This document shows positions 1 to 64,000 of a stretch of 64,000 bases of DNA, in pieces. This DNA comes from Gammaproteobacteria bacterium (GTDB lineage Bacteria; Pseudomonadota; Gammaproteobacteria; CAJXQU01), in contig CBDEGZ010000003.1 in assembly GCA_965238175.1 (NCBI GenBank), positions 2,400,001 through 2,464,000 of the forward strand. The letters are read 5' to 3'. Numbering within the stretch: the stretch's first letter is position 1; the number at the start of each line of letters is the position of its first letter. The position numbers and the translations under genes are program-made. The notes below the pieces were generated by a model. It searched no databases, was not told where the DNA came from, and was given only the letters and a program-made list of their open reading frames with translations.

Positions 1-678
1 AAATGTGCGTGTGACGATCAAATTCTGGTAGTGATCTAACCATTTTATGGAATCTGGATAATTATCCTCATTAACATATTCAAAATAGGCTTCATCAATC
101 AACACCAGCACATGAGAAGGAATGGATGAAACAAAATCGTGTAAGGATCCAGATTCCAACCAAGTACCAGTAGGATTGTTCGGATTCGCAACAAAGATTA
201 AACGTGTTTTATCTGTCACTGCATCTCGCATTGCATTGAGATCGTGGCCCCACTTTTTAGCCTGCGTCACAACAGCTTTTGCACCAACAGCTTGAGTCAA
301 TATTGGATAAACAGCGAACGCATGTTCTGAAAAAATAATTTCATTGTCTGGCGTTACAAAAGTCCTCGCAACCAGTTCAAGTATCTCACTCGATCCATTA
401 CCTAATGTAATGCTTTCACTTTTGATCTCTAGTTGTTTTGCGATAAGTTGTTTTAATTTATAGCCGCTTCCATCTGGGTAACGTGCAGCTTCTTGATCGC
501 AAGAATGTATAACTTCGATTGCTAACTTTCCGGGACCTAGTGGGTTTTCATTAGAAGCTAGTTTTACAACATCCGTAACGCCATATTCCCTTTCGAGTTC
601 TTCTATCGGTTTTCCAGCCTGATAAGGATGTAGTCCTGCAACGCCCGGCGCAGTAAGTGAAAGAAAATCCATCGCCAT
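1..678 (-). CDS. hisC: Histidinol-phosphate aminotransferase (5' part; runs off window start)
   Basis: Not in the ORF track. Manual translation from ATG at 678 gives MAMDFLSLTAPGVAGLHPYQAGKPIEELEREYGVTDVVKLASNENPLGP, with later LGNGSSE, NPNNPTG and DEAY motifs. It follows pheA as in the common gyrA-(serC)-pheA-hisC order. Confidence 0.93.
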   Translation of the reverse strand, partial: MAMDFLSLTAPGVAGLHPYQAGKPIEELEREYGVTDVVKLASNENPLGPGKLAIEVIHSCDQEAARYPDGSGYKLKQLIAKQLEIKSESITLGNGSSEILELVARTFVTPDNEIIFSEHAFAVYPILTQAVGAKAVVTQAKKWGHDLNAMRDAVTDKTRLIFVANPNNPTGTWLESGSLHDFVSSIPSHVLVLIDEAYFEYVNEDNYPDSIKWLDHYQNLIVTRTF

Positions 679-694
679 AACTAGACTCTAAACC

Positions 695-1792
695 TCACAA
701 AACTGCTTTGGGGTACGAACCTAATACCTTCAACATAGAAGTGTGCGCTTTTAGATCATCCAATGCTTTAGAAATTTGCTCATTTTCAATATGGCCGACA
801 ATATCAACAAAAAACAGGTACTCCCACATTTCTTGACGTGAAGGACGAGACTCAATTTTCGCTAGGCTAATTTGATACTTATCAAATACAGCTAAGGTAT
901 GGAAAAGTGCACCCGGTTTATTTTGGGTTGAAAATAATAAAGAGGTTTTATCCTCACTGGTTGAGGGTACTCCTTTCGCACCAACGATCAAAAATCGGGT
1001 CGTATTCGTTGATTCATCTTCGATATTAGTAACTAGCTTTTCCAACCCATATAGATCAGCTGCAGATTCACCAGCGATGGCAGCCATACTTGATTGCCCA
1101 ACTTCTGGGTTTGCAACTTGCCTTGCTGCCTCAGCATTACTACTCACCGAAATTCTTTCCGTATTGGGTAGATTATGATTAAGCCACTGACGACATTGAG
1201 CTAATGCTTGTTGATGTGCGATCACTGTTTTTATGTTTTGCAGATCCGTTTCATTAGTCAACAAATGATGATGGATCCTCAAAGCAACCTCACCACAAAT
1301 TTTTAGCGACGAACCAATAAAACTATCTAGCGTGTGATTGATTACACCCTCAATGGAGTTTTCAACTGGCACGACACCGTAATCACAACTTCCAGCTTCA
1401 ACTTCTCGAAAGACCTCATCTATGACATCAAAAGGCTCTGTTTGTATTGAATGCCCAAAGTGCTTTAGCGCAGCGCCTTGTGTAAATGTTCCAGCGGGTC
1501 CTAAATAAGCAATCTTGAGTGGTTTTTCAAGTGCTAGACAAGCAGAAATGATCTCACGGAATAATCTCGCCATTTCTTCATCAGCAAGCGGCCCGGCGTT
1601 TTTATCCAGAATGCGACGGAGAATTGAGGCTTCACGATCGGGTCGATAATACCCACCTTGTTTTGGTGGTTCGCCTTTGGCCTTCGCAACTTCTTCGGCT
1701 AAACGTGCACGTTCACTGATTAATTCCAGCAGACTATTATCAATCTCATCTATTTTAATGCGGAGTTGATTTAGGCGTTCTTCGTCTGTCAT
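695..1792 (-). CDS. pheA: Chorismate mutase / prephenate dehydratase (P-protein)
   Basis: N-terminal AroQ domain (LRIKIDEID...R...K), PDT motifs LGPAGTF, PVENS and NTTRF, and ACT-domain ESRP. Confidence 0.97.
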   Translation of the reverse strand: MTDEERLNQLRIKIDEIDNSLLELISERARLAEEVAKAKGEPPKQGGYYRPDREASILRRILDKNAGPLADEEMARLFREIISACLALEKPLKIAYLGPAGTFTQGAALKHFGHSIQTEPFDVIDEVFREVEAGSCDYGVVPVENSIEGVINHTLDSFIGSSLKICGEVALRIHHHLLTNETDLQNIKTVIAHQQALAQCRQWLNHNLPNTERISVSSNAEAARQVANPEVGQSSMAAIAGESAADLYGLEKLVTNIEDESTNTTRFLIVGAKGVPSTSEDKTSLLFSTQNKPGALFHTLAVFDKYQISLAKIESRPSRQEMWEYLFFVDIVGHIENEQISKALDDLKAHTSMLKVLGSYPKAVL

Positions 1793-1816
1793 TTTGATTA
1801 TTATTCAGTCTAAATA

Positions 1817-4465
1817 TCACTCAGAATCAGAGGTGGGTTCACTATCATCAGAGTTTCCACCTTCTTCATTTTCTTCCGTATCAACAGCTGAATCATTCTC
1901 GCCTTCGTCATCACCAACATCCATGATCCTTTCTAAACCAACCAGGGCTTCATCTTTACTCAACGTGATCAAATTCACGCCTTGCGTGTTTCGCCCAACG
2001 ACTGAGACATCTTTTACAGGTGTCCGTACCAATGTGCCTTTATTACTGATCAACATGATTTCATCATCATCATGAACCAGCACCGCACCAATGGCATCAC
2101 CATTTCGTTCAGAGGTTTGAATCGCGATCAAACCTTGGCCGCCGCGCCCCTGTATGGAATATTCAGCGATATTGGTTCGCTTACCAAAACCATGTTCGGT
2201 TGCCGTAAGAATTTTACCTTCATCTTCAATAGCTTCTGTTCCTATAATGATCAGCGAGATGACTTTCTGATTTCCACTCAATCGAATACCACGCACACCC
2301 CGAGCAGTGCGTCCCATAGGACGAACATCATTTTCATCGAAACAGATCGCTTTGCCATTCGTGTTGAACAGCATGACTTTATCACTACCACTGGTTAGCG
2401 CCACCCCCACCAATTGATCATCTTCATTCAAGTCAACCGCTATGATTCCGTTTGCTCGTGGTCTGGCGAAATTCATCAAAGAGGTCTTTTTAACCGTACC
2501 ACTGGCTGTCGCCATAAAGACATACTGATCTTCGGTGAACTCTTTGACAGGCAGAACCGAGGTGATCTTTTCATCCTCACCAAGCGGTAATAGATTTACG
2601 ATTGGCTTGCCACGCGCATTACGGCCAGCTTGTGGTAATTCGTAGACCTTCTTCCAATAAAGTTTCCCTTGTGAAGAAAAACATAAAATCGTGTCGTGCG
2701 TATTGGCAATAAACAGTTGGTCGACAAAATCTTCTTCTTTCATTTGCGTGGCCGATTTACCTTTACCACCCCGTCTTTGCGATCGATACAGTTCTAACGA
2801 TTGTGCTTTCGCATAACCTGCATGCGATAACGTAACTACCATATCCTCTTCGGTGATCAAATCTTCCAGGCTCAAGTCAAGATGAGTATCAAGAATTTCT
2901 GTACGTCGCTCATCTCCAAACTGTTCATTAATCGAGACAAGCTCGTCACGAATGACACTCATCAAACGTTCTGGACGTGAAAGAATATCGAGAAGATCAT
3001 CAATAATTTCGATCAGCTCTTTGTAATCCTTAACAATTTTTTCTTGCTCAAGACCGGTCAAACGATGTAATCGTAATTCAAGAATTGCCTGCGCCTGCGC
3101 TTCTGAAAGTTGATATCCTTTGTCAGTCAAACCAAACTCAGATCCAAGTCCATCGGGTCGTGATGCATCTGAACCTGCACGATCCAGTAAATCTGTGACA
3201 ATACCAGGCGCCCATATTTCTGCTAAAAGCTTGGTTTTTGCTTCTGCTGGATTTGCGGATTCTTTGATCAATTTTATAACGGGATCAATATTCGCTAATG
3301 CAACAGCCAATCCTTCGAGAAGATGGGCTTTTTCCCGCGCTTTACGTAGATCAAAAATCGTTCTGCGAGTAACCACTTCTCGGCGATGCCGAATAAACGC
3401 ATCAATGAGTTGCTGAAGATTCAATAAACGCGGTTGATTATCGACTAACGCAACGCAGTTAATGCCGAACACTACTTGCATTTGTGTTTGTTTATAGAGA
3501 TTATTTAACAGAACTTCAGGCGACTCACCTTTTTTCAGTTCGATAACCAAACGCATGCCATCTTTATCGGACTCATCACGCAGACCATCCGGACGAATAC
3601 CTTCGATCTTTTTCTCTTTAACCAGCTCGGCAATCTTTTCGATCAAGCGCGCTTTATTCACCTGATAAGGAAGCTCTCTAACAACTATTGCTAAACGCTT
3701 GTCATCATCGCCTTCACCTTCAATTTCTATTCGTGATCGAATATGCACACGACCACGACCGGTATGATATGCCTCACGGATCCCTTTCGCGCCATTGATT
3801 ATTCCTGCCGTTGGGAAATCCGGCCCTGGCAAATATTCCATCAACCCGTCAATATCAATTTTGGGATTATCGATCATCGCAACACAAGCATTGATCACTT
3901 CTGTCAGGTTATGTGGTGGTATATTCGTTGCCATACCAACCGCAATACCACTGGAACCATTGATCAGAAGGTTAGGTATTCTGGTTGGAAAAACGGTCGG
4001 CTCGTGCTCAGACTCATCGTAGTTCGGTGAGAAATCGACAGTTTCTTTATCGATATCTGCCAACAATTCGTGCGCAATTTTTGCCATACGTACTTCGGTG
4101 TAACGCATCGCCGCTGGTGAATCACCATCAACCGAACCAAAATTACCCTGACCATCAACCAACATGTAGCGCAACGAAAATGGCTGCGCCATTCGTACAA
4201 TCGTATCGTAGATAGCGCTATCACCATGTGGATGGTATTTACCCATCACATCACCAACGATACGAGCGGATTTTTTATAGGGTTTATTCCAGTCGTTGTT
4301 CTGCTCATGCATAGCAAAAAGTGAACGTCGATGAACCGGTTTAAGCCCATCTCGGGCATCTGGTAAGGCGCGTCCTACGATTACGCTCATAGCGTAAGCG
4401 AGGTACGACTCCTTCATTTCATCTTCAATATTTATCTGCGAGAGATTCTTGGCGAAATCGACCAT
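1817..4465 (-). CDS. gyrA: DNA gyrase subunit A
   Basis: [26 protein letters not shown], catalytic AAMRYTE, GyrA-box QRRGGKG, acidic tail. Confidence 0.99.
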
Positions 4466-4731
4466 ATATGCTTGGATTCAGTGATTTTTATTGTTGGGAG
4501 TTTAAGCGCGGAATTGTAACATATATTGTGTGTTAGCGACACAATGGACAAGCCTTAACTAATACAGCTCAATGTCAATTATTAAGCACTTTCTCTATGA
4601 TTGGCTTTAGCTTTGACAAAGCCTTAAGAAAAGTGTCGATGTAGAACTACTGATAACTAATACTAAAGAACAAACTCTACATCCATCGTTGTCCATCCAA
4701 TTGATACTTTAATTAGTTCTATAACCTTAAT

Positions 4732-5957
4732 TGTAGAAATTCAGACTTGATCTGACAGTTACCCCTTTTTCTGTAACTGACTGTCAGGTTAAGTTTAGTT
4801 CAAAAACTTTTCCTTCCAGATAGCTTGTCCGTCGATGAGTGTTTCCATCGGCGTCCTCCCGCAGCACATTTTGCCTTGGTGAGTTCGTTGAGTATTGTAT
4901 TTGAGCAACCATTCGTCAAGGTCGAGTTGCAGTTCATCAATCGATTGGTAAATTTTCTTACGCAAAGCGACTTGATAAAACTCATTGAGGATCGTCTTAT
5001 GGAATCGCTCACAAATACCATTCGTCTGAGGTGATTTGACCTTGGTTTTGGTGTGTTCGATATTGTTCAACGCCATATAAAGCTGATAATCATGCTGGTC
5101 AGCTCGCCCACAATACTCCGTCCCTCTATCTGTCAAAATGCGCAACATAGGCAAACGTTGTTCTTCGTAGAATGGGAGGACGCGGTCATTGAGCATGTCA
5201 GCTGCCGTAATCGGTGTTTTAGTCGGGTACAGTTTCGCGTGAGCGACCTTGCTGTAAGTATCAACAAACGTTTGTTGATAAACCCGACCAATGCCTTTGA
5301 AAGTACCGACATAGTAAGTATCTTGCGAGCCAAGATAACCAGGGTGTGCCGTCTCTATCTCGCCACAAGCCTCATCGTCGTCTTTCTTGCGTTCCATCGC
5401 CGCGACTTGAGACTCAGTGAGGATCAAGCCTTCACCAGCTACCTTATCAGACAATGCCTTCAGGCGATCTTTAAAGCAAGCAAGACCATGACGAAGCCAG
5501 ATACAACGAACGCCACTGGGTGAGACAAATGTTCCCCGTTTGCGCAGCTCGTTACTGGTGCGCGTTTGACCATGTGCGGGCTCTTCCAGTGCATACTCGA
5601 GCACAACGGTTTCAATAGCCGGGTCGATTCTGTTTTTAAGATTTGGGGTACGCCGATTACGATCAAACAAGGCTTCTACACCGCCTTCATCAGCCGCTTC
5701 TTTGTAGCGATAAAATGTATCTCTGGACAAACCCATCATCTTGCAGGCTTTTGAGACATTGCCGAGTTCTTCAGCGAGATTGAGTAGACCAACTTTATGT
5801 TTTATAACTTTGTCATTAGTATGAATCATGAGAGTTACCTCTTTGTGTTTTGATGTTTACGTTGCAGTTACATCAAAGCGGGTAACTCTCACTAAATCAA
5901 GCGTCGCTACGCTCCGCTTGATTTAGTGATGTGTCAGATTGGGTCTAAACTTCTACA
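4732..5957 (-). mobile_element. IS481-family insertion sequence, apparently intact
   Basis: TGT...ACA ends with 26-bp imperfect inverted repeats (tgtagaaattcagacttgatctgaca 4732-4757; tgtcagattgggtctaaacttctaca 5932-5957), flanked by direct repeat CCTTAAT (4725-4731 and 5958-5964). Confidence 0.93.
4795..5829 (-). CDS. IS481-family DDE transposase
   Basis: HTH N-terminus (LGNVSKACKMMGLSRDTFYRY) and integrase core (SQDT, LTDRGTEY, PQTNGICERF). Confidence 0.95.
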   Translation of the reverse strand: MIHTNDKVIKHKVGLLNLAEELGNVSKACKMMGLSRDTFYRYKEAADEGGVEALFDRNRRTPNLKNRIDPAIETVVLEYALEEPAHGQTRTSNELRKRGTFVSPSGVRCIWLRHGLACFKDRLKALSDKVAGEGLILTESQVAAMERKKDDDEACGEIETAHPGYLGSQDTYYVGTFKGIGRVYQQTFVDTYSKVAHAKLYPTKTPITAADMLNDRVLPFYEEQRLPMLRILTDRGTEYCGRADQHDYQLYMALNNIEHTKTKVKSPQTNGICERFHKTILNEFYQVALRKKIYQSIDELQLDLDEWLLKYNTQRTHQGKMCCGRTPMETLIDGQAIWKEKFLN

Positions 5958-5985
5958 CCTTAATAATTACCACACGTAACTAAAA

Positions 5986-6411
5986 TCACTTCCGTTGTGA
6001 CAACTCATCTATTTCGAATTGCTCCTTTTGATCCATCGTCTTTTGTTCATCACTTGCATAACGCTCTTTTACATTACTAAGTGCACGGGTTTTATTATGC
6101 AGTTGTAACCATTGATCTTGATGTCTTTCATTGGTTGCCTTTCTCTCGAGAATTTGTAGTTCCAGTTGTTGGATGGCGACATCAAGTTGTTGAATAAAAA
6201 TTCTGATGCCTTTTAATTCTGATGCGGTTCTTATATGAGAAGGGCCTGTGCCTAATTGATCAGAATATTCCTGGCGGCAACGTTGCATGTCTGTAAGTTG
6301 AGTCTCACTTTGTTCAAGTAATTGCTGACTTTGGGCAAATTGTTTTGCCGCAGCATCTTTCTGGTTTTTGCTTAAACCGACTATTGTACTCATACGGTTC
6401 GAGCGCCTCAT
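5986..6411 (-). CDS. fliJ: Flagellar export protein FliJ
   Basis: 141-aa coiled-coil protein ending EQFEIDE, overlapping the fliI stop. Confidence 0.85.
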   Translation of the reverse strand: MRRSNRMSTIVGLSKNQKDAAAKQFAQSQQLLEQSETQLTDMQRCRQEYSDQLGTGPSHIRTASELKGIRIFIQQLDVAIQQLELQILERKATNERHQDQWLQLHNKTRALSNVKERYASDEQKTMDQKEQFEIDELSQRK

Positions 6412-7784
6412 TCAGTTACCTCCATCTGTGCTTGAACTTGCTGTGACTGGATAACCATCGATAGCTGGTTAAGACTTTCTTGTAGCGACACTTTTTCATT
6501 CATGCCCTGACGCAGGAAGGCCTGTAAATACGGTTGTAACTCAATGGCTCGATCAAGATCAGGATTTGATCCCGGTTGATAAGCGCCCACATTAAGCAGA
6601 TCTTTATTTTGCTCGTACAAAGAAAAATAGTGTCTAAAATCTCTCGCCGTTTTTTGATGATCAGTTGAAGTAACTTGATTCATCGCACGGCTGATCGACG
6701 CTTCTATATCAATCGCTGGAAAGTGGCCAGATTCTGCAAGGCTACGTGATAAAACAATATGTCCATCTAGAATCGCACGCGCTGATTCAGCAATCGGATC
6801 ACTATTTCCATCGCCTTCCATCAATACGGTATAAAAAGCCGTAATCGAACCACCACCTTGATCTCCATTTCCTGCACGTTCAACCAGATGTGGTAATTGG
6901 GCAAAAACAGAAGGTGGAAATCCTTTCGTTGCCGGTGGTTCACCAATAGCCAATGCAATTTCACGATGCGCTTGCGCATAACGCGTTAGCGAATCCATTA
7001 ATAATAAGACATGCTTACCTTGATCGCGGAAGTATTCTGCAATGCTAGTTGCCGTTGCTGCACCGTGCATACGCATTAGTGGCGGCATATCAGCCGGTGT
7101 GGCGACGACAACTGATCGTTCCCGTGCATCATCATCAAGAATATGATCAATAAATTCTTTTACCTCACGGCCCCGCTCACCAATCAAACCTACGACAATC
7201 ACATCAGCACTGGTAAAACGCGTCATCATTCCTAACAACACACTTTTACCAACACCACTTGGTGCAAATAACCCCAGACGCTGGCCACCACCAACAGAAA
7301 GCAAGGTATTAATCGCACGGACGCCAACATCAAGTGGTGCATTGATGGGATGTCGTTTTAATGGATTGATATGGCGGCCTTGAAGCGGGAAATTCTCATC
7401 AGTTTGTAGTGAACCCTTACCGTCGAGAGGCCTACCCGTTCCATCAATAACCCTTCCTAAAAGCCCATAGCCGACAGGTACATCGCCCGCACTACCGATA
7501 GGAATGACGCGCGATCCTGGTGCGAGACCGCTAATCGAACCGATTGGCATCAGGAATAATTTTTCACCGGAGAAACCCACGACTTCAGCTTCGATTGAGG
7601 GCCCTCTATTTGTTTTGATCAAACATCGATCACCCACTGCAGCTTCGCAGCCTTCGGCTTCCAGGGTCAAACCTGCCATACGGGTAAGTTTACCTTCGAC
7701 AATCACGGGGGAAACGTTTTGCAAACGTTCTTTATAAGGAATTAAGCGTTGTTGCCAGATTTGATTACGATTTGTTTGTGTCAT
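6408..7784 (-). CDS. fliI: Flagellum-specific ATPase FliI
   Basis: Walker A variant FAPSGVGKS, IGERGREV, LMDSLTR, DGHIVLSR. ATG at 7784 preferred over the ORF-track start at 7799. Confidence 0.96.
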   Translation of the reverse strand: MTQTNRNQIWQQRLIPYKERLQNVSPVIVEGKLTRMAGLTLEAEGCEAAVGDRCLIKTNRGPSIEAEVVGFSGEKLFLMPIGSISGLAPGSRVIPIGSAGDVPVGYGLLGRVIDGTGRPLDGKGSLQTDENFPLQGRHINPLKRHPINAPLDVGVRAINTLLSVGGGQRLGLFAPSGVGKSVLLGMMTRFTSADVIVVGLIGERGREVKEFIDHILDDDARERSVVVATPADMPPLMRMHGAATATSIAEYFRDQGKHVLLLMDSLTRYAQAHREIALAIGEPPATKGFPPSVFAQLPHLVERAGNGDQGGGSITAFYTVLMEGDGNSDPIAESARAILDGHIVLSRSLAESGHFPAIDIEASISRAMNQVTSTDHQKTARDFRHYFSLYEQNKDLLNVGAYQPGSNPDLDRAIELQPYLQAFLRQGMNEKVSLQESLNQLSMVIQSQQVQAQMEVTE

Positions 7785-7799
7785 CGTCAAAACCCGCAA

Positions 7800-8474
7800 T
7801 CAATTTTGATCATCATTATGATCACTTTGTCGCTCATCGCCGAGCATTTGAGATATTTGTGCAGCTAATCTTGCTTCTATCGTCGCATCAATAAATGATG
7901 ATTGAGATTCCACTAAACAACCACCACGACTCACTAGTGGATCAGGCTCTAACTTCCATGATTCTTCTTCATCACCGATTACAAGTGCATTTTTAACTAT
8001 TACCAGGTCTTCAGGGTTAAGGTGAACTCTAGGGTGCCGTACTGAAATGGGGAGATGTCCCATCACTTGACGAACAATTCCAATAATTTCGCCTTCATTG
8101 GTTTTTAACTCACGACGAACGAGATGCTTAGCAAGTAGTGCTACCATATCAGAGATGGTTTTTTCAACTTCATCATCTAGCTGACTTAACGGATCTGCCA
8201 TAAGATTCAAAATACTTCTTAGCGTCTCCGTACGTTCTCTATGTTCATTTTCAACCTTTTGTTGACTTTCTTTATAACCCTTTGCTCGTCCTTCTTTACG
8301 ACCAAGGTTAAAACCTTCTTCATAAGCTTGTTTATGAATGTTCTCAATTTCTTCGGCAGTAGGTAGCCGTGGATTAATCGCAGAATCCATCGGCGGCATA
8401 ATGTCACCCTCAACAGAAGGTAAGTGCCAACGCTTTAATTCGTCATCTTTCTGATCTTTGATAAGCGTGGTCAT
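7800..8474 (-). CDS. fliH: Flagellar assembly protein FliH
   Basis: N-terminal W-x-LP, AYEEGFNLGRKEG repeats, LNPED, GGCLVES...IDAT; lies between fliG and fliI. Confidence 0.93.
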   Translation of the reverse strand: MTTLIKDQKDDELKRWHLPSVEGDIMPPMDSAINPRLPTAEEIENIHKQAYEEGFNLGRKEGRAKGYKESQQKVENEHRERTETLRSILNLMADPLSQLDDEVEKTISDMVALLAKHLVRRELKTNEGEIIGIVRQVMGHLPISVRHPRVHLNPEDLVIVKNALVIGDEEESWKLEPDPLVSRGGCLVESQSSFIDATIEARLAAQISQMLGDERQSDHNDDQN

Positions 8475-9478
8475 TAGCCAACCATCTCTTCACCACCACC
8501 ACTGGCACCTAGAGAAATCTGACCCTCATCTGCTAAGCGTCGGGCCACCACTAATACTTTTTTCTGTGCTTCTTCGACTTCGCTTAGTTTAACTGGACCT
8601 TTAGTTTCAAGATCATCCCGTAACATATCAGCAGCTCTTGAAGACATATTAGCAAAGACTTTCTCTTGTAGTTCACTCTCGGCCCCCTTAAGCGCAAGCA
8701 CTAATTCATCCGTTTGAACATCACGCAGGATAGTTTGTATGCCACGATCATCAACCTCGATCAGGTCAGCGAAAACAAACATAAGATCTTCAATCTCAGT
8801 ACAGAGATCTTCATCCGCTTCTCTGACCATTTCCATGATCGTTGAGCTGGCTGAACCCTCGATAAAGTTGAGAATATTGGCCGCAGCTTTAACGCCGCCC
8901 ATACCTGAAGATTTCACGTTTGATCCACCTTTTAGCTGAGCTTCAAGAATGTCATTCAATTCCTTCACTGCAATTGGTAAGACGCCATCAACCCCGGCAA
9001 CTCGCATTAGGACATCTGTTCTCACTCTGTCGTCGAACTCAGACAATATTGAAGCGGATTGATCGCTATCCAGATAAGACAAGACTACGGCAATAATCTG
9101 TGGGTGCTCATTTCTGATCAAATCAGCTACCGCTTTAGCCTCCATCCATTTAAGTGACTCTAATCCTTTTGTGTTACCACCGAGCAAGATCCTATCCAGC
9201 ATGCCTCCGGCTTTTTCCTCACCCAGCGCATTGACCAAAACATTTCTTACGTATTCATCGGAGCCCATGCCTAGCCCCGTCTCTTTCTGAATTTCCTGTA
9301 TAAATTTATTCAAGGTGTCGGCAACAAATTCTTTAGGTACGCTGTCCAGTTCAGACATTGCAACACCCACAGCTTGAACCGCTTTTGGCCCCATATGAGA
9401 GAGTATCTCTGCAGCGATTTTCTCACCCAAGGCCATCAGTAGGACAGCGACTTTTTTAGTACCGTCTTCCTCAGCCAT
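8474..9478 (-). CDS. fliG: Flagellar motor switch protein FliG
   Basis: EHPQ motif, MFVF, NMSSRAA, GPVKLSEVEEAQ. Confidence 0.97.
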   Translation of the reverse strand: MAEEDGTKKVAVLLMALGEKIAAEILSHMGPKAVQAVGVAMSELDSVPKEFVADTLNKFIQEIQKETGLGMGSDEYVRNVLVNALGEEKAGGMLDRILLGGNTKGLESLKWMEAKAVADLIRNEHPQIIAVVLSYLDSDQSASILSEFDDRVRTDVLMRVAGVDGVLPIAVKELNDILEAQLKGGSNVKSSGMGGVKAAANILNFIEGSASSTIMEMVREADEDLCTEIEDLMFVFADLIEVDDRGIQTILRDVQTDELVLALKGAESELQEKVFANMSSRAADMLRDDLETKGPVKLSEVEEAQKKVLVVARRLADEGQISLGASGGGEEMVG

Positions 9479-9505
9479 ATGTACTTTCCTTAGTAAGCAT
9501 TACCC

Positions 9506-11224
9506 TCACTCACCAACCCAATTTTTAACCACTTGAGCTGCCATTTTTGGTTCGTCTTTTACATAATCTCGCACTGATGCGAGACTGGTTTCATAACTGG
9601 ATCCCTTTCCTAGCTCAGATATAGGAACACTAACTGCGGTATCTGCCACAGTATTATCTTGCACTTGTCGCATTGGCTGCCCGTTTTCATCAAGTAATGG
9701 CTTTCCATCTGGACCTAGCATTACGTAATTCTTATCATAATCAAGTGCGGCAGCGGCAGCGGCTTCCGATTTAGTCATTATGCTTTTGATTGTTGGACGC
9801 AAAACACCAAATAATAAATAGAGCACGAACAAACCTCCTAATACCTGTTTGCCTACATCCCAAACCCAGGCTTGCTCCCAGATCGCCTGTTCTGGTAGTG
9901 GTTCAACTGCTGGCGCAACAAAGAAGTTCTTTGCAATGACGCTCACGGTATCACCCCGGGCGACATTAAAACCTACCGCATCCTTAATCAATTTTGTAAA
10001 ACCTTCGATCTCTTCGGCAGAGTATGGCGTTTGTGTTGCTTTACCAGCCTCGTCAATTAGAGAAGGATTGTTCAATACAACTGCGACAGATAATTTTTCA
10101 AGTGTACCAACCGCTTTTTGTGTATGACTGATGGTTTTATCAAGTTCATAATTTCGTGTTTCTTTCTTACGTAACTGTTGTTGTTCTGAGGCGGGGGCTT
10201 CAGCACCTTCACCTTCAACAGTCGCAACTTCTGGCACCTCTCCAGTACCTGGGGGTTGATTGGTTAATGCACCGGGAACACCCGCAGCAAGACCGCCACC
10301 GGTTCGTTGTTCTTCTGTCATCTGCTCACTACGAATGGCAGGTAGATCAGGATTGAACGTTTCGCTGGTTTGTTCTGTAGAAGTGAAATCAAGATCAGCT
10401 GTTACTTGCGCCCTAACATCATCAAGTCCAACAATAGGTTGTAAAATTGTTTCAATCCGTTTGACATAGGTATCTTCAACACGTCTTGTGTAATCAAACC
10501 GTTCTGCACTGACTGCCATTTCGCTTGCACCAGCACGGGTCAATAATCGTCCAGATTGATCAACAACCGTGACACCAGAAGCATTTAGGCTAGGAACACT
10601 GGCAGAAACCATGTGCGCAATAGCCGCTATTTGGCCATCTTCTAATCGTCTACCCGCATAGAGATCAAGAACCACTGACGCGCTGGTTGCCTTTTTGTCT
10701 CGTGTGAAAACTGAATCTTTAGGAATGGCTAAATGAACTCTCGCACCTCGTACGTTAGTGATATTAGAAATTGATCGGGATAGTTCAGCTTCTAAGGCAC
10801 GTTGATAACGTGCTCTTTCAATAAATTGGCTAGTTCCAAAACCCTGTTCATCTTGCAGCATTTCAAAACCCATACTGCTACTTTTGGGTAATCCTTGCGC
10901 TGCCAGTTTCAATCGAGTTTCATGCAACTTGGCTGTTGGGATCAAAATACCTCCAGATGCACTATCAACTTTGTACTCGATTCCGGAGCCCTGTAATGCA
11001 TCTATTGCTGCACTCGCGTCCCGATCAGATAAGTTGCCAAACAAAAGACTATAGTTTGGCGTTTGAGACCACATCACAACGGCAACACCAAGTGCGACAC
11101 TCGCTGCAATACCGATCAATAATCCTGCTTGTCTTAAAACATGACCCGTTGTATCTGGTGGTGGTTGCACCAACATCGGCTGTGCAAAATTTTGATTTGG
11201 ATTTGCTACTTCATTCTCTGCCAT
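9506..11224 (-). CDS. fliF: Flagellar MS-ring protein FliF
   Basis: Two TM segments, GFEM...FGTSQF, ARVHLAIP, GVPGALTNQPP, NYELD. Confidence 0.97.
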   Translation of the reverse strand: MAENEVANPNQNFAQPMLVQPPPDTTGHVLRQAGLLIGIAASVALGVAVVMWSQTPNYSLLFGNLSDRDASAAIDALQGSGIEYKVDSASGGILIPTAKLHETRLKLAAQGLPKSSSMGFEMLQDEQGFGTSQFIERARYQRALEAELSRSISNITNVRGARVHLAIPKDSVFTRDKKATSASVVLDLYAGRRLEDGQIAAIAHMVSASVPSLNASGVTVVDQSGRLLTRAGASEMAVSAERFDYTRRVEDTYVKRIETILQPIVGLDDVRAQVTADLDFTSTEQTSETFNPDLPAIRSEQMTEEQRTGGGLAAGVPGALTNQPPGTGEVPEVATVEGEGAEAPASEQQQLRKKETRNYELDKTISHTQKAVGTLEKLSVAVVLNNPSLIDEAGKATQTPYSAEEIEGFTKLIKDAVGFNVARGDTVSVIAKNFFVAPAVEPLPEQAIWEQAWVWDVGKQVLGGLFVLYLLFGVLRPTIKSIMTKSEAAAAAALDYDKNYVMLGPDGKPLLDENGQPMRQVQDNTVADTAVSVPISELGKGSSYETSLASVRDYVKDEPKMAAQVVKNWVGE

Positions 11225-11289
11225 GTGATTTCTCTTACTTCCTTAATTTACTAGCCCTTTAGTATTAAATAACTAATAGTATTGGATAA

Positions 11290-11604
11290 CTAAATAGGCA
11301 TGTTCATAATTTGTTGATAGGCTTCGACCATCTTATTTCTTACTTGAACAGTCGCTTGAAATTCAATACCCGCTTTTTGTAATGACACCATTACATCAGC
11401 AATTTCCACATCTTTGCCAGACTCATAAGCTTTAACTTTTTCACCTGCAGCTTTTTGTGTTTCATTCACATGATCAACGGCTGATTTCATTACCGTTGTA
11501 AAATTATTCGATGGCGCTTGAACTGCATTTGGCTGAATACCTTCTGCACGTGACTGCATCGCTCGCATTTGCGCGAGTACCGATTGGATTGCCATATCTG
11601 CCAT
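11290..11604 (-). CDS. fliE: Flagellar hook-basal body protein FliE
   Basis: C-terminal QVRNKMVEAYQQIMNMPI. Confidence 0.96.
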   Translation of the reverse strand: MADMAIQSVLAQMRAMQSRAEGIQPNAVQAPSNNFTTVMKSAVDHVNETQKAAGEKVKAYESGKDVEIADVMVSLQKAGIEFQATVQVRNKMVEAYQQIMNMPI

Positions 11605-11615
11605 ATTTTCTCTCC

Positions 11616-12989
11616 CTAAGCCGGTACGGCTATTCCTTGATCACGCATTTTTGCTAATTTATAACGCAATGTTCTTGGGCTAATCCCAAGCTTTTCTGAA
11701 GCGTCTTTTCGACTACCTCCACACTCTTCCAACGCCTCAATAATTAATTGATATTCTTGATCTCTAAGATTGTTACCCAAATCACTAGAATTGGTATTAA
11801 TTTCATTTTGACTATGATTATTTTGAGGTTCATGTTCTCTTGTATCATCTAAAGGATGAACATCGCCCAAGTCTTCAAAGATCAAGTCTTCGGCATTTAT
11901 TTCGTCACCCGTCTGTAAAATCAAAGCACGTTGCATAACGTTATCCAATTCACGTACATTCCCAGGCCAGGCGTGTGTCATTAGCTTTTCTGCCGCATAC
12001 TCCGTCACTTCAGGAATATAACCACCTTGGGATTTTGCGGTTCTGTATAAGAGAAATTCGGCTAAGGGAACGATGTCTTCAGGACGATTTCTGAGCGCTG
12101 GCATTTTGATCGGAAAAACATTAAGTCGATAAAAAAGATCTTCTCTAAAACATCCTTCTTTGACTTCCGTTTTCAGATCTCTATTTGTCGTTGCAACAAT
12201 GCGCACATCTAGATCAATAACTTTATTTCCGCCGAGCCTTTCAACTTGTTTTTCTTGCAAGACTCTTAAAATTTTTGCTTGCAACCCCAAATCCATTTCT
12301 GATATTTCATCCAGTAATAAAGTACTTCCTTGCGCTTGTTCAAATTTACCCGCACTCGCTTTATACGCGCCAGTAAATGCGCCTTTTTCGTAGCCAAATA
12401 AAACCGCTTCAAGCATATTGTCAGGAATCGCCGCACAATTGATCGCAACCGGATCTTTGTTTGATCGTTCCGAACGATTATGGATATAACGAAACAGTAC
12501 TTCTTTACCTGTACCACTTTCACCACTTACCATCACCGTTGCATCACTCATTGCAACTCGCCGCGCGACATCCAATACGTCTTTCATACGTTGATCTTCA
12601 GCAATGACACCATCTTCCATCGCTAAAACCAAGGGCATAATCTGAGCGACTTTGCTAACTAATACCGTCGATTCAAAAGGTTTAACCAGATAATCAACCG
12701 CACCATCCTGAATAGCTTTAATTGCATTTTGGATTGTGCCGTATGCTGTCATTAACAGGACTGGCAAATCAGTTCGACGGGTTTTAATATTTTTCAATAA
12801 AGTGTGGCCATCCATTTGATCCATTTGTACATCGCTGATCACCAGATCAACGTGTTCATCATCAATGATCAATAATGCTTTCTGCCCATTCTCAGCTGAA
12901 AGAGTGTCATAACCACCTAATTGCAAGGTGTCACAGATTGCTTCTCTGAGATTGAGATCATCTTCAACAACAAGTACAACTGGCTTCAT
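11616..12989 (-). CDS. fleR: Sigma54-dependent response regulator FleR/FlrC
   Basis: Receiver domain, AAA+ domain with GESGTGKE and GAFTGA, Fis-type HTH (LGISPRTLRYKL); directly upstream of fliE. Confidence 0.92.
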   Translation of the reverse strand: MKPVVLVVEDDLNLREAICDTLQLGGYDTLSAENGQKALLIIDDEHVDLVISDVQMDQMDGHTLLKNIKTRRTDLPVLLMTAYGTIQNAIKAIQDGAVDYLVKPFESTVLVSKVAQIMPLVLAMEDGVIAEDQRMKDVLDVARRVAMSDATVMVSGESGTGKEVLFRYIHNRSERSNKDPVAINCAAIPDNMLEAVLFGYEKGAFTGAYKASAGKFEQAQGSTLLLDEISEMDLGLQAKILRVLQEKQVERLGGNKVIDLDVRIVATTNRDLKTEVKEGCFREDLFYRLNVFPIKMPALRNRPEDIVPLAEFLLYRTAKSQGGYIPEVTEYAAEKLMTHAWPGNVRELDNVMQRALILQTGDEINAEDLIFEDLGDVHPLDDTREHEPQNNHSQNEINTNSSDLGNNLRDQEYQLIIEALEECGGSRKDASEKLGISPRTLRYKLAKMRDQGIAVPA

Positions 12990-14146
12990 GCTTTCTCCTC
13001 AGTAATCGGCAAGGTAATATCAAATATAGTTCCGTGCGGTGCTACATCTCGAACGACAATTCCGCCACCATGTGATCGAACAACGGCCTGAGCTATAGAG
13101 AGTCCTAAACCCGTTCCGTTAGCTCGCGTAGTCACAAAAGGTTCAAACAATGTTTCCCGGATATTTTCTGGAATACCCGTTCCATTATCTGCAAGCGAAA
13201 TTCGTACCATTTTTTCGTTATTTATCATCACATTTTTTGTAGTAATTATTATTGAACCACCGGATCCAGTTGCTTGTACTGCATTGTCGATCAGATTTTC
13301 TAGAATACTGTTCATCGCTTCTGGATTGATCTGTATTAAACAATCTGAAATATCAGGATCAATAATCAGATTAAGATCATTGGATTGAATATTTACCTCA
13401 ACCTGGAGTGTTAAATTTTCGATCAATTTCAGTAATGAAAATTGTTGTAGTTCAAAATTTTCACCACGCGCAAATAGCAACATATCTTCAATCAGTTTTT
13501 CCAGATAATTAAGACGCTGCAATGATTTTTGGGTGAATTTTTCTCTATCCTTTAGACCAAGATTAGAATGTGAAAGGTTTGATAGATACAGGATTGCAGA
13601 GGCTAAAGGTGTACGGATCTGATGCGCTAGCGCTGCGGCCATCTCACCTTTTGCAGAAAGACGTTTTGCACGATTTAGCTGTTCTTGTAATTGATGGGTT
13701 TCAGTCACATCTTTGATCAATAAAATTTGACCAGGCTCATCAATCATAGGTTGGGTTGAAATATTCACAACCCGGCCATTGACTAAGGAAATATCGTGGC
13801 CATCATCCCAACGCGGAGAAAAAGCGCGTTCGACGACATCACGCCAGAGTTCATTTTCCAAAGGTTGATCAAACAGATCATTCGCCGCAGGATTACATTG
13901 AACAACACGACCCTCCCCATTGAGCATCACAACCGCGCCAGGCAATGCTTGAAAAAGATTGCTCATGCGCCGAATTAAGATTTCGGTTTCAAGTGGACTA
14001 GTTTGGTTGTTGTTAGATCTTTTCTGGGACGATTGATCAGTTGTTGATCGATCTATTGTTGTAACAACGTTTAGGTTGTCTTTGGAGGAATTCTGATCGG
14101 CAGGTGTTTCTATATCGATCACATCTATTTGCTCACTCTGGTACAT
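12986..14146 (-). CDS. fleS: PAS sensor histidine kinase FleS/FlrB (start uncertain)
   Basis: PAS domain, AHQIRTPL H-box, NLIDNA, DNGTG, GTGLGL; lies between fleQ and fleR. Confidence 0.9.
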   Translation of the reverse strand: MYQSEQIDVIDIETPADQNSSKDNLNVVTTIDRSTTDQSSQKRSNNNQTSPLETEILIRRMSNLFQALPGAVVMLNGEGRVVQCNPAANDLFDQPLENELWRDVVERAFSPRWDDGHDISLVNGRVVNISTQPMIDEPGQILLIKDVTETHQLQEQLNRAKRLSAKGEMAAALAHQIRTPLASAILYLSNLSHSNLGLKDREKFTQKSLQRLNYLEKLIEDMLLFARGENFELQQFSLLKLIENLTLQVEVNIQSNDLNLIIDPDISDCLIQINPEAMNSILENLIDNAVQATGSGGSIIITTKNVMINNEKMVRISLADNGTGIPENIRETLFEPFVTTRANGTGLGLSIAQAVVRSHGGGIVVRDVAPHGTIFDITLPITEEKA

Positions 14147-14157
14147 ACACCAGAATG

Positions 14158-14173
14158 AGCAAGTAGTATGCCA
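14158..14173 (-). promoter_or_regulatory. Sigma54 (-24/-12) promoter for fleSR-fliE operon
   Basis: Minus strand TGGCAT-ACTAC-TTGCT, near-perfect TGGCAC-N5-TTGCW. Confidence 0.8.
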
Positions 14174-14235
14174 AAAATAATAGTGTTTAGCTTACAATGG
14201 CTTAATGATTTTTCTGTTTTCTTTAAGCCTAATTA

Positions 14236-14251
14236 TGTCAAGCGGATGACA
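14236..14251. promoter_or_regulatory. Candidate FleQ box (enhancer)
   Basis: Palindrome TGTCA-AGCGGA-TGACA (GTCA-N6-TGAC) at the fleQ 3' end, about 65 bp upstream of the fleS sigma54 promoter. Confidence 0.5.
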
Positions 14252-15662
14252 CTTCGTCCCGGCGTTGCATATTGTATTTCCGCATCTTCTCAACCAACGT
14301 TGTACGCCCCAATTGCAAACGTTTTGCCGCATGCGCAACTACCCAGTTTGACTCATCCAACGCCTGTTTTATCATGCTAAATTCAAGGTTGGTCAAATGC
14401 TCTTTGAGATCAATCCCACCATGTGGCAGCCTTGGCATAATGCCATTGTCTTCCATCGCGTCTTCGTCGACTTCATCCAAATCACTGTCCTCAAGCACTT
14501 CTTGAGATTGGTATTTTTCAGGAAGATCTGTCACACCAACAGTTCCATTTGGATATAAGATTGATAGTCGTTCTATTAGATTTGCCAACTCACGAACATT
14601 TCCAGGCCAGCCATACTTACTTAGGGACTGAATAGTCGTCGGTGACAAGCTGATACTACCATTACCTTCATGCTCAAGACGTTCTGTTAAATCATTGATC
14701 AACAAAGGAAGATCTTCAATTCTATCTCTGAGTGGCGGCGTTTCGATCGGGAATACATTTAAACGATAAAACAGATCTTCTCTGAAATTACCTTCTTCAA
14801 TCGCTTCTTCTAAATTCACATGAGTGGCTGCGATAATACGGACATCCGCCTTGATCGCCTTATTACTACCTACTCTTTCAAAAATACGTTCTTGCAAAAC
14901 ACGCAATAACTTGACTTGCATTGATTGGCTCATATCCCCGATTTCATCGAGAAATAATGTTCCACCTTCTGCAATTTCAAATCGCCCCTGACGAGTCGTT
15001 ATCGCACCTGTAAATGCTCCTTTTTCATGACCGAATAATTCACTCTCTAAAAGATCGGGGGGAATAGCACCACAATTGATAGGAACGAAAGGTTTATTTT
15101 TTCGTGGTGAATGATAATGAACATGTCTGGCAATTACTTCTTTACCCGAACCAGATTCTCCAGTGATCAAAACATTAGCATCTGAAGTTGCCACCATTTC
15201 AATCATTCGACGGACTCGTTGTATCCCTTTACTACTCCCGACTAAGGAACGGAATAATTCTAACGATCTCGGAGCGCCATCTTCATGTCTATTCTCACGA
15301 TATGTATCCACTTTTTCCAGAACTACCGAAAGTTGTTTTTGTCTCAACGGTACGTTTGCTTTAGCAAGGATCCCCGTTTCCAATTCAAAGTTCGCTTTGT
15401 TTTTATCATTATCAATAAGCAATACAACCGGAAGATATGGATCAGCTTTTTTGATCTGTCTGAAAACGTCCATTAATATTTTCGTTTCAGTACAACCACC
15501 TAGCAGTAAAATTTGTGCACTATCTTTCCCACCAAGATGTTGTTCCCAACTTTCATGATCGACTGCATAAACGGGTGAATATTCCAAAAATTCTAAAATT
15601 GATTTGATGTGTTCTCGTTGTTCTTTATCGTCTTCTACGATAAGTACACTACCATTGGCCAT
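14238..15662 (-). CDS. fleQ: Flagellar master regulator FleQ/FlrA
   Basis: Atypical receiver domain, ELFRSLVG, GESGSGKE, GAFTGA, C-terminal RTTLVEKMRKY. Confidence 0.95.
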   Translation of the reverse strand: MANGSVLIVEDDKEQREHIKSILEFLEYSPVYAVDHESWEQHLGGKDSAQILLLGGCTETKILMDVFRQIKKADPYLPVVLLIDNDKNKANFELETGILAKANVPLRQKQLSVVLEKVDTYRENRHEDGAPRSLELFRSLVGSSKGIQRVRRMIEMVATSDANVLITGESGSGKEVIARHVHYHSPRKNKPFVPINCGAIPPDLLESELFGHEKGAFTGAITTRQGRFEIAEGGTLFLDEIGDMSQSMQVKLLRVLQERIFERVGSNKAIKADVRIIAATHVNLEEAIEEGNFREDLFYRLNVFPIETPPLRDRIEDLPLLINDLTERLEHEGNGSISLSPTTIQSLSKYGWPGNVRELANLIERLSILYPNGTVGVTDLPEKYQSQEVLEDSDLDEVDEDAMEDNGIMPRLPHGGIDLKEHLTNLEFSMIKQALDESNWVVAHAAKRLQLGRTTLVEKMRKYNMQRRDEVSSA

Positions 15663-15866
15663 CTTTGATTAATCCTTATATGAGTTAGTTTATTAAAATA
15701 GAGCGTGCAGAGGTGCTTGTTATAACTTCTAACTTATAACTACAAGTTTCAAAAACAATTTTTCCGTATCTAGTGATATAGAGTACGACACTCCCCCTCC
15801 CAGGTAACAGTAAGTAAAGCACTTAAACTGTTACTGGTCAAAATTCTGTCGTAGAGTTAATGATTG

Positions 15867-16430
15867 TTAACTTTGTGTTCTATTGCGTGCGATCTGTTTA
15901 CGATGATAGAGAAAGATCATACGGGTTAAATCATCCATTACGTTATCACCTGTCAGTAAAATTTGTGCCTCAATCTCAGGTGTTAATGTACTGTCTAAAT
16001 TACTGTTCGTGACAACAACTGGAAGCTCAAGTGCTGTCGGATATTTTTGACTCAGATATATTGATACGATACAAAACTCTTCCTTGTTTAAGGAAATATC
16101 TGGTTGCCAACAAAGATGTTGCGCACTCATTTTCAAGCTTTTTATTTCGGGCCGATTCTGTTGATCAAGAAGCACTCTTGCGAGTAATTCAGTAACAAAA
16201 TCAATCTTTTGTTCTAATCTGTGTAATTCAGCTGAGTTACTGTTTTTTAAATCAGGATTTATTTGTTCATGCCCTAACTGTTCTAGGGTAATGATCGCAT
16301 TTAATACCTCTTGAGCAGAGTTATTAAGATCATGAATTTTATCGTACGAGAAAGACGATTCTATACGTTTTTCACTGATCGAGAACCTATCTTCGAAAGC
16401 GAGGACATTTGAGAAATTATTCTCACTCAT
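15867..16430 (-). CDS. Atypical PilZ-domain protein
   Basis: Helical N-terminal part (LHRLEQKIDFVTELL) and beta-barrel-like C-terminal part ending DDLTRMIFLYHRKQIA; resembles PilZ-type proteins of flagellar loci; canonical RxxxR not evident. Confidence 0.6.
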   Translation of the reverse strand: MSENNFSNVLAFEDRFSISEKRIESSFSYDKIHDLNNSAQEVLNAIITLEQLGHEQINPDLKNSNSAELHRLEQKIDFVTELLARVLLDQQNRPEIKSLKMSAQHLCWQPDISLNKEEFCIVSIYLSQKYPTALELPVVVTNSNLDSTLTPEIEAQILLTGDNVMDDLTRMIFLYHRKQIARNRTQS

Positions 16431-16598
16431 AATATTACTAAAACGCTTGTTTTTGTAGAAACAATTTAAAGAACCTTGTTACTTCCAAATCACATTATGG
16501 GTACATATCACCACATTCGCTGACTAAACTCCAGCAAATTTAAAAAATGATAATTTCAATGTCCTATTGTAAATTCTCAAAATTACTTTTAAAAACAC

Positions 16599-17003
16599 TT
16601 AAGCTGTCTCTAAATCAGGCTGAGCATTTGCTGGAACTGTACTCAGTCCTGCAGCAATATTCTGATTTATATTAATTAATACAGATATTTTTTCACGTTC
16701 AGGCTTTACCATAAGATCAAATGTTCTTTTATCAACAAACAAACTTATTGAAAGGATATCTTCACGCAATTTTTTAGGTAATTGGTTTTCATCGGAAGCA
16801 AGATCGACTTGAAAGACACTCCATAATTTCTGATTATATTTTAGCGCCTCATCCAGTTTTTGCTCCCTATCCGTTGCATCCCATCTATCTTGTACTGCCT
16901 GCAACATGGCTGCAGCCCGGTTAAGAATAGAAGCTTCCAACTGGCGTGGTGACATCGTAGCTTTATTTACTTTGTGATACGCATTAACTGCTGATTTCTG
17001 CAT
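16599..17003 (-). CDS. flaF: Flagellar biosynthesis regulator/flagellin chaperone FlaF
   Basis: AY...SPRQLEA, ALKYNQKLWS, NQLPKKLREDILSISLFV and LININQNIAAGL, all FlaF-family signatures. Confidence 0.9.
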   Translation of the reverse strand: MQKSAVNAYHKVNKATMSPRQLEASILNRAAAMLQAVQDRWDATDREQKLDEALKYNQKLWSVFQVDLASDENQLPKKLREDILSISLFVDKRTFDLMVKPEREKISVLININQNIAAGLSTVPANAQPDLETA

Positions 17004-17385
17004 GTCCTATAGTCTCCGTTTCCTTGTTTATTAATTTTCTGGCAAGTTTCAATGCCTTGTAATAATTATCTACTAATATTAAATCACTGATCTCGCTAAT
17101 CAGTGGCTCAAAACTTGGTGCGGCCTCTATAACATCTTTTACCAGCGACCAATAACTCTTATGGTTTTTACTCAAATTCTCGAAGCCTTCCATATACATA
17201 AGTTGTATCGATAAATAAATGCATCTGCACGGCGACGTTGCAGTCTCTTCGGTTAAAATATCTTTTTCACGAAGAATGGTCACCGAATTTAATACCGTAA
17301 ATTCAGCAGAACTGTCACCATTCATCACTACAGCCCCACCAATAAAGAGTTTTTCTCTTGGTTTCAACGCTATTTTTAACGGCAT
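16984..17385 (-). CDS. flbT: Flagellin translation regulator FlbT
   Basis: MPLKIALKPREKLFIGGAVVMNGD, ILREKDI, ATSPCRCIYLSIQLMY and YYKALKLARKLINKE, FlbT-family signatures. Confidence 0.92.
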   Translation of the reverse strand: MPLKIALKPREKLFIGGAVVMNGDSSAEFTVLNSVTILREKDILTEETATSPCRCIYLSIQLMYMEGFENLSKNHKSYWSLVKDVIEAAPSFEPLISEISDLILVDNYYKALKLARKLINKETETIGHAEISS

Positions 17386-18180
17386 TTATACTAATGACTC
17401 CAAAACGTTATTACTCTCTGATCCAACAAAACTTTCAACAGGCACTGAGGATAAAATCTGTCTTATCTTTTCACTTGTCTGTGCCACTTGTTGATCACTT
17501 TCAAGTATCTTTCTTCCGATACTTTTATCCTCTAATACAATTTTATTTGACACTTGATCAACAGTCTCTTTCAGCTCTTGTTGTCGACTGTCCAATAATT
17601 TCTGACCTACTGAAGTCAGATCACGACCGATCTGTATCACTTCCACATCGGGTGTATTGGAATTGATAGAAGCAATCTTCAGGCCAATTTTATCTTGTTG
17701 ACCGGCATCCTTATTTTCAGAGGTTGAATCATTTACTCCTGGGATAAGTTCTTTGTAATCCTTCACTAAAGTCAGCTTATCGACTTGATTTTTAAGTGAT
17801 TTTATTGAATTTATGAATTCCACTCGCTCCGAACTTTGATTTCTGAAAGGCGGATATTGCTTTTCATACTGTTGGATTCCTGCACGTTTTTCATTAATTT
17901 GATTACCGACAGCGGCTAAAAACTTGTCAGCGTCTCGGAAAGTAGTTGCCACTTCATTGAATTTTTCATTACGGATTTGTTGAGTGATAAATCGATCATC
18001 TCCAGATGACAATTTAACATCGTCTTGCAAGATTGTTGATGGTGCTCTCGATACTTGATTTAATTCACTAACTTTTAAAGCTTTATTTTTTCCAACCCCC
18101 TCTAACTGAGGGAGTGACGGAAGATTAACTTTTGCTGCGACGGAAGAAACCGCCACCGATCCTTCACTTAATTGATCCAT
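17386..18180 (-). CDS. Hypothetical protein, possibly a highly diverged flagellin paralog
   Basis: 264 aa with strong RBS (aggaggag); stop abuts the flbT ATG; central helices resemble the flagellin N-terminal domain and contain a KQYPPF motif. Confidence 0.6.
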   Translation of the reverse strand: MDQLSEGSVAVSSVAAKVNLPSLPQLEGVGKNKALKVSELNQVSRAPSTILQDDVKLSSGDDRFITQQIRNEKFNEVATTFRDADKFLAAVGNQINEKRAGIQQYEKQYPPFRNQSSERVEFINSIKSLKNQVDKLTLVKDYKELIPGVNDSTSENKDAGQQDKIGLKIASINSNTPDVEVIQIGRDLTSVGQKLLDSRQQELKETVDQVSNKIVLEDKSIGRKILESDQQVAQTSEKIRQILSSVPVESFVGSESNNVLESLV

Positions 18181-18302
18181 AGTGTTTCTCCTCCTTGAGA
18201 ACGAACAAGGGCCGATACCTGAGTATCAGCCCCCATCCCTCACTATTTAGATTACTAAAACCCGATCTAAAATCGGTAGTTAATCGTCATAAAAGTTACT
18301 AC

Positions 18303-19145
18303 TTAGAACAATCTTAATACCGACTGTGCTGATTGATTAGCCAGACTCAATGAAATAATACTTAACTGCTGACGAGTTTGCAGCGCCAATAGATTGGCAC
18401 CTTCCTCGTTGGTGTCGGCCAATGTCAAATCATCCGCACCTGATCTTAGCGTATTAATTGTGTTTTGAGTAAACTCTTGACGCGCATTAACAATACCCAA
18501 ATTACCGGACAAAGATGTGCTCTGTGACTGTAATGTCAGTTTCGCTGCGTCTAACTGGGCTATAGCAGTATCAATATTTGTTGCAGTTTGGAGATCCGTT
18601 CCAGTTCCAACGCTTGTATCAGCAGCATTTAAACTTAGACCGGTAGACGATGCATCAAAACCCTGAATAACAGTATTACTTGAACCATCTTCGTTAAAAT
18701 TAACCGTCAAACTGTCTGACCCTAACAAATTAGTACCCTGGTATCCAGAATCATCTACAATTTGATTAATCTGTGCAACGATCTCATTAAACTGACTGGC
18801 AAGTTGAGCATCATCAGCCGTTTGGGCAGCAGTTGTGCCCGCAGTACCTGCCGCTGTTGCAAGTACACCTTGAGCTTGATCAATCAAAGAACGGATCGCC
18901 GTAATACCATTATCGGCAGCTTCCACAACTCTGATAGCTTGTGTCAAACCATCGCTCCTTGCTGCAAGTGCGTCTGCACGGTTAGTATTTGCACTTGCGG
19001 CAAAAAATGACTGTGCATTATCCAAAGCACTGTTTACCCGTTTACCCGTAGCTAAACGTTCTTGTGTCCGTGCTGTTAATTTATCTGTTTGTTGAAGTGT
19101 TAATAAATTTGAGCGTAAGCCCGCGCTGAGAGATATCTCACTCAT
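18303..19145 (-). CDS. Flagellin (alphaproteobacterial-type), copy 2
   Basis: MSEISLSAGLRSNLLTLQQT...RLATGKRVNSALDN and C-terminal ADTNEEGANLLALQTRQQL...SAQSVLRLF. ATG at 19145 with RBS preferred over the track start. Confidence 0.95.
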   Translation of the reverse strand: MSEISLSAGLRSNLLTLQQTDKLTARTQERLATGKRVNSALDNAQSFFAASANTNRADALAARSDGLTQAIRVVEAADNGITAIRSLIDQAQGVLATAAGTAGTTAAQTADDAQLASQFNEIVAQINQIVDDSGYQGTNLLGSDSLTVNFNEDGSSNTVIQGFDASSTGLSLNAADTSVGTGTDLQTATNIDTAIAQLDAAKLTLQSQSTSLSGNLGIVNARQEFTQNTINTLRSGADDLTLADTNEEGANLLALQTRQQLSIISLSLANQSAQSVLRLF

Positions 19146-19216
19146 AGTCCTTTCTCCTTTTCTAGGTTTCAAACATCAGAAAATTCTTAGCTGATGATTT
19201 GTACTACTCCTTTAAC

Positions 19217-19235
19217 ACACCTCATCCTGAGGTGT
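19217..19235 (-). promoter_or_regulatory. Candidate CsrA/RsmA-type site in flagellin 5' UTR
   Basis: mRNA-sense hairpin ACACCUC-AGGAU-GAGGUGU with GGA in the loop; further GGA motifs near the RBS. Confidence 0.45.
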
Positions 19236-19267
19236 CCCATGCTTAAAAATTAAACATGTCAGATACT

Positions 19268-19294
19268 GTATCGTAGTCAGGAAAAATAACTTTA
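19268..19294 (-). promoter_or_regulatory. Sigma28 (FliA) promoter of flagellin copy 2
   Basis: TAAA-GTTATTTTTCCTGAC(15 nt)-TACGATAC vs consensus TAAA-N15-GCCGATAA. Confidence 0.65.
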
Positions 19295-19404
19295 GGATTC
19301 TATGTAAGGTAAAGCCAGCTATTAGTGAGAACCAGGTCATGTATTAATACCAACTTGTCGTTGGTAGCACTTAACCTTCATTTCCAAATATCACGGGTAT
19401 AAAC

Positions 19405-19437
19405 AAAAAATGGGACGGTTAATCGTCCCATTTTTTT
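19405..19437 (-). terminator. Rho-independent terminator after flagellin copy 1
   Basis: aaaaaa-tgggacg-gttaat-cgtccca-ttttttt stem-loop with A/T tracts on both sides. Confidence 0.85.
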
Positions 19438-19463
19438 CCATTTTGGATCTGGTCTATTTAATA

Positions 19464-20306
19464 TTAGAACAAGCTCAATACAGACTGTGCTGATTGATTA
19501 GCCAGACTCAATGAGATAATACTTAACTGCTGACGAGTTTGCAGCGCCAATAGATTAGTACCCTCTTCGTTGGTATCGGCCAATGTCAAATCATCCGCAC
19601 CTGATCTTAGCGTATTAATTGTGCTTTGAGTAAACTCTTGACGCGCATTGACAATACCCAAATTACCGGACAAAGATGTGCTCTGTGCCTGTAATGTCAA
19701 TCTCGCCGCGTCTAACTGGGCTGTAGCAGTATCAATATTTGCTGCAACTTGGAGATCCGTTCCTGTTCCAACGCTTGTATCAGCAGCATTTAGACTTAGA
19801 CCGGTTGATGAAGCATCAAAACCTAGAATAACGGTATTACTTGAACCATTTTCATTAAAGTTAACCGTCAAATTGTCTGACTCTAACAAATTGGTACCCC
19901 GATATCCGGAATCTAGTACAATGTTATTAATCTGTGCAACGATCTCATTAAACTGAATCGCAAGTTGAGCATCGTCCGCCGTTTGTGTAGCAGTCGTGCC
20001 CGTAGTACCTGCCGCTGTTGCAAGTACACCTTGAGCCTGATCAAGTAAAGAACGGATCGCAGTAATACCGTTATTGGCCTCTTCCACAACTCTGATAGCT
20101 TGCGTCAAACCATCACTCCTTGCTGCAAGTGCGTCTGCACGGTTAGTATTTGCACTTGCGGCAAAAAATGACTGTGCATTATCCAAAGCACTGTTTACCC
20201 GTTTACCCGTAGCTAAACGCTCTTGTGTCCGTGCTGTTAGTCTATCTGTTTGTTGAAGTGTTAATAAGTTTGAGCGTAAGCCCGCGCTGAGAGATATGTC
20301 ACTCAT
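19464..20306 (-). CDS. Flagellin (alphaproteobacterial-type), copy 1
   Basis: 280 aa, about 23 substitutions vs copy 2 by manual count (~92% identical), same terminal motifs. Confidence 0.95.
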   Translation of the reverse strand: MSDISLSAGLRSNLLTLQQTDRLTARTQERLATGKRVNSALDNAQSFFAASANTNRADALAARSDGLTQAIRVVEEANNGITAIRSLLDQAQGVLATAAGTTGTTATQTADDAQLAIQFNEIVAQINNIVLDSGYRGTNLLESDNLTVNFNENGSSNTVILGFDASSTGLSLNAADTSVGTGTDLQVAANIDTATAQLDAARLTLQAQSTSLSGNLGIVNARQEFTQSTINTLRSGADDLTLADTNEEGTNLLALQTRQQLSIISLSLANQSAQSVLSLF

Positions 20307-20407
20307 AATCCTTTCTCCTGTTCTAGGTTGAATCTACCGGACAATTCTTTTCCGATATTATTTAAAAATAAACATCCCGCATCCTTTCTTGGACTGCGTT
20401 GACCACT

Positions 20408-20434
20408 GTATCGGTTATCTCCTAATAACCTTTA
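20408..20434 (-). promoter_or_regulatory. Sigma28 (FliA) promoter of flagellin copy 1
   Basis: TAAA-GGTTATTAGGAGATA(15 nt)-ACCGATAC. Confidence 0.72.
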
Positions 20435-20492
20435 CATTTATTTTTAATACACATAACAAAACATCCTGATTAAGATTTATAACCTCAAAACA

Positions 20493-20508
20493 TGGCACAC
20501 ATCATGCG
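20493..20508 (+). promoter_or_regulatory. Sigma54 promoter of the glycosylation island
   Basis: TGGCAC-ACATC-ATGCG (GG-N10-GC) ending about 57 bp upstream of ATG 20566. Confidence 0.6.
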
Positions 20509-20565
20509 TAATTTAACCGCTATATGTCATGATATTAAAAGAGTGAACAGTACCAACAGAACACG

Positions 20566-23500
20566 ATGAACTCCGAAATTAAACCATACACAAACAATCT
20601 ATCTCTAGAAGAAGTCATTCACCAACATACTTTAGGAAACCTGGAATCAGCCAGGATTGGTTACCAGTTGTTTATTGATCGTAACCAACAAGGTGCACTA
20701 CCTTATGTGAATCTTGCAGATATTTATATTCTTGAAAACAAAATAGAAGAAGCTTTAACGCTTACTAGAAAAGCGATCGAGATTGATCCGGAATTTCTTG
20801 ATGCCTATATAAAATTAGGCTATATCCTTGAATTATTAAAACAATCACAGATAAAACAACCCTATACTGAAGAAATTATTGATTGTTACAAAAAAACGAT
20901 TGAGCTTGATCCTGAAAATGCATCACCGCACTTTTTTTTAGGAAACATTTATAAAGGTCAAGGTAACATTGAAAAAGCAGAAAAACATTTTCAACAAGCA
21001 ACCAATATTAACCCTGACTTTTCTCACGCTCATTTAAACATAGCTATTCTATTCGTAAACCAACGACGATACGATTTAGCGGTCGACAGCTTCAGGAAAG
21101 CGTTTACTACAGATAAATTACTAAAAAGTGCCGTTTGTGCTTATTGGCATATACGCATGAGAATGTGTGATTGGTCTCAGTATTCAGAAATGTTGGGATC
21201 TATCAATAACGCAGTTGAAGAGGTCCAAAGTTTAAATGAAATACCTGATATTCTAAATACCATAACTCCTTTTACATTTTTAAATTTGTATGACAATCCA
21301 GAACTTCAGTTAAGCACATCCAAGCTCTATATACGTTCTGTTCAAAAAGCTCTTATAAAGGAAAACGAAGTAATAGAAGTTGAACACTCAATAAAACAAA
21401 ACATTATAACTAAGCTTGCATTTCTGTCAGCAGACTACCATAACCACGCAACCGCTTATCTAATAGCGGAACTTTTTGAATTATTTGATAAACAAAAGTT
21501 TGAGATACATGTTATTTCTTTTGATCCTGAGGGGCATGACTCGGCAATGCGTGAACGCATTGAAACAGCCAGCGATCATTTTCACGATGTTTGTTTAAAA
21601 AATGATAAAGAAATTGCACAGCTTATAGTTGATCAAAATATAGGTATCGCAATTGACCTAAAAGGATTTACCCAAAATAGTCGTCCTGCAATTTTAGCCT
21701 ATAAACCAGCACCTATTCAGGTCAACTATCTAGGTTACCCAAGTTCGATGGGAACAGATTTTATAGATTACATGATTGCAGATCCTTATGTGATCCCAGA
21801 ACAAGAACAAGTTTTTTATAGTGAAAAAATCGCGTACCTTCCAGATAGTTACCAGGTAAATGATCGACTTCGCCCAATACAAGCTAAAATTCCTTCACGT
21901 CTTGAATGCGGTTTGCCAGAAGAAGGATTTGTTTTTTGTAGCTTCAATAATAATTACAAAATCACTCCGGAAATATTTGATATTTGGATGGATCTTCTTA
22001 GAGAAATTCCCAATAGCATTTTGTGGTTACTAGAAGATAATGAATGGGCAAAAACTAATCTGCAGGCGGAGGCTAAATCAAGAGGGATTGATTCATCTCG
22101 TATAATATTTTCTAGTTTTCTCAGGTTAGATTATCACTTGGCTCGCGCTCAAAATGCAGACTTATTTTTAGATACTTTTCCCTGTAATGCACACACTACC
22201 GCCAGTGATGCACTATGGATAGGATTACCATTGATCACAAATAGTGGAAGAAGTTTTTCTTCGCGCGTCGCTGGGAGTTTGTTAACTGCTGCGGGCTTAC
22301 CCGAATTGATCACCACCAATCTTAATGATTACAAAACATTAGCATTTGAACTTGCCAACAATCCTGAAAAACTTAGCGAGATCAAATCCAAATTAATAAA
22401 CCAGCGTGAAACTTGTAAATTATTTGATACCGAACATTATAAAGATAACCTGCAAACAGCTTTTGAAGAAATGATCCGCTTGCGACAGAATCATTCAAGT
22501 AACGAGACATTTCATGTCTCTGAACTAGAAAATAAACCTGTACGAAAAATTACTCGATCAAATATAGTTTGTACACCCTACAATCTTGATGACACTTCAT
22601 CTTCACAAGAAATCACACTTCATGATGTGATCGAAAAACACCATAATGGTGATCTGGTTTATGCAAAAAAAGCCTATCAGGCATTTATTGATGCAAACCT
22701 GAATAATGTATTACCTTATTCCAATCTGGCCAGTATTTATTTTCAAGAGGGCAACGTAGAACAAGCCATTACTTTGTTGGAACAAGGATTGAAAATTAAT
22801 CCTATTTTTATTGATGGCTATATGAAGTTAGGTTCTTTACTAGAAATTAAAAAACAAGAAAACTACTTTGAAAGAGCATCCATCTGTTATAAGAAAGTAA
22901 TAGAGCTGGAACCTGACCATGCATTAGCACATTTCTCTCTTGGCAATATTTTAGCTGATAAAAACCAAAATGAAGGTGCAATATCGCATTTACAAAAAAC
23001 GATTGAGATCAACCCGAAATTTTCTCTCGCCAGCTTTAATTTAGGCATTATATATCTAAGTAAACAAGATCTGCTTAAAGCTGAAAAATATTTTATACAG
23101 GCATATCAGGTTGATCCATCAATGAAAAATGCGCTGGGAAAATGGTTTCATACACGCATGCATATGTGTGACTGGTCTGATTATAAGGAGATGTGTTCAT
23201 CCCTACAATTGGATAAAAATGGTTTAGGTAAAAGCATCTCAAATCAATCGTCAAATATTAGTAAAGTGTTTTCGCCTTTCTCATTGATTAATGTTCTTGA
23301 TGATCCACACATGCAATTAGAAATATCAAAAGAATATCTGGATATGAAAATAACAGATGTAGATACTTCAATAATTCTATATAAGGAACAAGAGTCTAAA
23401 AATAGAGGAGAGAATGATCTAATTAAAATTGCTTTTCTTTCATCTGATTTTCATGATCATGCAACCTCTTATTTGATGGTCGAAACTTTTGAATTATTTT

Positions 23501-26500
23501 CCAAAAAACAGTTTGAAACTCACGTCATCTCATTTGGAAAAGAAGATCACTCAAAAGTAAGAAAACGAATCAAATCATCATGCGATTATTTTTATGATGT
23601 CCAACAGAAAACAGATCTTGAAATAGCGAATCTAATAGTTGAAAAAAATATTGATATTGCCATTGATCTTAAAGGCTACACACAAGGTTGTCGCCCAGCA
23701 ATTTTAGCTTATCGTCCAGCACCTCTTCAGATAAATTATCTTGGTTACCCTGGCAGTATGAACGCTGATTTTATTGATTACATTATTGCAGATCCATTTA
23801 TTATTCCTAAGGAATTGCAATCAAACTACTCTGAAAAAATCATGTACATGCCTGATAGCTACCAGGTAAATGATCGTCGTCGTCCAGTACATGAAAAAAG
23901 ACCTTCACGTGAATCTTGTGGATTACCAACGGATGGTTTCGTATTTGCGTGCTTTAACAATAGCTACAAGATCACACCCGATGTTTTTCAGGTCTGGCTT
24001 GAGTTATTAAATGAAACACCTGGCAGCGTTCTATGGCTAATGGAAAGCAATAAGTGGGCAAAACATAATCTACTAAAACAAATAGAATCTCATGGCATCA
24101 ATCCAGCTAGATTGATTTTTGCTGAACAATTACCACTTGATTTTCATTTAGCCAGAATCCAAAACGCGGATCTTTTTCTTGATACTTTCCCATGTAATGC
24201 ACATACCACTGCTAGTGATGCACTTTGGGTAGGACTTCCACTAATAACATGCATTGGCAAAGGATTTGCATCACGAGTTGCAGGTAGTTTATTAAAGGCC
24301 GTAGATATTGAAAAATTAATCACTAGTGATCTTACTAGCTATAAAGCGGTAGCACTCGATCTTGCTCACCATCCTGAGAAACTTTATCAAATAAGATCAA
24401 AATTAATAAACAATAGATACACCTGTGCTTTATTCGATACAAAGCGGTTTCAAAATAATTTTCAGACAGGGCTCACACATATGGTTGATATAAATAAAAG
24501 AAGATCACAAACTGAAACATTTTATGTTTCTGATCTCTCTGACAAGCTAATCGATAACATGTTGACTGATCTTGCTGCTGAGAGTCCTCAAGTAGAAGAA
24601 AATAATACACCACCTATAAATATCGCACTGATTTTTCCCGAAAATTATCCACATTCTGATATTTTCAATGAAGTCGCAGAAACCCTTCTTTATGCATTTG
24701 ATAAAGTTGGTTTTAATACCTCTATCACAAAAAACACCTTCTTTAACGACGGAATAAATATCATTATTGGTGCAAATTTACTAAAAGAATCAGATATACA
24801 TCTGATTCCTGAGACCAGTATTATCTATAATTTTGAACAAATTACTGACAGCTCAGATTGGATGACTCCTACGCTTTATGAACTATTTCAACGTTTTCAA
24901 GTTTGGGATTATAGTCAAAAAAATATCGCCACACTTAAAGAAAAAGGATTTACCCGAGTTGGCCACATGCCTGTTGGATATGCTCCAAGTCTGACTCGTA
25001 TACCCAAAGCCACAGTACAAGATATTGATGTACTCTTTTATGGTTCAACAAATGAAAGACGATTAACCATTTTAAATCAATTAAAAACGGCGGGATTACG
25101 AATAGAAACACTTTATGGTGTTTATGGCTCAGAACGTGATGAATATATTTCACGCTCAAAATTAATTGTAAACATCCACTATTACGATAGTAATATATTT
25201 GAACAAGTACGTATCTCATATCTGTTGGCAAATAAGAAAGCCGTTGTCAGTGAATGCAGTGAAACAACCGATATTGATGATGATCTTAAAGATGCCGTTG
25301 CATTCGTGCCTTACGATAAAATCGTTGAAAAATGTATCGAACTAATCAATTCAGATCAAACTCGACTCGTTTTAGAAGAAAAAGGATTTGAACATTTTAA
25401 ATCCAGAGATCCTATTGAATATCTGCAAAATGCACTCCATGAGTTCAATCAAGAACCGTCCGAGCACGAACTTCTTAAAGAGGATCACTCCGAAATTACT
25501 GAGGATCATTCCGAAATTATTGAGGATCACTCCGAAATTACTGAGGATCATTCCGAAATTATTGAAGAACATTTGGAAAGAACAAACTTACCTTTTATTT
25601 CGATTCTAATCCCTACATACAATCATTCAAAATACATAGAAGCAGCTATCTTAAGTGCTCTGAAGCAGGAATACCCAAACTTTGAAGTAATCGTAGTAGA
25701 TGATGGATCTACAGATAACACTAAAAGTATTGTCGAAAGTATTGATGATGCAAGATTAAGATTGATTGTCAAAGAACATTCAGGAACACCTGCTACAAGA
25801 AATCGTTGTATCAGTGAAGCACAGGGAGATTATTTTCTGTGGCTGGACAGTGTTGATGAATTGATACCGAATGTTTTAATCAACTATGCAAATATACTTC
25901 AGGAAAATCCTGAAATGGATATTGTCTATGGTGATCTTGAAATACTTAATGAATCTGATGGGGAGAGTCAAATTCATTCTTATCCTGATCATCAAAACGA
26001 TCAACACCTTCTGCCCCACTTACTCAATAAATGTAACATGCCTAATAGTGGTTCATTAGTAAAAAGATCCATCCACAATCGCTATGGTGGATACGATGAT
26101 AATTTTCAGAATGCACATAATTATGATTTTTGGTGTCGTGTAGCGAAGCTTTCAAATTTCAAACACAGTGGCATGACTGCATATCGTTCCCAAATAGATG
26201 ACCCAAGCACGTCATCCGTGAAAACAAAACATGACTATTCATTCGAAGCTGCCATTGTCAAAAAGACATGTAACCGTTTAGGTATTCGTGAATTATCTCC
26301 AGAGTTAGATTGGTCAAATGAAAATCAGGCTTATACCAAAGCATGGCTGAAAATTGGAACAATTCTACAACGTCTCCAAGACTACGAAAATGCACTCGTC
26401 GCTTTTGAACAAGCTCTAAAAACCACACACAATAATGAAGAGCTTCGACTCGAAGTGAAAAATGCGGTTCAGAATCTAATTACCGTCGCTAAGAATACTG

Positions 26501-27945
26501 TTACGGATAATAGTCAAAAATCTCAAACAGAAGAATATATTCTCCCACTGGAAATCAATAAAAAAAGTCTTGGAATAGATCCTCTCGTTTCAGTTATTGT
26601 GTATAACATAACTGATAGTGATCGGATCACCAGTGCATTACAGTCACTCATAGAACAAACTTATACCAATTGGCAAGCAATTGTTGTTAACGACAATGAT
26701 GCTGAACAACATTCAACGATGGATCCGTTTGAAAGAATTCTATTTATTGAGACACCAAATGAATTAAATATTGCGGAAACATTAAACACTGCTTTACCTT
26801 TTACCGAAGGTTCTATTATTTGTTATCTTGATGGTGGAAAATTTAAAGCCGAACATTTTGAGACATTAGTTAGTGAACTTAAAAATGGAGATGTAGAATT
26901 TGTATACAGCAAAACAACCTCACCAGATCAAAATAATACTAGTTCCCAGACCTCCGACTGCGATTCTTTATCAAAGATAATTTATTCTAAAGATCTTCTT
27001 GATGTCACTAACTTCATTCCAATAAGTACCTGGGGTCACCGACGTGATCTATTAGAAAAGTCTGGCCTTTTCGATGGTGATCTGAATGCGTTAGAAGATT
27101 GGGAAATGTTATTAAGGTTCTCTCGATTAACCAATATTAAACAACTATCAAAATCTACTGTTGTTGTTATTGATCAAGAATCGGAGACTGAAGAAAATAA
27201 TGACACTAATAGCAATCTATATAAGCAGTTATATAAACGCTACCCTATTGATAATAATGACGTCGAAAATGATAAGACTGAATTATTAGAATCATTGACT
27301 CCTATTAAGACTCCTGAAGTAGTAGAAGCAGAAGTTGAACAACCCGATCCAATCAATATTCCGAATAAAATTAATATCGGTAGTGGTAAAGATTTCAAAC
27401 AAGATTGTTTAAATATAGATATATCTGAAAATAGCAACCCCGACATTGTTGCTGATCTTAGTGATCAAAATCTGATCGGCCGTGTTATAAAAAGCAAACG
27501 CTTTGAAGATATTTCTTTTGATAAAAATAAATTTGATGAGATCATAGCGAATGATGTTTTGGAGCATATACCTGATCTCGTTTCTGCAATGACGAATTGT
27601 TTAGATTTATTGAAAATCGGTGGTCAATTCAATATCAATGTCCCTTACGATCTTTCATATGGTGCATGGCAAGACCCCACCCATGTTCGTGCCTTTAATG
27701 AACGCAGTTGGCTTTACTACACAGACTGGTATTGGTATCTCGGTTGGAAAGAGTCTCGTTTCGATATGACAAAGTTAGATTTCACTCTAAGTCCTACTGG
27801 TATAAAAATGCAACAAGATGGGAAAACAACTGAGCAGATTCTTACTCAGCCTAGAGCGGTAGATAGTATGTCCATCGTACTAACAAAAAGGTTACTTACC
27901 GAGAAAGAAAAAACTAATGGTCAACATAGAATGAAAGGAGTTTGA
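20566..27945 (+). CDS. Giant multidomain glycosyltransferase: 2x (TPR + GT41/OGT-SPINDLY-like), GT-B-like domain, 2x GT2-like, class I SAM methyltransferase
   Basis: Duplicated FLSxDxHxHAT, DLKGxT, QxNYLGYP, FNNxYKI and LDTFPCNAHTTASDALW; IDVLFYGS...R domain; SILIPTYN...VVDDGSTD; SVIV...W..IVVND; C-terminal INIGSG...DVLEH...DPTH. Confidence 0.88.
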   Translation: MNSEIKPYTNNLSLEEVIHQHTLGNLESARIGYQLFIDRNQQGALPYVNLADIYILENKIEEALTLTRKAIEIDPEFLDAYIKLGYILELLKQSQIKQPYTEEIIDCYKKTIELDPENASPHFFLGNIYKGQGNIEKAEKHFQQATNINPDFSHAHLNIAILFVNQRRYDLAVDSFRKAFTTDKLLKSAVCAYWHIRMRMCDWSQYSEMLGSINNAVEEVQSLNEIPDILNTITPFTFLNLYDNPELQLSTSKLYIRSVQKALIKENEVIEVEHSIKQNIITKLAFLSADYHNHATAYLIAELFELFDKQKFEIHVISFDPEGHDSAMRERIETASDHFHDVCLKNDKEIAQLIVDQNIGIAIDLKGFTQNSRPAILAYKPAPIQVNYLGYPSSMGTDFIDYMIADPYVIPEQEQVFYSEKIAYLPDSYQVNDRLRPIQAKIPSRLECGLPEEGFVFCSFNNNYKITPEIFDIWMDLLREIPNSILWLLEDNEWAKTNLQAEAKSRGIDSSRIIFSSFLRLDYHLARAQNADLFLDTFPCNAHTTASDALWIGLPLITNSGRSFSSRVAGSLLTAAGLPELITTNLNDYKTLAFELANNPEKLSEIKSKLINQRETCKLFDTEHYKDNLQTAFEEMIRLRQNHSSNETFHVSELENKPVRKITRSNIVCTPYNLDDTSSSQEITLHDVIEKHHNGDLVYAKKAYQAFIDANLNNVLPYSNLASIYFQEGNVEQAITLLEQGLKINPIFIDGYMKLGSLLEIKKQENYFERASICYKKVIELEPDHALAHFSLGNILADKNQNEGAISHLQKTIEINPKFSLASFNLGIIYLSKQDLLKAEKYFIQAYQVDPSMKNALGKWFHTRMHMCDWSDYKEMCSSLQLDKNGLGKSISNQSSNISKVFSPFSLINVLDDPHMQLEISKEYLDMKITDVDTSIILYKEQESKNRGENDLIKIAFLSSDFHDHATSYLMVETFELFSKKQFETHVISFGKEDHSKVRKRIKSSCDYFYDVQQKTDLEIANLIVEKNIDIAIDLKGYTQGCRPAILAYRPAPLQINYLGYPGSMNADFIDYIIADPFIIPKELQSNYSEKIMYMPDSYQVNDRRRPVHEKRPSRESCGLPTDGFVFACFNNSYKITPDVFQVWLELLNETPGSVLWLMESNKWAKHNLLKQIESHGINPARLIFAEQLPLDFHLARIQNADLFLDTFPCNAHTTASDALWVGLPLITCIGKGFASRVAGSLLKAVDIEKLITSDLTSYKAVALDLAHHPEKLYQIRSKLINNRYTCALFDTKRFQNNFQTGLTHMVDINKRRSQTETFYVSDLSDKLIDNMLTDLAAESPQVEENNTPPINIALIFPENYPHSDIFNEVAETLLYAFDKVGFNTSITKNTFFNDGINIIIGANLLKESDIHLIPETSIIYNFEQITDSSDWMTPTLYELFQRFQVWDYSQKNIATLKEKGFTRVGHMPVGYAPSLTRIPKATVQDIDVLFYGSTNERRLTILNQLKTAGLRIETLYGVYGSERDEYISRSKLIVNIHYYDSNIFEQVRISYLLANKKAVVSECSETTDIDDDLKDAVAFVPYDKIVEKCIELINSDQTRLVLEEKGFEHFKSRDPIEYLQNALHEFNQEPSEHELLKEDHSEITEDHSEIIEDHSEITEDHSEIIEEHLERTNLPFISILIPTYNHSKYIEAAILSALKQEYPNFEVIVVDDGSTDNTKSIVESIDDARLRLIVKEHSGTPATRNRCISEAQGDYFLWLDSVDELIPNVLINYANILQENPEMDIVYGDLEILNESDGESQIHSYPDHQNDQHLLPHLLNKCNMPNSGSLVKRSIHNRYGGYDDNFQNAHNYDFWCRVAKLSNFKHSGMTAYRSQIDDPSTSSVKTKHDYSFEAAIVKKTCNRLGIRELSPELDWSNENQAYTKAWLKIGTILQRLQDYENALVAFEQALKTTHNNEELRLEVKNAVQNLITVAKNTVTDNSQKSQTEEYILPLEINKKSLGIDPLVSVIVYNITDSDRITSALQSLIEQTYTNWQAIVVNDNDAEQHSTMDPFERILFIETPNELNIAETLNTALPFTEGSIICYLDGGKFKAEHFETLVSELKNGDVEFVYSKTTSPDQNNTSSQTSDCDSLSKIIYSKDLLDVTNFIPISTWGHRRDLLEKSGLFDGDLNALEDWEMLLRFSRLTNIKQLSKSTVVVIDQESETEENNDTNSNLYKQLYKRYPIDNNDVENDKTELLESLTPIKTPEVVEAEVEQPDPINIPNKINIGSGKDFKQDCLNIDISENSNPDIVADLSDQNLIGRVIKSKRFEDISFDKNKFDEIIANDVLEHIPDLVSAMTNCLDLLKIGGQFNINVPYDLSYGAWQDPTHVRAFNERSWLYYTDWYWYLGWKESRFDMTKLDFTLSPTGIKMQQDGKTTEQILTQPRAVDSMSIVLTKRLLTEKEKTNGQHRMKGV
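25480..25563 (+). repeat. In-frame 21-bp tandem repeat x4 (two 42-bp units) encoding EDHSEIT/EDHSEII linker
   Basis: gaggatcactccgaaattact / gaggatcattccgaaattatt alternating. Confidence 0.95.
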
Positions 27946-28748
27946 TAATGTCTGGTTTAGCTATACAAGAAAATCACGAAACACTTTCAACCATACCAAA
28001 TCAAGAAATGCGAGACCACTATCTGGATCTTATGCACCGCTGTCTTTTGAATATGATTTATGGTGACCCAAGCCAAGACCCTTGGTCAAGTGGAAAATAC
28101 AACGAAGAGTTGAGGATCAGTGGTCGCGATTGGCCCTCAATAGCACATACCATGATTGGGCATTATAGAATGTTAAATATTCGTTTAGTTATGGAACATG
28201 TATTAGAAAACAACATCCCAGGAGATTTTATAGAAACAGGTGTCTGGCGAGGCGGAGCTTGTATTTATGCTCGTGCAATCATAAAAGCTTTTGGAGATAA
28301 AAAACGAAAAGTTTGGGTTGCTGATAGCTTTGAAGGACTACCAAAACCTGATGAAAAAAAATATCCTGCTGACAAAGGTGATGAACATTACACATACGAT
28401 CAACTTAGTATAACAATAGAGGATGTTAAAAATAATTTTTTGGCTTACGATCTTCTAGATAATCAGGTGAAATTTTTAAAAGGATGGTTTAAAGATACTT
28501 TACCAACAGCTCCCATCGATAAAATTGCTGTATTACGGCTTGATGGTGATATGTATGAATCTACTATGGATGGTCTCAACAATCTTTATCACAAAGTATC
28601 CCCTGATGGTTTTGTAATTGTGGATGATTATGGTGCTGTCGCAGCCTGCGCACAAGCAGTAACCGATTTTCGCAACGAGAATGAAGTTATTGATCCAATA
28701 AAGAATATCGACGGTATAGGTGTCTACTGGCAAAAATCACTGAAATGA
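27942..28748 (+). CDS. TylF/MycF/NovP-family sugar O-methyltransferase
   Basis: GRDWP..AHTMIG, GDFIETGVWRGG, DSFEGLP, GWFKDTLP, LRLDGDMYEST, VDDY. Confidence 0.92.
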   Translation: MIMSGLAIQENHETLSTIPNQEMRDHYLDLMHRCLLNMIYGDPSQDPWSSGKYNEELRISGRDWPSIAHTMIGHYRMLNIRLVMEHVLENNIPGDFIETGVWRGGACIYARAIIKAFGDKKRKVWVADSFEGLPKPDEKKYPADKGDEHYTYDQLSITIEDVKNNFLAYDLLDNQVKFLKGWFKDTLPTAPIDKIAVLRLDGDMYESTMDGLNNLYHKVSPDGFVIVDDYGAVAACAQAVTDFRNENEVIDPIKNIDGIGVYWQKSLK

Positions 28749-28993
28749 ATGTCCGTAGATAATCTTACAAGTGATATTAAATGCAATTAGTTAAGCATGA
28801 TAATCTTGAGGACAAGCATTCTCATTTTTCGCACGTTTTCTTTTAGATCAATTTTGCCCACAAAAAAGGCTTTCCATATTACTAGAATATTCATTCAAAA
28901 CCGCTTCAAATAATTTTCGTATTAATGCAAGTTTACTTTCTTAAAAAGATATAACGGCTTGCTGAAAATGATATCCATTTGTTAAATTAATTA

Positions 28994-29899
28994 TTAAATA
29001 AAGTTAAATAAACTTAACTCTTGAACCTTAACAAAAGTTTGTTGTGCAGCTTGTAAACTAATTTGTAATTGTTGCAATTTCAGTGCTGTTTCAGTTAAGT
29101 CAACATCATTTATTTCTGATCGTTGATCTTTCAGTAACTTGGTCACTTGTGTATTTATTTCTTGCTCATTTTCGATCAATCCGATCCGACTGACGATACT
29201 ATTTCTAACCGTGGTCAATTTATCCCTGGCAATGGCAAGATCAGTCGTTGCCGTATTAGTCGCAGTCTCAATTACTGCAGATGTTGATAATGGATCTTCT
29301 AACACAGCAACTAAATCTTCGACTATTCTAAATAATGAAAGCCCGCCATTAATGTTTTCAAAGACCTCTTCACCAGAGTTTCCATCAGCGACACGCCGAC
29401 CATCCGCAATTTGAATGCTTCTTTGACCCGCATCACCGTTGTAGACAATATTCGCACCTGAGTCATCAAAAGGTTCGGTATTTACATCATGCCCAGCATA
29501 TAAATAATCACCATTTGCATCTCTTGTATTAGCAAGATCTGTAATTACAGAAAGTTCATTACGTAGTTGCACTGCAAGCTGTGCGCTGCTAGTCGCATCT
29601 TTCGCTAAGGAACCGAATACCAATCCATTTAGTCGTTCAACTGCTGTTGCTACACCATCCAATGCCGTCTCGGATTGCCTAAGGCGGTTTGATGCAAAAT
29701 CACCATTCGTTTTGAACTGATCATTACGATCAATTGCTCGATCAATATTAACCAGACGTGTTGCACCAGCCGGGTTATCTGAAGGTGACAAAATTTTTGA
29801 TCCTGTACCCAATTGCTGCTGTAGTTTGGCTAGATCAGCATTTTGTTTACTAAGACCTGCCAGGTTAGTGGCATAAAGTTGGGAAGTAGAAACTCTCAT
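28994..29899 (-). CDS. flgL: Flagellar hook-associated protein 3
   Basis: MRVST, TGSKILSPSDNP, NGDYLYAG, YNGD, C-terminal LSLFNFI. Confidence 0.95.
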   Translation of the reverse strand: MRVSTSQLYATNLAGLSKQNADLAKLQQQLGTGSKILSPSDNPAGATRLVNIDRAIDRNDQFKTNGDFASNRLRQSETALDGVATAVERLNGLVFGSLAKDATSSAQLAVQLRNELSVITDLANTRDANGDYLYAGHDVNTEPFDDSGANIVYNGDAGQRSIQIADGRRVADGNSGEEVFENINGGLSLFRIVEDLVAVLEDPLSTSAVIETATNTATTDLAIARDKLTTVRNSIVSRIGLIENEQEINTQVTKLLKDQRSEINDVDLTETALKLQQLQISLQAAQQTFVKVQELSLFNFI

Positions 29900-29930
29900 A
29901 ATCTATACTCCTTATAAATTATTTATTCGT

Positions 29931-31568
29931 TTATCGTACGGCCTGTAACAAGGTGCCGAACAGCTCATTACCTACGGATATAACTTGAGCGGCTGCTTGA
30001 TAAGCCTGTTGAAATTTAAGCAGGTCAGCCGCCTCTTCATCGAGGTTAACACCTGAAACATTATCACGCGCTTCGATGGCACTTTGCTCCACAGCCTGCG
30101 TAGCTTCAAGACTAGTCTTTGCTTGACGACTCTTCGTTCCTATATCACTAATCAACAAACTATAAGCATCATTAAAAGTTGAATTGCCACCATCCAAAGT
30201 CTTGTCCAATTGTAAACCTGCCAATGCCAGCGCGTTGGTATTATCGCCAACCCCCGTGAATGGATTAGCTGCTGCTGCGATCTCCTGCGGATCGGTAATC
30301 GATACACCGAACTGACCAGCTATCGCTCGCGTCGGCTGGATCAAAAAACTATCCGTTGCTGCCGCACCAGTGGTGACAGTTATCGACAAACCGTCAACAG
30401 ATAACGTTGGCCCTGCCCCAAGGTTTGTTTGAGTATTATCTGAAAGTCGGGTTGAAAAATAATTTGTACCATCAAATGTAATTCGATAATCAGATGTAGT
30501 TAATTGATCCACTTGCGCAGGGTTAAATGCAACTGTCAACGCACCTGTCACTGTTCCTTCACCCTGTGCGACCGGAGCAGGTGTGATTGAAAATAAATCT
30601 CCACCTACCACACCATTTAAATCTGTTCCTGCTGCCTGTTGAGCATTAAATCTCAATGCAATTCCTGCAGCCAGGCGACCGAGTGAATTACGAGTCTTAT
30701 CTAAAACGTCCGTCCGTACATTTAAAAGACCACCAAGTTCACCCGTTTTAATAGTGTCAGTTATCACAACGTTACTACCACCAACAGCATAAGTGACATC
30801 CAGCTTTGAAGGATTTAAAGGATCTGCTTGAGTGGATAATTGGCTACTATTTGATCCATTTACCAAAACCTGACCACCCTTGGTCGTAATGTTTAGACCG
30901 CCACTCGTTTGCCTGTTGGTGTTGATGCCAATCAAACTCGACAGTTCTGTCACCGCTTTATCTAATTGATCATTTAAACTATTTGATCCACGACTACCAG
31001 AAATGCCATTAACACGCGCAAGACTATTGTTGATCTCCGCAATATTTGAGGTCAATGAATTTATTTGACTAACCTTCGCTTGTAACTCTTGATCAATCCC
31101 TTCATCAAATTGATCGATGATTGCATTTAGAGAATTAAACTTTGCCGATAGAGATTCCGCACTCCCGAGCAGCGCCTGTCGAGTTGGCAGAGAAGATGGA
31201 TCATTAGCAAGCGCATTTACGGAATTAAAAAAATCTTGCAAGGAAGGCGATAAACCCGTAGATTCATTAGCAAGTATCTTATCGACTTGTGAAGAATAGG
31301 TGTTATAACTCGCAACAGTACCAACGTTAGTCGTACTCGTCTGAACATTACTATTCAGAAATTCATTCACTACGCGTGAAACTTGATCTATATTAACACC
31401 TCTACCGAGAGTCAAACCGCCAATCGTTTGATCCTGCCTTGCTGATAGATCAACTCTTTGACGAGAATAACCTGGAGTATTGACGTTGGTTATATTATTC
31501 CCAGTTGTAGACAATGCTTGCTGTGCAGCCCGTAAACCTGACACTCCAATACCTAATATATCACCCAT
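29931..31568 (-). CDS. flgK: Flagellar hook-associated protein 1
   Basis: GNNITNVNTPGYSRQ and SGVNLDEEAADLLKFQQAYQAAA. Confidence 0.96.
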   Translation of the reverse strand: MGDILGIGVSGLRAAQQALSTTGNNITNVNTPGYSRQRVDLSARQDQTIGGLTLGRGVNIDQVSRVVNEFLNSNVQTSTTNVGTVASYNTYSSQVDKILANESTGLSPSLQDFFNSVNALANDPSSLPTRQALLGSAESLSAKFNSLNAIIDQFDEGIDQELQAKVSQINSLTSNIAEINNSLARVNGISGSRGSNSLNDQLDKAVTELSSLIGINTNRQTSGGLNITTKGGQVLVNGSNSSQLSTQADPLNPSKLDVTYAVGGSNVVITDTIKTGELGGLLNVRTDVLDKTRNSLGRLAAGIALRFNAQQAAGTDLNGVVGGDLFSITPAPVAQGEGTVTGALTVAFNPAQVDQLTTSDYRITFDGTNYFSTRLSDNTQTNLGAGPTLSVDGLSITVTTGAAATDSFLIQPTRAIAGQFGVSITDPQEIAAAANPFTGVGDNTNALALAGLQLDKTLDGGNSTFNDAYSLLISDIGTKSRQAKTSLEATQAVEQSAIEARDNVSGVNLDEEAADLLKFQQAYQAAAQVISVGNELFGTLLQAVR

Positions 31569-31597
31569 TTTAAGCCTCCTGTGCTCTTACTCATCAA

Positions 31598-32674
31598 CTA
31601 ACTTCTCGCTGCTAATTGAAAACTTTCCCGGTTCATTATGCTAATCACTTTTTTCGCATAATGAGGATCTGTTGCGTAACCTGAATTCTGTAATTCACGA
31701 ATATAAGCCTTGCTATTACCAGCTCGATTTACTGCGTTGTCGTAACGTGGTTGGTTCTTAATAAAGTTCACATAATCTTTAAAGCTTTCTCCAAAAGAGT
31801 TATATGTGCGAAAATCTGAAGCTTCTCTTTTTGCGATTCCATCACGATATTCCAACGATTTCACATTGATTGTTCCACCTTGCCAGGAAGAACCTGCCTT
31901 AATACCAAATAAGTTATGGCTGTTAGAACCATCCTTGCTTTTGATCATCTTTTTACCCCAACCAGTCTCTAAAGCGGCTTGGGCAACTAACAGATCTGGA
32001 TTAACGCCGATCTCTTTAGCTGCACTTTCTGCATGTGGCCACATCGCCTTAATAAATTCTTCTGGCGATTTAAATTTTGTATTTTCTGTAGACAAATTCT
32101 TGGTGACAGATTCAGATCGTTTAACTCGATCATAAATATTCTTATTTTGAGTTTGTAAATCAATTATTGGTCGTACAGTAACTTGTCGGTTTTGCAAATA
32201 CTGCTGTAGATTATTGTTCACCCTTTGCTTTGTCGATGAATCTAATTGATGGCTGATCAATCCTGTGTGGTTAAATAATGTTTGTGCTGATGGACCAAAC
32301 CCATTAAGCCCTTTTTCTACCGTCGGCATCTGATTTTTTAATTTCTCAACATCAGAATTTTCTTGTGATTTTGGCTTAGTCAGTTGTGCTTCAATTACTT
32401 TCGCCACACCAAAATCACCACGTTCAGAAATATCAATGGCAACTTGTTTATCAAACATATCCTGATACATTCGTGAACCTTCGTTATCCATCAAGCCTTC
32501 ACCACTTGTCGTATCACGTAGACTCTTAAGCATCATCTCAACAAACGAAGCTTCAAACTCTTTAGCGACGGCTTTAACTGCTTCCGGTGACTCTGCTTTT
32601 GCAGAAGCCCGCAACTTGGCCAAACCTGAAAAATCGGTATATACCCTTGAACTTGCTAATTCTGGAGACATCAT
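31598..32674 (-). CDS. flgJ: Flagellar rod cap / peptidoglycan hydrolase FlgJ
   Basis: FEASFVEMMLKSLR rod-binding domain; muramidase motifs AQAALETGWG, NLFGIKA, GYATDP. Confidence 0.95.
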   Translation of the reverse strand: MMSPELASSRVYTDFSGLAKLRASAKAESPEAVKAVAKEFEASFVEMMLKSLRDTTSGEGLMDNEGSRMYQDMFDKQVAIDISERGDFGVAKVIEAQLTKPKSQENSDVEKLKNQMPTVEKGLNGFGPSAQTLFNHTGLISHQLDSSTKQRVNNNLQQYLQNRQVTVRPIIDLQTQNKNIYDRVKRSESVTKNLSTENTKFKSPEEFIKAMWPHAESAAKEIGVNPDLLVAQAALETGWGKKMIKSKDGSNSHNLFGIKAGSSWQGGTINVKSLEYRDGIAKREASDFRTYNSFGESFKDYVNFIKNQPRYDNAVNRAGNSKAYIRELQNSGYATDPHYAKKVISIMNRESFQLAARS

Positions 32675-32716
32675 TCTTCCTTTAAAAATTAAACATACTA
32701 TTTATAACTGGTTGTA

Positions 32717-32732
32717 TGCAGAAGCTGTGCCA
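32717..32732 (-). promoter_or_regulatory. Sigma54 promoter of flgJKL
   Basis: Minus strand TGGCAC-AGCTT-CTGCA about 42 bp upstream of the ATG. Confidence 0.75.
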
Positions 32733-32787
32733 GCACATTTTTTCATTATTTATCAATAATATATGTATTTTTTTAGTATATAAAGAA

Positions 32788-32810
32788 GGCAAATTTTTGC
32801 CGGGCGGCAA
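32788..32810. promoter_or_regulatory. Candidate FleR/FlrC enhancer site
   Basis: Palindrome GGCAAA-TT-TTTGCC followed by CGGCAA; GC-rich patch within an AT-rich intergenic region. Confidence 0.5.
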
Positions 32811-32853
32811 ATACAGAACATACCAAATTCAAAAAATTAAAATTGTCTATTAA

Positions 32854-32869
32854 AGGCACGTTTAATGCT
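32854..32869 (+). promoter_or_regulatory. Candidate sigma54 promoter of the lipid operon
   Basis: AGGCAC-GTTTA-ATGCT (GG-N10-GC) about 80 bp upstream of ATG 32949. Confidence 0.45.
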
Positions 32870-32948
32870 TTACTCTGTCATAAGTTTGAACACTCAAATT
32901 CTATAAACCCAATAACTAAAATAAATTACCGAGAAATATCTGTTAAAG

Positions 32949-35261
32949 ATGGAAGACGAATTTATACTCAACACATCTACCTATAAATGGTCTGCGAGAG
33001 CCTTTAGCCGTCTGGAAAAATTACTGGGTATTAACCTCAAATTGCATGAAGAACAAAATAGTGCAGACGAAGGTGACATTTTTTTATTTAATCATTTTGC
33101 ACGTTTTGAAACTTTTATACCTCAATATTTGATCTACAAAAAAACGGGTGCTGTTTGTCGTTCAATTGCATCCTCAGAATTTTTCAAAGATGACGACACC
33201 TTTACAAATTATTTGATCAAACTTGGTGGTGTACCTAATAACCGTCCTGAACTACTGCCCTTTCTAGCTAAGGAAATATTACGTGGCCGCAAGGTCGTTC
33301 TGTTTCCTGAAGGAGGTATGGTTAAAGATCGTTCTGTTGTGGATGATAAAGGTCAATACAGTGTTTATTCTCGAAGTGCGAAACAGCGTCGAAAACACCA
33401 TACAGGCGCAGCACTATTGGCAATGTCTTTAGAGAATTTTAAAGCCAGGATCAAACTTGCTAAACAACAAAACGATTTCACCCAACTAGAAAATTGGAAA
33501 AACTCACTTGAATTAGAAAGTGTTGATGCTCTTCTCAAGGCGGCTAATAAACCAACGAATATTGTTCCCGCCAATATTACTTTCTACCCGATCAGGATTG
33601 ACGACAATTTACTACGTAAAAGCATAGAGATCATCAATCGAAAAAAACTCAGTCGTCGTGCCACTGAAGAGATTATTATTGAAAGTAATCTAGTCATGAA
33701 TAATACCGATATGGATATTCGCTTAGGTTCGCCAATTTGTCCAATAGAAACCTGGCATTGGTGGGATCGTGCATCGTTGAGTTTTATTAATAAACGCCTG
33801 ACGAATATTGAAGATTATTTTGATCATACTCCTATCGGCAATCGTCTCATAAACCGAATTATTAATCGTATTTCCAAAAGAAGTATCGGTGAGTTGAGAG
33901 ATCGATACATGGAGTCGATGTATTCACTGACAACGATCAACTTAAGCCACCTTGCCTCTGTCGCAATTTTAAAATTAATAGATAAAGGAAGAACATCCAT
34001 TGATCAACAAAAATTCTACAAGCTTCTTTATTTGTGTATTAAAAATGCACAAGCTCAAGAATCTATTTTCTTACATCGAAGCCTGAGAGATGCAACCTAT
34101 TATGAAAAAGTAATCAATGGTGAATCGCCAAGAATTATGACTTTTATAAATACGGCATCACTTTCCGGCTTAATCAAAAAAGAAAATGATCAATTTATAT
34201 TCACCGAAAAAATATCTCATGAAAATGAGTTTGATCAAATTCGCCTACGAAATATCATTGCCGTTTATGCTAATGAAGCGACACCGATTAATGGTGTTAC
34301 TACCGCCGTTGACAAAGCCATTGCAGAAACTGAAACCATCTCTGATCAAATCTGGGCTCAGTACCGATTCGATGATGAACTTGTAAGTTATGAATTTCAT
34401 AAAAAACGATATTCAGAACCAAAATATGAAGAAATAAACAAACAACAAACTGCGACAGAAAATGGTGAACCTTATCTTTTCTTACCTGAAGAACATTCTA
34501 AATTAGGCGTGGTACTTGTTCATGGTTTTCTCGCTTCACCCGCAGAATTAAAAACGTTTGCGGAACGTCTACATAAAAAAAGCTTCCCAGTGATTGGTGT
34601 GCGAATGGCAGGACATGGGACTTCTCCATGGGATCTAAAAAATAGAGATTGGTCAGAATGGGTAACTTCGATCAAACGCAGTTATGAGATCATTTCCCCC
34701 TATTGCGATCAAATCTGTGTCGTCGGGTTTTCAACCGGTGCGACAGCATCCCTGCTACTTGCTGCTGAAAAACCAGCAAAACTGGCTGGCGTTGTAGCCG
34801 TTTCCACACCGGTAAAATTTGGGAATCGAAACATCGTTTTTGTTCCTCTGGTGCATGGCTTAAATAAACTTATTAGTTTGGTGAAATCTTCAGAAAACAC
34901 CAATCCTTTCAGTATTAATGATTCTGATCATCCCGAAATAAATTATCGACATATTCCGATCAAAGCACTCTATGAATTACGATTAATGATCGATGCGATG
35001 AAAAAGAAATTATCCGATATTAGCTGTCCAACATTAATCCTCCATGCAGAAAGGGATGCTGTTGCCGATATTAGTGGAGTCAAAATCATTGAAAAGAATA
35101 TCGGTTCAGATCAATTATCGGTGATTACAATCGCGTCCGATAGACATGGACTCATTCTTGAGGATATCGGCGACAGTCAAACACATATCATGGCCTTCTT
35201 GACAAGACTTGCTGAAACATACCAGGATAACAACAAATGCGAGCCTGTTATAAGTGCATAA
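32949..35261 (+). CDS. Acyltransferase (PlsB/PlsC-like) fused to C-terminal alpha/beta hydrolase (esterase/lipase)
   Basis: FNHFARFE and LFPEGG acyltransferase-like blocks; C-terminal VHGF and GFSTG nucleophile elbow, then D and H. Confidence 0.75.
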   Translation: MEDEFILNTSTYKWSARAFSRLEKLLGINLKLHEEQNSADEGDIFLFNHFARFETFIPQYLIYKKTGAVCRSIASSEFFKDDDTFTNYLIKLGGVPNNRPELLPFLAKEILRGRKVVLFPEGGMVKDRSVVDDKGQYSVYSRSAKQRRKHHTGAALLAMSLENFKARIKLAKQQNDFTQLENWKNSLELESVDALLKAANKPTNIVPANITFYPIRIDDNLLRKSIEIINRKKLSRRATEEIIIESNLVMNNTDMDIRLGSPICPIETWHWWDRASLSFINKRLTNIEDYFDHTPIGNRLINRIINRISKRSIGELRDRYMESMYSLTTINLSHLASVAILKLIDKGRTSIDQQKFYKLLYLCIKNAQAQESIFLHRSLRDATYYEKVINGESPRIMTFINTASLSGLIKKENDQFIFTEKISHENEFDQIRLRNIIAVYANEATPINGVTTAVDKAIAETETISDQIWAQYRFDDELVSYEFHKKRYSEPKYEEINKQQTATENGEPYLFLPEEHSKLGVVLVHGFLASPAELKTFAERLHKKSFPVIGVRMAGHGTSPWDLKNRDWSEWVTSIKRSYEIISPYCDQICVVGFSTGATASLLLAAEKPAKLAGVVAVSTPVKFGNRNIVFVPLVHGLNKLISLVKSSENTNPFSINDSDHPEINYRHIPIKALYELRLMIDAMKKKLSDISCPTLILHAERDAVADISGVKIIEKNIGSDQLSVITIASDRHGLILEDIGDSQTHIMAFLTRLAETYQDNNKCEPVISA

Positions 35262-35280
35262 TAATTAAAAGGGGATTCTT

Positions 35281-37701
35281 ATGTTAGTCTTTTTACTCGG
35301 GTTTATCATTCTTCTAACAGCTTTAGCTTATATCAGCGTTAGCCTGAAAATCTGGTCAGTTGCAATTGTTGCCTTTCTGTTATTCAGCTCTATATTTTTC
35401 TCAGTATCTGGGTGGGCTATAGCAATTTTCTGGATATTATCACTCGCTATTCTAGTCCCATTAAATATCGGCAGTATCAGAAAACAATATCTAACTAAAC
35501 CTGCACTCGATCTATTTCGTAAAGTACTACCTCCGTTGTCATCAACTGAGAAAGAAGCCATGGAATCTGGTGATGTCTGGTGGGATGGTGATCTGTTTAG
35601 TGGCGATCCAGACTGGAATAAACTTCTCAGTAACCCAAAACCGACACTTTCTGAAGAAGAACAAACATTCATGGATGGTCCGGTTGAAATACTCTGCAAT
35701 ATGATCGACGACTGGCAAGTCACTCACGTTGAAAAAGATCTTCCGAAAGAAGTCTGGGATTATCTACGCAAAGAAAAATTCTTTGGAATGATCATTGCTA
35801 AAGAACACGGTGGTTTGGGCTTCTCTGCCCTCGGTCATTCCTCTGTGGTTATGAAGATCTCAACTCGAAGTATCACCGCAGCCGTCACAGTCATGGTACC
35901 TAACTCACTTGGGCCTGGTTCACTGTTACAAACCTATGGCACACAAGAACAAAAAGATTATTATCTACCTCGACTTTCTATCGGAAAAGAATTTCCTTGC
36001 TTCGCATTGACGGGTCCTGACGCGGGAAGTGATGCCGGAGCAATGCCTGATTTTGGTATTGTTTGCCGTCAGGATTTTGATGGCGAAAAAGAAGTTCTTG
36101 GTGTCAAAATTACTTGGGAGAAACGCTACATCACATTAGGTCCTGTTGCGACAATACTAGGGCTTGCGTTTAAACTTTATGATCCTGATCATTTAATTGG
36201 TGAGAAAGAAAATATAGGTATCACACTGGCATTAATCCCGACTGATCACAAAGGGGTTAACATTGGTCGCCGTCACATCCCTATCGATATCCCTTTTCAA
36301 AATGGTCCTAATTCTGGCCAGGATGTTTTTATTCCAATAGATTGGCTCATCGGTGGACAGGAATACGTTGGCAAAGGCTGGAGCATGTTAATGGAATGCC
36401 TGGCTGAAGGTCGTGGCGTCTCCCTGCCCGCCTTGAGTGCAGGTGCTGCTAAATTGGCCAGCAGAACCTCCGGCGCCTATTCCATTATTCGCAAACAATT
36501 CAATATGTCGATTGGCCAATTTGAGGGCGTGCAAGAATCTTTGGGACGTATTGCTGGCTTGTCTTATATGATTGAAGCTGCCCGTACGATGACACTCGGT
36601 GCGCTTGATCAACATATCCACCCTTCTGTTGTCACTGCGATAATAAAGTATCATTTGACCGAAAGCATGCGTACTCTCATTGATGATGCCATGGACATTC
36701 ACGGTGGTAAGGGCATTATGATGGGACCAAGCAATTATCTCGGTCGAATTTATCAATCTATCCCCGTGAGCATCACTGTCGAAGGTGCAAACATTCTGAC
36801 ACGGAACATGATGATCTATGGACAAGGTGCAACGCGTTGTCATCCTTATGTTCTAAAAGAAATGTTAGCTGCAAGTGAAACCAATGATGCCATCGCTTTG
36901 GGTAAATTTGATGATGTGTTCTATAAACACATGGCATTTACTATCAGTAATAAGGCACGCGCATTTGTGCTTGGTCTTACTAATGGCCATTTTGGATCTG
37001 CACCAAATAATGGTGCAGGTAGACGCTATTACCAACAACTTAGTCGAATGAGTGCGGCACTGGCCTTCACATCAGATGTGGCAATGGGCGTGCTTGGTGG
37101 TGAACTAAAACGCCGAGAATATATATCAGCCCGACTTGGTGATGTATTAAGCTACCTGTATCTCGGATCTGCGATTTTAAAACGTTTTGAAGATCAGGGC
37201 AGACCTAAAGATGATGAAGCCTTAATGAAGTGGGCAAGCGAATATTGTCTGTTCCGTATGCAAGAAAGTTTTTATGGTTTATTTGATAATTTTCCAAATT
37301 GTCTTCTGGGTAAATCACTCCGACTGATTGTGTTTCCATGGGGTCGAAACTTTAAAAAACCATCAGATGCATTGACCAGTAAAGCGGCATCCATCTTAAC
37401 GTCACCTTCAGAAGCGAGAGATCGTTTGACGGAAGATTTATTTATTCCTCAAGATGAAAATGAATCAATTTCTCAACTCGAAAAAGCACTCGTATTAATG
37501 ATCAAATCCCAGCCGGTTGAAAAGAAAATTTATAAAGCAAGAAAAGCTGATCAATTAACAATTGTACCAGGAGAGCTTTTATATAAATCGGCTTTGGCAG
37601 CTGGCGTAATCACAGAAGAAGAAGCTCAACTTATGGAAGCTGCAGCTCAAGCGCAACGGAATGTCATCATGGTAGATGATTTTGATCTTGAAGAAGTATA
37701 A
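35281..37701 (+). CDS. fadE: Acyl-CoA dehydrogenase FadE
   Basis: N-terminal TMs, VMVPNSLGPG, FALTGPDAGSDA, ITVEGANILTR, long FadE-type C-terminus. Confidence 0.93.
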   Translation: MLVFLLGFIILLTALAYISVSLKIWSVAIVAFLLFSSIFFSVSGWAIAIFWILSLAILVPLNIGSIRKQYLTKPALDLFRKVLPPLSSTEKEAMESGDVWWDGDLFSGDPDWNKLLSNPKPTLSEEEQTFMDGPVEILCNMIDDWQVTHVEKDLPKEVWDYLRKEKFFGMIIAKEHGGLGFSALGHSSVVMKISTRSITAAVTVMVPNSLGPGSLLQTYGTQEQKDYYLPRLSIGKEFPCFALTGPDAGSDAGAMPDFGIVCRQDFDGEKEVLGVKITWEKRYITLGPVATILGLAFKLYDPDHLIGEKENIGITLALIPTDHKGVNIGRRHIPIDIPFQNGPNSGQDVFIPIDWLIGGQEYVGKGWSMLMECLAEGRGVSLPALSAGAAKLASRTSGAYSIIRKQFNMSIGQFEGVQESLGRIAGLSYMIEAARTMTLGALDQHIHPSVVTAIIKYHLTESMRTLIDDAMDIHGGKGIMMGPSNYLGRIYQSIPVSITVEGANILTRNMMIYGQGATRCHPYVLKEMLAASETNDAIALGKFDDVFYKHMAFTISNKARAFVLGLTNGHFGSAPNNGAGRRYYQQLSRMSAALAFTSDVAMGVLGGELKRREYISARLGDVLSYLYLGSAILKRFEDQGRPKDDEALMKWASEYCLFRMQESFYGLFDNFPNCLLGKSLRLIVFPWGRNFKKPSDALTSKAASILTSPSEARDRLTEDLFIPQDENESISQLEKALVLMIKSQPVEKKIYKARKADQLTIVPGELLYKSALAAGVITEEEAQLMEAAAQAQRNVIMVDDFDLEEV

Positions 37702-37773
37702 TCGAAAGAGTAATAATGGAATTTAACAAGAGAATCTTCCTAGAACGTATCAATAATTTCAAAGAGGGATGTG

Positions 37774-39066
37774 ATGAAAAAAATGTCCGGCCGTTCTGTT
37801 TATGTTGTCGATGGCAGTCGATCACCCTATTTAAAATCAGGTAGTCCGACGAAAGCCCTAACGGCATCAGATCTGGCCATTAAATCTGCCTATCCTCTTT
37901 TATCCAGGCAACCATTCGCAGAACAAGAACTTGATGAAGTCATTCTGGGCTGTACCATGTCTGGTCCCGATGAAGCCAATATTGCCCGTGTCGTATCCTT
38001 AAGATTGGGTTGTGGAAAAGGTGTTCCTGCCTGGACCGTACAACGTAACTGTGGTTCGGGCATGCAAGCCTTAGACAGTGCGGCCAGAAATATTGCAAGC
38101 AACCGTGCAGACTTGGTTCTGGCCGGTGGCGCTGAGTCAATGAGCCATGCCCCGGTACTGTTTCCGCCGGAGATGGTTGATTGGTTAGGTGATTTAGCCA
38201 GGGCAAAAACAGCTGCGGCCAAAGCCAAAATAATGTCCAGATTCAAACTAAAAAATCTTAAACCGGTTATTGGTCTACTACGTGGCCTCACCGATCCGAC
38301 CATCGGGCTAAACATGGGGCATACCGCTGAAATTCTCGCGGATAAATTCAATATCTCACGATTAGAAATGGATCAATATTCCGTTCGCAGTCATCAACGA
38401 TTATTGGCGGCACATAGTGAAGGTCGTCTAGGCGAAATAGAAACAATCTACAATTGGGAAGGAACTATTTTTGATCATGACGAAGGTGCTCGAGCAGATT
38501 CATCTATCGAACGACTCACAAAACTAAAACCCGCATTTGATAAAAAATTCGGCAAAGTAACACCTGGAAATAGTTCTCAAATCACCGATGGTGCAGCCTG
38601 GTTATTATTGGCCAGTGCAAGTGCTGTGAAGAAATATCAACTTCCCGTCATGGGCAGAATTGTTGATGCACATTGGGCCGGTAACGAACCGCGTGAAATG
38701 GGTTTAGGACCCGTTCATGCCAGCACGCCTCTCTTACTGCGTCATAAACTGGATTTGGAGAAACTTGATTATATCGAACTAAACGAAGCATTTGCGGCAC
38801 AAGTAATCGGCTGCTGTCGAGCCTGGACTGATAGTGATTATTGTAAGAAAGAACTCCATTTAAAATCTGCCTTTGGTGAAATTGATCCTGATAAACTTAA
38901 TGTCGATGGCGGCGCAATTAGCGTTGGTCATCCTGTAGGTTCCAGTGGCGCACGCATTGTCTTGCATCTTTTGCATACACTGCAACAAAAAAATGCAAAC
39001 CGTGGTCTGGCGACTTTGTGTATTGGTGGCGGTCAGGGTGGCGCTATGTTGGTGGAGAGAGATTAG
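37774..39066 (+). CDS. fadI: Acetyl-CoA C-acyltransferase (thiolase, FadI-like)
   Basis: RNCGSG catalytic Cys, NEAFA, GHPVG, LCIGGGQG. Confidence 0.85.
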   Translation: MKKMSGRSVYVVDGSRSPYLKSGSPTKALTASDLAIKSAYPLLSRQPFAEQELDEVILGCTMSGPDEANIARVVSLRLGCGKGVPAWTVQRNCGSGMQALDSAARNIASNRADLVLAGGAESMSHAPVLFPPEMVDWLGDLARAKTAAAKAKIMSRFKLKNLKPVIGLLRGLTDPTIGLNMGHTAEILADKFNISRLEMDQYSVRSHQRLLAAHSEGRLGEIETIYNWEGTIFDHDEGARADSSIERLTKLKPAFDKKFGKVTPGNSSQITDGAAWLLLASASAVKKYQLPVMGRIVDAHWAGNEPREMGLGPVHASTPLLLRHKLDLEKLDYIELNEAFAAQVIGCCRAWTDSDYCKKELHLKSAFGEIDPDKLNVDGGAISVGHPVGSSGARIVLHLLHTLQQKNANRGLATLCIGGGQGGAMLVERD

Positions 39067-39068
39067 TT

Positions 39069-41117
39069 ATGTCAACAAATAAATATAATAACTGGCAACT
39101 TAGTACCGATGATCAAAGAATTGTCTGGTTAACGATCAACAAGGCCAATGCAACTACTAATGTTCTTTCTTCCGATGTAATGGAAGAACTCGATCAAATT
39201 CTGACAGAGATCGATCAAAATAATAGCAACAAGGATGTAAAGGGACTTTTGATCTTATCCGGTAAGCCTAATGGTTTTATAGCCGGAGCCGACATCTCCG
39301 AATTTGAAAAAATAGAGAACCGTGATCAAGCCTTAGAATTTATAAAACGTGGTCAAGAAATTTTAAATAAACTGGAATCACTTCGTATACCAACAGCGGC
39401 ATTGATTGACGGATTCTGTCTTGGTGGTGGCTTAGAACTGGCGTTAGCCTGTCGCTATAGAATTGCGACAGATGAGTCAAACACAAGACTTGGTTTACCT
39501 GAAGTGAAATTGGGTATCCATCCAGGTTTTGGTGGCACAATGCGTTTAAATCGTTTGATCGGTGCTCTCGCTGCGATGGACATGATGTTAACTGGTCGCA
39601 CAATAGATTCTCGTCGAACCCATAAAATGGGCATTATTGATCGCCTTGTTCCTAAGCGACATCTGCATTCCGCAGGTGTTATCACACTTACCGAACAAGC
39701 TGCACCGCACAAACTCAACAAGACCAAAGCATTAGTCAGCCAAACAACTCTTGGCAGATCAATCCTGGCTGGGCAGTTTAGAAAACGAGTCGCAAAACAG
39801 GCATTACGCGAACATTACCCAGCTCCTTATGCATTAATTGATCTTTGGCAAAATCATGCTAATTCTGATCAAGATATGTTAAACGCCGAAGCTGAATCGG
39901 TTGCAGATCTGGTCACTAGCGAAACCTCAAAAAATCTGCTGCGCGTTTTTCATTTGCAAGAGCGCTTAAAATCTCAAGATAATAAAACTAGTGATAGTAA
40001 ACAAGATTGGATCCCTAAACATGTACACGTTATTGGCGCAGGTGTGATGGGTGGTGATATTGCCGCCTGGTGTGTTGTACAAGGATTTACAGTTAGTTTG
40101 CAAGATCAAGAACCAGCGTTTATTGCTCCAGCTTTACAACGCGCAAAAAAATTATTTGAACGTCGCTTTAAACAAAAATATCAACTCAAAAATGCACTTG
40201 ATCGGCTGCATCCAGATCATAATGGAGTATGCGTTGAAAAAGCCGATATTGTGATTGAGGCCATTGTCGAAAATATCGAGATTAAACAAACGCTCTACAA
40301 AAAACTCGAACCCAGAATGAAGCCAGGTGCAATCCTGGCAACCAATACATCAAGTATTGAATTAGAAACACTCAGTCATAGTCTTAATGATCCTGCAAAA
40401 CTGGTGGGTATACATTTTTTTAATCCTGTCGCAAAAATGCAATTGGTTGAGATTGTCTCCAGCAAACATACCGATCAAAAAATAATAAACCAGGCAGCAA
40501 CATTTGTTCGACAAATTGATCGTCTACCGCTACCAGTAAAAAGCTCACCCGGCTTTCTGATCAACCGAATTTTAATGCCTTATTTGCTGGAAGCCGTTGA
40601 ATTATTATCTGAAGGAAATACACCTGAGACGATTGATCAGGCGGCGATTAATTTTGGTATGCCAATGGGCCCAATCACTTTAGCCGACACGGTAGGCTTA
40701 GATATTTGTCTTTCGGTTGCATCGATTCTTGGAGAAAAGCTTGGTCTTGCCATTCCAAAAAAACTGCAGCAAATGATTGATCGAAATCGGCTTGGTAAAA
40801 AAAACGGTAAAGGATTTTATGATTATGATCATAAAGGAAATCCTGTTAAATCCAATGCCTCTGATCTACCCACAACACTCATCTCGGATCGTTTAGTGCT
40901 ACGTATTCTTAACGAATCAATCGCATGTTTGAGAGAAGAAGTTGTTGAAGATGCAGATCTGCTAGATGCTGGTTTAATTTTCGGAACTGGCTTTGCCCCA
41001 TACACAGGCGGACCAATGAATTATCTAAGGCACAAAGGCCGCGAGGCCACTTTACAGCGTCTAAAAGATCTCGAAGAAAATTATGGATCACGTTTCAAAC
41101 CCGATCCTGGCTGGTAA
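39069..41117 (+). CDS. fadJ: Enoyl-CoA hydratase / 3-hydroxyacyl-CoA dehydrogenase (FadJ-like)
   Basis: FIAGADI, GGGLELAL, LPEVKLG, GAGVMG, TNTSS, HFFNP; ATG at 39069. Confidence 0.88.
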   Translation: MSTNKYNNWQLSTDDQRIVWLTINKANATTNVLSSDVMEELDQILTEIDQNNSNKDVKGLLILSGKPNGFIAGADISEFEKIENRDQALEFIKRGQEILNKLESLRIPTAALIDGFCLGGGLELALACRYRIATDESNTRLGLPEVKLGIHPGFGGTMRLNRLIGALAAMDMMLTGRTIDSRRTHKMGIIDRLVPKRHLHSAGVITLTEQAAPHKLNKTKALVSQTTLGRSILAGQFRKRVAKQALREHYPAPYALIDLWQNHANSDQDMLNAEAESVADLVTSETSKNLLRVFHLQERLKSQDNKTSDSKQDWIPKHVHVIGAGVMGGDIAAWCVVQGFTVSLQDQEPAFIAPALQRAKKLFERRFKQKYQLKNALDRLHPDHNGVCVEKADIVIEAIVENIEIKQTLYKKLEPRMKPGAILATNTSSIELETLSHSLNDPAKLVGIHFFNPVAKMQLVEIVSSKHTDQKIINQAATFVRQIDRLPLPVKSSPGFLINRILMPYLLEAVELLSEGNTPETIDQAAINFGMPMGPITLADTVGLDICLSVASILGEKLGLAIPKKLQQMIDRNRLGKKNGKGFYDYDHKGNPVKSNASDLPTTLISDRLVLRILNESIACLREEVVEDADLLDAGLIFGTGFAPYTGGPMNYLRHKGREATLQRLKDLEENYGSRFKPDPGW

Positions 41118-41135
41118 AAATTAAAAAAATAATAA

Positions 41136-41717
41136 ATGGCGACAATGAAAAATAGCACCATTCAAGTTACAGATTCTTCAACTCTGCCAGGGTTATTCCG
41201 ACAACGATGTCAGCTCACACCGAATGCAATTGCTTATCGGCAATTCAATCAATCATCAAAAAGCTGGATTAGTTATAGTTGGAAACAAACTGAAAAAGAT
41301 ATTAATCGCTGGCAAGCTTCCCTCGCAAAATATGCTCTTGAAGAAGGTGATCGTGTTGCCATCATGGTACATAACTGTCACGAATGGGTCTTATTTGAAC
41401 AAGCCGCACTGAATCTTGGATTGGTTATTGTGCCTATATATATTAATGACCGCGCGGACAATATCGCCTATGTTATTAATAATTCAGAATCGAAACTTTT
41501 GTTCCTCGCGGGGAATGATCAGTGGCAAGAAGTTTCAAAAGAATTAGATCAATTAAACACCCTAGAAACAATCATCAGCATAAGATCCACCAATGGAAAA
41601 AATGATCCGCGATTGATCACTTTAAATAATTTCTTAATCGAAGTGGATTTTGAACTTCAAACTAAAGACAGTAATCCCAATGCGCTAGCAACTATTGTAT
41701 ATACCCGTGCCACCTGA
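41136..41717 (+). pseudogene. Truncated long-chain fatty acid-CoA ligase (FadD/ACSL-like)
   Basis: AMP-binding N-terminal region (GDRVAI, VPIY) ends at LATIVYT-RAT-stop, where YTSGTTG is expected; the remainder is absent from the window. Confidence 0.88.
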
Positions 41718-41754
41718 AATCTGCATTTCCAGATGGCACGGGTACACGGGTATA
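41700..41754. repeat. Palindromic ERIC/MITE-like remnant at the ligase breakpoint
   Basis: Termini TATACCCGTG / CACGGGTATA; inner imperfect stem tacccgtgccacctgaaat / atttccagatggcacgggta. Confidence 0.6.
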
Positions 41755-41945
41755 AAGGTCACTAGGAGCTAATGATAAGCAGCGACAGATTTGCTGAACG
41801 TTGTTCCCAGCCTTCTTCAGCTTCACCGCAATTTATTGCCGTTGCTCATTTCCATAGCGAAGAAGGCTTGATCACCTGCACCGAACAGAGGTGAAATTAC
41901 GATGCAGTTTAATTACTCTCGCCTGATGACATACCCTTGAACAGA

Positions 41946-41963
41946 TGTTAAAAATATTAAACA
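41946..41963. promoter_or_regulatory. Candidate PuuR/PauR operator
   Basis: 18-bp quasi-palindrome TGTTAAAAATATTAAACA; similar box at 42625. Confidence 0.4.
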
Positions 41964-41982
41964 ACCAGTTTGTTGTAACAAG

Positions 41983-42552
41983 TTAAAATGTACGCGCTGA
42001 ACAGACGCTAATAATCTCGCAATTCTGTTTGCTGATATTTTCAAAGCGGTGTGGCAATTTACTGGAAAAATAGTAGGCATCGCCTTTTTTTAAAACACGT
42101 GTTTGATTATCAACGGTGATCCGGACTGAACCTTTGATAACGACGCCACTTTCTTCACCTTCATGTTGTAGCATTTCTTTTCCCGTATCACTTTGGGAGG
42201 GGTAGATCTCATGCAGAACGGTAAGCTTGGGATTGGGAAAATGCTGCCCAACCAGAAACATATTTATTGAATCAGTTCCTGTATCAGTAATATTAGGCAA
42301 TTCACTTTTCTTGTAGAACCATGCCGGTTCGTCTGTACCGGTTAGTGGTGAAAAGAAATCAACCATAGAGATAGGGAAGGCATCGAGTATTTTTTTCAAA
42401 GATGCGACTGATGGGCTAACGTTATTTTTCTCGATCATTGAGATCGTCCCGTTGGTCATCTTCGCACGCTTGGCAAGTTCTCGTTGAGAAATTTTAAGCT
42501 TCTGGCGCAGCTCTTTAAGCCTTTTTCCAATATCCATTGATACCTCTGACAA
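41983..42552 (-). CDS. XRE-HTH + cupin transcriptional regulator (PuuR/PauR-like)
   Basis: ISQRELAKRAKMTNGTISMIEKNNVSPSVASLKK and cupin HEGEESG...GDAYYF...PHRF. Confidence 0.88.
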   Translation of the reverse strand: MSEVSMDIGKRLKELRQKLKISQRELAKRAKMTNGTISMIEKNNVSPSVASLKKILDAFPISMVDFFSPLTGTDEPAWFYKKSELPNITDTGTDSINMFLVGQHFPNPKLTVLHEIYPSQSDTGKEMLQHEGEESGVVIKGSVRITVDNQTRVLKKGDAYYFSSKLPHRFENISKQNCEIISVCSARTF

Positions 42553-42624
42553 CTATTATCCTGAGACCATTAATCTTAATCGAAAAGCCATCAAGATAGA
42601 ATAATAATAATTAAATAAACATCT

Positions 42625-42642
42625 TGATTAATATATTAAACA
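42625..42642. promoter_or_regulatory. Candidate PuuR/PauR operator between regulator and ald
   Basis: TGATTAATATATTAAACA, same 18-bp architecture as 41946-41963. Confidence 0.4.
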
Positions 42643-42706
42643 CTATCTATAATATAAACCACAACATGGTCTACTAAAAATTCATTCGAATTGTAGGAGA
42701 AACGCG

Positions 42707-43834
42707 ATGCTTATTGGAGTACCTACTGAAATCAAACCTCATGAGTACAGAGTTGGTTTAACCCCTGCATGTGTTAAAGAAATTTGTATGCAAGGACATG
42801 ATGTGATCGTTCAGTCAGATGCAGGGAATGCTATTGGTTTAACCAACGAGCATTATAAGGGTGCCGGAGCACGAATTGTTGATGTGGATACCGTATTTGA
42901 ACAATCCGATATGGTCATTAAGGTTAAGGAACCTCAATCGCAAGAATGTGCCAAATTAAAGAATGATCAAATCCTCTTTACCTATCTGCATCTGGCTGCT
43001 GATAAGTTACAAACGAGCTTATTGGCAGAATCAGGTTGCACTGCTATTGCCTATGAGACCGTCACGGATCAAAATAACCAATTGCCATTACTTGCACCCA
43101 TGAGTGAAGTTGCAGGTCGGATGTCCATCCAGACAGGTGCTCATTGTCTGGAGCATGTCGTTGGTGGTCGGGGCGTCCTTCTTGGCGGCGTACCAGGCGT
43201 CAAACCTGCAAAAGTTGTGATTATTGGAGGAGGTATTGTTGGTACCAGTGCGATGGAAATGGCTGTCGGTATGCACGCTCATGTCGTGGTACTTGATCGC
43301 GATCTAAAACGTTTAAGAGAACTGGATAGTTTGATGCATGGGCGCATTGAAACTATATTTTCCACAACTGAATCCTTACAAGAACATGTGATTTCAGCTG
43401 ATCTTGTTATTGGCTCAGTGCTATTGCCTGGTGCTGCCGCACCGAAGCTTCTTAGCAAGGAACTTATTAAAGAAATGAAACCCGGCTCTGCGATTGTAGA
43501 CGTGGCTATCGATCAGGGCGGCTGTTCGGAAAACAGCAAACCCACTACCCATTCAGACCCCACGTTTATCATTGATGATGTCGTCCATTATTGTGTGGCT
43601 AATATGCCAGGAGCAGTTGCCCATACCTCCACTTATGCCTTGACCAACGCCACATTACCTTATGTACTACAGATCGCGAATAAAGGTTGGAAATCTGCAA
43701 TGAAAGAACATGTTGGTTTAAGAAATGGTCTGAATGTTCACGCAGGTAAGGTTACTTGCGAGGCCGTAGCAAAGAGTCTTGAATTTGATTACACCTCACC
43801 AGATGAGGTTTTAGATTTGCCTCAGCTTGCATAA
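42707..43834 (+). CDS. ald: Alanine dehydrogenase
   Basis: IGVPTEIK..EYRV, KVKEP, FTYLHLA, PMSEVAGR, DVAIDQGG, HYCVANMPGAV. Confidence 0.96.
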   Translation: MLIGVPTEIKPHEYRVGLTPACVKEICMQGHDVIVQSDAGNAIGLTNEHYKGAGARIVDVDTVFEQSDMVIKVKEPQSQECAKLKNDQILFTYLHLAADKLQTSLLAESGCTAIAYETVTDQNNQLPLLAPMSEVAGRMSIQTGAHCLEHVVGGRGVLLGGVPGVKPAKVVIIGGGIVGTSAMEMAVGMHAHVVVLDRDLKRLRELDSLMHGRIETIFSTTESLQEHVISADLVIGSVLLPGAAAPKLLSKELIKEMKPGSAIVDVAIDQGGCSENSKPTTHSDPTFIIDDVVHYCVANMPGAVAHTSTYALTNATLPYVLQIANKGWKSAMKEHVGLRNGLNVHAGKVTCEAVAKSLEFDYTSPDEVLDLPQLA

Positions 43835-43840
43835 ATACAA

Positions 43841-45211
43841 GTGACCGAAAATGACAATCAAAAAACAGAGGGTAATCTTTTGACAATCAATAATACCCAA
43901 CAGGGTCAACTTCCAAGCTATTGGATGCCATTTAGCGCAAACCGTAAATTTAATGCTGATCCAATCATGTTCGTCGGTGCCAAAGGAATGTACTTCACCC
44001 GTGATAACGGTGCGAAAGTGCTTGATGGAATTGCCGGTCTTTGGTGTACCGCCTGTGGTCATGGTCGGCCAGAAATTACAGATGCTGTACAAAAACAGCT
44101 GACCGAAATGGACTATTCAACGCCATTTCAGATCAGCCACCCACAAGCTTTCGAATTTGCAACAAGACTGTGTGAAAAAGCACCCGAAGGACTTGAGCGA
44201 GTCTTCTATTCTAACTCTGGGTCAGAAGCAATGGACACGGCTCTGAAAATTGTGCTGGGTTATCACGCCGCTCGGGGAGAAGGGCAAAGAACCCGACTAA
44301 TCGGACGTGAAAAAAGTTATCACGGTGTAGGCTTTGGAGGTATTTCCATTGGTGGGATCGACAATAATCGCAAGGGCTTTGGCCCACTTCTTTCGGGAGT
44401 AGATCACCTGCCGCATACACTTAATCAAGATCACAATACCTTTTGCCGTGGATTACCGCCATGGGGCGAACACCTCGCCGATGATCTTGAGCGTATTATC
44501 AACTTGCACGGTGCCGAGACAATCGCGGCAGTCATTGTTGAACCAGTATCCGGTGCTGGTGGCGTGATTATACCTGCACCGGGGTATTTACAAAAACTTC
44601 GGGAAACCTGTACTCAGAATGGGATCCTGCTTATTTTTGATGAAGTGATTACCGGCTTCGGCCGTCTGGGGCACCCTTTTGCAGGGGACTTTTTTGGTGT
44701 CACACCAGATATCCTGACCACGGCGAAGGCGCTGACTAACGCGACCATTCCGATGGGCGCAACACTGCTAACAAGCAAGATCCAGGATGCTTTTTTACAA
44801 GGTCCAGAAAATTTACCCGAATTTTTCCATGGTTATACCTATTCTGGTCACCCGGTCTCAATAGCTGCGGCAAATGCAACTCAAGATATTTTTGACACAG
44901 AAAACTTATGGACCAGAGTGCAACAGATTGGGCCTGTCTATGAAGAAAAGATTCACGCTTTACGTGAGGATCCTTATGTCAAAGATATTCGTAATATAGG
45001 CTTAATGGGTGCTGTTGATCTAGAAAGTAGTGAGAAAGGCATCGGTGTACGAGCTAACAAGGTTTTTAAGGCATGCCTCGAACGCGGCATCCTCGTTCGT
45101 CCCATCGGAGATAGCATTATTACCGCACCTCCACTGGTAATAACGGAAGAGCAAATAGACGAAACCTTCGGTGTATTATCTGAAGTATTAAATTCTCAAG
45201 AAATTCAGTAA
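43841..45211 (+). CDS. Omega-amino acid (beta-alanine):pyruvate aminotransferase, class III
   Basis: YWMPFSANR, GLWC, NSGSE, YHG, FDEVITGFGR, AK, HGYTYSGHP; BauA-like. Confidence 0.88.
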   Translation: MTENDNQKTEGNLLTINNTQQGQLPSYWMPFSANRKFNADPIMFVGAKGMYFTRDNGAKVLDGIAGLWCTACGHGRPEITDAVQKQLTEMDYSTPFQISHPQAFEFATRLCEKAPEGLERVFYSNSGSEAMDTALKIVLGYHAARGEGQRTRLIGREKSYHGVGFGGISIGGIDNNRKGFGPLLSGVDHLPHTLNQDHNTFCRGLPPWGEHLADDLERIINLHGAETIAAVIVEPVSGAGGVIIPAPGYLQKLRETCTQNGILLIFDEVITGFGRLGHPFAGDFFGVTPDILTTAKALTNATIPMGATLLTSKIQDAFLQGPENLPEFFHGYTYSGHPVSIAAANATQDIFDTENLWTRVQQIGPVYEEKIHALREDPYVKDIRNIGLMGAVDLESSEKGIGVRANKVFKACLERGILVRPIGDSIITAPPLVITEEQIDETFGVLSEVLNSQEIQ

Positions 45212-45487
45212 TGACAACAAATAGACTAAAGGCTGATGCTATTCTTCAACTAGATAATGAACGAACTATAATTTAATCCGGGAGCGGAAACAGGCTGGCA
45301 CAAGCACAAGTATGATTACATTGTCGTTCCAAATATTAAAGGCAATCTTCTCCTTGAAACTAGCGATGGTGAAAGTATTGCAATGCTTGAGGCAGGCCAA
45401 GCTTATTATAGACCTGCAGGTATAGAACATAATGTAATCAATGTGAATGATTATTCATTTTCTTTTGTGGAAATAGAGTTGAAATAA
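45211..45487 (+). pseudogene. bauB: BauB-like cupin, frameshifted
   Basis: Not in the ORF track. MTTNRLKADAILQLDNERTII-stop(45274-6); the next frame continues FNPGAETGWHKHKYDYIVVP...GQAYYRPAGIEHNVIN...FVEIELK. Confidence 0.82.
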
Positions 45488-45553
45488 AAAATTAACAAAG
45501 TGTTCGTTCAGACTATATACCAATCAGGTCAAAAAGAACATCAGAGAGGCTAG

Positions 45554-46288
45554 ATGACAATGACAATAGCAATCAACTGCGATATGGGTGAGAGTTTTGG
45601 TCTCTACAAGATGGGAGATGATGAAGGCATCATGCCCTATGTGACAGAGGCCAATATTGCTTGTGGTTTTCATGGTTCAGACCCTAACCATATGAAAAAA
45701 ACGGTTGCGTTAGCAAAACAATCCGGTGTAAAAATCGGTGCTCACTTTTCCTTGCCTGATCTGGCTGGCTTCGGTAGGAGAGAAATGAAAATCGATCATG
45801 AGGAAATGGCCAATATTATTCTTTATCAGGTAGGTGCTTTAAAAGGGTTTCTTGATATGGCCGGCATACCACTAAATCATCTCAAACCCCATGGCGCACT
45901 CTATGGCATGGCCGCTCGTGAAGAACATATCGCGGAGGCAATTGCCGATATCGCCGTGCATTATCAAGTGCCCGTTTTCGGTCTTGCAGGTACCTTGCAC
46001 GAAGAGGTCTATACCGCACGAGGGATTGAGTTTCGAGCCGAGTTTTTTGCAGATCTGGATTATGACAATCAAGGCAACTTGGTGATCACACGCGAACATA
46101 AAGCCGTTCCACCAGCACAAGCAGCACAACGCTCAGTTCGTGCGGTTACCGACAATTTGGTTCAAAGCCTGGACGGTAGCGATGTCGCGGTGCGCGCCGA
46201 AACTATCTGTGTACATTCTGATACTCCCGAATCTGTGGAAATCGCACGCGCAGTACATACCGCTTTAACGCCGTATCTGTTCGCGTAA
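45554..46288 (+). CDS. pxpA: LamB/YcsF (5-oxoprolinase subunit A-like)
   Basis: NCDMGESFG, ANIACGFH..DP, KPHGALY, TICVHSD. Confidence 0.88.
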   Translation: MTMTIAINCDMGESFGLYKMGDDEGIMPYVTEANIACGFHGSDPNHMKKTVALAKQSGVKIGAHFSLPDLAGFGRREMKIDHEEMANIILYQVGALKGFLDMAGIPLNHLKPHGALYGMAAREEHIAEAIADIAVHYQVPVFGLAGTLHEEVYTARGIEFRAEFFADLDYDNQGNLVITREHKAVPPAQAAQRSVRAVTDNLVQSLDGSDVAVRAETICVHSDTPESVEIARAVHTALTPYLFA

Positions 46289-46322
46289 CTTTATAATTGG
46301 TATTAAAACAAAGGAGAACCCT

Positions 46323-46565
46323 ATGGCTAAGTCAGAAATTCGCTCCCCATTACCAGGCACCTTTTATCATCGTTCTGCCCCTGATCAACCTCCATTTATG
46401 GAACCAGGTAAACAAGTAATGGTAGGTGACACCCTCGGTTTGATCGAGGTCATGAAATCATTTCATCCTGTCGCTGCTGAGGTCGATGGCGTATTTACGG
46501 CTTATCTCGTCAACAGTGATGAAGCCGTTATGCCAGGACAGGTTTTGCTGGAAATCGAAAGCTAA
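46323..46565 (+). CDS. Stand-alone biotin carboxyl carrier protein
   Basis: IRSPLPGTFY...IEVMKS biotinylation motif. Confidence 0.9.
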   Translation: MAKSEIRSPLPGTFYHRSAPDQPPFMEPGKQVMVGDTLGLIEVMKSFHPVAAEVDGVFTAYLVNSDEAVMPGQVLLEIES

Positions 46566-46583
46566 AAAAGGATAATTTAAAAG

Positions 46584-47972
46584 ATGCCAATCAATAAGCT
46601 ACTTATTGCAAATCGAGGGGAAATTGCCATACGCATCATCCGGGCCGCTCGTGACTTAGGAATCAAGACTATTCAGGTATACAGTTCAGCGGATGCAGAT
46701 TCCCTGGCTGTTCAATTGGCTGATGAAGCGATTGAGATCGGTCCACCTCAAGCGGCAAAATCTTATCTTGATAGTGCCGCTATACTTGCTGCTGCTAAAA
46801 AAATGAGGGCTGATGCTGTTCACCCTGGGTACGGTTTTCTTGCTGAGAATGCAGATTTCGCGGATGCAATTGAAGCTGCTGGCATGCACTTTGTTGGACC
46901 CAATGGCAAAACTATTCGACTGATGGGGGATAAGGCTGCGGCACGTCAAGCAGCAAAAGATTCAGGCGTACCGACGGTACCAGGAAGCAATGGCTTGTTT
47001 GAAAATCTTGATGAAGCACTTTCGCTTGCTGTCTCCATTGGTTTTCCTGTCATGGTCAAAGCAACCGCAGGCGGTGGTGGGCGTGGCATCAGGATCATAA
47101 ACGATGAATCTGAATTTATGGAATTAGCACCACAGGCAGCCGCTGAGGCAAAAGCAGCATTCGGCGATGGTGGTCTTTATCTTGAAAAACTAATCACAGG
47201 CGCTCGCCATATCGAAGTACAAATCCTCGGTGATGGCAATCGAGTGATTCACTGTTTTGAACGTGAATGCTCAATACAACGACGCAGACAAAAAATCTGG
47301 GAAGAAGCACCCGCAGCCCCCTTATCGCAAGCAACGCGTGACAAGCTTTACGCCTCCTCGGTAGCACTGGCAGAATCGGTTGATTATCGAGGTGTCGGTA
47401 CGGTCGAATATCTTTACGATGATAATACTAATGAATTTTACTTCATTGAAATGAACACCCGAATTCAGGTTGAACACCCTGTGACCGAATATATTACTGG
47501 AATCGATCTGGTGGCAGAAATGATCAAAATCTGTGGTGGCGAACCACTGTCACTACAACAATCTGATCTTGCGATTAGAGGGCATGCTATTGAAGTACGT
47601 ATTAATGCTGAAGATCCATCGAATAACTTCATGCCTTTTCCAGGCCTTGTGGGCGAATTCCGTGCCCCTGATGGCCCCGGTATTCGCTTCGATCATATGC
47701 TTTTTAGCGGTTATCAAATACCGCCATTTTATGATTCTTTGTTGGGTAAACTTGTTGTTTGGGCCAACACGCGCGAACAGGCTATTCTCAGACTCAAACG
47801 CGCCTTTACTGAACTGCATATCAGCGGCCTGAAGACGACACTGCCTCTGTTTCTGGCATTAGCTGAGGATCAAGATGTGCTCTCAGGACAAGTACACACG
47901 AACTGGCTGGAACCCTGGTTAGAAGAACATCAGAGCAAACTGGTCAATCTGGAAGGAAAAAACATATTATGA
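46584..47972 (+). CDS. Biotin carboxylase (AccC-like)
   Basis: ANRGEIA, HPGYGFLAEN, GGGGRG, RECSIQRR, EMNTRIQVEHPVTE. Confidence 0.94.
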   Translation: MPINKLLIANRGEIAIRIIRAARDLGIKTIQVYSSADADSLAVQLADEAIEIGPPQAAKSYLDSAAILAAAKKMRADAVHPGYGFLAENADFADAIEAAGMHFVGPNGKTIRLMGDKAAARQAAKDSGVPTVPGSNGLFENLDEALSLAVSIGFPVMVKATAGGGGRGIRIINDESEFMELAPQAAAEAKAAFGDGGLYLEKLITGARHIEVQILGDGNRVIHCFERECSIQRRRQKIWEEAPAAPLSQATRDKLYASSVALAESVDYRGVGTVEYLYDDNTNEFYFIEMNTRIQVEHPVTEYITGIDLVAEMIKICGGEPLSLQQSDLAIRGHAIEVRINAEDPSNNFMPFPGLVGEFRAPDGPGIRFDHMLFSGYQIPPFYDSLLGKLVVWANTREQAILRLKRAFTELHISGLKTTLPLFLALAEDQDVLSGQVHTNWLEPWLEEHQSKLVNLEGKNIL

Positions 47973-48844
47973 GTGCGAGATATTCTTTTGGTGGTGACGA
48001 ACATATTTTTGTTGAAGTTAGTGAAGAGATGGCACTGGAAGCTTTTTTTAAAGGCTTATCCATGACAAACGCCATTCGCGATGCTGCAATCACAGGTGTC
48101 ACTGAAATCTGTGCGGCGAACGCTTCATTTCAGGTCAAATTCGATCCTGATCTGATCCACCCCGATGAAATGATGGACACAATAAAACGTTTCGAGGAAG
48201 CTGCTGATCAGTCTGATGCCGTGTTAAACACCCGTATCATTGAGATCCCCGTTTATTATCAGGATCCCTGGACTCATGAAACACAAATGAGATTCAGAGA
48301 ACGCCACCAGACACCTGAATCTACCGATATAGAATTCGCCGCTGATGCCAATGGCTACAAAACAGTCGATGATTTTATCGAAGCACATTCAGGCTCGCCC
48401 TGGTTCGTATCAATGGTCGGTTTTGTTGCAGGCCTGCCATTTCTTTATCAAATGGTCGATAGGCCTCGCCAGATCCAGGTACCCAAATATTTGAGACCAC
48501 GTACCGATACACCGAAATTAACGATTGGCTATGGCGGTTGCTTCACTTGTATTTATTCCGTGCGTGGCGCTGGCGGTTATCAAATGTTCGGTATCACACC
48601 CATGCCAATTTATGATCCACAACAAAAGATAAGCTACCTGAAAGATTTTATGGTGTTCTTTAGACCTGGTGATATTGTCAAATGGAAACCTATCGATCGC
48701 AGCACGTACGAACAGATGGTTGTGGATGTCGAAGCAGGTAAATTCCAGCCTCTAATACGTGAAGTTGTATTTTCACTAAAAGACTACAACAAAGATATTG
48801 ATGGAACCAACACAAAACTTAAGGAGGCGCTCTATGCCGATTAA
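47969..48844 (+). CDS. Carboxyltransferase subunit, PxpB/allophanate hydrolase subunit 1-like
   Basis: IEIPVYY, MVGFVAGLP, PRTDTP, GAGGYQMFG, PGDIVK. Confidence 0.82.
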   Translation: MSARYSFGGDEHIFVEVSEEMALEAFFKGLSMTNAIRDAAITGVTEICAANASFQVKFDPDLIHPDEMMDTIKRFEEAADQSDAVLNTRIIEIPVYYQDPWTHETQMRFRERHQTPESTDIEFAADANGYKTVDDFIEAHSGSPWFVSMVGFVAGLPFLYQMVDRPRQIQVPKYLRPRTDTPKLTIGYGGCFTCIYSVRGAGGYQMFGITPMPIYDPQQKISYLKDFMVFFRPGDIVKWKPIDRSTYEQMVVDVEAGKFQPLIREVVFSLKDYNKDIDGTNTKLKEALYAD

Positions 48845-49805
48845 TGTCAACAGTCCAGGACTCGCAACCACAATCCAGGATCTGGGGCGTCCCGGTTATT
48901 ATCATTTGGGGATACCAATGGGGGGGGCTATGGACAGACTGGCAATGCGCGCGGCTAACTTACTGGTAGGGAATAGCGAAGACGCTGCCGGTCTGGAAGT
49001 CGTGTTTATGGGGCCAGAACTGGAATTCACTGAGGAAGCCATCGTCGCTGTCACTGGTGCCGAATTGCCACCTAAGCTTGATGGTGAATCTCTTGAGACA
49101 TGGACTTCATTCAAGATCAAAGCGGGACAAGTTCTGTCTTTTGATTATTTACGCGAAGGTGCACGGGCCTATATTGCAATCTCTGGCGGCATTGCAACAC
49201 CAAAAGCGCTCGGTAACCGCTCAACCTATACTATTGGTGCACTGGGAGGTATTGATGGCCGAGCTATTCAGAAGGATGACACCTTACCCCTTGGTTCACA
49301 AAAAACTGCTATTGAGGGGCAAAACCTGCCTCAACATTTACAGCGCAAACCTGGTAACCCGGCGGAACTACGGGTGCTGCCTGGCCTTTATTGGCATCGC
49401 CTGACTGAAGAAGCACAAGAAACGTTTTTTGATGATAGCTGGAAAGTGGCATCTGAAGCTGATCGCATGGGTTATCGCTTTCAAGGTGGCCAGGCACTGA
49501 GCTTTGTTGAGCGCGAAGCACCGTTTGGAGCAGGCTCTGATCCTTCCAATATCACAGATGCTGGTTATCCTTACGGTTCTATACAAGTGCCCAGTGGTGC
49601 TGAACCAATTGTCTTGCATCGTGATGCGGTCTCGGGTGGCGGCTACTTTATGCTAGGCACTATTATTTCAGCAGACATGGATCTGATCGGTCAACTACAA
49701 CCAAATACCGAAACACGCTTCATCAAGGTCAACATGCAAACGGCAATGGAAGCCAGACGTGAACGCAAGGCAACACTGGGTGAGATCCGCATGGCACTTG
49801 CCTGA
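48834..49805 (+). CDS. Carboxyltransferase subunit, PxpC/allophanate hydrolase subunit 2-like
   Basis: TTIQDLGRPG...GGAMD, ANLLVGN, GARAY, DRMGYR, GSIQVP, GGGY; ATG at 48834 after aaggagg RBS. Confidence 0.85.
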   Translation: MPINVNSPGLATTIQDLGRPGYYHLGIPMGGAMDRLAMRAANLLVGNSEDAAGLEVVFMGPELEFTEEAIVAVTGAELPPKLDGESLETWTSFKIKAGQVLSFDYLREGARAYIAISGGIATPKALGNRSTYTIGALGGIDGRAIQKDDTLPLGSQKTAIEGQNLPQHLQRKPGNPAELRVLPGLYWHRLTEEAQETFFDDSWKVASEADRMGYRFQGGQALSFVEREAPFGAGSDPSNITDAGYPYGSIQVPSGAEPIVLHRDAVSGGGYFMLGTIISADMDLIGQLQPNTETRFIKVNMQTAMEARRERKATLGEIRMALA

Positions 49806-49996
49806 CCACCCTCCAGCATATTGGCATTAATACCAAGTCTTTTGACAACTTCTGAACGATTATAGTGTTGTTCTTTTATCAAACTCTCTGCATCCAGTTT
49901 GAATTTTTTCGAATACTTCTTGCGTACTGCCATTTTATTTCCTCAGTTAAGTAAATTATCCTTAACTAAGTTGTACTAATCATTTAAGCCACTTTA
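49806..49996 (-). mobile_element. IS3-family remnant (5' end and truncated OrfA)
   Basis: MAVRKKYSKKFKLDA...VVKRLGINANML (ATG 49933) resembles IS3 OrfA HTH; cut off at the pxpC-like stop; no OrfB. Confidence 0.7.
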
Positions 49997-50052
49997 AACC
50001 TCTTGCTCGCTACAAGCTGTATTCACATTATTAAAGACACATACGTGCCAGA

Positions 50053-50388
50053 TTATTTTTCTTTCTTCTTTTTTTTCTTCTTTTTCTTTTCTTCTTCAGG
50101 AGCTCTAATCATAGCGCAATGGACTTCTTCTTCACTTAAAGCTCTGACAATTTTACCTGCGACTTGTGGTAGTACTGTCGTACACCTGAATGTTCCATCG
50201 TAGGTAACAATGGTTGTGATCAAGTCATTGTTACTTGTGCTAAATGTACTGGTCGTTATATGTAAAATTCTATCCTGGTACTTTTGTAAAATATCAGCTT
50301 CAGTTAGATCGCTTTCGACCCAACTCGCTGCGCCAAAAGCATTGCAGACCACCATGCTTAAAAAAATGCTATATATTGATTTTTTCAA
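50053..50388 (-). CDS. Small secreted hypothetical protein with poly-Lys tail
   Basis: Signal-peptide-like N-terminus, two Cys in the mature part, C-terminal EEEKKKKKKKKKEK. Confidence 0.55.
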   Translation of the reverse strand: MKKSIYSIFLSMVVCNAFGAASWVESDLTEADILQKYQDRILHITTSTFSTSNNDLITTIVTYDGTFRCTTVLPQVAGKIVRALSEEEVHCAMIRAPEEEKKKKKKKKKEK

Positions 50389-50742
50389 TTTTCTTTAACC
50401 TCGTGTGACAATTACATTTTTAAAACTGCGTGTGAAATGAGACGTATGGATTGAAATATACCTGTGCCTTTTGCACATCCCGTGGGAACCTGTTTTGGCC
50501 AGGATAATACTTGAGCAAATTTTTATGTTCTGTATGTTGTATTCTCTTCGACATTAAAAATTCTTATTGATTTTCCTTTGGCTAATTTTCAGATTATTCC
50601 TGTACCATTTGGTACTACATGACTCACAACAGAATCTACTAGATCATTTACTAACCCAGTATCGGACTTACACCACACACTCTGTTAGACACTTCGATTA
50701 GCTCCTCAAGTTCAGGCCTTGAATAATGTGATGTTATCGACA

Positions 50743-51798
50743 CTACAATTGATTGAAGGATCTATAAAGTTGATTGACTGTAGCAATTGCTTTGTCACTA
50801 GTGTCCCATTCACCATCGCCATCAACTGGAACAATTTTGGTGCTACTATCGCCAAGATCGGTCAGGCTAAGACGTACACTTTTGTCATCATCCGAGTCCG
50901 GGGATTCTAAATGTTTAAACACACCGGACAGACGGATTTTCAATCCCTCATCTTTCTCCTTTTGCGTACCTAAGGTATAGAGACCACGTAAACTATCCGC
51001 TTCGCTGATATTGAGACCGATCTGCTTCAAAGCCCGTGCTGTACTGAACCAGGCTTGCTCAAAACCCTCCAGCAAATGTATAGAAACCTTGCCATTTCCG
51101 GTATCGATTAATTTCACTCTGGTGGTTGCCGAGTCAGAGACACTGGAAACAGGTCCTGATAAATCAGCTGAGATCTGGCTAGAAGTAGCCGTTACTACTG
51201 TGTCCAAACGTTGCGTGTTGTTCAATTCTTCTGTTTTTTGAATGGAGTTGTTGTTCTCCGAAAAGGCCTTGTGGAGTTGTTTGATCGTGTCGACAGCTAC
51301 GTCGCGCGTATCCCAGTTGCCTGCCCCGTCAACAGGAACGATTTTCGTACTATTATCTTCCAAACTAATCAATCTGATACGTACACTCTTTACACCCTCT
51401 GAACCATCCTTACCAAAAGATTCCAATGATTCTAAATGCTTTAGTACTCCTGAGGTTCGTATTACAAAACTTTTATCTTTTTTTTCTTTTGGTTTTTGTT
51501 TCAAAATATAGAACCCACGCTGAGCATTGGCCTCACTAATCTCAAAACCAACCAACTCAACGGCACTGGACGTACTTTGCCAGGCTTGCTCAAAACTCTC
51601 GCGCAAGCGGACAGAAACCTTATCGTTACCAGAATCAACCAAGTGTACATAGCCTCCTGACTGAAGTTCGCCGATACTCCGATCAGATACAAGTGTATAT
51701 GTATTTGGTGTGGAAACCACACGACTACAGCCAGCCATAAAGACAACAATAATCAACAGGTTCGATATAACAATTTGTCTTAGCATAGGAATACTCAT
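50743..51798 (-). CDS. Lipoprotein with two BamC/NlpB-like repeated domains
   Basis: Lipobox MAGC; duplicated unit (L.D.GN.KVS..L.E.FEQAW.ST..A...G..ISEA...RG.Y.L...STKIVPVDG.G.WDT). Confidence 0.65.
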   Translation of the reverse strand: MSIPMLRQIVISNLLIIVVFMAGCSRVVSTPNTYTLVSDRSIGELQSGGYVHLVDSGNDKVSVRLRESFEQAWQSTSSAVELVGFEISEANAQRGFYILKQKPKEKKDKSFVIRTSGVLKHLESLESFGKDGSEGVKSVRIRLISLEDNSTKIVPVDGAGNWDTRDVAVDTIKQLHKAFSENNNSIQKTEELNNTQRLDTVVTATSSQISADLSGPVSSVSDSATTRVKLIDTGNGKVSIHLLEGFEQAWFSTARALKQIGLNISEADSLRGLYTLGTQKEKDEGLKIRLSGVFKHLESPDSDDDKSVRLSLTDLGDSSTKIVPVDGDGEWDTSDKAIATVNQLYRSFNQL

Positions 51799-51977
51799 TT
51801 GCAGATTGAAAATAATTTTAGAAAGAAGAAAATGATCAATCTCTCTAGTCGTTGACTCGCAAGCGATATTTAACCGGCACAGAAACCCTTTCCCTTTATC
51901 TTTTTTGGTTAAATTATTATGTACAGTGGCTCAAGCCTTAATTCTTCCTTTCTTACACGAAACTTAGACTCTGTAAT

Positions 51978-52032
51978 AAAAAAGTCCCTGGTTCACTGAA
52001 TTATGGAGGTTCATTTTTTGTGACCCAGGGAC
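51978..52032 (-). terminator. Terminator-like stem-loop downstream of porin
   Basis: mRNA-sense GUCCCUGGGUCAC...GUGAACCAGGGAC-UUUUUU. Confidence 0.65.
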
Positions 52033-52134
52033 AAAACAATGGATTTGTTACTATCTCCCAACCTTAAGGTTGGAGGGTAATTAATAGCATCATCCCACAA
52101 GCGTTTTACTACATATAGAAATCCCTTTCTTAAT

Positions 52135-53403
52135 CTAGAAGAACAAAATTATACCAACACTGAAGACATCGTTATCGATATCACCACCAGCCTGGTTTTC
52201 TGCTTCAAGATGTGAATATTCACCTGTTAGCATTACACCTGATGCAAGCGTATGATAAATCCCGCCAGTGATCTTGGTTTTCTCTTCAAGAACGGCAGTA
52301 CCTGCATCTACAGCGTTATCATCAAGATTGTTTACACCATAGTTGATACCATATTTGGTGTTACCTGCTGCATACGTTGCCTGCAGCAAATAACCATCAC
52401 TATCGCGTTCCTCACCTGTTGGATCAACGGCATCAATAAAGTAACCAGTATGACCTAAGCCCTGAGCATGATGGTATGTTCCTGTCAATGTCAGGTTAGA
52501 GAAACTATACTGACCTGTGAGATCAATACCATACGCCGTGTAATCGGATGTTAATGCACCAGCGCTAGCCTCTACTGATTGGGCGAGAAAAGTTGAGGAA
52601 ATAAACCCTCCGTTGAAATTAAATCTTAACCTGCCGTGTGCGCCTGGCAGCTCAGAACCAGTCTCAGCACCTGCGAATGTACCGCTGTTAAAGGAAAAAC
52701 TTGATAGGTTTAAAGGTTGGAAAAGACCAATTTGAGCGACCCACTGATCACTGGTTGGTATTGTCCAGGTAAGCTGGGTAATACGATCCAGGAAGATGTA
52801 ACCCGTACCAGCCGCACCTAACTGAGTGTTCACTGGGTTATTGACCAAAAAGTTACCACCCACTGAAGAAACAGACATATCCTGGAAAGTTGAGTCATAA
52901 GCAAAAACGCCCCAAGCACGACCGACCAATATCTGTCCTATGCTTTCGTTACCCAAAGTCATCCAGATACGAAAACCTGATCCATCATCACCGACATTGA
53001 ATGCTTCATTAGTATCTAACCCACGATCAAAAGTAGAGAAGACACCTATGTCATAACCACCAGCAGTTGTTGACAGACCGAATTCCAGTATCGTTGGCAA
53101 ATAACCATTAGTGATTGCGTTTGGATCCTGATCACCACCACACAAAAATGCCCCTACAACCAAGGCACCATTATCATCGCAAGTATTATATATATAACTT
53201 GCATTGAAATTCCCATGTACTGAGAACGTCCAGCCTTCATTTTCAATTTCAAAAGCATTGGCTGATAAAGAACCGATCGCACATAAACTTGCTACCGATA
53301 ACGTACTGATTTTTTTCCGCATTATTTTATTAATCATTTTTCCACTCCGTAATTTTGTTTTGTTTAATGTTTGTCTTTCCAGACTATTCGTTATTACTGT
53401 CAT
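52135..53403 (-). CDS. Outer-membrane porin (alternative start 53337)
   Basis: Signal peptide ending ANA-FE, amphipathic beta strands, C-terminal Phe (SVGIILFF). Confidence 0.85.
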   Translation of the reverse strand: MTVITNSLERQTLNKTKLRSGKMINKIMRKKISTLSVASLCAIGSLSANAFEIENEGWTFSVHGNFNASYIYNTCDDNGALVVGAFLCGGDQDPNAITNGYLPTILEFGLSTTAGGYDIGVFSTFDRGLDTNEAFNVGDDGSGFRIWMTLGNESIGQILVGRAWGVFAYDSTFQDMSVSSVGGNFLVNNPVNTQLGAAGTGYIFLDRITQLTWTIPTSDQWVAQIGLFQPLNLSSFSFNSGTFAGAETGSELPGAHGRLRFNFNGGFISSTFLAQSVEASAGALTSDYTAYGIDLTGQYSFSNLTLTGTYHHAQGLGHTGYFIDAVDPTGEERDSDGYLLQATYAAGNTKYGINYGVNNLDDNAVDAGTAVLEEKTKITGGIYHTLASGVMLTGEYSHLEAENQAGGDIDNDVFSVGIILFF

Positions 53404-53673
53404 TTATTTCCCCCATAATTTCACTTAATCTAAACAGCTGCTATTTTTCTATCCAGTGCATCTTTAAGAATGTTCTATCTCTGAGACGCACCTCACCCCT
53501 GACACCTACATATCGCCATTTTTTCGAAGCCATTCTTCGAGAGTTAATTTTTTGAATTTCATCTACTGATTAATAGACGCTTATTCAATTTACTCTGGGT
53601 AAAATAACCTAGTAGCTTCGCCTCCTGGATTTTCAAAAATCCTTGTCTTACCGTATTTATACAAAAAATAAAG

Positions 53674-54081
53674 CTATCCGTACTTCTCCATTAAACCAGC
53701 GATGCGTTTTAAAAATATGGCATGCTCGCAGGCCTCTTCTGACGAATAAGAACCATCGAGTATTTCGACAGGTTCTCCTCGTACGCCGGAGGAAATACCT
53801 ATTCTGTAATCCTCAAACATGCGTACACAAACGCTCACGTATTTACCGGCCATTGGATGTCGGCGTAATTTATCAAGTAACGTTCTCAGATCCTGGCTAT
53901 GTTCTATTGCTGGCTGACCATTCTTAGGTGGTGTACCCACAGGGTTAGCTTTGTGTTCAGCAATCAGGCGACGACGTGATTCATCCTCAAACAACAGCGG
54001 CATTACATAGCGACGCGTCATGTGATCGTCAGCCCCTTCATAACCTTCGTTTGCTTGCACACCTTTTTGTTTATCTAACAT
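53674..54081 (-). CDS. N,N-dimethylformamidase small subunit-like protein
   Basis: LIAEHKANPVG...HSQDL..LLDKLRR.P..GKY...EHAIFLKRI; near the large subunit. Confidence 0.75.
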   Translation of the reverse strand: MLDKQKGVQANEGYEGADDHMTRRYVMPLLFEDESRRRLIAEHKANPVGTPPKNGQPAIEHSQDLRTLLDKLRRHPMAGKYVSVCVRMFEDYRIGISSGVRGEPVEILDGSYSSEEACEHAIFLKRIAGLMEKYG

Positions 54082-54129
54082 CTTGTATTCCTCTTAATTT
54101 CAAGTAATAAGTGCTATGACCTTTATTCA

Positions 54130-54498
54130 TCAATGGTTTCGACAAGGTGTAAATTCACCGCGCTCATCTTTAATGCGCTGCGCTTCCTCTTGCGCCAGTT
54201 CTGGTGAGTCGTAAACTTTGTCCTCAAACAATATGATAGGTTTTGCACGATCTGCATTGAGTTGTCCCACACACCACTGTTTATCCGGTTTAATACAAAC
54301 GACGACATAAGCACCTGAGATCGCTCCATACTTATTGTTGTTCAGCTTGAACAGGCATTCAGCTACATCGATAACCTTTTCCTCATCAAGCGACTCCATC
54401 ACCAATTTTTCTAAATCGTTAGGCGGAATCGAACTTGCACCAAGTTCAGATTTGCCCGGTGGTGGATCCAACATGTCGGGGTGTTGATTTATTGTCAT
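54130..54498 (-). CDS. Hypothetical protein, partial paralog of the DMFase small subunit
   Basis: YVVVCIKPDKQWCVGQLNADRAKPIILFEDKVYDSPELAQ aligns with the C-terminal half of 53674-54081. Confidence 0.55.
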   Translation of the reverse strand: MTINQHPDMLDPPPGKSELGASSIPPNDLEKLVMESLDEEKVIDVAECLFKLNNNKYGAISGAYVVVCIKPDKQWCVGQLNADRAKPIILFEDKVYDSPELAQEEAQRIKDERGEFTPCRNH

Positions 54499-54524
54499 AT
54501 CACTATCCTCATGTGGTTTTACGT

Positions 54525-56888
54525 TTAAGGTAAATCACCTTCTTTCAAGAAGCCTTTGATCGCATTTTCAGTCAGCCTGGAGACGTTGTTGTTGTAGTTG
54601 TTGTGCGAAAGGCTGCCGCACCATGACAATGATCCTGGTGCGAAGGTTGCTCCACCATTTGGTGTTTTGTAATAGACCATGTCTGCACGCACCATTGGAT
54701 TTTCCGTACCGCTGCCGTGATAACCGCGGACAGAGAAATGAATTTCTTCGTTAACCTGCAGCATTAGATTGGTGTGCCCTTCTGAATGCGCTAATAGATA
54801 TGCGTCGTGCGGTGTACCGAATTCCAGGTCGTAGCGATCAAGTTCCAGACCGGCGGCACCGCCACCAACTAAGCCGAAGTCACCAATTTTTTCGCCATTA
54901 CCAATACCTTCCATAATCCAGGCAGTTTCTGGCAACTCACTGTCCTTATCACGCACATAATAAGAAGACACATCGAAACCATAAGCTGTGAAAGTCAGGC
55001 CACAAAGCTTACTTGGAATACGTCCTCGTGCACGCCACATGCCACCGTACTTACCATCAAAGGCGTTATTGTATTCACCAGGATTAGCTGTCCAGGCACG
55101 GGTACCTGCTTCGCCTTTACGTACTTCAATAATGTTGGAATTATCTGGATGATATTGACTGATCCAATAGAAACCATTCGCACCCAGATAGATCCAGCGT
55201 CCACCTTCCTGCTGATATCTCTCATAAGCTGAGAACATGTTTTCTGAGGTATATTCAGGGTGACTACCCGTCAATACCGTTCGATATTTATTCAGTAAAG
55301 CAACGCCTTCACGATCCAAATCTTCATCAGTATGAACGTCATAATCGAAGCCTTTTTCATCCAGCCAGTCAATTAAGTGCAGGTCACCATTAAGTTGCCA
55401 AAGCGATGGAGACAACCAGTGACGATACTTGGGACGCATGTTCAGAATTGGACGCAAACGTGATGAATAGCTCACACCACTCCCATCGGAATGTAATGAA
55501 TAGGTAGATAAACCATATTCCCTATGCTCATTCAGATACAAATCTGAAGCAGTCATAACCGGAACCTTACCAGCGAGCAATTCAGCAACAACACAGTTAG
55601 TCGCCAGGTTATCGTTGGAATACGCCATATAGGAATTAGTCGGTAAGATAAACGCTAGTTTTGAGGTAGTTGTACCGCGTGGGGGACGTATAACAAAGGG
55701 AATATAATCTTCTGTTTCTGGCGAATCCACACCACCGATCCTCAGGCGTGCAGCATATACACCACTTTTCAGATTGTCAGGAACTGTCAGTTCAAAGTCC
55801 ACATCCCAGCGAGCATCATCGATATCGTCATCGTGGAAATGAATAGCACCGTATTCTTCTGGTTTATGATGATAAACAATCTCGTCACCAGTCCAATTAA
55901 AACCGGTCATACCTCGACATGGCATATTTACAATGTAACCGTGGAGTCGAGAAGTCGACAGATCAAGAATATGTGTACTTGCAATATTCTTAGTGATGTT
56001 GGCATGAAAATCCCAAGCTCCGATCACATCATTGCGCACATCAGGATGACAATATTGAAAACCGCGTGCCAACGCTTCGATTTCTGCTTTAGAGAGGGCA
56101 CGACGAGATAATCTAGGTCGATCGATCTTACCGTTATAAGTAGCACCGCGAGTTTGTTCTGGCAACTCAATCGCTTCAGGAGCTTCCTTAAAGTGTGCTC
56201 CAGAAATACTACGTCCTGATCGCTCAGTCCAGGTACTAGCAGCCATCAGAAATGGGGCATCATTTATTCCTGGCTTCATACTGTTAATCGATTCAACAGT
56301 TGCTGTAGTTTCTTCAGCAGGGTTCAGAATACCTTGTCCCAGACCACCATTGGTTGGAGTCACAACAGGCTCTTGATAAAGAGTGACTTTGCCTGTTCGT
56401 GCATCGTAGCTAACTGCCGCAAGATACCAGACCTTTCGTAATAATTTCTTATCACTGGAAATTTTCATTACCTGCCCAGAACCATTACCAATTCTTGCTT
56501 CCAGGCAACCATTTTTATCGATAAATAATCCGTAACCACTTTCCGAATGATCAACCCATTTGGTTAGAAGCCCCTGACGTCCTTTCTCAGGTGTGGTTGG
56601 AAAGATATAGCACTGCAATGTAAAACTTTCTACATTCAGGCGTTCATCCTGTGGAACGATAATATAAGAACCACCATGAATTTTTTGATTACGTCCTGGA
56701 TAACTTTTATTGCAGGATGCACTAATTTCCTCTTCTTTATATCCAGGACCTTCCGGGTTGGTATCACCATGGATCAAACGTACGAGTTGGGTATCGTAGA
56801 CCTCGTCTTCCTCGGAATTAATATAGAACTTAATATTATCCCCGGGACATATAGAATATTTATCGCTATAACCAGTAATTCTTAACAT
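54525..56888 (-). CDS. N,N-dimethylformamidase large subunit-like amidohydrolase
   Basis: ITGYSDK, LVRLIHGDTNPEGPG, LamG-like domain, HFHDDD, YMAYSN, GLSTY, GSHPEY, LGANGFYW, GLELDR. Confidence 0.88.
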   Translation of the reverse strand: MLRITGYSDKYSICPGDNIKFYINSEEDEVYDTQLVRLIHGDTNPEGPGYKEEEISASCNKSYPGRNQKIHGGSYIIVPQDERLNVESFTLQCYIFPTTPEKGRQGLLTKWVDHSESGYGLFIDKNGCLEARIGNGSGQVMKISSDKKLLRKVWYLAAVSYDARTGKVTLYQEPVVTPTNGGLGQGILNPAEETTATVESINSMKPGINDAPFLMAASTWTERSGRSISGAHFKEAPEAIELPEQTRGATYNGKIDRPRLSRRALSKAEIEALARGFQYCHPDVRNDVIGAWDFHANITKNIASTHILDLSTSRLHGYIVNMPCRGMTGFNWTGDEIVYHHKPEEYGAIHFHDDDIDDARWDVDFELTVPDNLKSGVYAARLRIGGVDSPETEDYIPFVIRPPRGTTTSKLAFILPTNSYMAYSNDNLATNCVVAELLAGKVPVMTASDLYLNEHREYGLSTYSLHSDGSGVSYSSRLRPILNMRPKYRHWLSPSLWQLNGDLHLIDWLDEKGFDYDVHTDEDLDREGVALLNKYRTVLTGSHPEYTSENMFSAYERYQQEGGRWIYLGANGFYWISQYHPDNSNIIEVRKGEAGTRAWTANPGEYNNAFDGKYGGMWRARGRIPSKLCGLTFTAYGFDVSSYYVRDKDSELPETAWIMEGIGNGEKIGDFGLVGGGAAGLELDRYDLEFGTPHDAYLLAHSEGHTNLMLQVNEEIHFSVRGYHGSGTENPMVRADMVYYKTPNGGATFAPGSLSWCGSLSHNNYNNNVSRLTENAIKGFLKEGDLP

Positions 56889-56936
56889 GATATTTCCTCA
56901 AACTTTTATTAAATAGAAATGACAGCTTCTCAATTT

Positions 56937-58880
56937 TTAATTGTAAGCAACTCTTTCAATTTCCTTTTCCGGCGTGGTCGACATCCGCATTTTATTAGCT
57001 AGAAACCAGATCATAAGTACACCGAGTGCCCACCAAATAATCTGCCATGCCCAGAGAGATGGCATTCGGAAAACCCAAGCGTCATAACCTGCATTTGGTT
57101 CTCCGAATAAAACATTGCCTAATAGTGATCCCGGACCAATAGCAAAAAACATCCACACCATCACCATCACACCTGCCACAGGTTTCGACCAACGATCACA
57201 AACCTCTGAAGCTGTGTATTCATGGAAAAAATCGTGAAAGGAATCTCGCCACTTACGATCATCGATATCCTCGCGTGAAGAAGCAGAAACAATCAGACAG
57301 ATAACAAGGTTGAAAAACATACCCCAGGCAGCGGAATGAATAGTCCATGGCCATACACCCCATGGCAGCGAACCACCTGTGAGTTTCTGACCTAACGGCT
57401 CAGTCAAAACAACTGCAATCAAACCGACGATTAAACCTGCTGTTGCCGCACTCCGGGTGATAAATGAGAACCAGGTTACTGCTAACAGTGAAGGCCACAG
57501 TTGGAATGCACAGGCAATGGCTAAGCCGCCTAACAGCATGGTTGCTTCCATCGAAAAAGAAGCCAGTAGCATTGCCGCAAGGAACACCAAACCTGTGCAC
57601 AGACGTGCAACCAACATCTGTTTCTTATGGTCAGCTTCGGGCTCCAGAAAACGAAGATAAATATCACGAGCCAAGATGCTGCCCGTGGTTGACATAAAGG
57701 CAGAACCGGTAGCTTGTAATGCTGCAATAGCACACACAGCCAGGAAACCAATTAGCCAGGGCAAGCTTCCACCGATCAATTTGATATAGTGCGCAACCAA
57801 TTCATTTTGTTGATGCTCTGATAAGACAGGCAATAAATTAGCAACTGCAAAACCAGCTTCGTTAACATCGGCGTTGGCACCTAACAAATGAGCACTGACA
57901 CCCTGAAAGGTTGCAAAAACAAACATCAGAATGCCAACAACACATGCAGCACCCCAAATCTGATGAATCGCAAAACCCCGTGGTGAACGGCTGGCAAAAC
58001 CTAACATGGAAAATGAAGGTGACGCCTGAATACCCATAACTGACATCATGAAGGTCAGGATCATAATAGAGGTCCAGGGACCTCCCGTTGGTGTTTCAAC
58101 ACCTAATCCGCTTGTCCATTGAATAACCCCTGGCACTGCAAAATAACCGGGGAAATTACCACCACCTAGACCTTTAGTTTCAGCCGAATGACTGGCTAGG
58201 TTTTGCGCGATATTAGCCAAACCAGCATTCAATGAGTCGAAGCCGCCTACAAGATCTAAAGCGTACGTTCCCAACACCACCATGCCCAGTATAAAGAGAG
58301 CACATTGCACAACCGCAACTTTAGCAACAGCTTGCATACCGCCTATAACACAGTAGAGCAACACAAAACCTGAGAGACCCCACATAGCAACTGTGCGAGA
58401 CACTTCTCCATTAGTTAGCTCGCTGATCAGGAAGCCGGAAGCACCAAAGAGAATGGCAACAAAAGGAATACCAAATAGCAGGGCAATGAAGACAGAGATA
58501 AGACGTAATGTATTACCCTTAAAATAATCTGCCAACATCTCACCAGATGTCACATAGCCGAAGCGTTGACCTAACATCCACTGCCGTTTAAGTAAGACAA
58601 CACCACTCAAAGCAACAGCCACTGCGTAAAAAGACGCGTTGGCGAACTGAAAACCATCTCGAAAAACTAGTCCAGGATGTCCTATAAAAGTCCATCCTGC
58701 AAAAGAAACCCCAGTAGCGGCAAGCGCAAAAACCCATGGCGACAAACTTCTTCCAGCGAGAAAATAATCGCTAGCAGTGTCCACACGTCGGCACGCACGC
58801 ACGCCCCAGAAGAAGCAATACGCCCAGTAAAGCATCAAAAAAACTAGCAGCCAGGCGGTATTATCAGTCATGTTATTCAA
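56937..58880 (-). CDS. Sodium:solute symporter family transporter
   Basis: DYFLAGRSL, SFAGWTF.GHPG, GGM.AVA, many TM segments. Confidence 0.9.
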   Translation of the reverse strand: MNNMTDNTAWLLVFLMLYWAYCFFWGVRACRRVDTASDYFLAGRSLSPWVFALAATGVSFAGWTFIGHPGLVFRDGFQFANASFYAVAVALSGVVLLKRQWMLGQRFGYVTSGEMLADYFKGNTLRLISVFIALLFGIPFVAILFGASGFLISELTNGEVSRTVAMWGLSGFVLLYCVIGGMQAVAKVAVVQCALFILGMVVLGTYALDLVGGFDSLNAGLANIAQNLASHSAETKGLGGGNFPGYFAVPGVIQWTSGLGVETPTGGPWTSIMILTFMMSVMGIQASPSFSMLGFASRSPRGFAIHQIWGAACVVGILMFVFATFQGVSAHLLGANADVNEAGFAVANLLPVLSEHQQNELVAHYIKLIGGSLPWLIGFLAVCAIAALQATGSAFMSTTGSILARDIYLRFLEPEADHKKQMLVARLCTGLVFLAAMLLASFSMEATMLLGGLAIACAFQLWPSLLAVTWFSFITRSAATAGLIVGLIAVVLTEPLGQKLTGGSLPWGVWPWTIHSAAWGMFFNLVICLIVSASSREDIDDRKWRDSFHDFFHEYTASEVCDRWSKPVAGVMVMVWMFFAIGPGSLLGNVLFGEPNAGYDAWVFRMPSLWAWQIIWWALGVLMIWFLANKMRMSTTPEKEIERVAYN

Positions 58881-58904
58881 TACTCCTTAATACATTTGTC
58901 AGGG

Positions 58905-60926
58905 TTACGTATTAGCCCGGTCACTCTCAGAACTACCGCCATTCCCATCTTTGTAATCCCCAAGAATATTTGTAATATTGCCAATTTCGTTTGGCGACAT
59001 ACCAATTTCATTGAGCAGGTTGTCAACGAATGGCATTTGTGCGCGATAACGCAGAGCTGAATTTACAATGTTGTCAGATAGACTACTTTGAGATCCTCCC
59101 AAGTCACTATTCACAGGACCTAAGCCTCCACCATCACCGTTTACACTTGCGCTGCTACCATTGAAACCAGGCATACCATTAACTTCATAAATCTTGATAC
59201 CGTCGATGTTTTCCATCGGTCTAACCGCTTCGCGGATAATCGAATCAAGATTCTTAGCCAACTGCATACGCAGATCACTTTGACGACTTTTATCGCTTCG
59301 AGCATTTTCAGCCTCATTCAGCATCAACCTGCCGGCAGCATCCACTTCGTAACGCAGCTTGCTCGCCAAAGAACTATGCTTCTCTGCCTGTTCACGTTCC
59401 TGAGATGCTTCTTTCTCGGCTTTGGCAAGAGTTGTAATTTGAATTGCTTCGCTTTCACCTTCTTGTGTGGCATGGATCAGTTTCAGTTTCTTATGTCGCT
59501 CAGCAACCTCGACTTCCCTTGCTGATGAAACCTGCTCCTCGGCAACGACTGTTTGTGCACGCATCTGCTCTTTAACTTCGTTTGCTTTAAGCACCTGCAC
59601 AGATTTTTCTGTTACGGCCAACTCACGATCATGTTCCTCAATCTCAAGTTGTTTACGTTTTTCAATTTCACGTGTTTTGGTTTTTTCTTCGTTTTCAATA
59701 CGCGTGGTTTCAATAGCACGCTGCTGCTCGATTTTTGATTTCTTAACGCTTTCTTCCGCTTTCAATTGAGCCTGCTCAGCTTCACGGTAACGTTCAGACT
59801 CCTCCTTAACCACATCAGATTTTTGCTGAGCGCGACGCTTAGCAACTTCTTCTTCCTGTGCTAATCGAGCAAACTCATTATCCTTCTCAATTTCCAGCGA
59901 TCTGATTTCACTTTCGAGATTTTTCTGTTTAATTTCAATCTCAGTTTGCCTTTCAATTTCGTTGCGCAGTTTTTTTCGTTCTTCTATCTGCAACGTCAAC
60001 TTGTGTTCACGTAACGAGCGCTCAACTTCAATCGTGTCCTGTTGAGATATACGTGCTTTTTCAACTTCCTCAACGGCATTGATTTTGGCTTCTTCTGCAA
60101 CACGTTCCTGTTCCGCACGCTCAATTGCTATTTCTGTTTGCTCTTTGGCACGTTGCATGGCAATTGCACGTTCTTGCATAAGACGTGCAAACTCTCTTTC
60201 CTTATCAATTTCCAGCGTGCGCTGTTCAGTTTCGAGATTTTTAGATCGAATTTTAATCGCTGTATCCTGCTCGATATCATTACGTTTTTTCTTACGGGAT
60301 TCGATTTGCTCAGTCAGTTGAGTTAGACCTTCAGCATCGAATACATTGGAAGGATTGAAGACTTCCAGACCGGCCTGATCTAATCCAGTCAGGGAAACAG
60401 CTTCTAACTCAAGCCCCGTTTCGCTGAGTGAATCTTTAACCAATGCCTTAACAGCCTTGATATATTCGCCACGCTTTTCCTGTATTTCTTCCATGGTCAT
60501 TTGTGCAGCGACAACACCTAACGCATCAATGAAACGACCCTGAACTAACTCACGCAAGCTCTCTGGCTCCAATGTCCGCTTACCCAGAGAACCCGCTGCT
60601 ACAGATACAGCTTCTTTTGTGGGAGTGACGCGAACATAAAATTCGGCCACAATTTCCACCCGCATACGGTTCTTTGTGATAAAGGACTTATCTCCACCAC
60701 GTCGTACCTCAATACGCAAAGTCCTCATACCAACTGTTGTGATGTTATGAATGATGGGTAATACAAATGCACCGCCACTCAGAACAATTTTTTCACCTCC
60801 AAGACCGGTTCTGACAAACGAAACTTCTTTGGACGAACGGCGATAAAGCCAATGTAATAGATAAACCGCGATAGCAATGGTAAGTGCTACCAGAATGATT
60901 ACTGCAATAATGTCTGCACCAGTCAT
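58905..60926 (-). CDS. Flotillin (SPFH/band-7, YqiK-like)
   Basis: N-terminal TM, FVRTGLGG..V...GG.FVLPI.H, SPFH domain, long E/A-rich coiled coil, C-terminal PMENIDGIKI...ALRYRAQ.P. Confidence 0.92.
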   Translation of the reverse strand: MTGADIIAVIILVALTIAIAVYLLHWLYRRSSKEVSFVRTGLGGEKIVLSGGAFVLPIIHNITTVGMRTLRIEVRRGGDKSFITKNRMRVEIVAEFYVRVTPTKEAVSVAAGSLGKRTLEPESLRELVQGRFIDALGVVAAQMTMEEIQEKRGEYIKAVKALVKDSLSETGLELEAVSLTGLDQAGLEVFNPSNVFDAEGLTQLTEQIESRKKKRNDIEQDTAIKIRSKNLETEQRTLEIDKEREFARLMQERAIAMQRAKEQTEIAIERAEQERVAEEAKINAVEEVEKARISQQDTIEVERSLREHKLTLQIEERKKLRNEIERQTEIEIKQKNLESEIRSLEIEKDNEFARLAQEEEVAKRRAQQKSDVVKEESERYREAEQAQLKAEESVKKSKIEQQRAIETTRIENEEKTKTREIEKRKQLEIEEHDRELAVTEKSVQVLKANEVKEQMRAQTVVAEEQVSSAREVEVAERHKKLKLIHATQEGESEAIQITTLAKAEKEASQEREQAEKHSSLASKLRYEVDAAGRLMLNEAENARSDKSRQSDLRMQLAKNLDSIIREAVRPMENIDGIKIYEVNGMPGFNGSSASVNGDGGGLGPVNSDLGGSQSSLSDNIVNSALRYRAQMPFVDNLLNEIGMSPNEIGNITNILGDYKDGNGGSSESDRANT

Positions 60927-60965
60927 AATTTCTTACTCCTCAATAATATAGTTCTGATTATTCTG

Positions 60966-61679
60966 TTACTCAGCAACAGGATGATTTATGGCATTTGTGT
61001 CACTAATAGCAGCCTTATAAATTACGAAACCAAAGATGATCTTGTTTAAAAAATCAGCTAGGTTATAAATAATGTTGAGACTGTTAGTATCAACCCCTCC
61101 ACCCAGGTTATTGATAAAGTATCCGAGTGGATAAATTGCCCAACCGATAGTGACGATCAACCGTAATCCGTTAAATGCCATATGCGTTGCCTCGTTACCG
61201 CTTTCAGTATTAACGCGTCCAGCCTCACCCATATAGAGCTCACCGAGAATGTACAGCCAACCGACCACACCGATAATGAAACCCAAAGTTGCACTCATAT
61301 AACCTGCCGCACCCAGGAACTCACCAATAACCATAACCAATGATCCAATTAGCAAACGCCAAAATAAGGCTGGCGACACCTCTGTCACAGCCGCTAGCAC
61401 CACGTAAAACAGCACCACCTGCATTGAATGCGACAGTACCCAATCCACATAGCGCAAAATAATCGGCGCAGTACCCGTATCCACCCACATGCTTTTTGTG
61501 TAGTGATAAAAAATAGCGGAAACCAGCATCACAACACCGAGCAATGTCATCGTCGTGTGCCATCGGCTGTCCACCCTGTTTCTTTCCAGCAGGAAAAAAA
61601 TGGTGGCTCCGATCATGGCCATTGACAATAGCCAGAATGATCCACCTACTACGTCTGTTGGTAATAACATCTTGTTCAT
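60966..61679 (-). CDS. Proteorhodopsin-like microbial opsin, flotillin-associated type, D-S-L motif
   Basis: Seven hydrophobic segments; SFWLLSMAM..AT.FF..ER, RYVDW, GWAIYPLGY, NIIYNLADFLNKIIFG (Schiff-base Lys213 retained). Confidence 0.92.
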   Translation of the reverse strand: MNKMLLPTDVVGGSFWLLSMAMIGATIFFLLERNRVDSRWHTTMTLLGVVMLVSAIFYHYTKSMWVDTGTAPIILRYVDWVLSHSMQVVLFYVVLAAVTEVSPALFWRLLIGSLVMVIGEFLGAAGYMSATLGFIIGVVGWLYILGELYMGEAGRVNTESGNEATHMAFNGLRLIVTIGWAIYPLGYFINNLGGGVDTNSLNIIYNLADFLNKIIFGFVIYKAAISDTNAINHPVAE

Positions 61680-61750
61680 GAAAGCCCTCTACTATCTATT
61701 TTATTTATTAAAACAATGACATACATGCTGTCGTCATGCCTTTCACATCT

Positions 61751-63175
61751 TTATATCTGCGTCCGTATGTGCGGTGAACGTGCATACAAGGCCACCATCG
61801 GCAGAATCAGCAAACCAAACACGAATTGCTGCCCTTCAAAACTCAAACCGATACCCACAAGAAACGACGACAGTACTTGTAGAACAAGCACACCAATGAC
61901 CGTGAATCCATAGCCGCCAATACCACCAAGCAAGGAAGTCCCCCCTACAACAACCGCAGCCAGCGTCATGAACAAATACTGATCGCCCACACCGATAAAA
62001 GCACCGCCACTCCAACCCAGCAGCAAAGCGCCAGTCAAAGCTGAAATCAAACCGCTGATGCAATACACACCCACCCAGTAGGAGTGCTCTGAAATTGACA
62101 AGCGTGCAGCTGCTATTCGACCGCCACCCAAGGCGTAGAGATTTCTTCCCCAGCTTGAATTACGTAATCCAAAAATCAGAATGATGGCCGCCAGGATCCA
62201 GACAACAACAACCGGCGGAATACTAATACCGGCGATGCTGCCATTGACAGAGGCAATATTAGTTAACCAATTAGGAACAACACCGAACACGGTGCCACCG
62301 GAGCCAAGAGTAGTGATAGTTTGAACACCACCAGAGACAGCAAAACCAACCCCCAGTGTCAGGATGAGGGCCTGCCCCTGTAGTTTGAAACTCAATAGAC
62401 CGTTGACAAGCCCAATGGCGGCACCAACCAGCAGCACCGCAAGGATGGCAAGCCAGGGTGGGATGCCCATGTTGAGCAGGAACATCAAACCAACGTTCGA
62501 ACCACCGATAACAAAGGGAATGGATAGATCCAAGCCGCCCAGCAAAGCAACCAGTGTTTGCCCGATACAAGCCAGCCCCAAAAACGAAGCAAACAGCAGC
62601 ATTGATTTGAGATTCAACGTAGAAAGAAATCCCTCTACAACCAAGATACCAATAATAAAAAGCCCAATAAGAACGGTGAGACCCAAGTAAGCACTTTTAT
62701 TATTTTTAACGTTTTTATTAATAACAATGCCAATAACAATCAGCAGGACAAATACAAGTGCCGCGAGGATATTAGACGGTTGAAAGAAGTCCTCGACAGC
62801 AGCACCAACGGCAAAGAAAAGGGCGATCCCGAGCAAAATACCAATCAAGGCACCCTTGTATCTGGAGATAAGTAAACTAAAATAACTTTGTTCGTGCTCA
62901 TCCTCATCACCAGGTTTTACTTCTGCTGCTGCAACTGGCTCAACTGCTTCAGCCTCTGTTGTGCTGATGGCTATTGCATCATCACGATATATCCAGCGCA
63001 CTGAAAAGTGGTGCCAACCCCATAAAATGAGACCGAAGATTGCAACCGTGTAGAAAACAATGTGTTGTGTAGGCATATCATCAAGCGATCCCAGTACAGC
63101 ACTGACCCCAGCGACTAGCATTGCGATAACTAAACCCAGTCCCTTGTAAAACGAAAAGGCGCCTCTGGTGCTCAT
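61751..63175 (-). CDS. Sugar-type ABC transporter permease (RbsC-like) with N-terminal TM extension
   Basis: GQTLVALLGGLDLS, LILTLG, GRNLYALGG...AARLS, AAVVVGGTSLLGG.G. Confidence 0.85.
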   Translation of the reverse strand: MSTRGAFSFYKGLGLVIAMLVAGVSAVLGSLDDMPTQHIVFYTVAIFGLILWGWHHFSVRWIYRDDAIAISTTEAEAVEPVAAAEVKPGDEDEHEQSYFSLLISRYKGALIGILLGIALFFAVGAAVEDFFQPSNILAALVFVLLIVIGIVINKNVKNNKSAYLGLTVLIGLFIIGILVVEGFLSTLNLKSMLLFASFLGLACIGQTLVALLGGLDLSIPFVIGGSNVGLMFLLNMGIPPWLAILAVLLVGAAIGLVNGLLSFKLQGQALILTLGVGFAVSGGVQTITTLGSGGTVFGVVPNWLTNIASVNGSIAGISIPPVVVVWILAAIILIFGLRNSSWGRNLYALGGGRIAAARLSISEHSYWVGVYCISGLISALTGALLLGWSGGAFIGVGDQYLFMTLAAVVVGGTSLLGGIGGYGFTVIGVLVLQVLSSFLVGIGLSFEGQQFVFGLLILPMVALYARSPHIRTQI

Positions 63176-63211
63176 TTTATTTGCTCTTATCCTCCTCTAT
63201 ACGCATAATGA

Positions 63212-64000
63212 TTACCTTTCCCACGGACTAATTGCATCATCGCGTTTTTCGCCGACGATGTAGGTGTTGATTATGTGCATAACGTTTGGTGCTGTAATAA
63301 TCGACATACCGATAACCGCCAGGATTTTCCACAGCGGAACACCGATTGCGTAAAACAGACCGCTCCAGGCTAACGTGGCTAAAGCAGCGATATGCCAGTA
63401 ACGCCAAAAACTACGGAAACTGGATTCGCCCATCGCCATACGAAGGAAGATATGCAACATAAGAATAATGAAACCGCAGTAAGCCAACTCTGAAAATATC
63501 GCCATATCTGAGACGCCCACACCAACTCTGGCAGGGTCGGAATACTCGATGGCTGGTAGTTCCATAGGTGTCACACCCGTGCGAATAACAGGTTCGGCAT
63601 AACCCGCCCCTTGAGCGATCACGTCAGCAGGTATACCGCTACCGCTGGCGAAGAAATACACAACAATGACGGCTAGCACCGCTAAGGCACCAATGAACAG
63701 GTTATTAATATTGTGCAGTTTGGTTTGTACCAGCGGCGCCGTGATGGCGAACAACAGCGCGCCGACCAGAATAATGGCATATATTTCACCGGACAGTTGA
63801 CCAGCCAAATAGCCCTTGTCCGCATCTGAGAAGAACATGGCGCCAACAGCAATGACTGCAACCGCACCACCAAATAGAATCATTGCAACGCGTTTTGTGC
63901 GAATTGCCACCTGTGGCAGCATCACCAGAACGATCAAGGAAGTCAGTAGTACAGTACCCAACACCCCCATCAGCACATAGGTAGATTGAGCCACCGATTC
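63212..64000 (-). CDS. Polytopic membrane protein, 3' part (starts beyond window); likely C-terminal extension of another ABC permease
   Basis: Frame is open to the window end; multiple TM helices; co-oriented directly upstream of the permease. Confidence 0.55.
   Translation of the reverse strand, partial: ESVAQSTYVLMGVLGTVLLTSLIVLVMLPQVAIRTKRVAMILFGGAVAVIAVGAMFFSDADKGYLAGQLSGEIYAIILVGALLFAITAPLVQTKLHNINNLFIGALAVLAVIVVYFFASGSGIPADVIAQGAGYAEPVIRTGVTPMELPAIEYSDPARVGVGVSDMAIFSELAYCGFIILMLHIFLRMAMGESSFRSFWRYWHIAALATLAWSGLFYAIGVPLWKILAVIGMSIITAPNVMHIINTYIVGEKRDDAISPWER

Follow-up and report, generated by a model that had tools for sequence, protein, structure and literature searches.

A FArhodopsin–flotillin gene cluster linked to a dimethylformamidase-type enzyme in a gammaproteobacterium without a detected proteorhodopsin

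SPFH cages enclose membrane clients, as HflK/C does with FtsH, and FloT and FloA form microdomains in Bacillus subtilis. Periplasmic binding proteins are paired with hybrid histidine kinases in TorT/TorS and LuxP/LuxQ. The closest described relatives of the locus reported here are the clusters of flotillin-associated rhodopsins (FArhodopsins, FARs) of Pseudothioglobus, SAR11 and HIMB59. In the available text of the study describing them, the gene list already comprises flotillin, a membrane translocator, a sodium symporter and N,N-dimethylformamidase (DMFase), with no functional link proposed; every SAG with a FAR also had a proteorhodopsin, and FARs were associated with the lower photic zone (Haro-Moreno et al., 2023; PMC10308929). 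The FAR of Pseudothioglobus (PsFAR; PDB 9R21) is a pentamer that was shown by experiment to bind no retinal, its retinal pocket being obstructed at position 84, where an aromatic residue stands, and by E120 (or its substitute), and S54 stabilising the free K213 (Kovalev et al., 2025, preprint, available portion). As for the enzyme, DMFase is a two-subunit Fe(III) amidohydrolase that turns DMF into dimethylamine and formate, its large subunit bearing a 2-Tyr-1-Glu iron site and an essential His. The accessible part of the work on the DMFase of Paracoccus sp. DMF lists the catalytic residues and reports that the small subunit is required for activity (Arya et al., 2020; PMC7686228), and DMF was described as not known in nature (10.1101/2019.12.17.879908, accessible part).

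We analysed a stretch of 64,000 nt, hereafter the window, from Gammaproteobacteria bacterium (CAJXQU01; assembly GCA_965238175.1, contig CBDEGZ010000003.1, positions 2,400,001–2,464,000), the piece under study being positions 52,135–64,000 of the window. Published FAR hosts have streamlined genomes, unlike this gammaproteobacterium, whose genome is 3.35 Mb (97.7% complete) with about 45% G+C in the region. ORF and Pfam checks bore out the gene run described in an earlier note: nine minus-strand ORFs lie at the places given, with labels backed by Pfam. The separate "membrane protein" that had been placed at 63212–64000 turned out to belong to an ABC permease of 732 aa that runs off the window, being its C-terminal membrane extension. 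The features are as follows, in window positions:

63212..64000 (-), ABC permease 1, C-terminal part; the rest runs past the window to G000:C3:2465410
61751..63175 (-), ABC permease 2, 474 aa; BPD_transp_2
60966..61679 (-), FAR opsin, 237 aa; Bac_rhodopsin
58905..60926 (-), flotillin, 673 aa; Band_7 and Flot
56937..58880 (-), sodium:solute symporter family (SSS) transporter, 647 aa; SSF
54525..56888 (-), DMFase-like large subunit, 787 aa; DMFA2_C
54130..54498 (-), sm1 (small subunit paralog 1), 122 aa; distantly paralogous to the DMFase small subunit
53674..54081 (-), sm2 (small subunit paralog 2), 135 aa; homologous to the small subunit of the Paracoccus DMFase
52135..53403 (-), probable outer-membrane beta-barrel, 422 aa as called; true start probably later
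45554..46288 (+), LamB/YcsF (PxpA-like) lactam-hydrolase subunit; convergent with the FAR operon
46584..47972 (+), biotin carboxylase
47969..48844 (+), CT_C_D carboxyltransferase-domain protein (PxpB/KipI-like)
48798..49805 (+), CT_A_B carboxyltransferase-domain protein (PxpC/KipA-like)

The coordinates give gaps of 36, 71, 39, 24, 48, 26 and 48 bp between successive genes from permease 1 down to sm2, and 270 bp separate sm2 from the 422-aa ORF. Judging from its short gaps, the whole run may be co-transcribed. Upstream of the window edge, the run goes on with a double-NBD ABC ATPase and a Peripla_BP_4 binding protein. Beyond the genes noted earlier, the cluster contains a PxpA/biotin-carboxylase module, the other genes of the ABC importer, a gene for a TorT-like binding protein and two for regulation, encoding a hybrid kinase and a LuxR regulator.

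The window opsin matches PF01036 (Bac_rhodopsin) with 110.6 bits in Pfam. Its top PDB matches are 9r21 and 9r23, both "flotillin-associated rhodopsin", followed by proteorhodopsins; the match to PsFAR (9r21_A) has an E-value of 1.7e-130, and Pseudothioglobus FARs are 83–86% identical to it. The flotillin gene follows directly downstream on that strand, after a spacer of 39 bp. Such adjacency is found in the Pseudothioglobus, SAR11 and HIMB59 clusters, whose opsins likewise carry H84, E120 and K213 and which include a translocator, a sodium symporter and the DMFase genes; with the Pseudothioglobus cluster, the present one also has in common its LuxR regulator and its hybrid kinase. The window cluster is a member of the published FAR cluster (Haro-Moreno et al., 2023). 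In the alignment, the window FAR keeps S54, H84, E120, D209 and K213, and the proton-donor carboxylate is absent. Its motif is D79/S83/L90, a DSL variant common to 12 other loci, whereas published FARs bear DTT, DTL or DNI. These residues and the kinship with the retinal-free PsFAR, together with the lack of blh and of any other rhodopsin in the host, support the proposal that this opsin is not a normal light pump. Judging from the PsFAR match and the absence of blh, the window FAR is probably retinal-free.

The earlier note had seen no blh beside the opsin in the window, an observation that extends genome-wide: a profile search of the whole 97.7%-complete genome with PF15461 gave no match. 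The same model does match Njordibacter, a FAR genome with proteorhodopsin, and blh was likewise not found in three FAR-only genomes searched. The host has one PF01036 match in total, the FAR itself, and the constant companion of published FARs, a bona fide proteorhodopsin elsewhere in the genome, was not encountered there. More broadly, PF01036 matches nothing but the FAR in 17 of the 23 FAR genomes searched; these 17 include the host and five chromosome-level records, many of the rest being MAGs of unstated completeness, and a second rhodopsin occurs in the other six genomes (G006, G007, G418 and G420–G422). According to the published view, FAR is a light-related helper of the resident proteorhodopsin, which it might join in a heterocomplex within flotillin rafts to aid dim-light pumping, with the metabolic genes as bystanders. 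The proteorhodopsin of every FAR-bearing SAG, the association with the lower photic zone and the six genomes with a second rhodopsin are in its favour, and the available text of another study also treats the cluster as light-related (PMC12379486). Nevertheless, this view is contradicted by the 17 genomes without a second rhodopsin, and the missing blh, the retinal-free state of PsFAR and the presence of FAR in genomes labelled Poriferihabitaceae and Arenicellales also argue against it, so that we consider it highly improbable. The linkage of opsin and catabolic enzyme, stressed in the earlier note, is real, but the genes had already been listed together in the FAR cluster, as the accessible text of Haro-Moreno et al. 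(2023) attests. The present copy of the cluster sits in a bacterium without a light-driven pump.

The large subunit matches DMFA2_C (321 bits in Pfam) and aligns over its full length with 6lvb_A (E 3.5e-195), keeping equivalents of the Fe ligands Y399, Y440 and E521 as well as of H519 and N547, with the conserved motifs SYMAYSN, STY, GSHPEY and GANGFYW. Another of its PDB relatives, 8huy, is an N-acetyl-beta-phenylalanine acylase. The DMFase small subunit is matched by sm2 (6lvb_B, E 1.2e-5), and sm1 is a remote paralog (BLASTP E 5e-5; hhalign probability 90.5%, E 1.4e-6, 54 columns). The full-length large subunit, the catalytic residues and a homologous small subunit are thus shared with the Paracoccus sp. 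DMF enzyme (6LVB; PMC7686228, available part); unlike the latter, the window set has a second divergent small-subunit paralog and sits in an island with membrane proteins. The large subunit and the two small paralogs probably constitute a DMFase-type Fe(III) amidohydrolase of three subunits.

Gene neighbourhoods were surveyed from both ends of this association. Among 49 FAR-seeded genome loci, flotillin lies next door in 48, that is, in all 48 true FARs; L047, the locus without flotillin, was rejected as a FAR, being a true proteorhodopsin. The DMFase three-gene set was found downstream in all 43 informative loci, the remaining five stopping at a contig end. In each of the 43, the genes lie on one strand in the order FAR, flotillin, DMFase, with the large subunit 25–4358 bp past flotillin, and the second divergent small-subunit paralog is always present in FAR-linked sets. 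Similarly, 80 DMFase-seeded metagenome loci, which are the best 80 of 444 matches and biased to close relatives, have flotillin upstream in 71 cases, corresponding to 71/71 informative loci, the nine misses having at most 1961 bp of upstream sequence. These counts, from a survey in which none of the divergent freshwater FARs known from the 2023 study took part, demonstrate a genetic coupling of FAR, flotillin and DMFase. They are inflated by shared ancestry and by transfer of the island as one unit; most surveyed loci are close relatives from few lineages. The expected conservation of DMFase beside FAR–flotillin pairs was observed in every informative locus. That of SSS did not hold, as no SSS match lies within 10 kb in the nine Pseudothioglobus-type loci or in L024. 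The invariant DMFase linkage over about 130 related loci points to amide breakdown rather than light.

In a FastTree phylogeny, FAR-linked DMFases form one clade (SH-like support 99), suggesting that their association with FAR may have a single origin. The nearest DMFase outside this clade is 74% identical, has the same sm2-L-sm1 layout and belongs to G312, a genome without FAR and flotillin; the enzyme therefore has no need of either. FAR, flotillin and DMFase diverge in step, their pairwise-identity matrices correlating over 41 loci (r = 0.81–0.94). The FAR is 75–92% identical among Gammaproteobacteria, a Rhizobiaceae contig of 1.9 Mb and a Dehalococcoidia MAG contig (taxa as labelled). No DMFase, FAR, flotillin or permease 1 was found in the same-genus genomes G098 and G289. 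The island is accessory and has crossed between classes and, as labelled, also phyla. This mobility, the absence from same-genus genomes, the single clade and the stand-alone enzyme of G312 would all fit an independent function of FAR–flotillin and the DMFase operon, the two co-travelling on one mobile island of single origin. We hold such independence to be unlikely, given that the linkage outlasts rearrangements of several kinds (sm2 on either side of the large subunit, SSS on either side of DMFase, one to three extra genes inserted) and a divergence down to 54% pairwise identity for FAR and 52% for flotillin. Moreover, not one loss was seen in 43 + 71 informative loci (the 71 drawn from the best 80 of 444 matches), while SSS, ABC, Pxp and Hyu genes come and go.

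The transporters are of unusual build. At its full length of 732 aa, permease 1 joins BPD_transp_2 to a multi-helix membrane extension of about 400 aa, and permease 2 bears an N-terminal membrane extension of about 150 aa; these extra membrane domains are conserved, and the permeases and the ATPase contain extra regions absent from the models. With its Peripla_BP_4 binding protein, fused double-NBD ATPase and BPD_transp_2 permeases, the ABC system fits a CUT2-type (sugar-like) importer, and an amide/urea-type importer was rejected. Because of this CUT2-like appearance, and because no transporter of the run attains an NCBIfam equivalog cut-off, the amide uptake proposed earlier is a guess. The TorT-like binding protein (292 bits against a cut-off of 200 for the NCBIfam TorT model) adjoins the hybrid kinase and a NarL/ErdR-like regulator. 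This arrangement recalls TorT/TorS and LuxP/LuxQ, and the two-helix kinase indeed has TorS-like and LuxQ-like matches; unlike in those systems, the kinase matches the NahK/ErcS family best, the regulator belongs to the NarL/ErdR type, and an ABC ATPase and permease of its own come after the TorT-like protein. The Pxp module (PxpA, biotin carboxylase, PxpB/C-like) is present in the window, in SAR11 and in DNI-group loci; an alpha/beta hydrolase, a protein of metallo-beta-lactamase fold and HyuA/HyuB are encoded in other lineages. In the available text of Haro-Moreno et al. (2023), this module is restricted to Pelagibacterales and HIMB59; it adjoins the window cluster too. The ORF at 52135..53403, formerly called a porin, is lineage-specific and had no Pfam or NCBIfam match; its signal-peptide-like start and C-terminal ...ILFF make an outer-membrane barrel probable.

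The flotillin (PF01145, 56 bits; PF15975, 103 bits) has SPFH and Flot domains, a long coiled coil and, at its N-terminus, one membrane helix (hydrophobic residues 6–24), and its bulk is predicted to face the cytoplasm. The membrane helix is near-invariant over 45 sequences. As with HflK/C–FtsH and FloT/FloA, an SPFH-family scaffold gene stands beside that of a multimeric membrane protein (a pentamer in PsFAR). Unlike in those systems, the putative client is a cofactor-less rhodopsin fold, and the flotillin scores 29 bits against the cut-off of 700 of the NCBIfam FloT model. SPFH proteins organise or enclose membrane complexes, which speaks for a role of flotillin and FAR in folding, assembling or stabilising the large transporters of the island (the 732-aa and 474-aa permeases, SSS), with no specific tie to the amidohydrolase. 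The conserved extra membrane domains of the permeases agree with such a role, as does the flotillin helix, whose near-invariance suggests a specific partner within the membrane. However, the transporters differ by lineage, the big ABC system lying beyond the 10-kb flanks in most SAR11 loci and SSS missing in Pseudothioglobus-type loci, and the DMFase genes never vary in this way; we find this explanation quite improbable.

On balance, we consider it probable that the locus belongs to an accessory island of about 30 kb that moves horizontally and serves the uptake and hydrolysis of a natural amide, with FAR and flotillin as a light-independent platform. The invariant core would consist of five genes, namely those of the retinal-free FAR, flotillin, the DMFase large subunit and the two small paralogs. 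Around this core, importers would be exchanged by lineage (the CUT2-like ABC system with oversized permeases, the ABC system with a TorT-like binding protein, SSS), as would ATP-dependent ring-amide-opening modules (PxpA, PxpB/C-like proteins and biotin carboxylase in this host as in SAR11, HyuA/HyuB elsewhere). The FAR–flotillin platform in the membrane would serve the catabolic pathway, and transcription would probably be under the neighbouring hybrid kinase and LuxR-type regulator, answering a periplasmic ligand. The island would thus probably answer a chemical signal, not light.

At its broadest, and in a form that we regard as doubtful, this reading would make FAR and flotillin obligate light-independent parts of a membrane-attached amide-degrading machine, in which a cofactor-less FAR pentamer within a cytoplasm-facing flotillin assembly gates, senses or docks the flow of a natural imported amide, N-substituted or cyclic, towards the DMFase-type iron enzyme of three subunits. 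If true, a rhodopsin fold would do chemical instead of photic work in bacteria that are among the most abundant in the sea.

The minus-strand reading frames that an earlier note had described as an opsin-flotillin-transporter-amidase operon were confirmed in place, with the expected families, in the source genome (3.35 Mb in 3 contigs, 97.7% complete), of which the window covers G000:C3:2400001-2464000. The outermost "membrane protein" of the operon proved to be the C-terminal part of a 732-aa ABC permease once the source locus was read past the window end (L001), and the run starts beyond that end with a binding protein and an ATPase. Between permease 1 and small subunit 2, spacers measure 24-71 bp.

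Genes of the run, in order of reading, and its surroundings
1, minus strand, Peripla_BP_4 binding protein, beyond the window end
2, minus strand, double-NBD ABC ATPase, 38 bp after the binding protein, beyond the window end
3, minus strand, ABC permease 1, 732 aa, 164 bp after the ATPase
4, minus strand, ABC permease 2
5, minus strand, opsin (flotillin-associated rhodopsin, FAR)
6, 58905-60926, minus strand, flotillin, 673 aa
7, minus strand, sodium:solute symporter (SSS)
8, minus strand, large subunit of an N,N-dimethylformamidase-like enzyme (DMFase)
9, minus strand, DMFase small subunit 1 (sm1), 122 aa
10, minus strand, DMFase small subunit 2 (sm2), 135 aa
11, minus strand, probable outer-membrane protein, after a 270-bp gap
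Upstream, divergent, two-helix hybrid histidine kinase
Upstream, divergent, NarL/ErdR-like LuxR regulator
Upstream, divergent, TorT-like binding protein (NCBIfam TorT, 292 bits against a cut-off of 200)
Upstream, divergent, ABC ATPase and permease, after the TorT-like protein
Downstream, 45554-49805, convergent, Pxp module: PxpA (LamB/YcsF), biotin carboxylase and PxpB/PxpC-like proteins

Promoter and terminator scans gave counts at chance level, with no terminator in the intergenic gaps, and Rfam returned no RNA family in L001 or in window positions 40000-64000. A 351-aa lipoprotein (50743-51798; NlpB/DapX (BamC), 42 bits, cut-off 25) separates the probable porin from the Pxp module. Beyond this module (42707-45211 and 32949-41717) are found an alanine dehydrogenase, a class-III aminotransferase and fatty-acid beta-oxidation genes (acyl-CoA dehydrogenase, thiolase, a FadB-like gene and a truncated AMP-binding frame), which may process an omega-amino acid produced by ring opening; a FadB-like gene is also near FAR in the SAR11 locus L037. 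Permease 1 bears a C-terminal extension of about 400 aa with roughly nine helices (L001:3212-4440) and permease 2 an N-terminal membrane part of about 150 aa (62700-63175). FAR clusters retain both extensions (27-82% identity), neither of which has a match in Pfam, and a protein-atlas search with that of permease 1 gave no usable match. The C-terminal 250 aa or so of the ABC ATPase (L001:5575-6320, that is C3:2465575-2466320) form a charged low-complexity tail with four D..F..LM-like repeats, kept only in loci L002 (51%) and L024 (35%); other lineages have a separate frame of about 199 aa, without family match, after the ATPase.

The opsin matches the cryo-EM chain 9r21_A, the "flotillin-associated rhodopsin" of Pseudothioglobus (PsFAR), over residues 1-230 (E = 1.7e-130), retains S54, F57, D79, H84, E120, D209 and K213, and has the motif D79/S83/L90. 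In the available text of the preprint, PsFAR is without bound retinal, H84 and E120 jointly blocking the pocket (Kovalev 2025). Taken together, the match, the kept residues and the empty pocket of PsFAR identify the opsin, by sequence, as a FArhodopsin that is very probably free of chromophore. The usual pocket blockers are missing from the FARs of loci L064 (5158-5880; T54, Q84, G120, S137) and L026 (4982-5680; I84, Q120), which still adjoin flotillin and DMFase genes and might bind a cofactor.

The cluster itself is of an already known kind; what is new is the kind of host. The accessible text of Haro-Moreno 2023 describes a FAR cluster with flotillin, an "inner membrane translocator", a sodium symporter and N,N-dimethylformamidase, also lists PxpA and biotin-dependent carboxylases, adds LuxR and a hybrid kinase for Pseudothioglobus, reports co-transcription of FAR and flotillin in a SAR11 metatranscriptome, and proposes that FAR complements proteorhodopsin (PMC10308929). 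Similarly, a 2025 study, in the text available, counts the cluster among light-related genes (PMC12379486). However, FAR is the only PF01036 match in the source genome, as well as in 8 of 10 and 8 of 12 other FAR genomes (17/23 with the source); five of the 17 are chromosome-level and one, G314, is stated to be 95% complete. This contradicts the published statement that proteorhodopsin always accompanies FAR and removes the main support for a role as helper of proteorhodopsin. A second rhodopsin occurs in six genomes, namely Pseudothioglobus, Njordibacter, a Dehalococcoidia-labelled MAG and three alphaproteobacterial MAGs with a DNI motif. The retinal-synthesis gene blh, said earlier to be missing next to the opsin, was found nowhere in the source genome nor in the three FAR-only genomes tested; it was found beside the Njordibacter proteorhodopsin. 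The source genome has one SQS_PSY gene (phytoene or squalene synthase; G000:C3:3048426-3049307), about 585 kb from the opsin, that could bear on raft-type lipids.

The constant companion of the pair is the enzyme. Gene neighbourhoods were surveyed from FAR (49 loci of species-representative genomes) and from DMFase (the best 80 of 444 metagenome matches, at 76-88% identity), a sample that leaves out divergent freshwater FARs. Flotillin is present in 48 of the 49 FAR-seeded loci, the exception, L047, being a true proteorhodopsin (A54, V84, E90, G120). The DMFase large subunit is encoded in 43, each time downstream of flotillin and in the same orientation, and five others stop before its expected position. 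Among the best 80 of 444 DMFase-seeded loci, 71 contain flotillin, the nine others having at most 1961 bp of upstream sequence, and 58 contain FAR; in the 13 with flotillin but not FAR, the sequence stops within the flotillin gene or at its edge, and in one of them, L083, the best flotillin match covers only a 7% segment. Thus, across several bacterial classes and about 114 informative loci, the opsin-flotillin pair was never seen apart from a DMFase-type enzyme, as the earlier note had expected, and its proposal that the opsin is tied to an amidohydrolase rather than to light survives this comparison. Its similar expectation for SSS is not borne out everywhere: the symporter is present in 33/49 FAR-seeded loci and in 32 of the best 80 of 444 DMFase-seeded loci, and was not found within 10 kb in nine Pseudothioglobus-type loci and L024. 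The large ABC system and the Pxp module also vary in presence, and loci labelled Arenicellales, Chromatiales or Rhizobiaceae carry HyuA/HyuB, a 129-aa protein, an alpha/beta hydrolase and a metallo-beta-lactamase-fold protein. A core of five genes (FAR, flotillin, sm2, large subunit and sm1) is retained despite lineage-specific gene order.

Aligned over its full length with Paracoccus DMFase (6lvb_A, E = 3.5e-195), the large subunit has equivalents of Y399, Y440, E521, H519 and N547, which the available text on that enzyme gives as iron ligands or essential residues (PMC7686228). The 135-aa protein is a homolog of the DMFase small subunit and the 122-aa protein a remote paralog of it, with no PDB match as single sequence or profile. 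Two candidate FAR-specific features were discarded: sm1 as an adaptor, since the FAR-less operons of another genome, G312, carry it too, and a large-subunit insertion restricted to the FAR clade, the insert being common to G312. No signal peptide was seen in DMFase, which would reside in the cytoplasm. Flotillin begins with a single helix followed by RRSSK. Positively charged residues flank the cytoplasmic side of membrane helices (the positive-inside rule), so the bulk of flotillin would face that same side. Its helix, almost invariant in 45 sequences, is compatible with a specific intramembrane partner. By eye, the coiled coil has an internally duplicated stretch of about 105 residues (around 211-252 and 317-358), which may account for the 673-aa length.

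A DMFase-like gene was found in 9 of 401 sampled genomes of the same class. G314 has the entire cluster; G312 encodes two such enzymes, a DMFase of 74% identity and a paralog of 58%, both accompanied by sm2 and sm1, and no FAR, flotillin or permease 1 was found there. This type of DMFase can therefore exist without the pair. The two sm2-large-sm1 operons of G312, a 5.7-Mb genome, stand in tandem beside an IS200-like transposase (L052; G312:C39:216000-235999). In a tree of 47 large subunits, made by the quick method FastTree and rooted on two distant homologs with long branches, the 42 FAR-linked sequences group in a single clade (support 99), and G312 branches immediately outside it. Pairwise identities are correlated among FAR, flotillin and DMFase (r = 0.81-0.94, 41 loci), and, with the clade and the linkage, the association looks to have arisen once, been co-inherited and never been lost. 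DMFase, FAR, flotillin and permease 1 were not found in two genomes of the same genus, G098 (searched minus 8000 bases) and G289. For G098, part of the evidence of absence comes from permease 1, which no 8-kb stretch around the opsin would include. DNA comparison with these genomes did not delimit the island borders, even EF-G being only 79% identical. By record label, FARs with 75-92% identity to the one here occur in Pseudothioglobus, Arenicellales, Poriferihabitaceae, Chromatiales, Njordibacter, Rhizobiaceae (1.9-Mb contig) and Dehalococcoidia (11.9-kb MAG contig, possibly mis-binned). In Pseudothioglobus, a structural variant that deletes the entire cluster is reported by a 2025 study (PMC12379486).

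What is shown here is the identity of the genes, the kept residues, the linkage and the fact that FAR does not depend on the presence of a proteorhodopsin. Among the papers searched, none was found proposing a functional link between FAR and DMFase; the conservation of DMFase in the cluster may already be visible in Table S2 of PMC10308929. The accessory enzymes around the core are all amide or ring-amide hydrolases, and, from lineage to lineage, Pxp with biotin carboxylase alternates with HyuAB, an unrelated ring-opening system that is likewise ATP-dependent, a pattern that fits a pathway opening a ring amide and removing an N-formyl or N-acyl group. The hybrid kinase and LuxR-type regulators suggest chemical induction. 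With the predicted orientation of flotillin and the conservation of its helix, these features favor reading the cluster as an island that would be induced by a solute and carry out amide catabolism, in which FAR and flotillin would form a dedicated, light-independent membrane platform.

Pacific metaproteomes are reported to contain DmfA proteins from Alpha- and Gammaproteobacteria (PMC9477243); these presumably belong to the FAR-linked clade, and the enzyme may thus matter for marine nitrogen and one-carbon turnover. The never-broken linkage to DMFase and the missing proteorhodopsin change how FArhodopsin function can be tested. Most non-streamlined FAR carriers are without proteorhodopsin and, where tested, without blh. 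Together with the linkage, this argues for studying the system with amides and related solutes instead of light, and the two carriers whose complete genomes have strain-like names, Candidatus Pseudothioglobus sp. Uisw_041 and Candidatus Njordibacter sp. Uisw_039, may offer an experimental route.

Follow-up and report, generated by a model that had tools for sequence, protein, structure and literature searches.

An opsin that retains its Schiff-base lysine while placing a histidine and a glutamate in its retinal pocket raises the question of what such a protein does. One of this kind is encoded on the stretch of gammaproteobacterial DNA analysed here, which is 64,000 nucleotides long and is referred to below as the window:

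60966..61679, minus strand: FArhodopsin gene, 237 aa, ATG start, motif D79/S83/L90

Judged by its sequence, the encoded protein is a genuine type-1 microbial rhodopsin, by homology rather than chance: it matches the Pfam family PF01036 with an E-value of 1.1e-31 (110.6 bits against a cut-off of 24.6) over profile positions 6-222 of 224. No NCBIfam model matched it at E <= 0.01. Its AF2 model (pLDDT 87.7) shows eight helical elements, namely seven long membrane-length helices, of which helix A begins at residue 7, and a short helix at 152-159. The numbered translation carries S54, F57, R76, D79, S83, H84, S85, Q87, L90, M116, E120, G137, Y183, P184, D209 and K213, with helix C reading RYVDWVLSHSMQVVLF and helix D reading VMVIGEFLG. 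This confirmed the reading frame and every residue named in a preliminary description of the locus, including the pocket blockers H84 and E120 and the retained D209 and K213.

That description had placed the protein apart from the FArhodopsins (FARs), whose motifs it had given correctly. We found instead that it is about 84% identical (194/230, counted on the printed alignment midline) to PsFAR, the flotillin-associated rhodopsin of Pseudothioglobus (PDB 9r21; double mutant 9r23; Kovalev 2025), which is of the same length class; the alignment to 9r21 has an E-value of 1.7e-130 and is ungapped over residues 1-230. A Foldseek search with the AF2 model likewise returned 9r23 and 9r21 as the best PDB matches (TM 0.94), with 82% identity to 9r21 over 236 columns as against 48% to the pump PsPR (9r22), the highest value reached with any proteorhodopsin (PR) chain. 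The rhodopsin phylogeny that had been proposed as a check gave the same placement: in a tree of 32 FARs and two PR paralogs from FAR-bearing genomes, a limited test of the split given that it holds just these two PRs, the FARs separate from the PRs at 100/100, and the window FAR falls inside the FAR clade as sister to that of locus L003 (95/81). The window gene is hence a FArhodopsin, a known kind of protein, and a plain member of its clade.

The published clade comprises the Pelagibacterales (DTT), Pseudothioglobus (DTL) and HIMB59 (DNI) forms, all described with a 23-aa N-terminal deletion (Haro-Moreno 2023). It constitutes a branch of its own within the proteorhodopsin family, with the lysine kept, bulky pocket residues, the N-terminal deletion, a flotillin tandem and a flexible island, and the window FAR shares each of these. 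The window FAR and PsFAR are identical at S54, F57, R76, D79, H84, S85, Q87 and M116 and further at E120, G137, Y183, P184, D209, L211 and K213; both are without a signal peptide, and both have a flotillin gene directly downstream. They differ at positions 83 and 90, where the window FAR has S83/L90 (DSL) and PsFAR T83/M90 (DTM), and at residue 59, which is H in the window FAR and Y in PsFAR; Y59 makes the central pore of the PsFAR pentamer narrower (Kovalev 2025). DSL departs from the published DTL/DTM motifs in a conservative way, and the combination of D-S-L with H84 and E120 recurs in 6/119 other homologs listed (P0001, P0002, P0009, P0011, P0059 and P0062). The side chain of S83, which lies next to H84, is smaller than that of T83 in PsFAR.

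The proteorhodopsins (Med12 blue proteorhodopsin 4jq6, GPR 7b03 and PsPR 9r22) have the same fold as the window FAR, with query-normalised TM-scores of 0.78-0.89 and sequence identities of 40-48% (Foldseek, AF2 model), and R76, D79, D209 and K213 are common to the window FAR and the pumps. An HMMER alignment to 4jq6 reproduced the earlier manual alignment to proteorhodopsin: it pairs D79 with D, S83 with T, H84 with V, S85 with P and Q87 with Q, sets L90 opposite the proton-donor E and F57 opposite the helix-B His, and places E120 opposite G; D209 and K213 each stand opposite the same residue in 4jq6, as had been claimed. Q87, the blue-tuning residue of proteorhodopsins (Kovalev 2025), is thus kept. 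The proteorhodopsin N-terminal leader is missing, in line with the earlier statement that there is no signal peptide: residue 8 of the window FAR aligns with residue 27 of the precursor-length proteorhodopsins 4kly and 8cqc, and the modelled helix A agrees. In contrast to the pumps, with their DTE motif and carboxylic donor, helix-B histidine and open pocket, the window FAR has a pocket blocked by H84 and E120, L90 in place of the donor, F57 in place of His75 and S85 in place of P103, and pumping is not expected of it.

A pocket filled in this manner around an intact lysine was already published in 2023 and was structurally settled in 2025. Wild-type PsFAR is colourless with all-trans retinal despite K213 (Kovalev 2025, preprint), and retinal binding and light-driven transport were also absent from a DTT clone (Haro-Moreno 2023). 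In the 2.5-A cryo-EM structure of PsFAR, H84 lies in the polyene channel and leaves no space for the polyene chain of any isomer, E120 occupies the beta-ionone site, and K213 is hydrogen-bonded to S54, D79 and D209; only the H84V/E120G double mutant takes up retinal (498 nm), and it does so without pumping (Kovalev 2025). The window FAR has a bulky residue 84 and E120 (W137 being the other blocker described) in the pocket, and the ungapped alignment to the solved PsFAR matches both pocket-filling residues, which bears out the earlier placement of H84 and E120. By analogy with PsFAR, which has the same residues, the H84 side chain would fill the polyene channel, E120 would fill the beta-ionone site, and K213 would be tied up by S54, D79 and D209, while L90 and F57 would mark the loss of the proton donor and of the helix-B histidine. 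Such a plugged pocket and tied lysine, with the donor and the histidine lost, would be expected to leave the protein with neither visible absorption nor proton pumping. The retinal-excluding, non-pumping variant proposed in the preliminary description is therefore supported, since this behaviour is published for a protein with the same H84, E120, D79, D209, K213, S54 and F57. Other opsins with a rhodopsin fold and no chromophore, namely Rh-noK and the haloarchaeal retinal-less opsins, differ in having lost the lysine, whereas the window FAR keeps it and has its pocket filled instead; Rh-noK further occurs in tandem with a functional pump, and the window FAR in tandem with flotillin (Haro-Moreno 2023).

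The same residues might be read differently, as a binding site for a metal ion or a small polar molecule at H84, E120, D79 and K213; the protein would then work as a chemoreceptor or be gated by its ligand, instead of being a passive structural protein. The former Schiff-base region does contain a group of four residues that are ionisable or polar, and of the 120 nearest homologs 119 retain K213, 118 retain D79 and 102 retain E120 (10 have Q there), although retinal is unbound. The island further encodes a hybrid histidine kinase and a LuxR-type regulator, and the sensing of other stimuli has been raised as a possibility (Haro-Moreno 2023). However, no transducer gene adjoins the FAR gene, and the cavities of PsFAR are small, fragmented and water-filled, no ligand being reported for the structure (Kovalev 2025). 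Moreover, position 84 is H in just 61 of the same homologs, the others having F (27), R (20), Q (6), I (3) and M, T or W (1 each); because the side-chain chemistry varies to this extent, the position is better understood as a bulky filler than as a conserved coordinating residue, and space filling fits better than coordination. We hence consider a ligand or metal site improbable, if conceivable within the H84 subclade, and the earlier suggestion of one is unsupported.

Could the protein instead be a decaying proteorhodopsin relic that is carried along with its island and has no function of its own? The protein no longer has its cofactor, proton donor or helix-B histidine, and the public gene call in its own genome is shortened to a 174-aa product (P0065). 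Against this, the open frame is full-length and aligns with homologs from residue 1, the ortholog PsFAR folds and forms pentamers (Kovalev 2025), and the synteny with flotillin is maintained across two proteobacterial classes (see below). The dN/dS of the window FAR is 0.032 against L003 (dS 1.23), and 0.038 and 0.036 against L014 and L017, where dS is 2.5-2.9 and near saturation; of 15 pairs dS was saturated in 12, and the ratios come from these three loci only. In addition, 49 columns are invariant across 34 sequences, and FAR relatives occur in 392 stretches of a species-genome collection. With a dN/dS of about 0.03 and this many invariant columns the gene is, by these measures, functional and not decaying. 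The conservation data contradict the relic, which can hardly be credited.

A light-related role would be expected to leave traces in the genome of the host, which is flagellated. This genome (3.35 Mb, 97.7% complete) yielded a single PF01036 match in a profile search of its one assembly, a search that recovered both copies in genomes G001 and G005. Neither blh nor a lycopene cyclase was found in a profile search of the same assembly, for which G005 served as positive control; heliorhodopsin was likewise not found, this family giving no match in any control genome. A lone squalene/phytoene synthase gene is present elsewhere in the genome. Retinal could be taken up by the host from outside. By comparison, the 1.7-Mb Pseudothioglobus genome G001 has two rhodopsins, and marine FARs have been described as restricted to three streamlined taxa and always alongside a PR (Haro-Moreno 2023); the present host, in contrast to those, has a larger, flagellated and PR-less genome. 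We regard the PR paralog in the same streamlined genome, which is missing here, as something reported for the first FArhodopsin examples and not as part of the definition.

The host is not alone in this regard. FAR is the only rhodopsin in 17/24 other FAR-bearing genomes, several of these 17 being drafts and one a 0.9-Mb single-cell genome, and in 14/16 of those of at least 2.6 Mb. The relatives come from MAGs labelled Arenicellales, Poriferihabitaceae, Rhizobiaceae and Rhodobiaceae, and also Hyphomicrobiales, Beijerinckiaceae, Chromatiales and Njordibacter. No report of PR-less FAR genomes was found in the literature on flotillin-associated rhodopsin/FArhodopsin, retinal-free flotillin-rhodopsin and Njordibacter, and one Njordibacter paper contains no mention of 'rhodopsin' or 'flotillin'. 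What is new here is thus the genomic context, that is, a bacterium without a light-driven pump beside its FAR.

This bears on a further alternative, in which FAR, once embedded alongside flotillin in the proper lipids of its native membrane, still binds retinal or another chromophore and acts as a dim-light sensor or in a PR-tuning hetero-oligomer. Tuning of PR in a hetero-oligomer or a dim-light role has been proposed, together with the possibility that a partner or lipid matters (Haro-Moreno 2023), and the PsFAR assays were made in E. coli and in detergent, with flotillin absent (Kovalev 2025). Both counter-ions, D79 and D209, are conserved along with K213, and the PsFAR double mutant shows that the scaffold can host retinal. 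On the other hand, the exclusion of the polyene chain by H84 in PsFAR, the lack of PR, blh and lycopene cyclase in the host, and the above FAR-only genomes, several drafts among them, speak against it, and we regard it as highly unlikely. In particular, FAR cannot act here by assisting a proteorhodopsin since the host genome has none, and the FAR-only state of this and most of the other genomes weighs against the published proposal in which FAR is a helper of proteorhodopsin.

The neighbourhood points to a different association. The following features surround the FAR gene:

41870..64000, no strand: the part of the island that lies in the window; the island totals about 35.2 kb and continues 13 kb beyond the window end
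45554..49805, plus strand: carboxylase module of PxpA-like (LamB_YcsF), biotin carboxylase (BC), CT_C_D and CT_A_B genes
53674-54081, minus strand: small ORF, 135 aa, no family match; relatives in 56/80 loci
54130-54498, minus strand: small ORF, 122 aa, no family match; relatives in 7/80 loci
54525..56888, minus strand: N,N-dimethylformamidase large-subunit-like amidase gene, 787 aa (PF20254 DMFA2_C, 1.4e-95)
56937..58880, minus strand: sodium:solute symporter family gene, 647 aa (PF00474, 4.5e-26); downstream in 60/80 loci
58905..60926, minus strand: flotillin gene, 673 aa (PF15975 Flot, 1.5e-29; PF01145 Band_7, 6.9e-15)
60927..60965, minus strand: FAR-flotillin spacer, 39 nt; a Shine-Dalgarno-like GAGGAG lies ahead of the flotillin ATG
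61751..63175, minus strand: ABC-transporter permease of ribose/arabinose type, 474 aa (PF02653 BPD_transp_2, 2.4e-22); in 65/80 loci
63212..64000, minus strand: 3' part of the gene for a 732-aa membrane protein, whose frame continues past the window end

The flotillin has an N-terminal membrane helix, which is almost invariant (24 sequences), followed by an SPFH/Band_7 domain, a long coiled region and the Flot C-terminal domain. A flotillin gene follows FAR in 79/80 related loci from Alpha- and Gammaproteobacteria, the sole exception being L021, where the sequence ends about 0.8 kb past FAR. Directly upstream of FAR, across a spacer of 71 nt, is the 474-aa permease, preceded by the 732-aa protein, which combines an N-terminal ABC permease with a membrane extension of about 400 aa that belongs to no family; its C-terminal 260 aa gave no Pfam match. 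Neither Pfam nor NCBIfam matched the 122-aa and 135-aa ORFs, and even at E <= 5 no usable Pfam match emerged for these two, a 422-aa ORF or the C-terminal half of the 732-aa permease. Further upstream, beyond the window, Pfam searches recognised a hybrid histidine kinase and a LuxR-type response regulator, both of which the PsFAR cluster also has, together with an ABC ATPase and a binding protein. Two ABC permeases precede FAR in the window, L003 and L026, unlike the Pseudothioglobus-type loci (L004-L009, L013 and L016), where a binding-protein gene does.

Much of this gene content has been reported from FAR islands before, namely the 'inner membrane translocator', the sodium symporter, N,N-dimethylformamidase (counted among FAR-cluster genes), and PxpA with the biotin-dependent carboxylase, a module known from the Pelagibacterales and HIMB59 clusters (Haro-Moreno 2023). 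Upstream of FAR, PxpA relatives are found in 38/80 loci and BC relatives in 40/80. Consensus scans of 49500-64000 returned 20 promoter-like sites against 28.4 expected from shuffles and 16 terminator-like sites against 12.1 in shuffles, which is not above them; the terminator-like sites are absent from the FAR-flotillin spacer, all those listed lying inside ORFs. Because these counts are not above the shuffles, the operon structure is a putative one that we infer from the short spacers only.

Taken together, we consider it very probable that the window gene encodes a proteorhodopsin-derived, retinal-free FArhodopsin, which would serve as a light-independent partner of a flotillin microdomain devoted to the transport and catabolism encoded by the island. 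FAR would be made together with the flotillin encoded just downstream and, as the gene order suggests, might belong to the flotillin microdomain as a membrane partner or a structural component that needs no light. The microdomain in turn may serve the ABC importer, the sodium:solute symporter and the formamidase-like amidase of the island and also its carboxylase/5-oxoprolinase-like module, under the control of the two-component regulator. The PsFAR structure is reported to hold 'no obvious evidence' for an adaptation to flotillin binding (Kovalev 2025), and a complex prediction for FAR with flotillin residues 1-200, which scored 0.00 in two runs made without controls, carries no weight either way.

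We then considered the island itself. DNA matches to five same-genus genomes end near window position 41868 and resume about 13 kb past the window end (L002, 13026), and FAR is present in 0/6 same-genus genomes searched. The G+C content is 0.440 in the island versus 0.39 in its flanks and 0.404 in the chromosome. ARAGORN found no tRNA in the window, and hence no tRNA integration site was found for the island, and Rfam at gathering thresholds returned nothing in the window and adjoining sequence (84 kb in total). We lean, with modest confidence, towards the view that FAR and flotillin form a light-independent membrane module which moves horizontally between Alpha- and Gammaproteobacteria, travels with a transporter and amide-catabolism island and is common in genomes of ordinary size that lack PR and retinal synthesis.

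If so, the published working idea, by which FArhodopsins exist to help streamlined plankton pump protons in dim light, would not hold in general, and a bacterial flotillin would have acquired the opsin fold as its cofactor-free partner. The genomic setting is a modest addition: a nearly complete genome holds a whole FAR island with no pump rhodopsin and no retinal pathway, and most of the larger FAR-bearing genomes tested likewise hold FAR without a pump rhodopsin. It shifts the question of FArhodopsin function from light harvesting toward flotillin microdomains and the accompanying transport and amidase genes, and it marks PR-less hosts as probably the cleanest setting in which to attempt knock-outs and co-purification. 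A search of sequencing runs for 58000-63200 listed five, of which two contain small shares of the sampled words and one contains all of them; no RNA run was listed as containing them.

The rhodopsin gene of the window (60966..61679, minus strand) codes for 237 residues that match PF01036 at 110.6 bits against a cut-off of 24.6, and its product is a bona fide type-1 rhodopsin. The numbered translation carries S54, F57, R76, D79, S83, H84, S85, Q87, L90, M116, E120, G137, Y183, P184, D209 and K213, in agreement with the positions quoted in a preliminary description made from the DNA alone. The hand alignment to proteorhodopsin offered there is reproduced column for column by the HMMER alignment to Med12 blue proteorhodopsin (4jq6), in which D79, Q87, D209 and K213 face identical residues, while S83 pairs with T, H84 with V, S85 with P, L90 with E, F57 with H and E120 with G. 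The absence of a leader is likewise borne out: residue 8 pairs with residue 27 of precursor-length proteorhodopsins and helix A of the structural model runs from residue 7. The public record of this protein (P0065) has 174 aa, 100% identical and covering 73% of the query; its start appears to have been called 63 codons late at Met64, such that helices A and B would be missed. Alignments with homologs begin at Met1, and the upstream ATG has an AGAGGG motif on its 5' side.

The literature already covers this kind of gene, its key residues and its failure to bind retinal, and the preliminary reading of the gene was correct. The clade was named FArhodopsins (flotillin-associated rhodopsins, FARs) by Haro-Moreno et al. 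(2023, mSystems, PMC10308929), who reported DTT, DTL and DNI motifs, a retained lysine and a missing N-terminal stretch, described the tandem of FAR and flotillin genes as invariable and lying inside a flexible island of ~26 kb, and predicted from AlphaFold that conserved FAR residues clash with retinal. The Pseudothioglobus FAR (PsFAR) is colourless when supplied with retinal; its structure at 2.5 Å shows H84 at the polyene-chain site and E120 at the beta-ionone ring site, residual cavities that are small, fragmented and water-filled, and K213 held by S54, D79 and D209 (Kovalev et al. 2025, bioRxiv 10.1101/2025.04.29.651185). In the same work, retinal binding was restored by the H84V/E120G double mutant (498 nm) and not by the single mutants, and the resulting pigment showed no pumping and a very slow photocycle, consistent with a missing proton donor.

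The top solved-structure match of the window's FAR is this very protein (9r21, 'flotillin-associated rhodopsin'; E 1.7e-130), with a gap-free alignment across residues 1-230 and 194 of the 230 positions identical as counted on the printed midline. The second, 9r23, is the same protein with V84 and G120, titled in Foldseek as the H84V/E120G double mutant of PsFAR. An AlphaFold2 model of the window's FAR (mean pLDDT 87.7, pTM 0.84) superimposes on both at a Foldseek TM of 0.94, as against query-normalised values of 0.78-0.89 and 40-48% identity for proteorhodopsins. A maximum-likelihood tree built from 32 FArhodopsins and two proteorhodopsin paralogs of FAR-bearing genomes splits FARs from pumps at 100/100; the window's FAR is sister to that of an uncultured gammaproteobacterial MAG (locus L003; 92% identity, support 95/81), and the pair adjoins the Pseudothioglobus/Njordibacter group. 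All residues named by Kovalev et al. (2025) are identical between PsFAR and the window's FAR except three (T83->S, M90->L and Y59->H), and hence the D-S-L motif is a conservative variant. It also occurs together with H84 and E120 in six other 90%-identity clusters among the 119 other homologs listed. Position 59, His here, is in PsFAR a tyrosine that projects towards the axis of the pentamer and constricts its central opening to about 10 Å (Kovalev et al. 2025).

With the gap-free alignment to a solved ortholog and coincident numbering, the placement of H84 and E120 in the retinal pocket stands. The preliminary description had gone further, proposing that H84, E120, D79 and K213 hold a polar ligand or metal there. 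This is improbable and found no backing: the PsFAR structure reports water and no ligand (Kovalev et al. 2025), and position 84 varies in its chemistry across the 120 nearest homologs (H 61, F 27, R 20, Q 6, I 3, and M, T and W one each). A site that tolerates His, Phe, Arg, Gln and Trp resembles a plug more than a coordinating residue. Position 120 is E in 102 of these homologs, Q in 10, G in 6, and N and K in one each. Of the 120, 118 retain D79 and 119 retain K213; that D79, D209 and K213 hardly vary accords with the internal salt-bridge network described for PsFAR.

What is new and of interest is only the setting of this known kind of gene, which is proteorhodopsin-less, non-streamlined and horizontally acquired. 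The host genome (three contigs totalling 3,352,323 bases, the largest 3.33 Mb; 97.7% complete) has only one PF01036 match, which is the FAR. Profile searches of it found neither a Brp/Blh dioxygenase nor a lycopene cyclase; as a positive control, the same searches recovered both genes beside the Njordibacter proteorhodopsin. Heliorhodopsin was also not found in this genome, in a search run without a positive control. Its single squalene/phytoene-synthase gene sits among unrelated genes, outside any carotenoid cluster. Among 24 other FAR-bearing genomes, a hand-picked rather than random set that lacks completeness figures and includes several drafts, FAR is the sole rhodopsin in 17, one of them a 0.9-Mb single-cell assembly. 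The remaining seven encode two rhodopsins, namely those of Pseudothioglobus, Njordibacter, a Beijerinckiaceae MAG and four small alphaproteobacterial single-cell genomes. In the genomes of at least 2.6 Mb, FAR occurs alone in 14 of 16, six of them chromosome-level judging by the record titles. Haro-Moreno et al. (2023) stated that marine FARs occur in three streamlined taxa only and always with a pump rhodopsin, and hypothesised that they complement the pump in dim light. Our census contradicts both statements, and the finding of FAR-only genomes weakens the hypothesis. We found no report of FAR genomes without a proteorhodopsin in the accessible text of the literature naming the clade. Of the two smaller contigs of the host assembly (10,967 b and 8,481 b), the first has a G+C of 0.558 against 0.404 for the chromosome and could represent foreign DNA, a mobile element or a contaminant.

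The FAR island is foreign to the host lineage. The gene is absent from all six other species of the genus that were searched (93-99% complete). Compared with five same-genus genomes, the window and L002, the stretch directly past the window end, show DNA matches of 63-86% identity as far as about position 41868 of the window and again from L002 13026, with just short matches within conserved domains across window 44001-64000. The island between the matching flanks measures 35.2 kb and has a G+C of 0.440, versus 0.39 in the flanks and 0.404 in the chromosome. The FAR tree places MAGs labelled Rhizobiaceae, Hyphomicrobiales and Rhodobiaceae among those of Gammaproteobacteria, which also points to movement of the module by transfer. 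At the left border (41136-41868), a 193-aa ORF aligns with no more than positions 1-170 of the AMP-binding profile, which has 384, and could represent a truncated acyl-CoA synthetase gene. A non-coding 107-bp stretch there (41762-41868) is 93% identical to one same-genus genome (G014), well in excess of the 63-86% seen in the core around it, and matched no Rfam family.

Gene neighbourhood of FAR in the island
Past the window end, in L002, minus: periplasmic binding protein, at the upstream end of the FAR gene row
Past the window end, in L002, minus: double ABC ATPase, between the binding protein and the 732-aa permease
63212-64000 to G000:C3:2465410 (L002 1-1410), minus: 732-aa permease, straddling the window end
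Between the 732-aa permease and FAR, minus: 474-aa permease with a ~160-aa N-terminal extension
60966..61679, minus: FAR
58905-60926, minus: flotillin (673 aa; Flot and Band_7 domains), 39 nt downstream of FAR
Downstream of flotillin, minus: sodium:solute symporter
Downstream of the symporter, minus: 787-aa N,N-dimethylformamidase-large-subunit-like protein
53674-54498, minus: two small ORFs (122 and 135 aa) after the dimethylformamidase-like gene, no family match
45554-49805, plus: PxpA-like, biotin carboxylase and two carboxyltransferase genes

From the 732-aa permease through the 135-aa ORF the spacers are 24-71 nt. The 732-aa protein combines an ABC permease domain with ~400 following residues of extra membrane helices lacking a Pfam match. 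Dimethylformamidases have a small second subunit of roughly the size of the 122- and 135-aa ORFs. Upstream of the row lies a divergent hybrid histidine kinase gene and, beyond it, a LuxR-type response regulator (minus strand) and a second ABC importer; alanine dehydrogenase, class-III aminotransferase and HTH-cupin regulator genes precede the PxpA-like/carboxylase genes. Haro-Moreno et al. (2023) list FAR clusters with the same gene set. We compared 25 island proteins with 80 related loci by local tblastn (E <= 1e-10, at least 40% query coverage), the counts covering at most 6 kb on each side of FAR. Flotillin directly follows FAR in 79 loci, the exception (L021) ending ~0.8 kb past its FAR; the 474-aa permease is found in 65, the 732-aa permease and the symporter in 60 each, and the 135-aa ORF in 56. 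The arrangements nearest to the window's are those of L003 and of a Njordibacter locus (L026).

The FAR gene is under strong constraint, with a dN/dS of 0.032 against L003 (dS 1.23), values of 0.038 and 0.036 against loci L014 and L017, where dS is near saturation, and 49 invariant columns in an alignment of 34 diverse FARs; the remaining 12 pairs are saturated in dS. The N-terminal membrane helix of the flotillin is near-invariant in 24 sequences sharing 55-83% overall identity with the window's, as would be expected for a helix packing on a membrane partner, and is a candidate intramembrane contact surface. Almost unvarying within residues 1-40 are G3, A4, D5, I7, A8, I10, I11, L12, L15, I17, A18, V21, Y22, L23, H25, W26, L27, Y28 and R30.

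The FAR ortholog keeps the fold and pentamer, has its pocket plugged by H84/E120, and neither forms a pigment nor pumps (Kovalev et al. 2025). Evident here are the same plug and network residues, the flotillin tandem, a conserved island, purifying selection and a host devoid of pump and retinal synthesis. We propose that FAR and flotillin would be co-translated from one transcript and act jointly in the membrane, independently of light, where their probable role is to organise or stabilise the importers and symporter encoded nearby. The weakest step, with roughly equal chances for and against, is that a small nitrogen-containing molecule would serve as the substrate and be processed by the formamidase-like amidase together with the carboxylase/PxpA module.

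Elsewhere in the window, a 2459-aa ORF at 20566-27945 (plus strand), within a low-G+C stretch (0.35), unites TPR repeats and a methyltransferase with GT2 domains and four GT41 glycosyltransferase stretches. A TylF-type O-methyltransferase gene comes after it, flagellin and flgK genes are its neighbours, and the whole looks like a flagellin-glycosylation locus.
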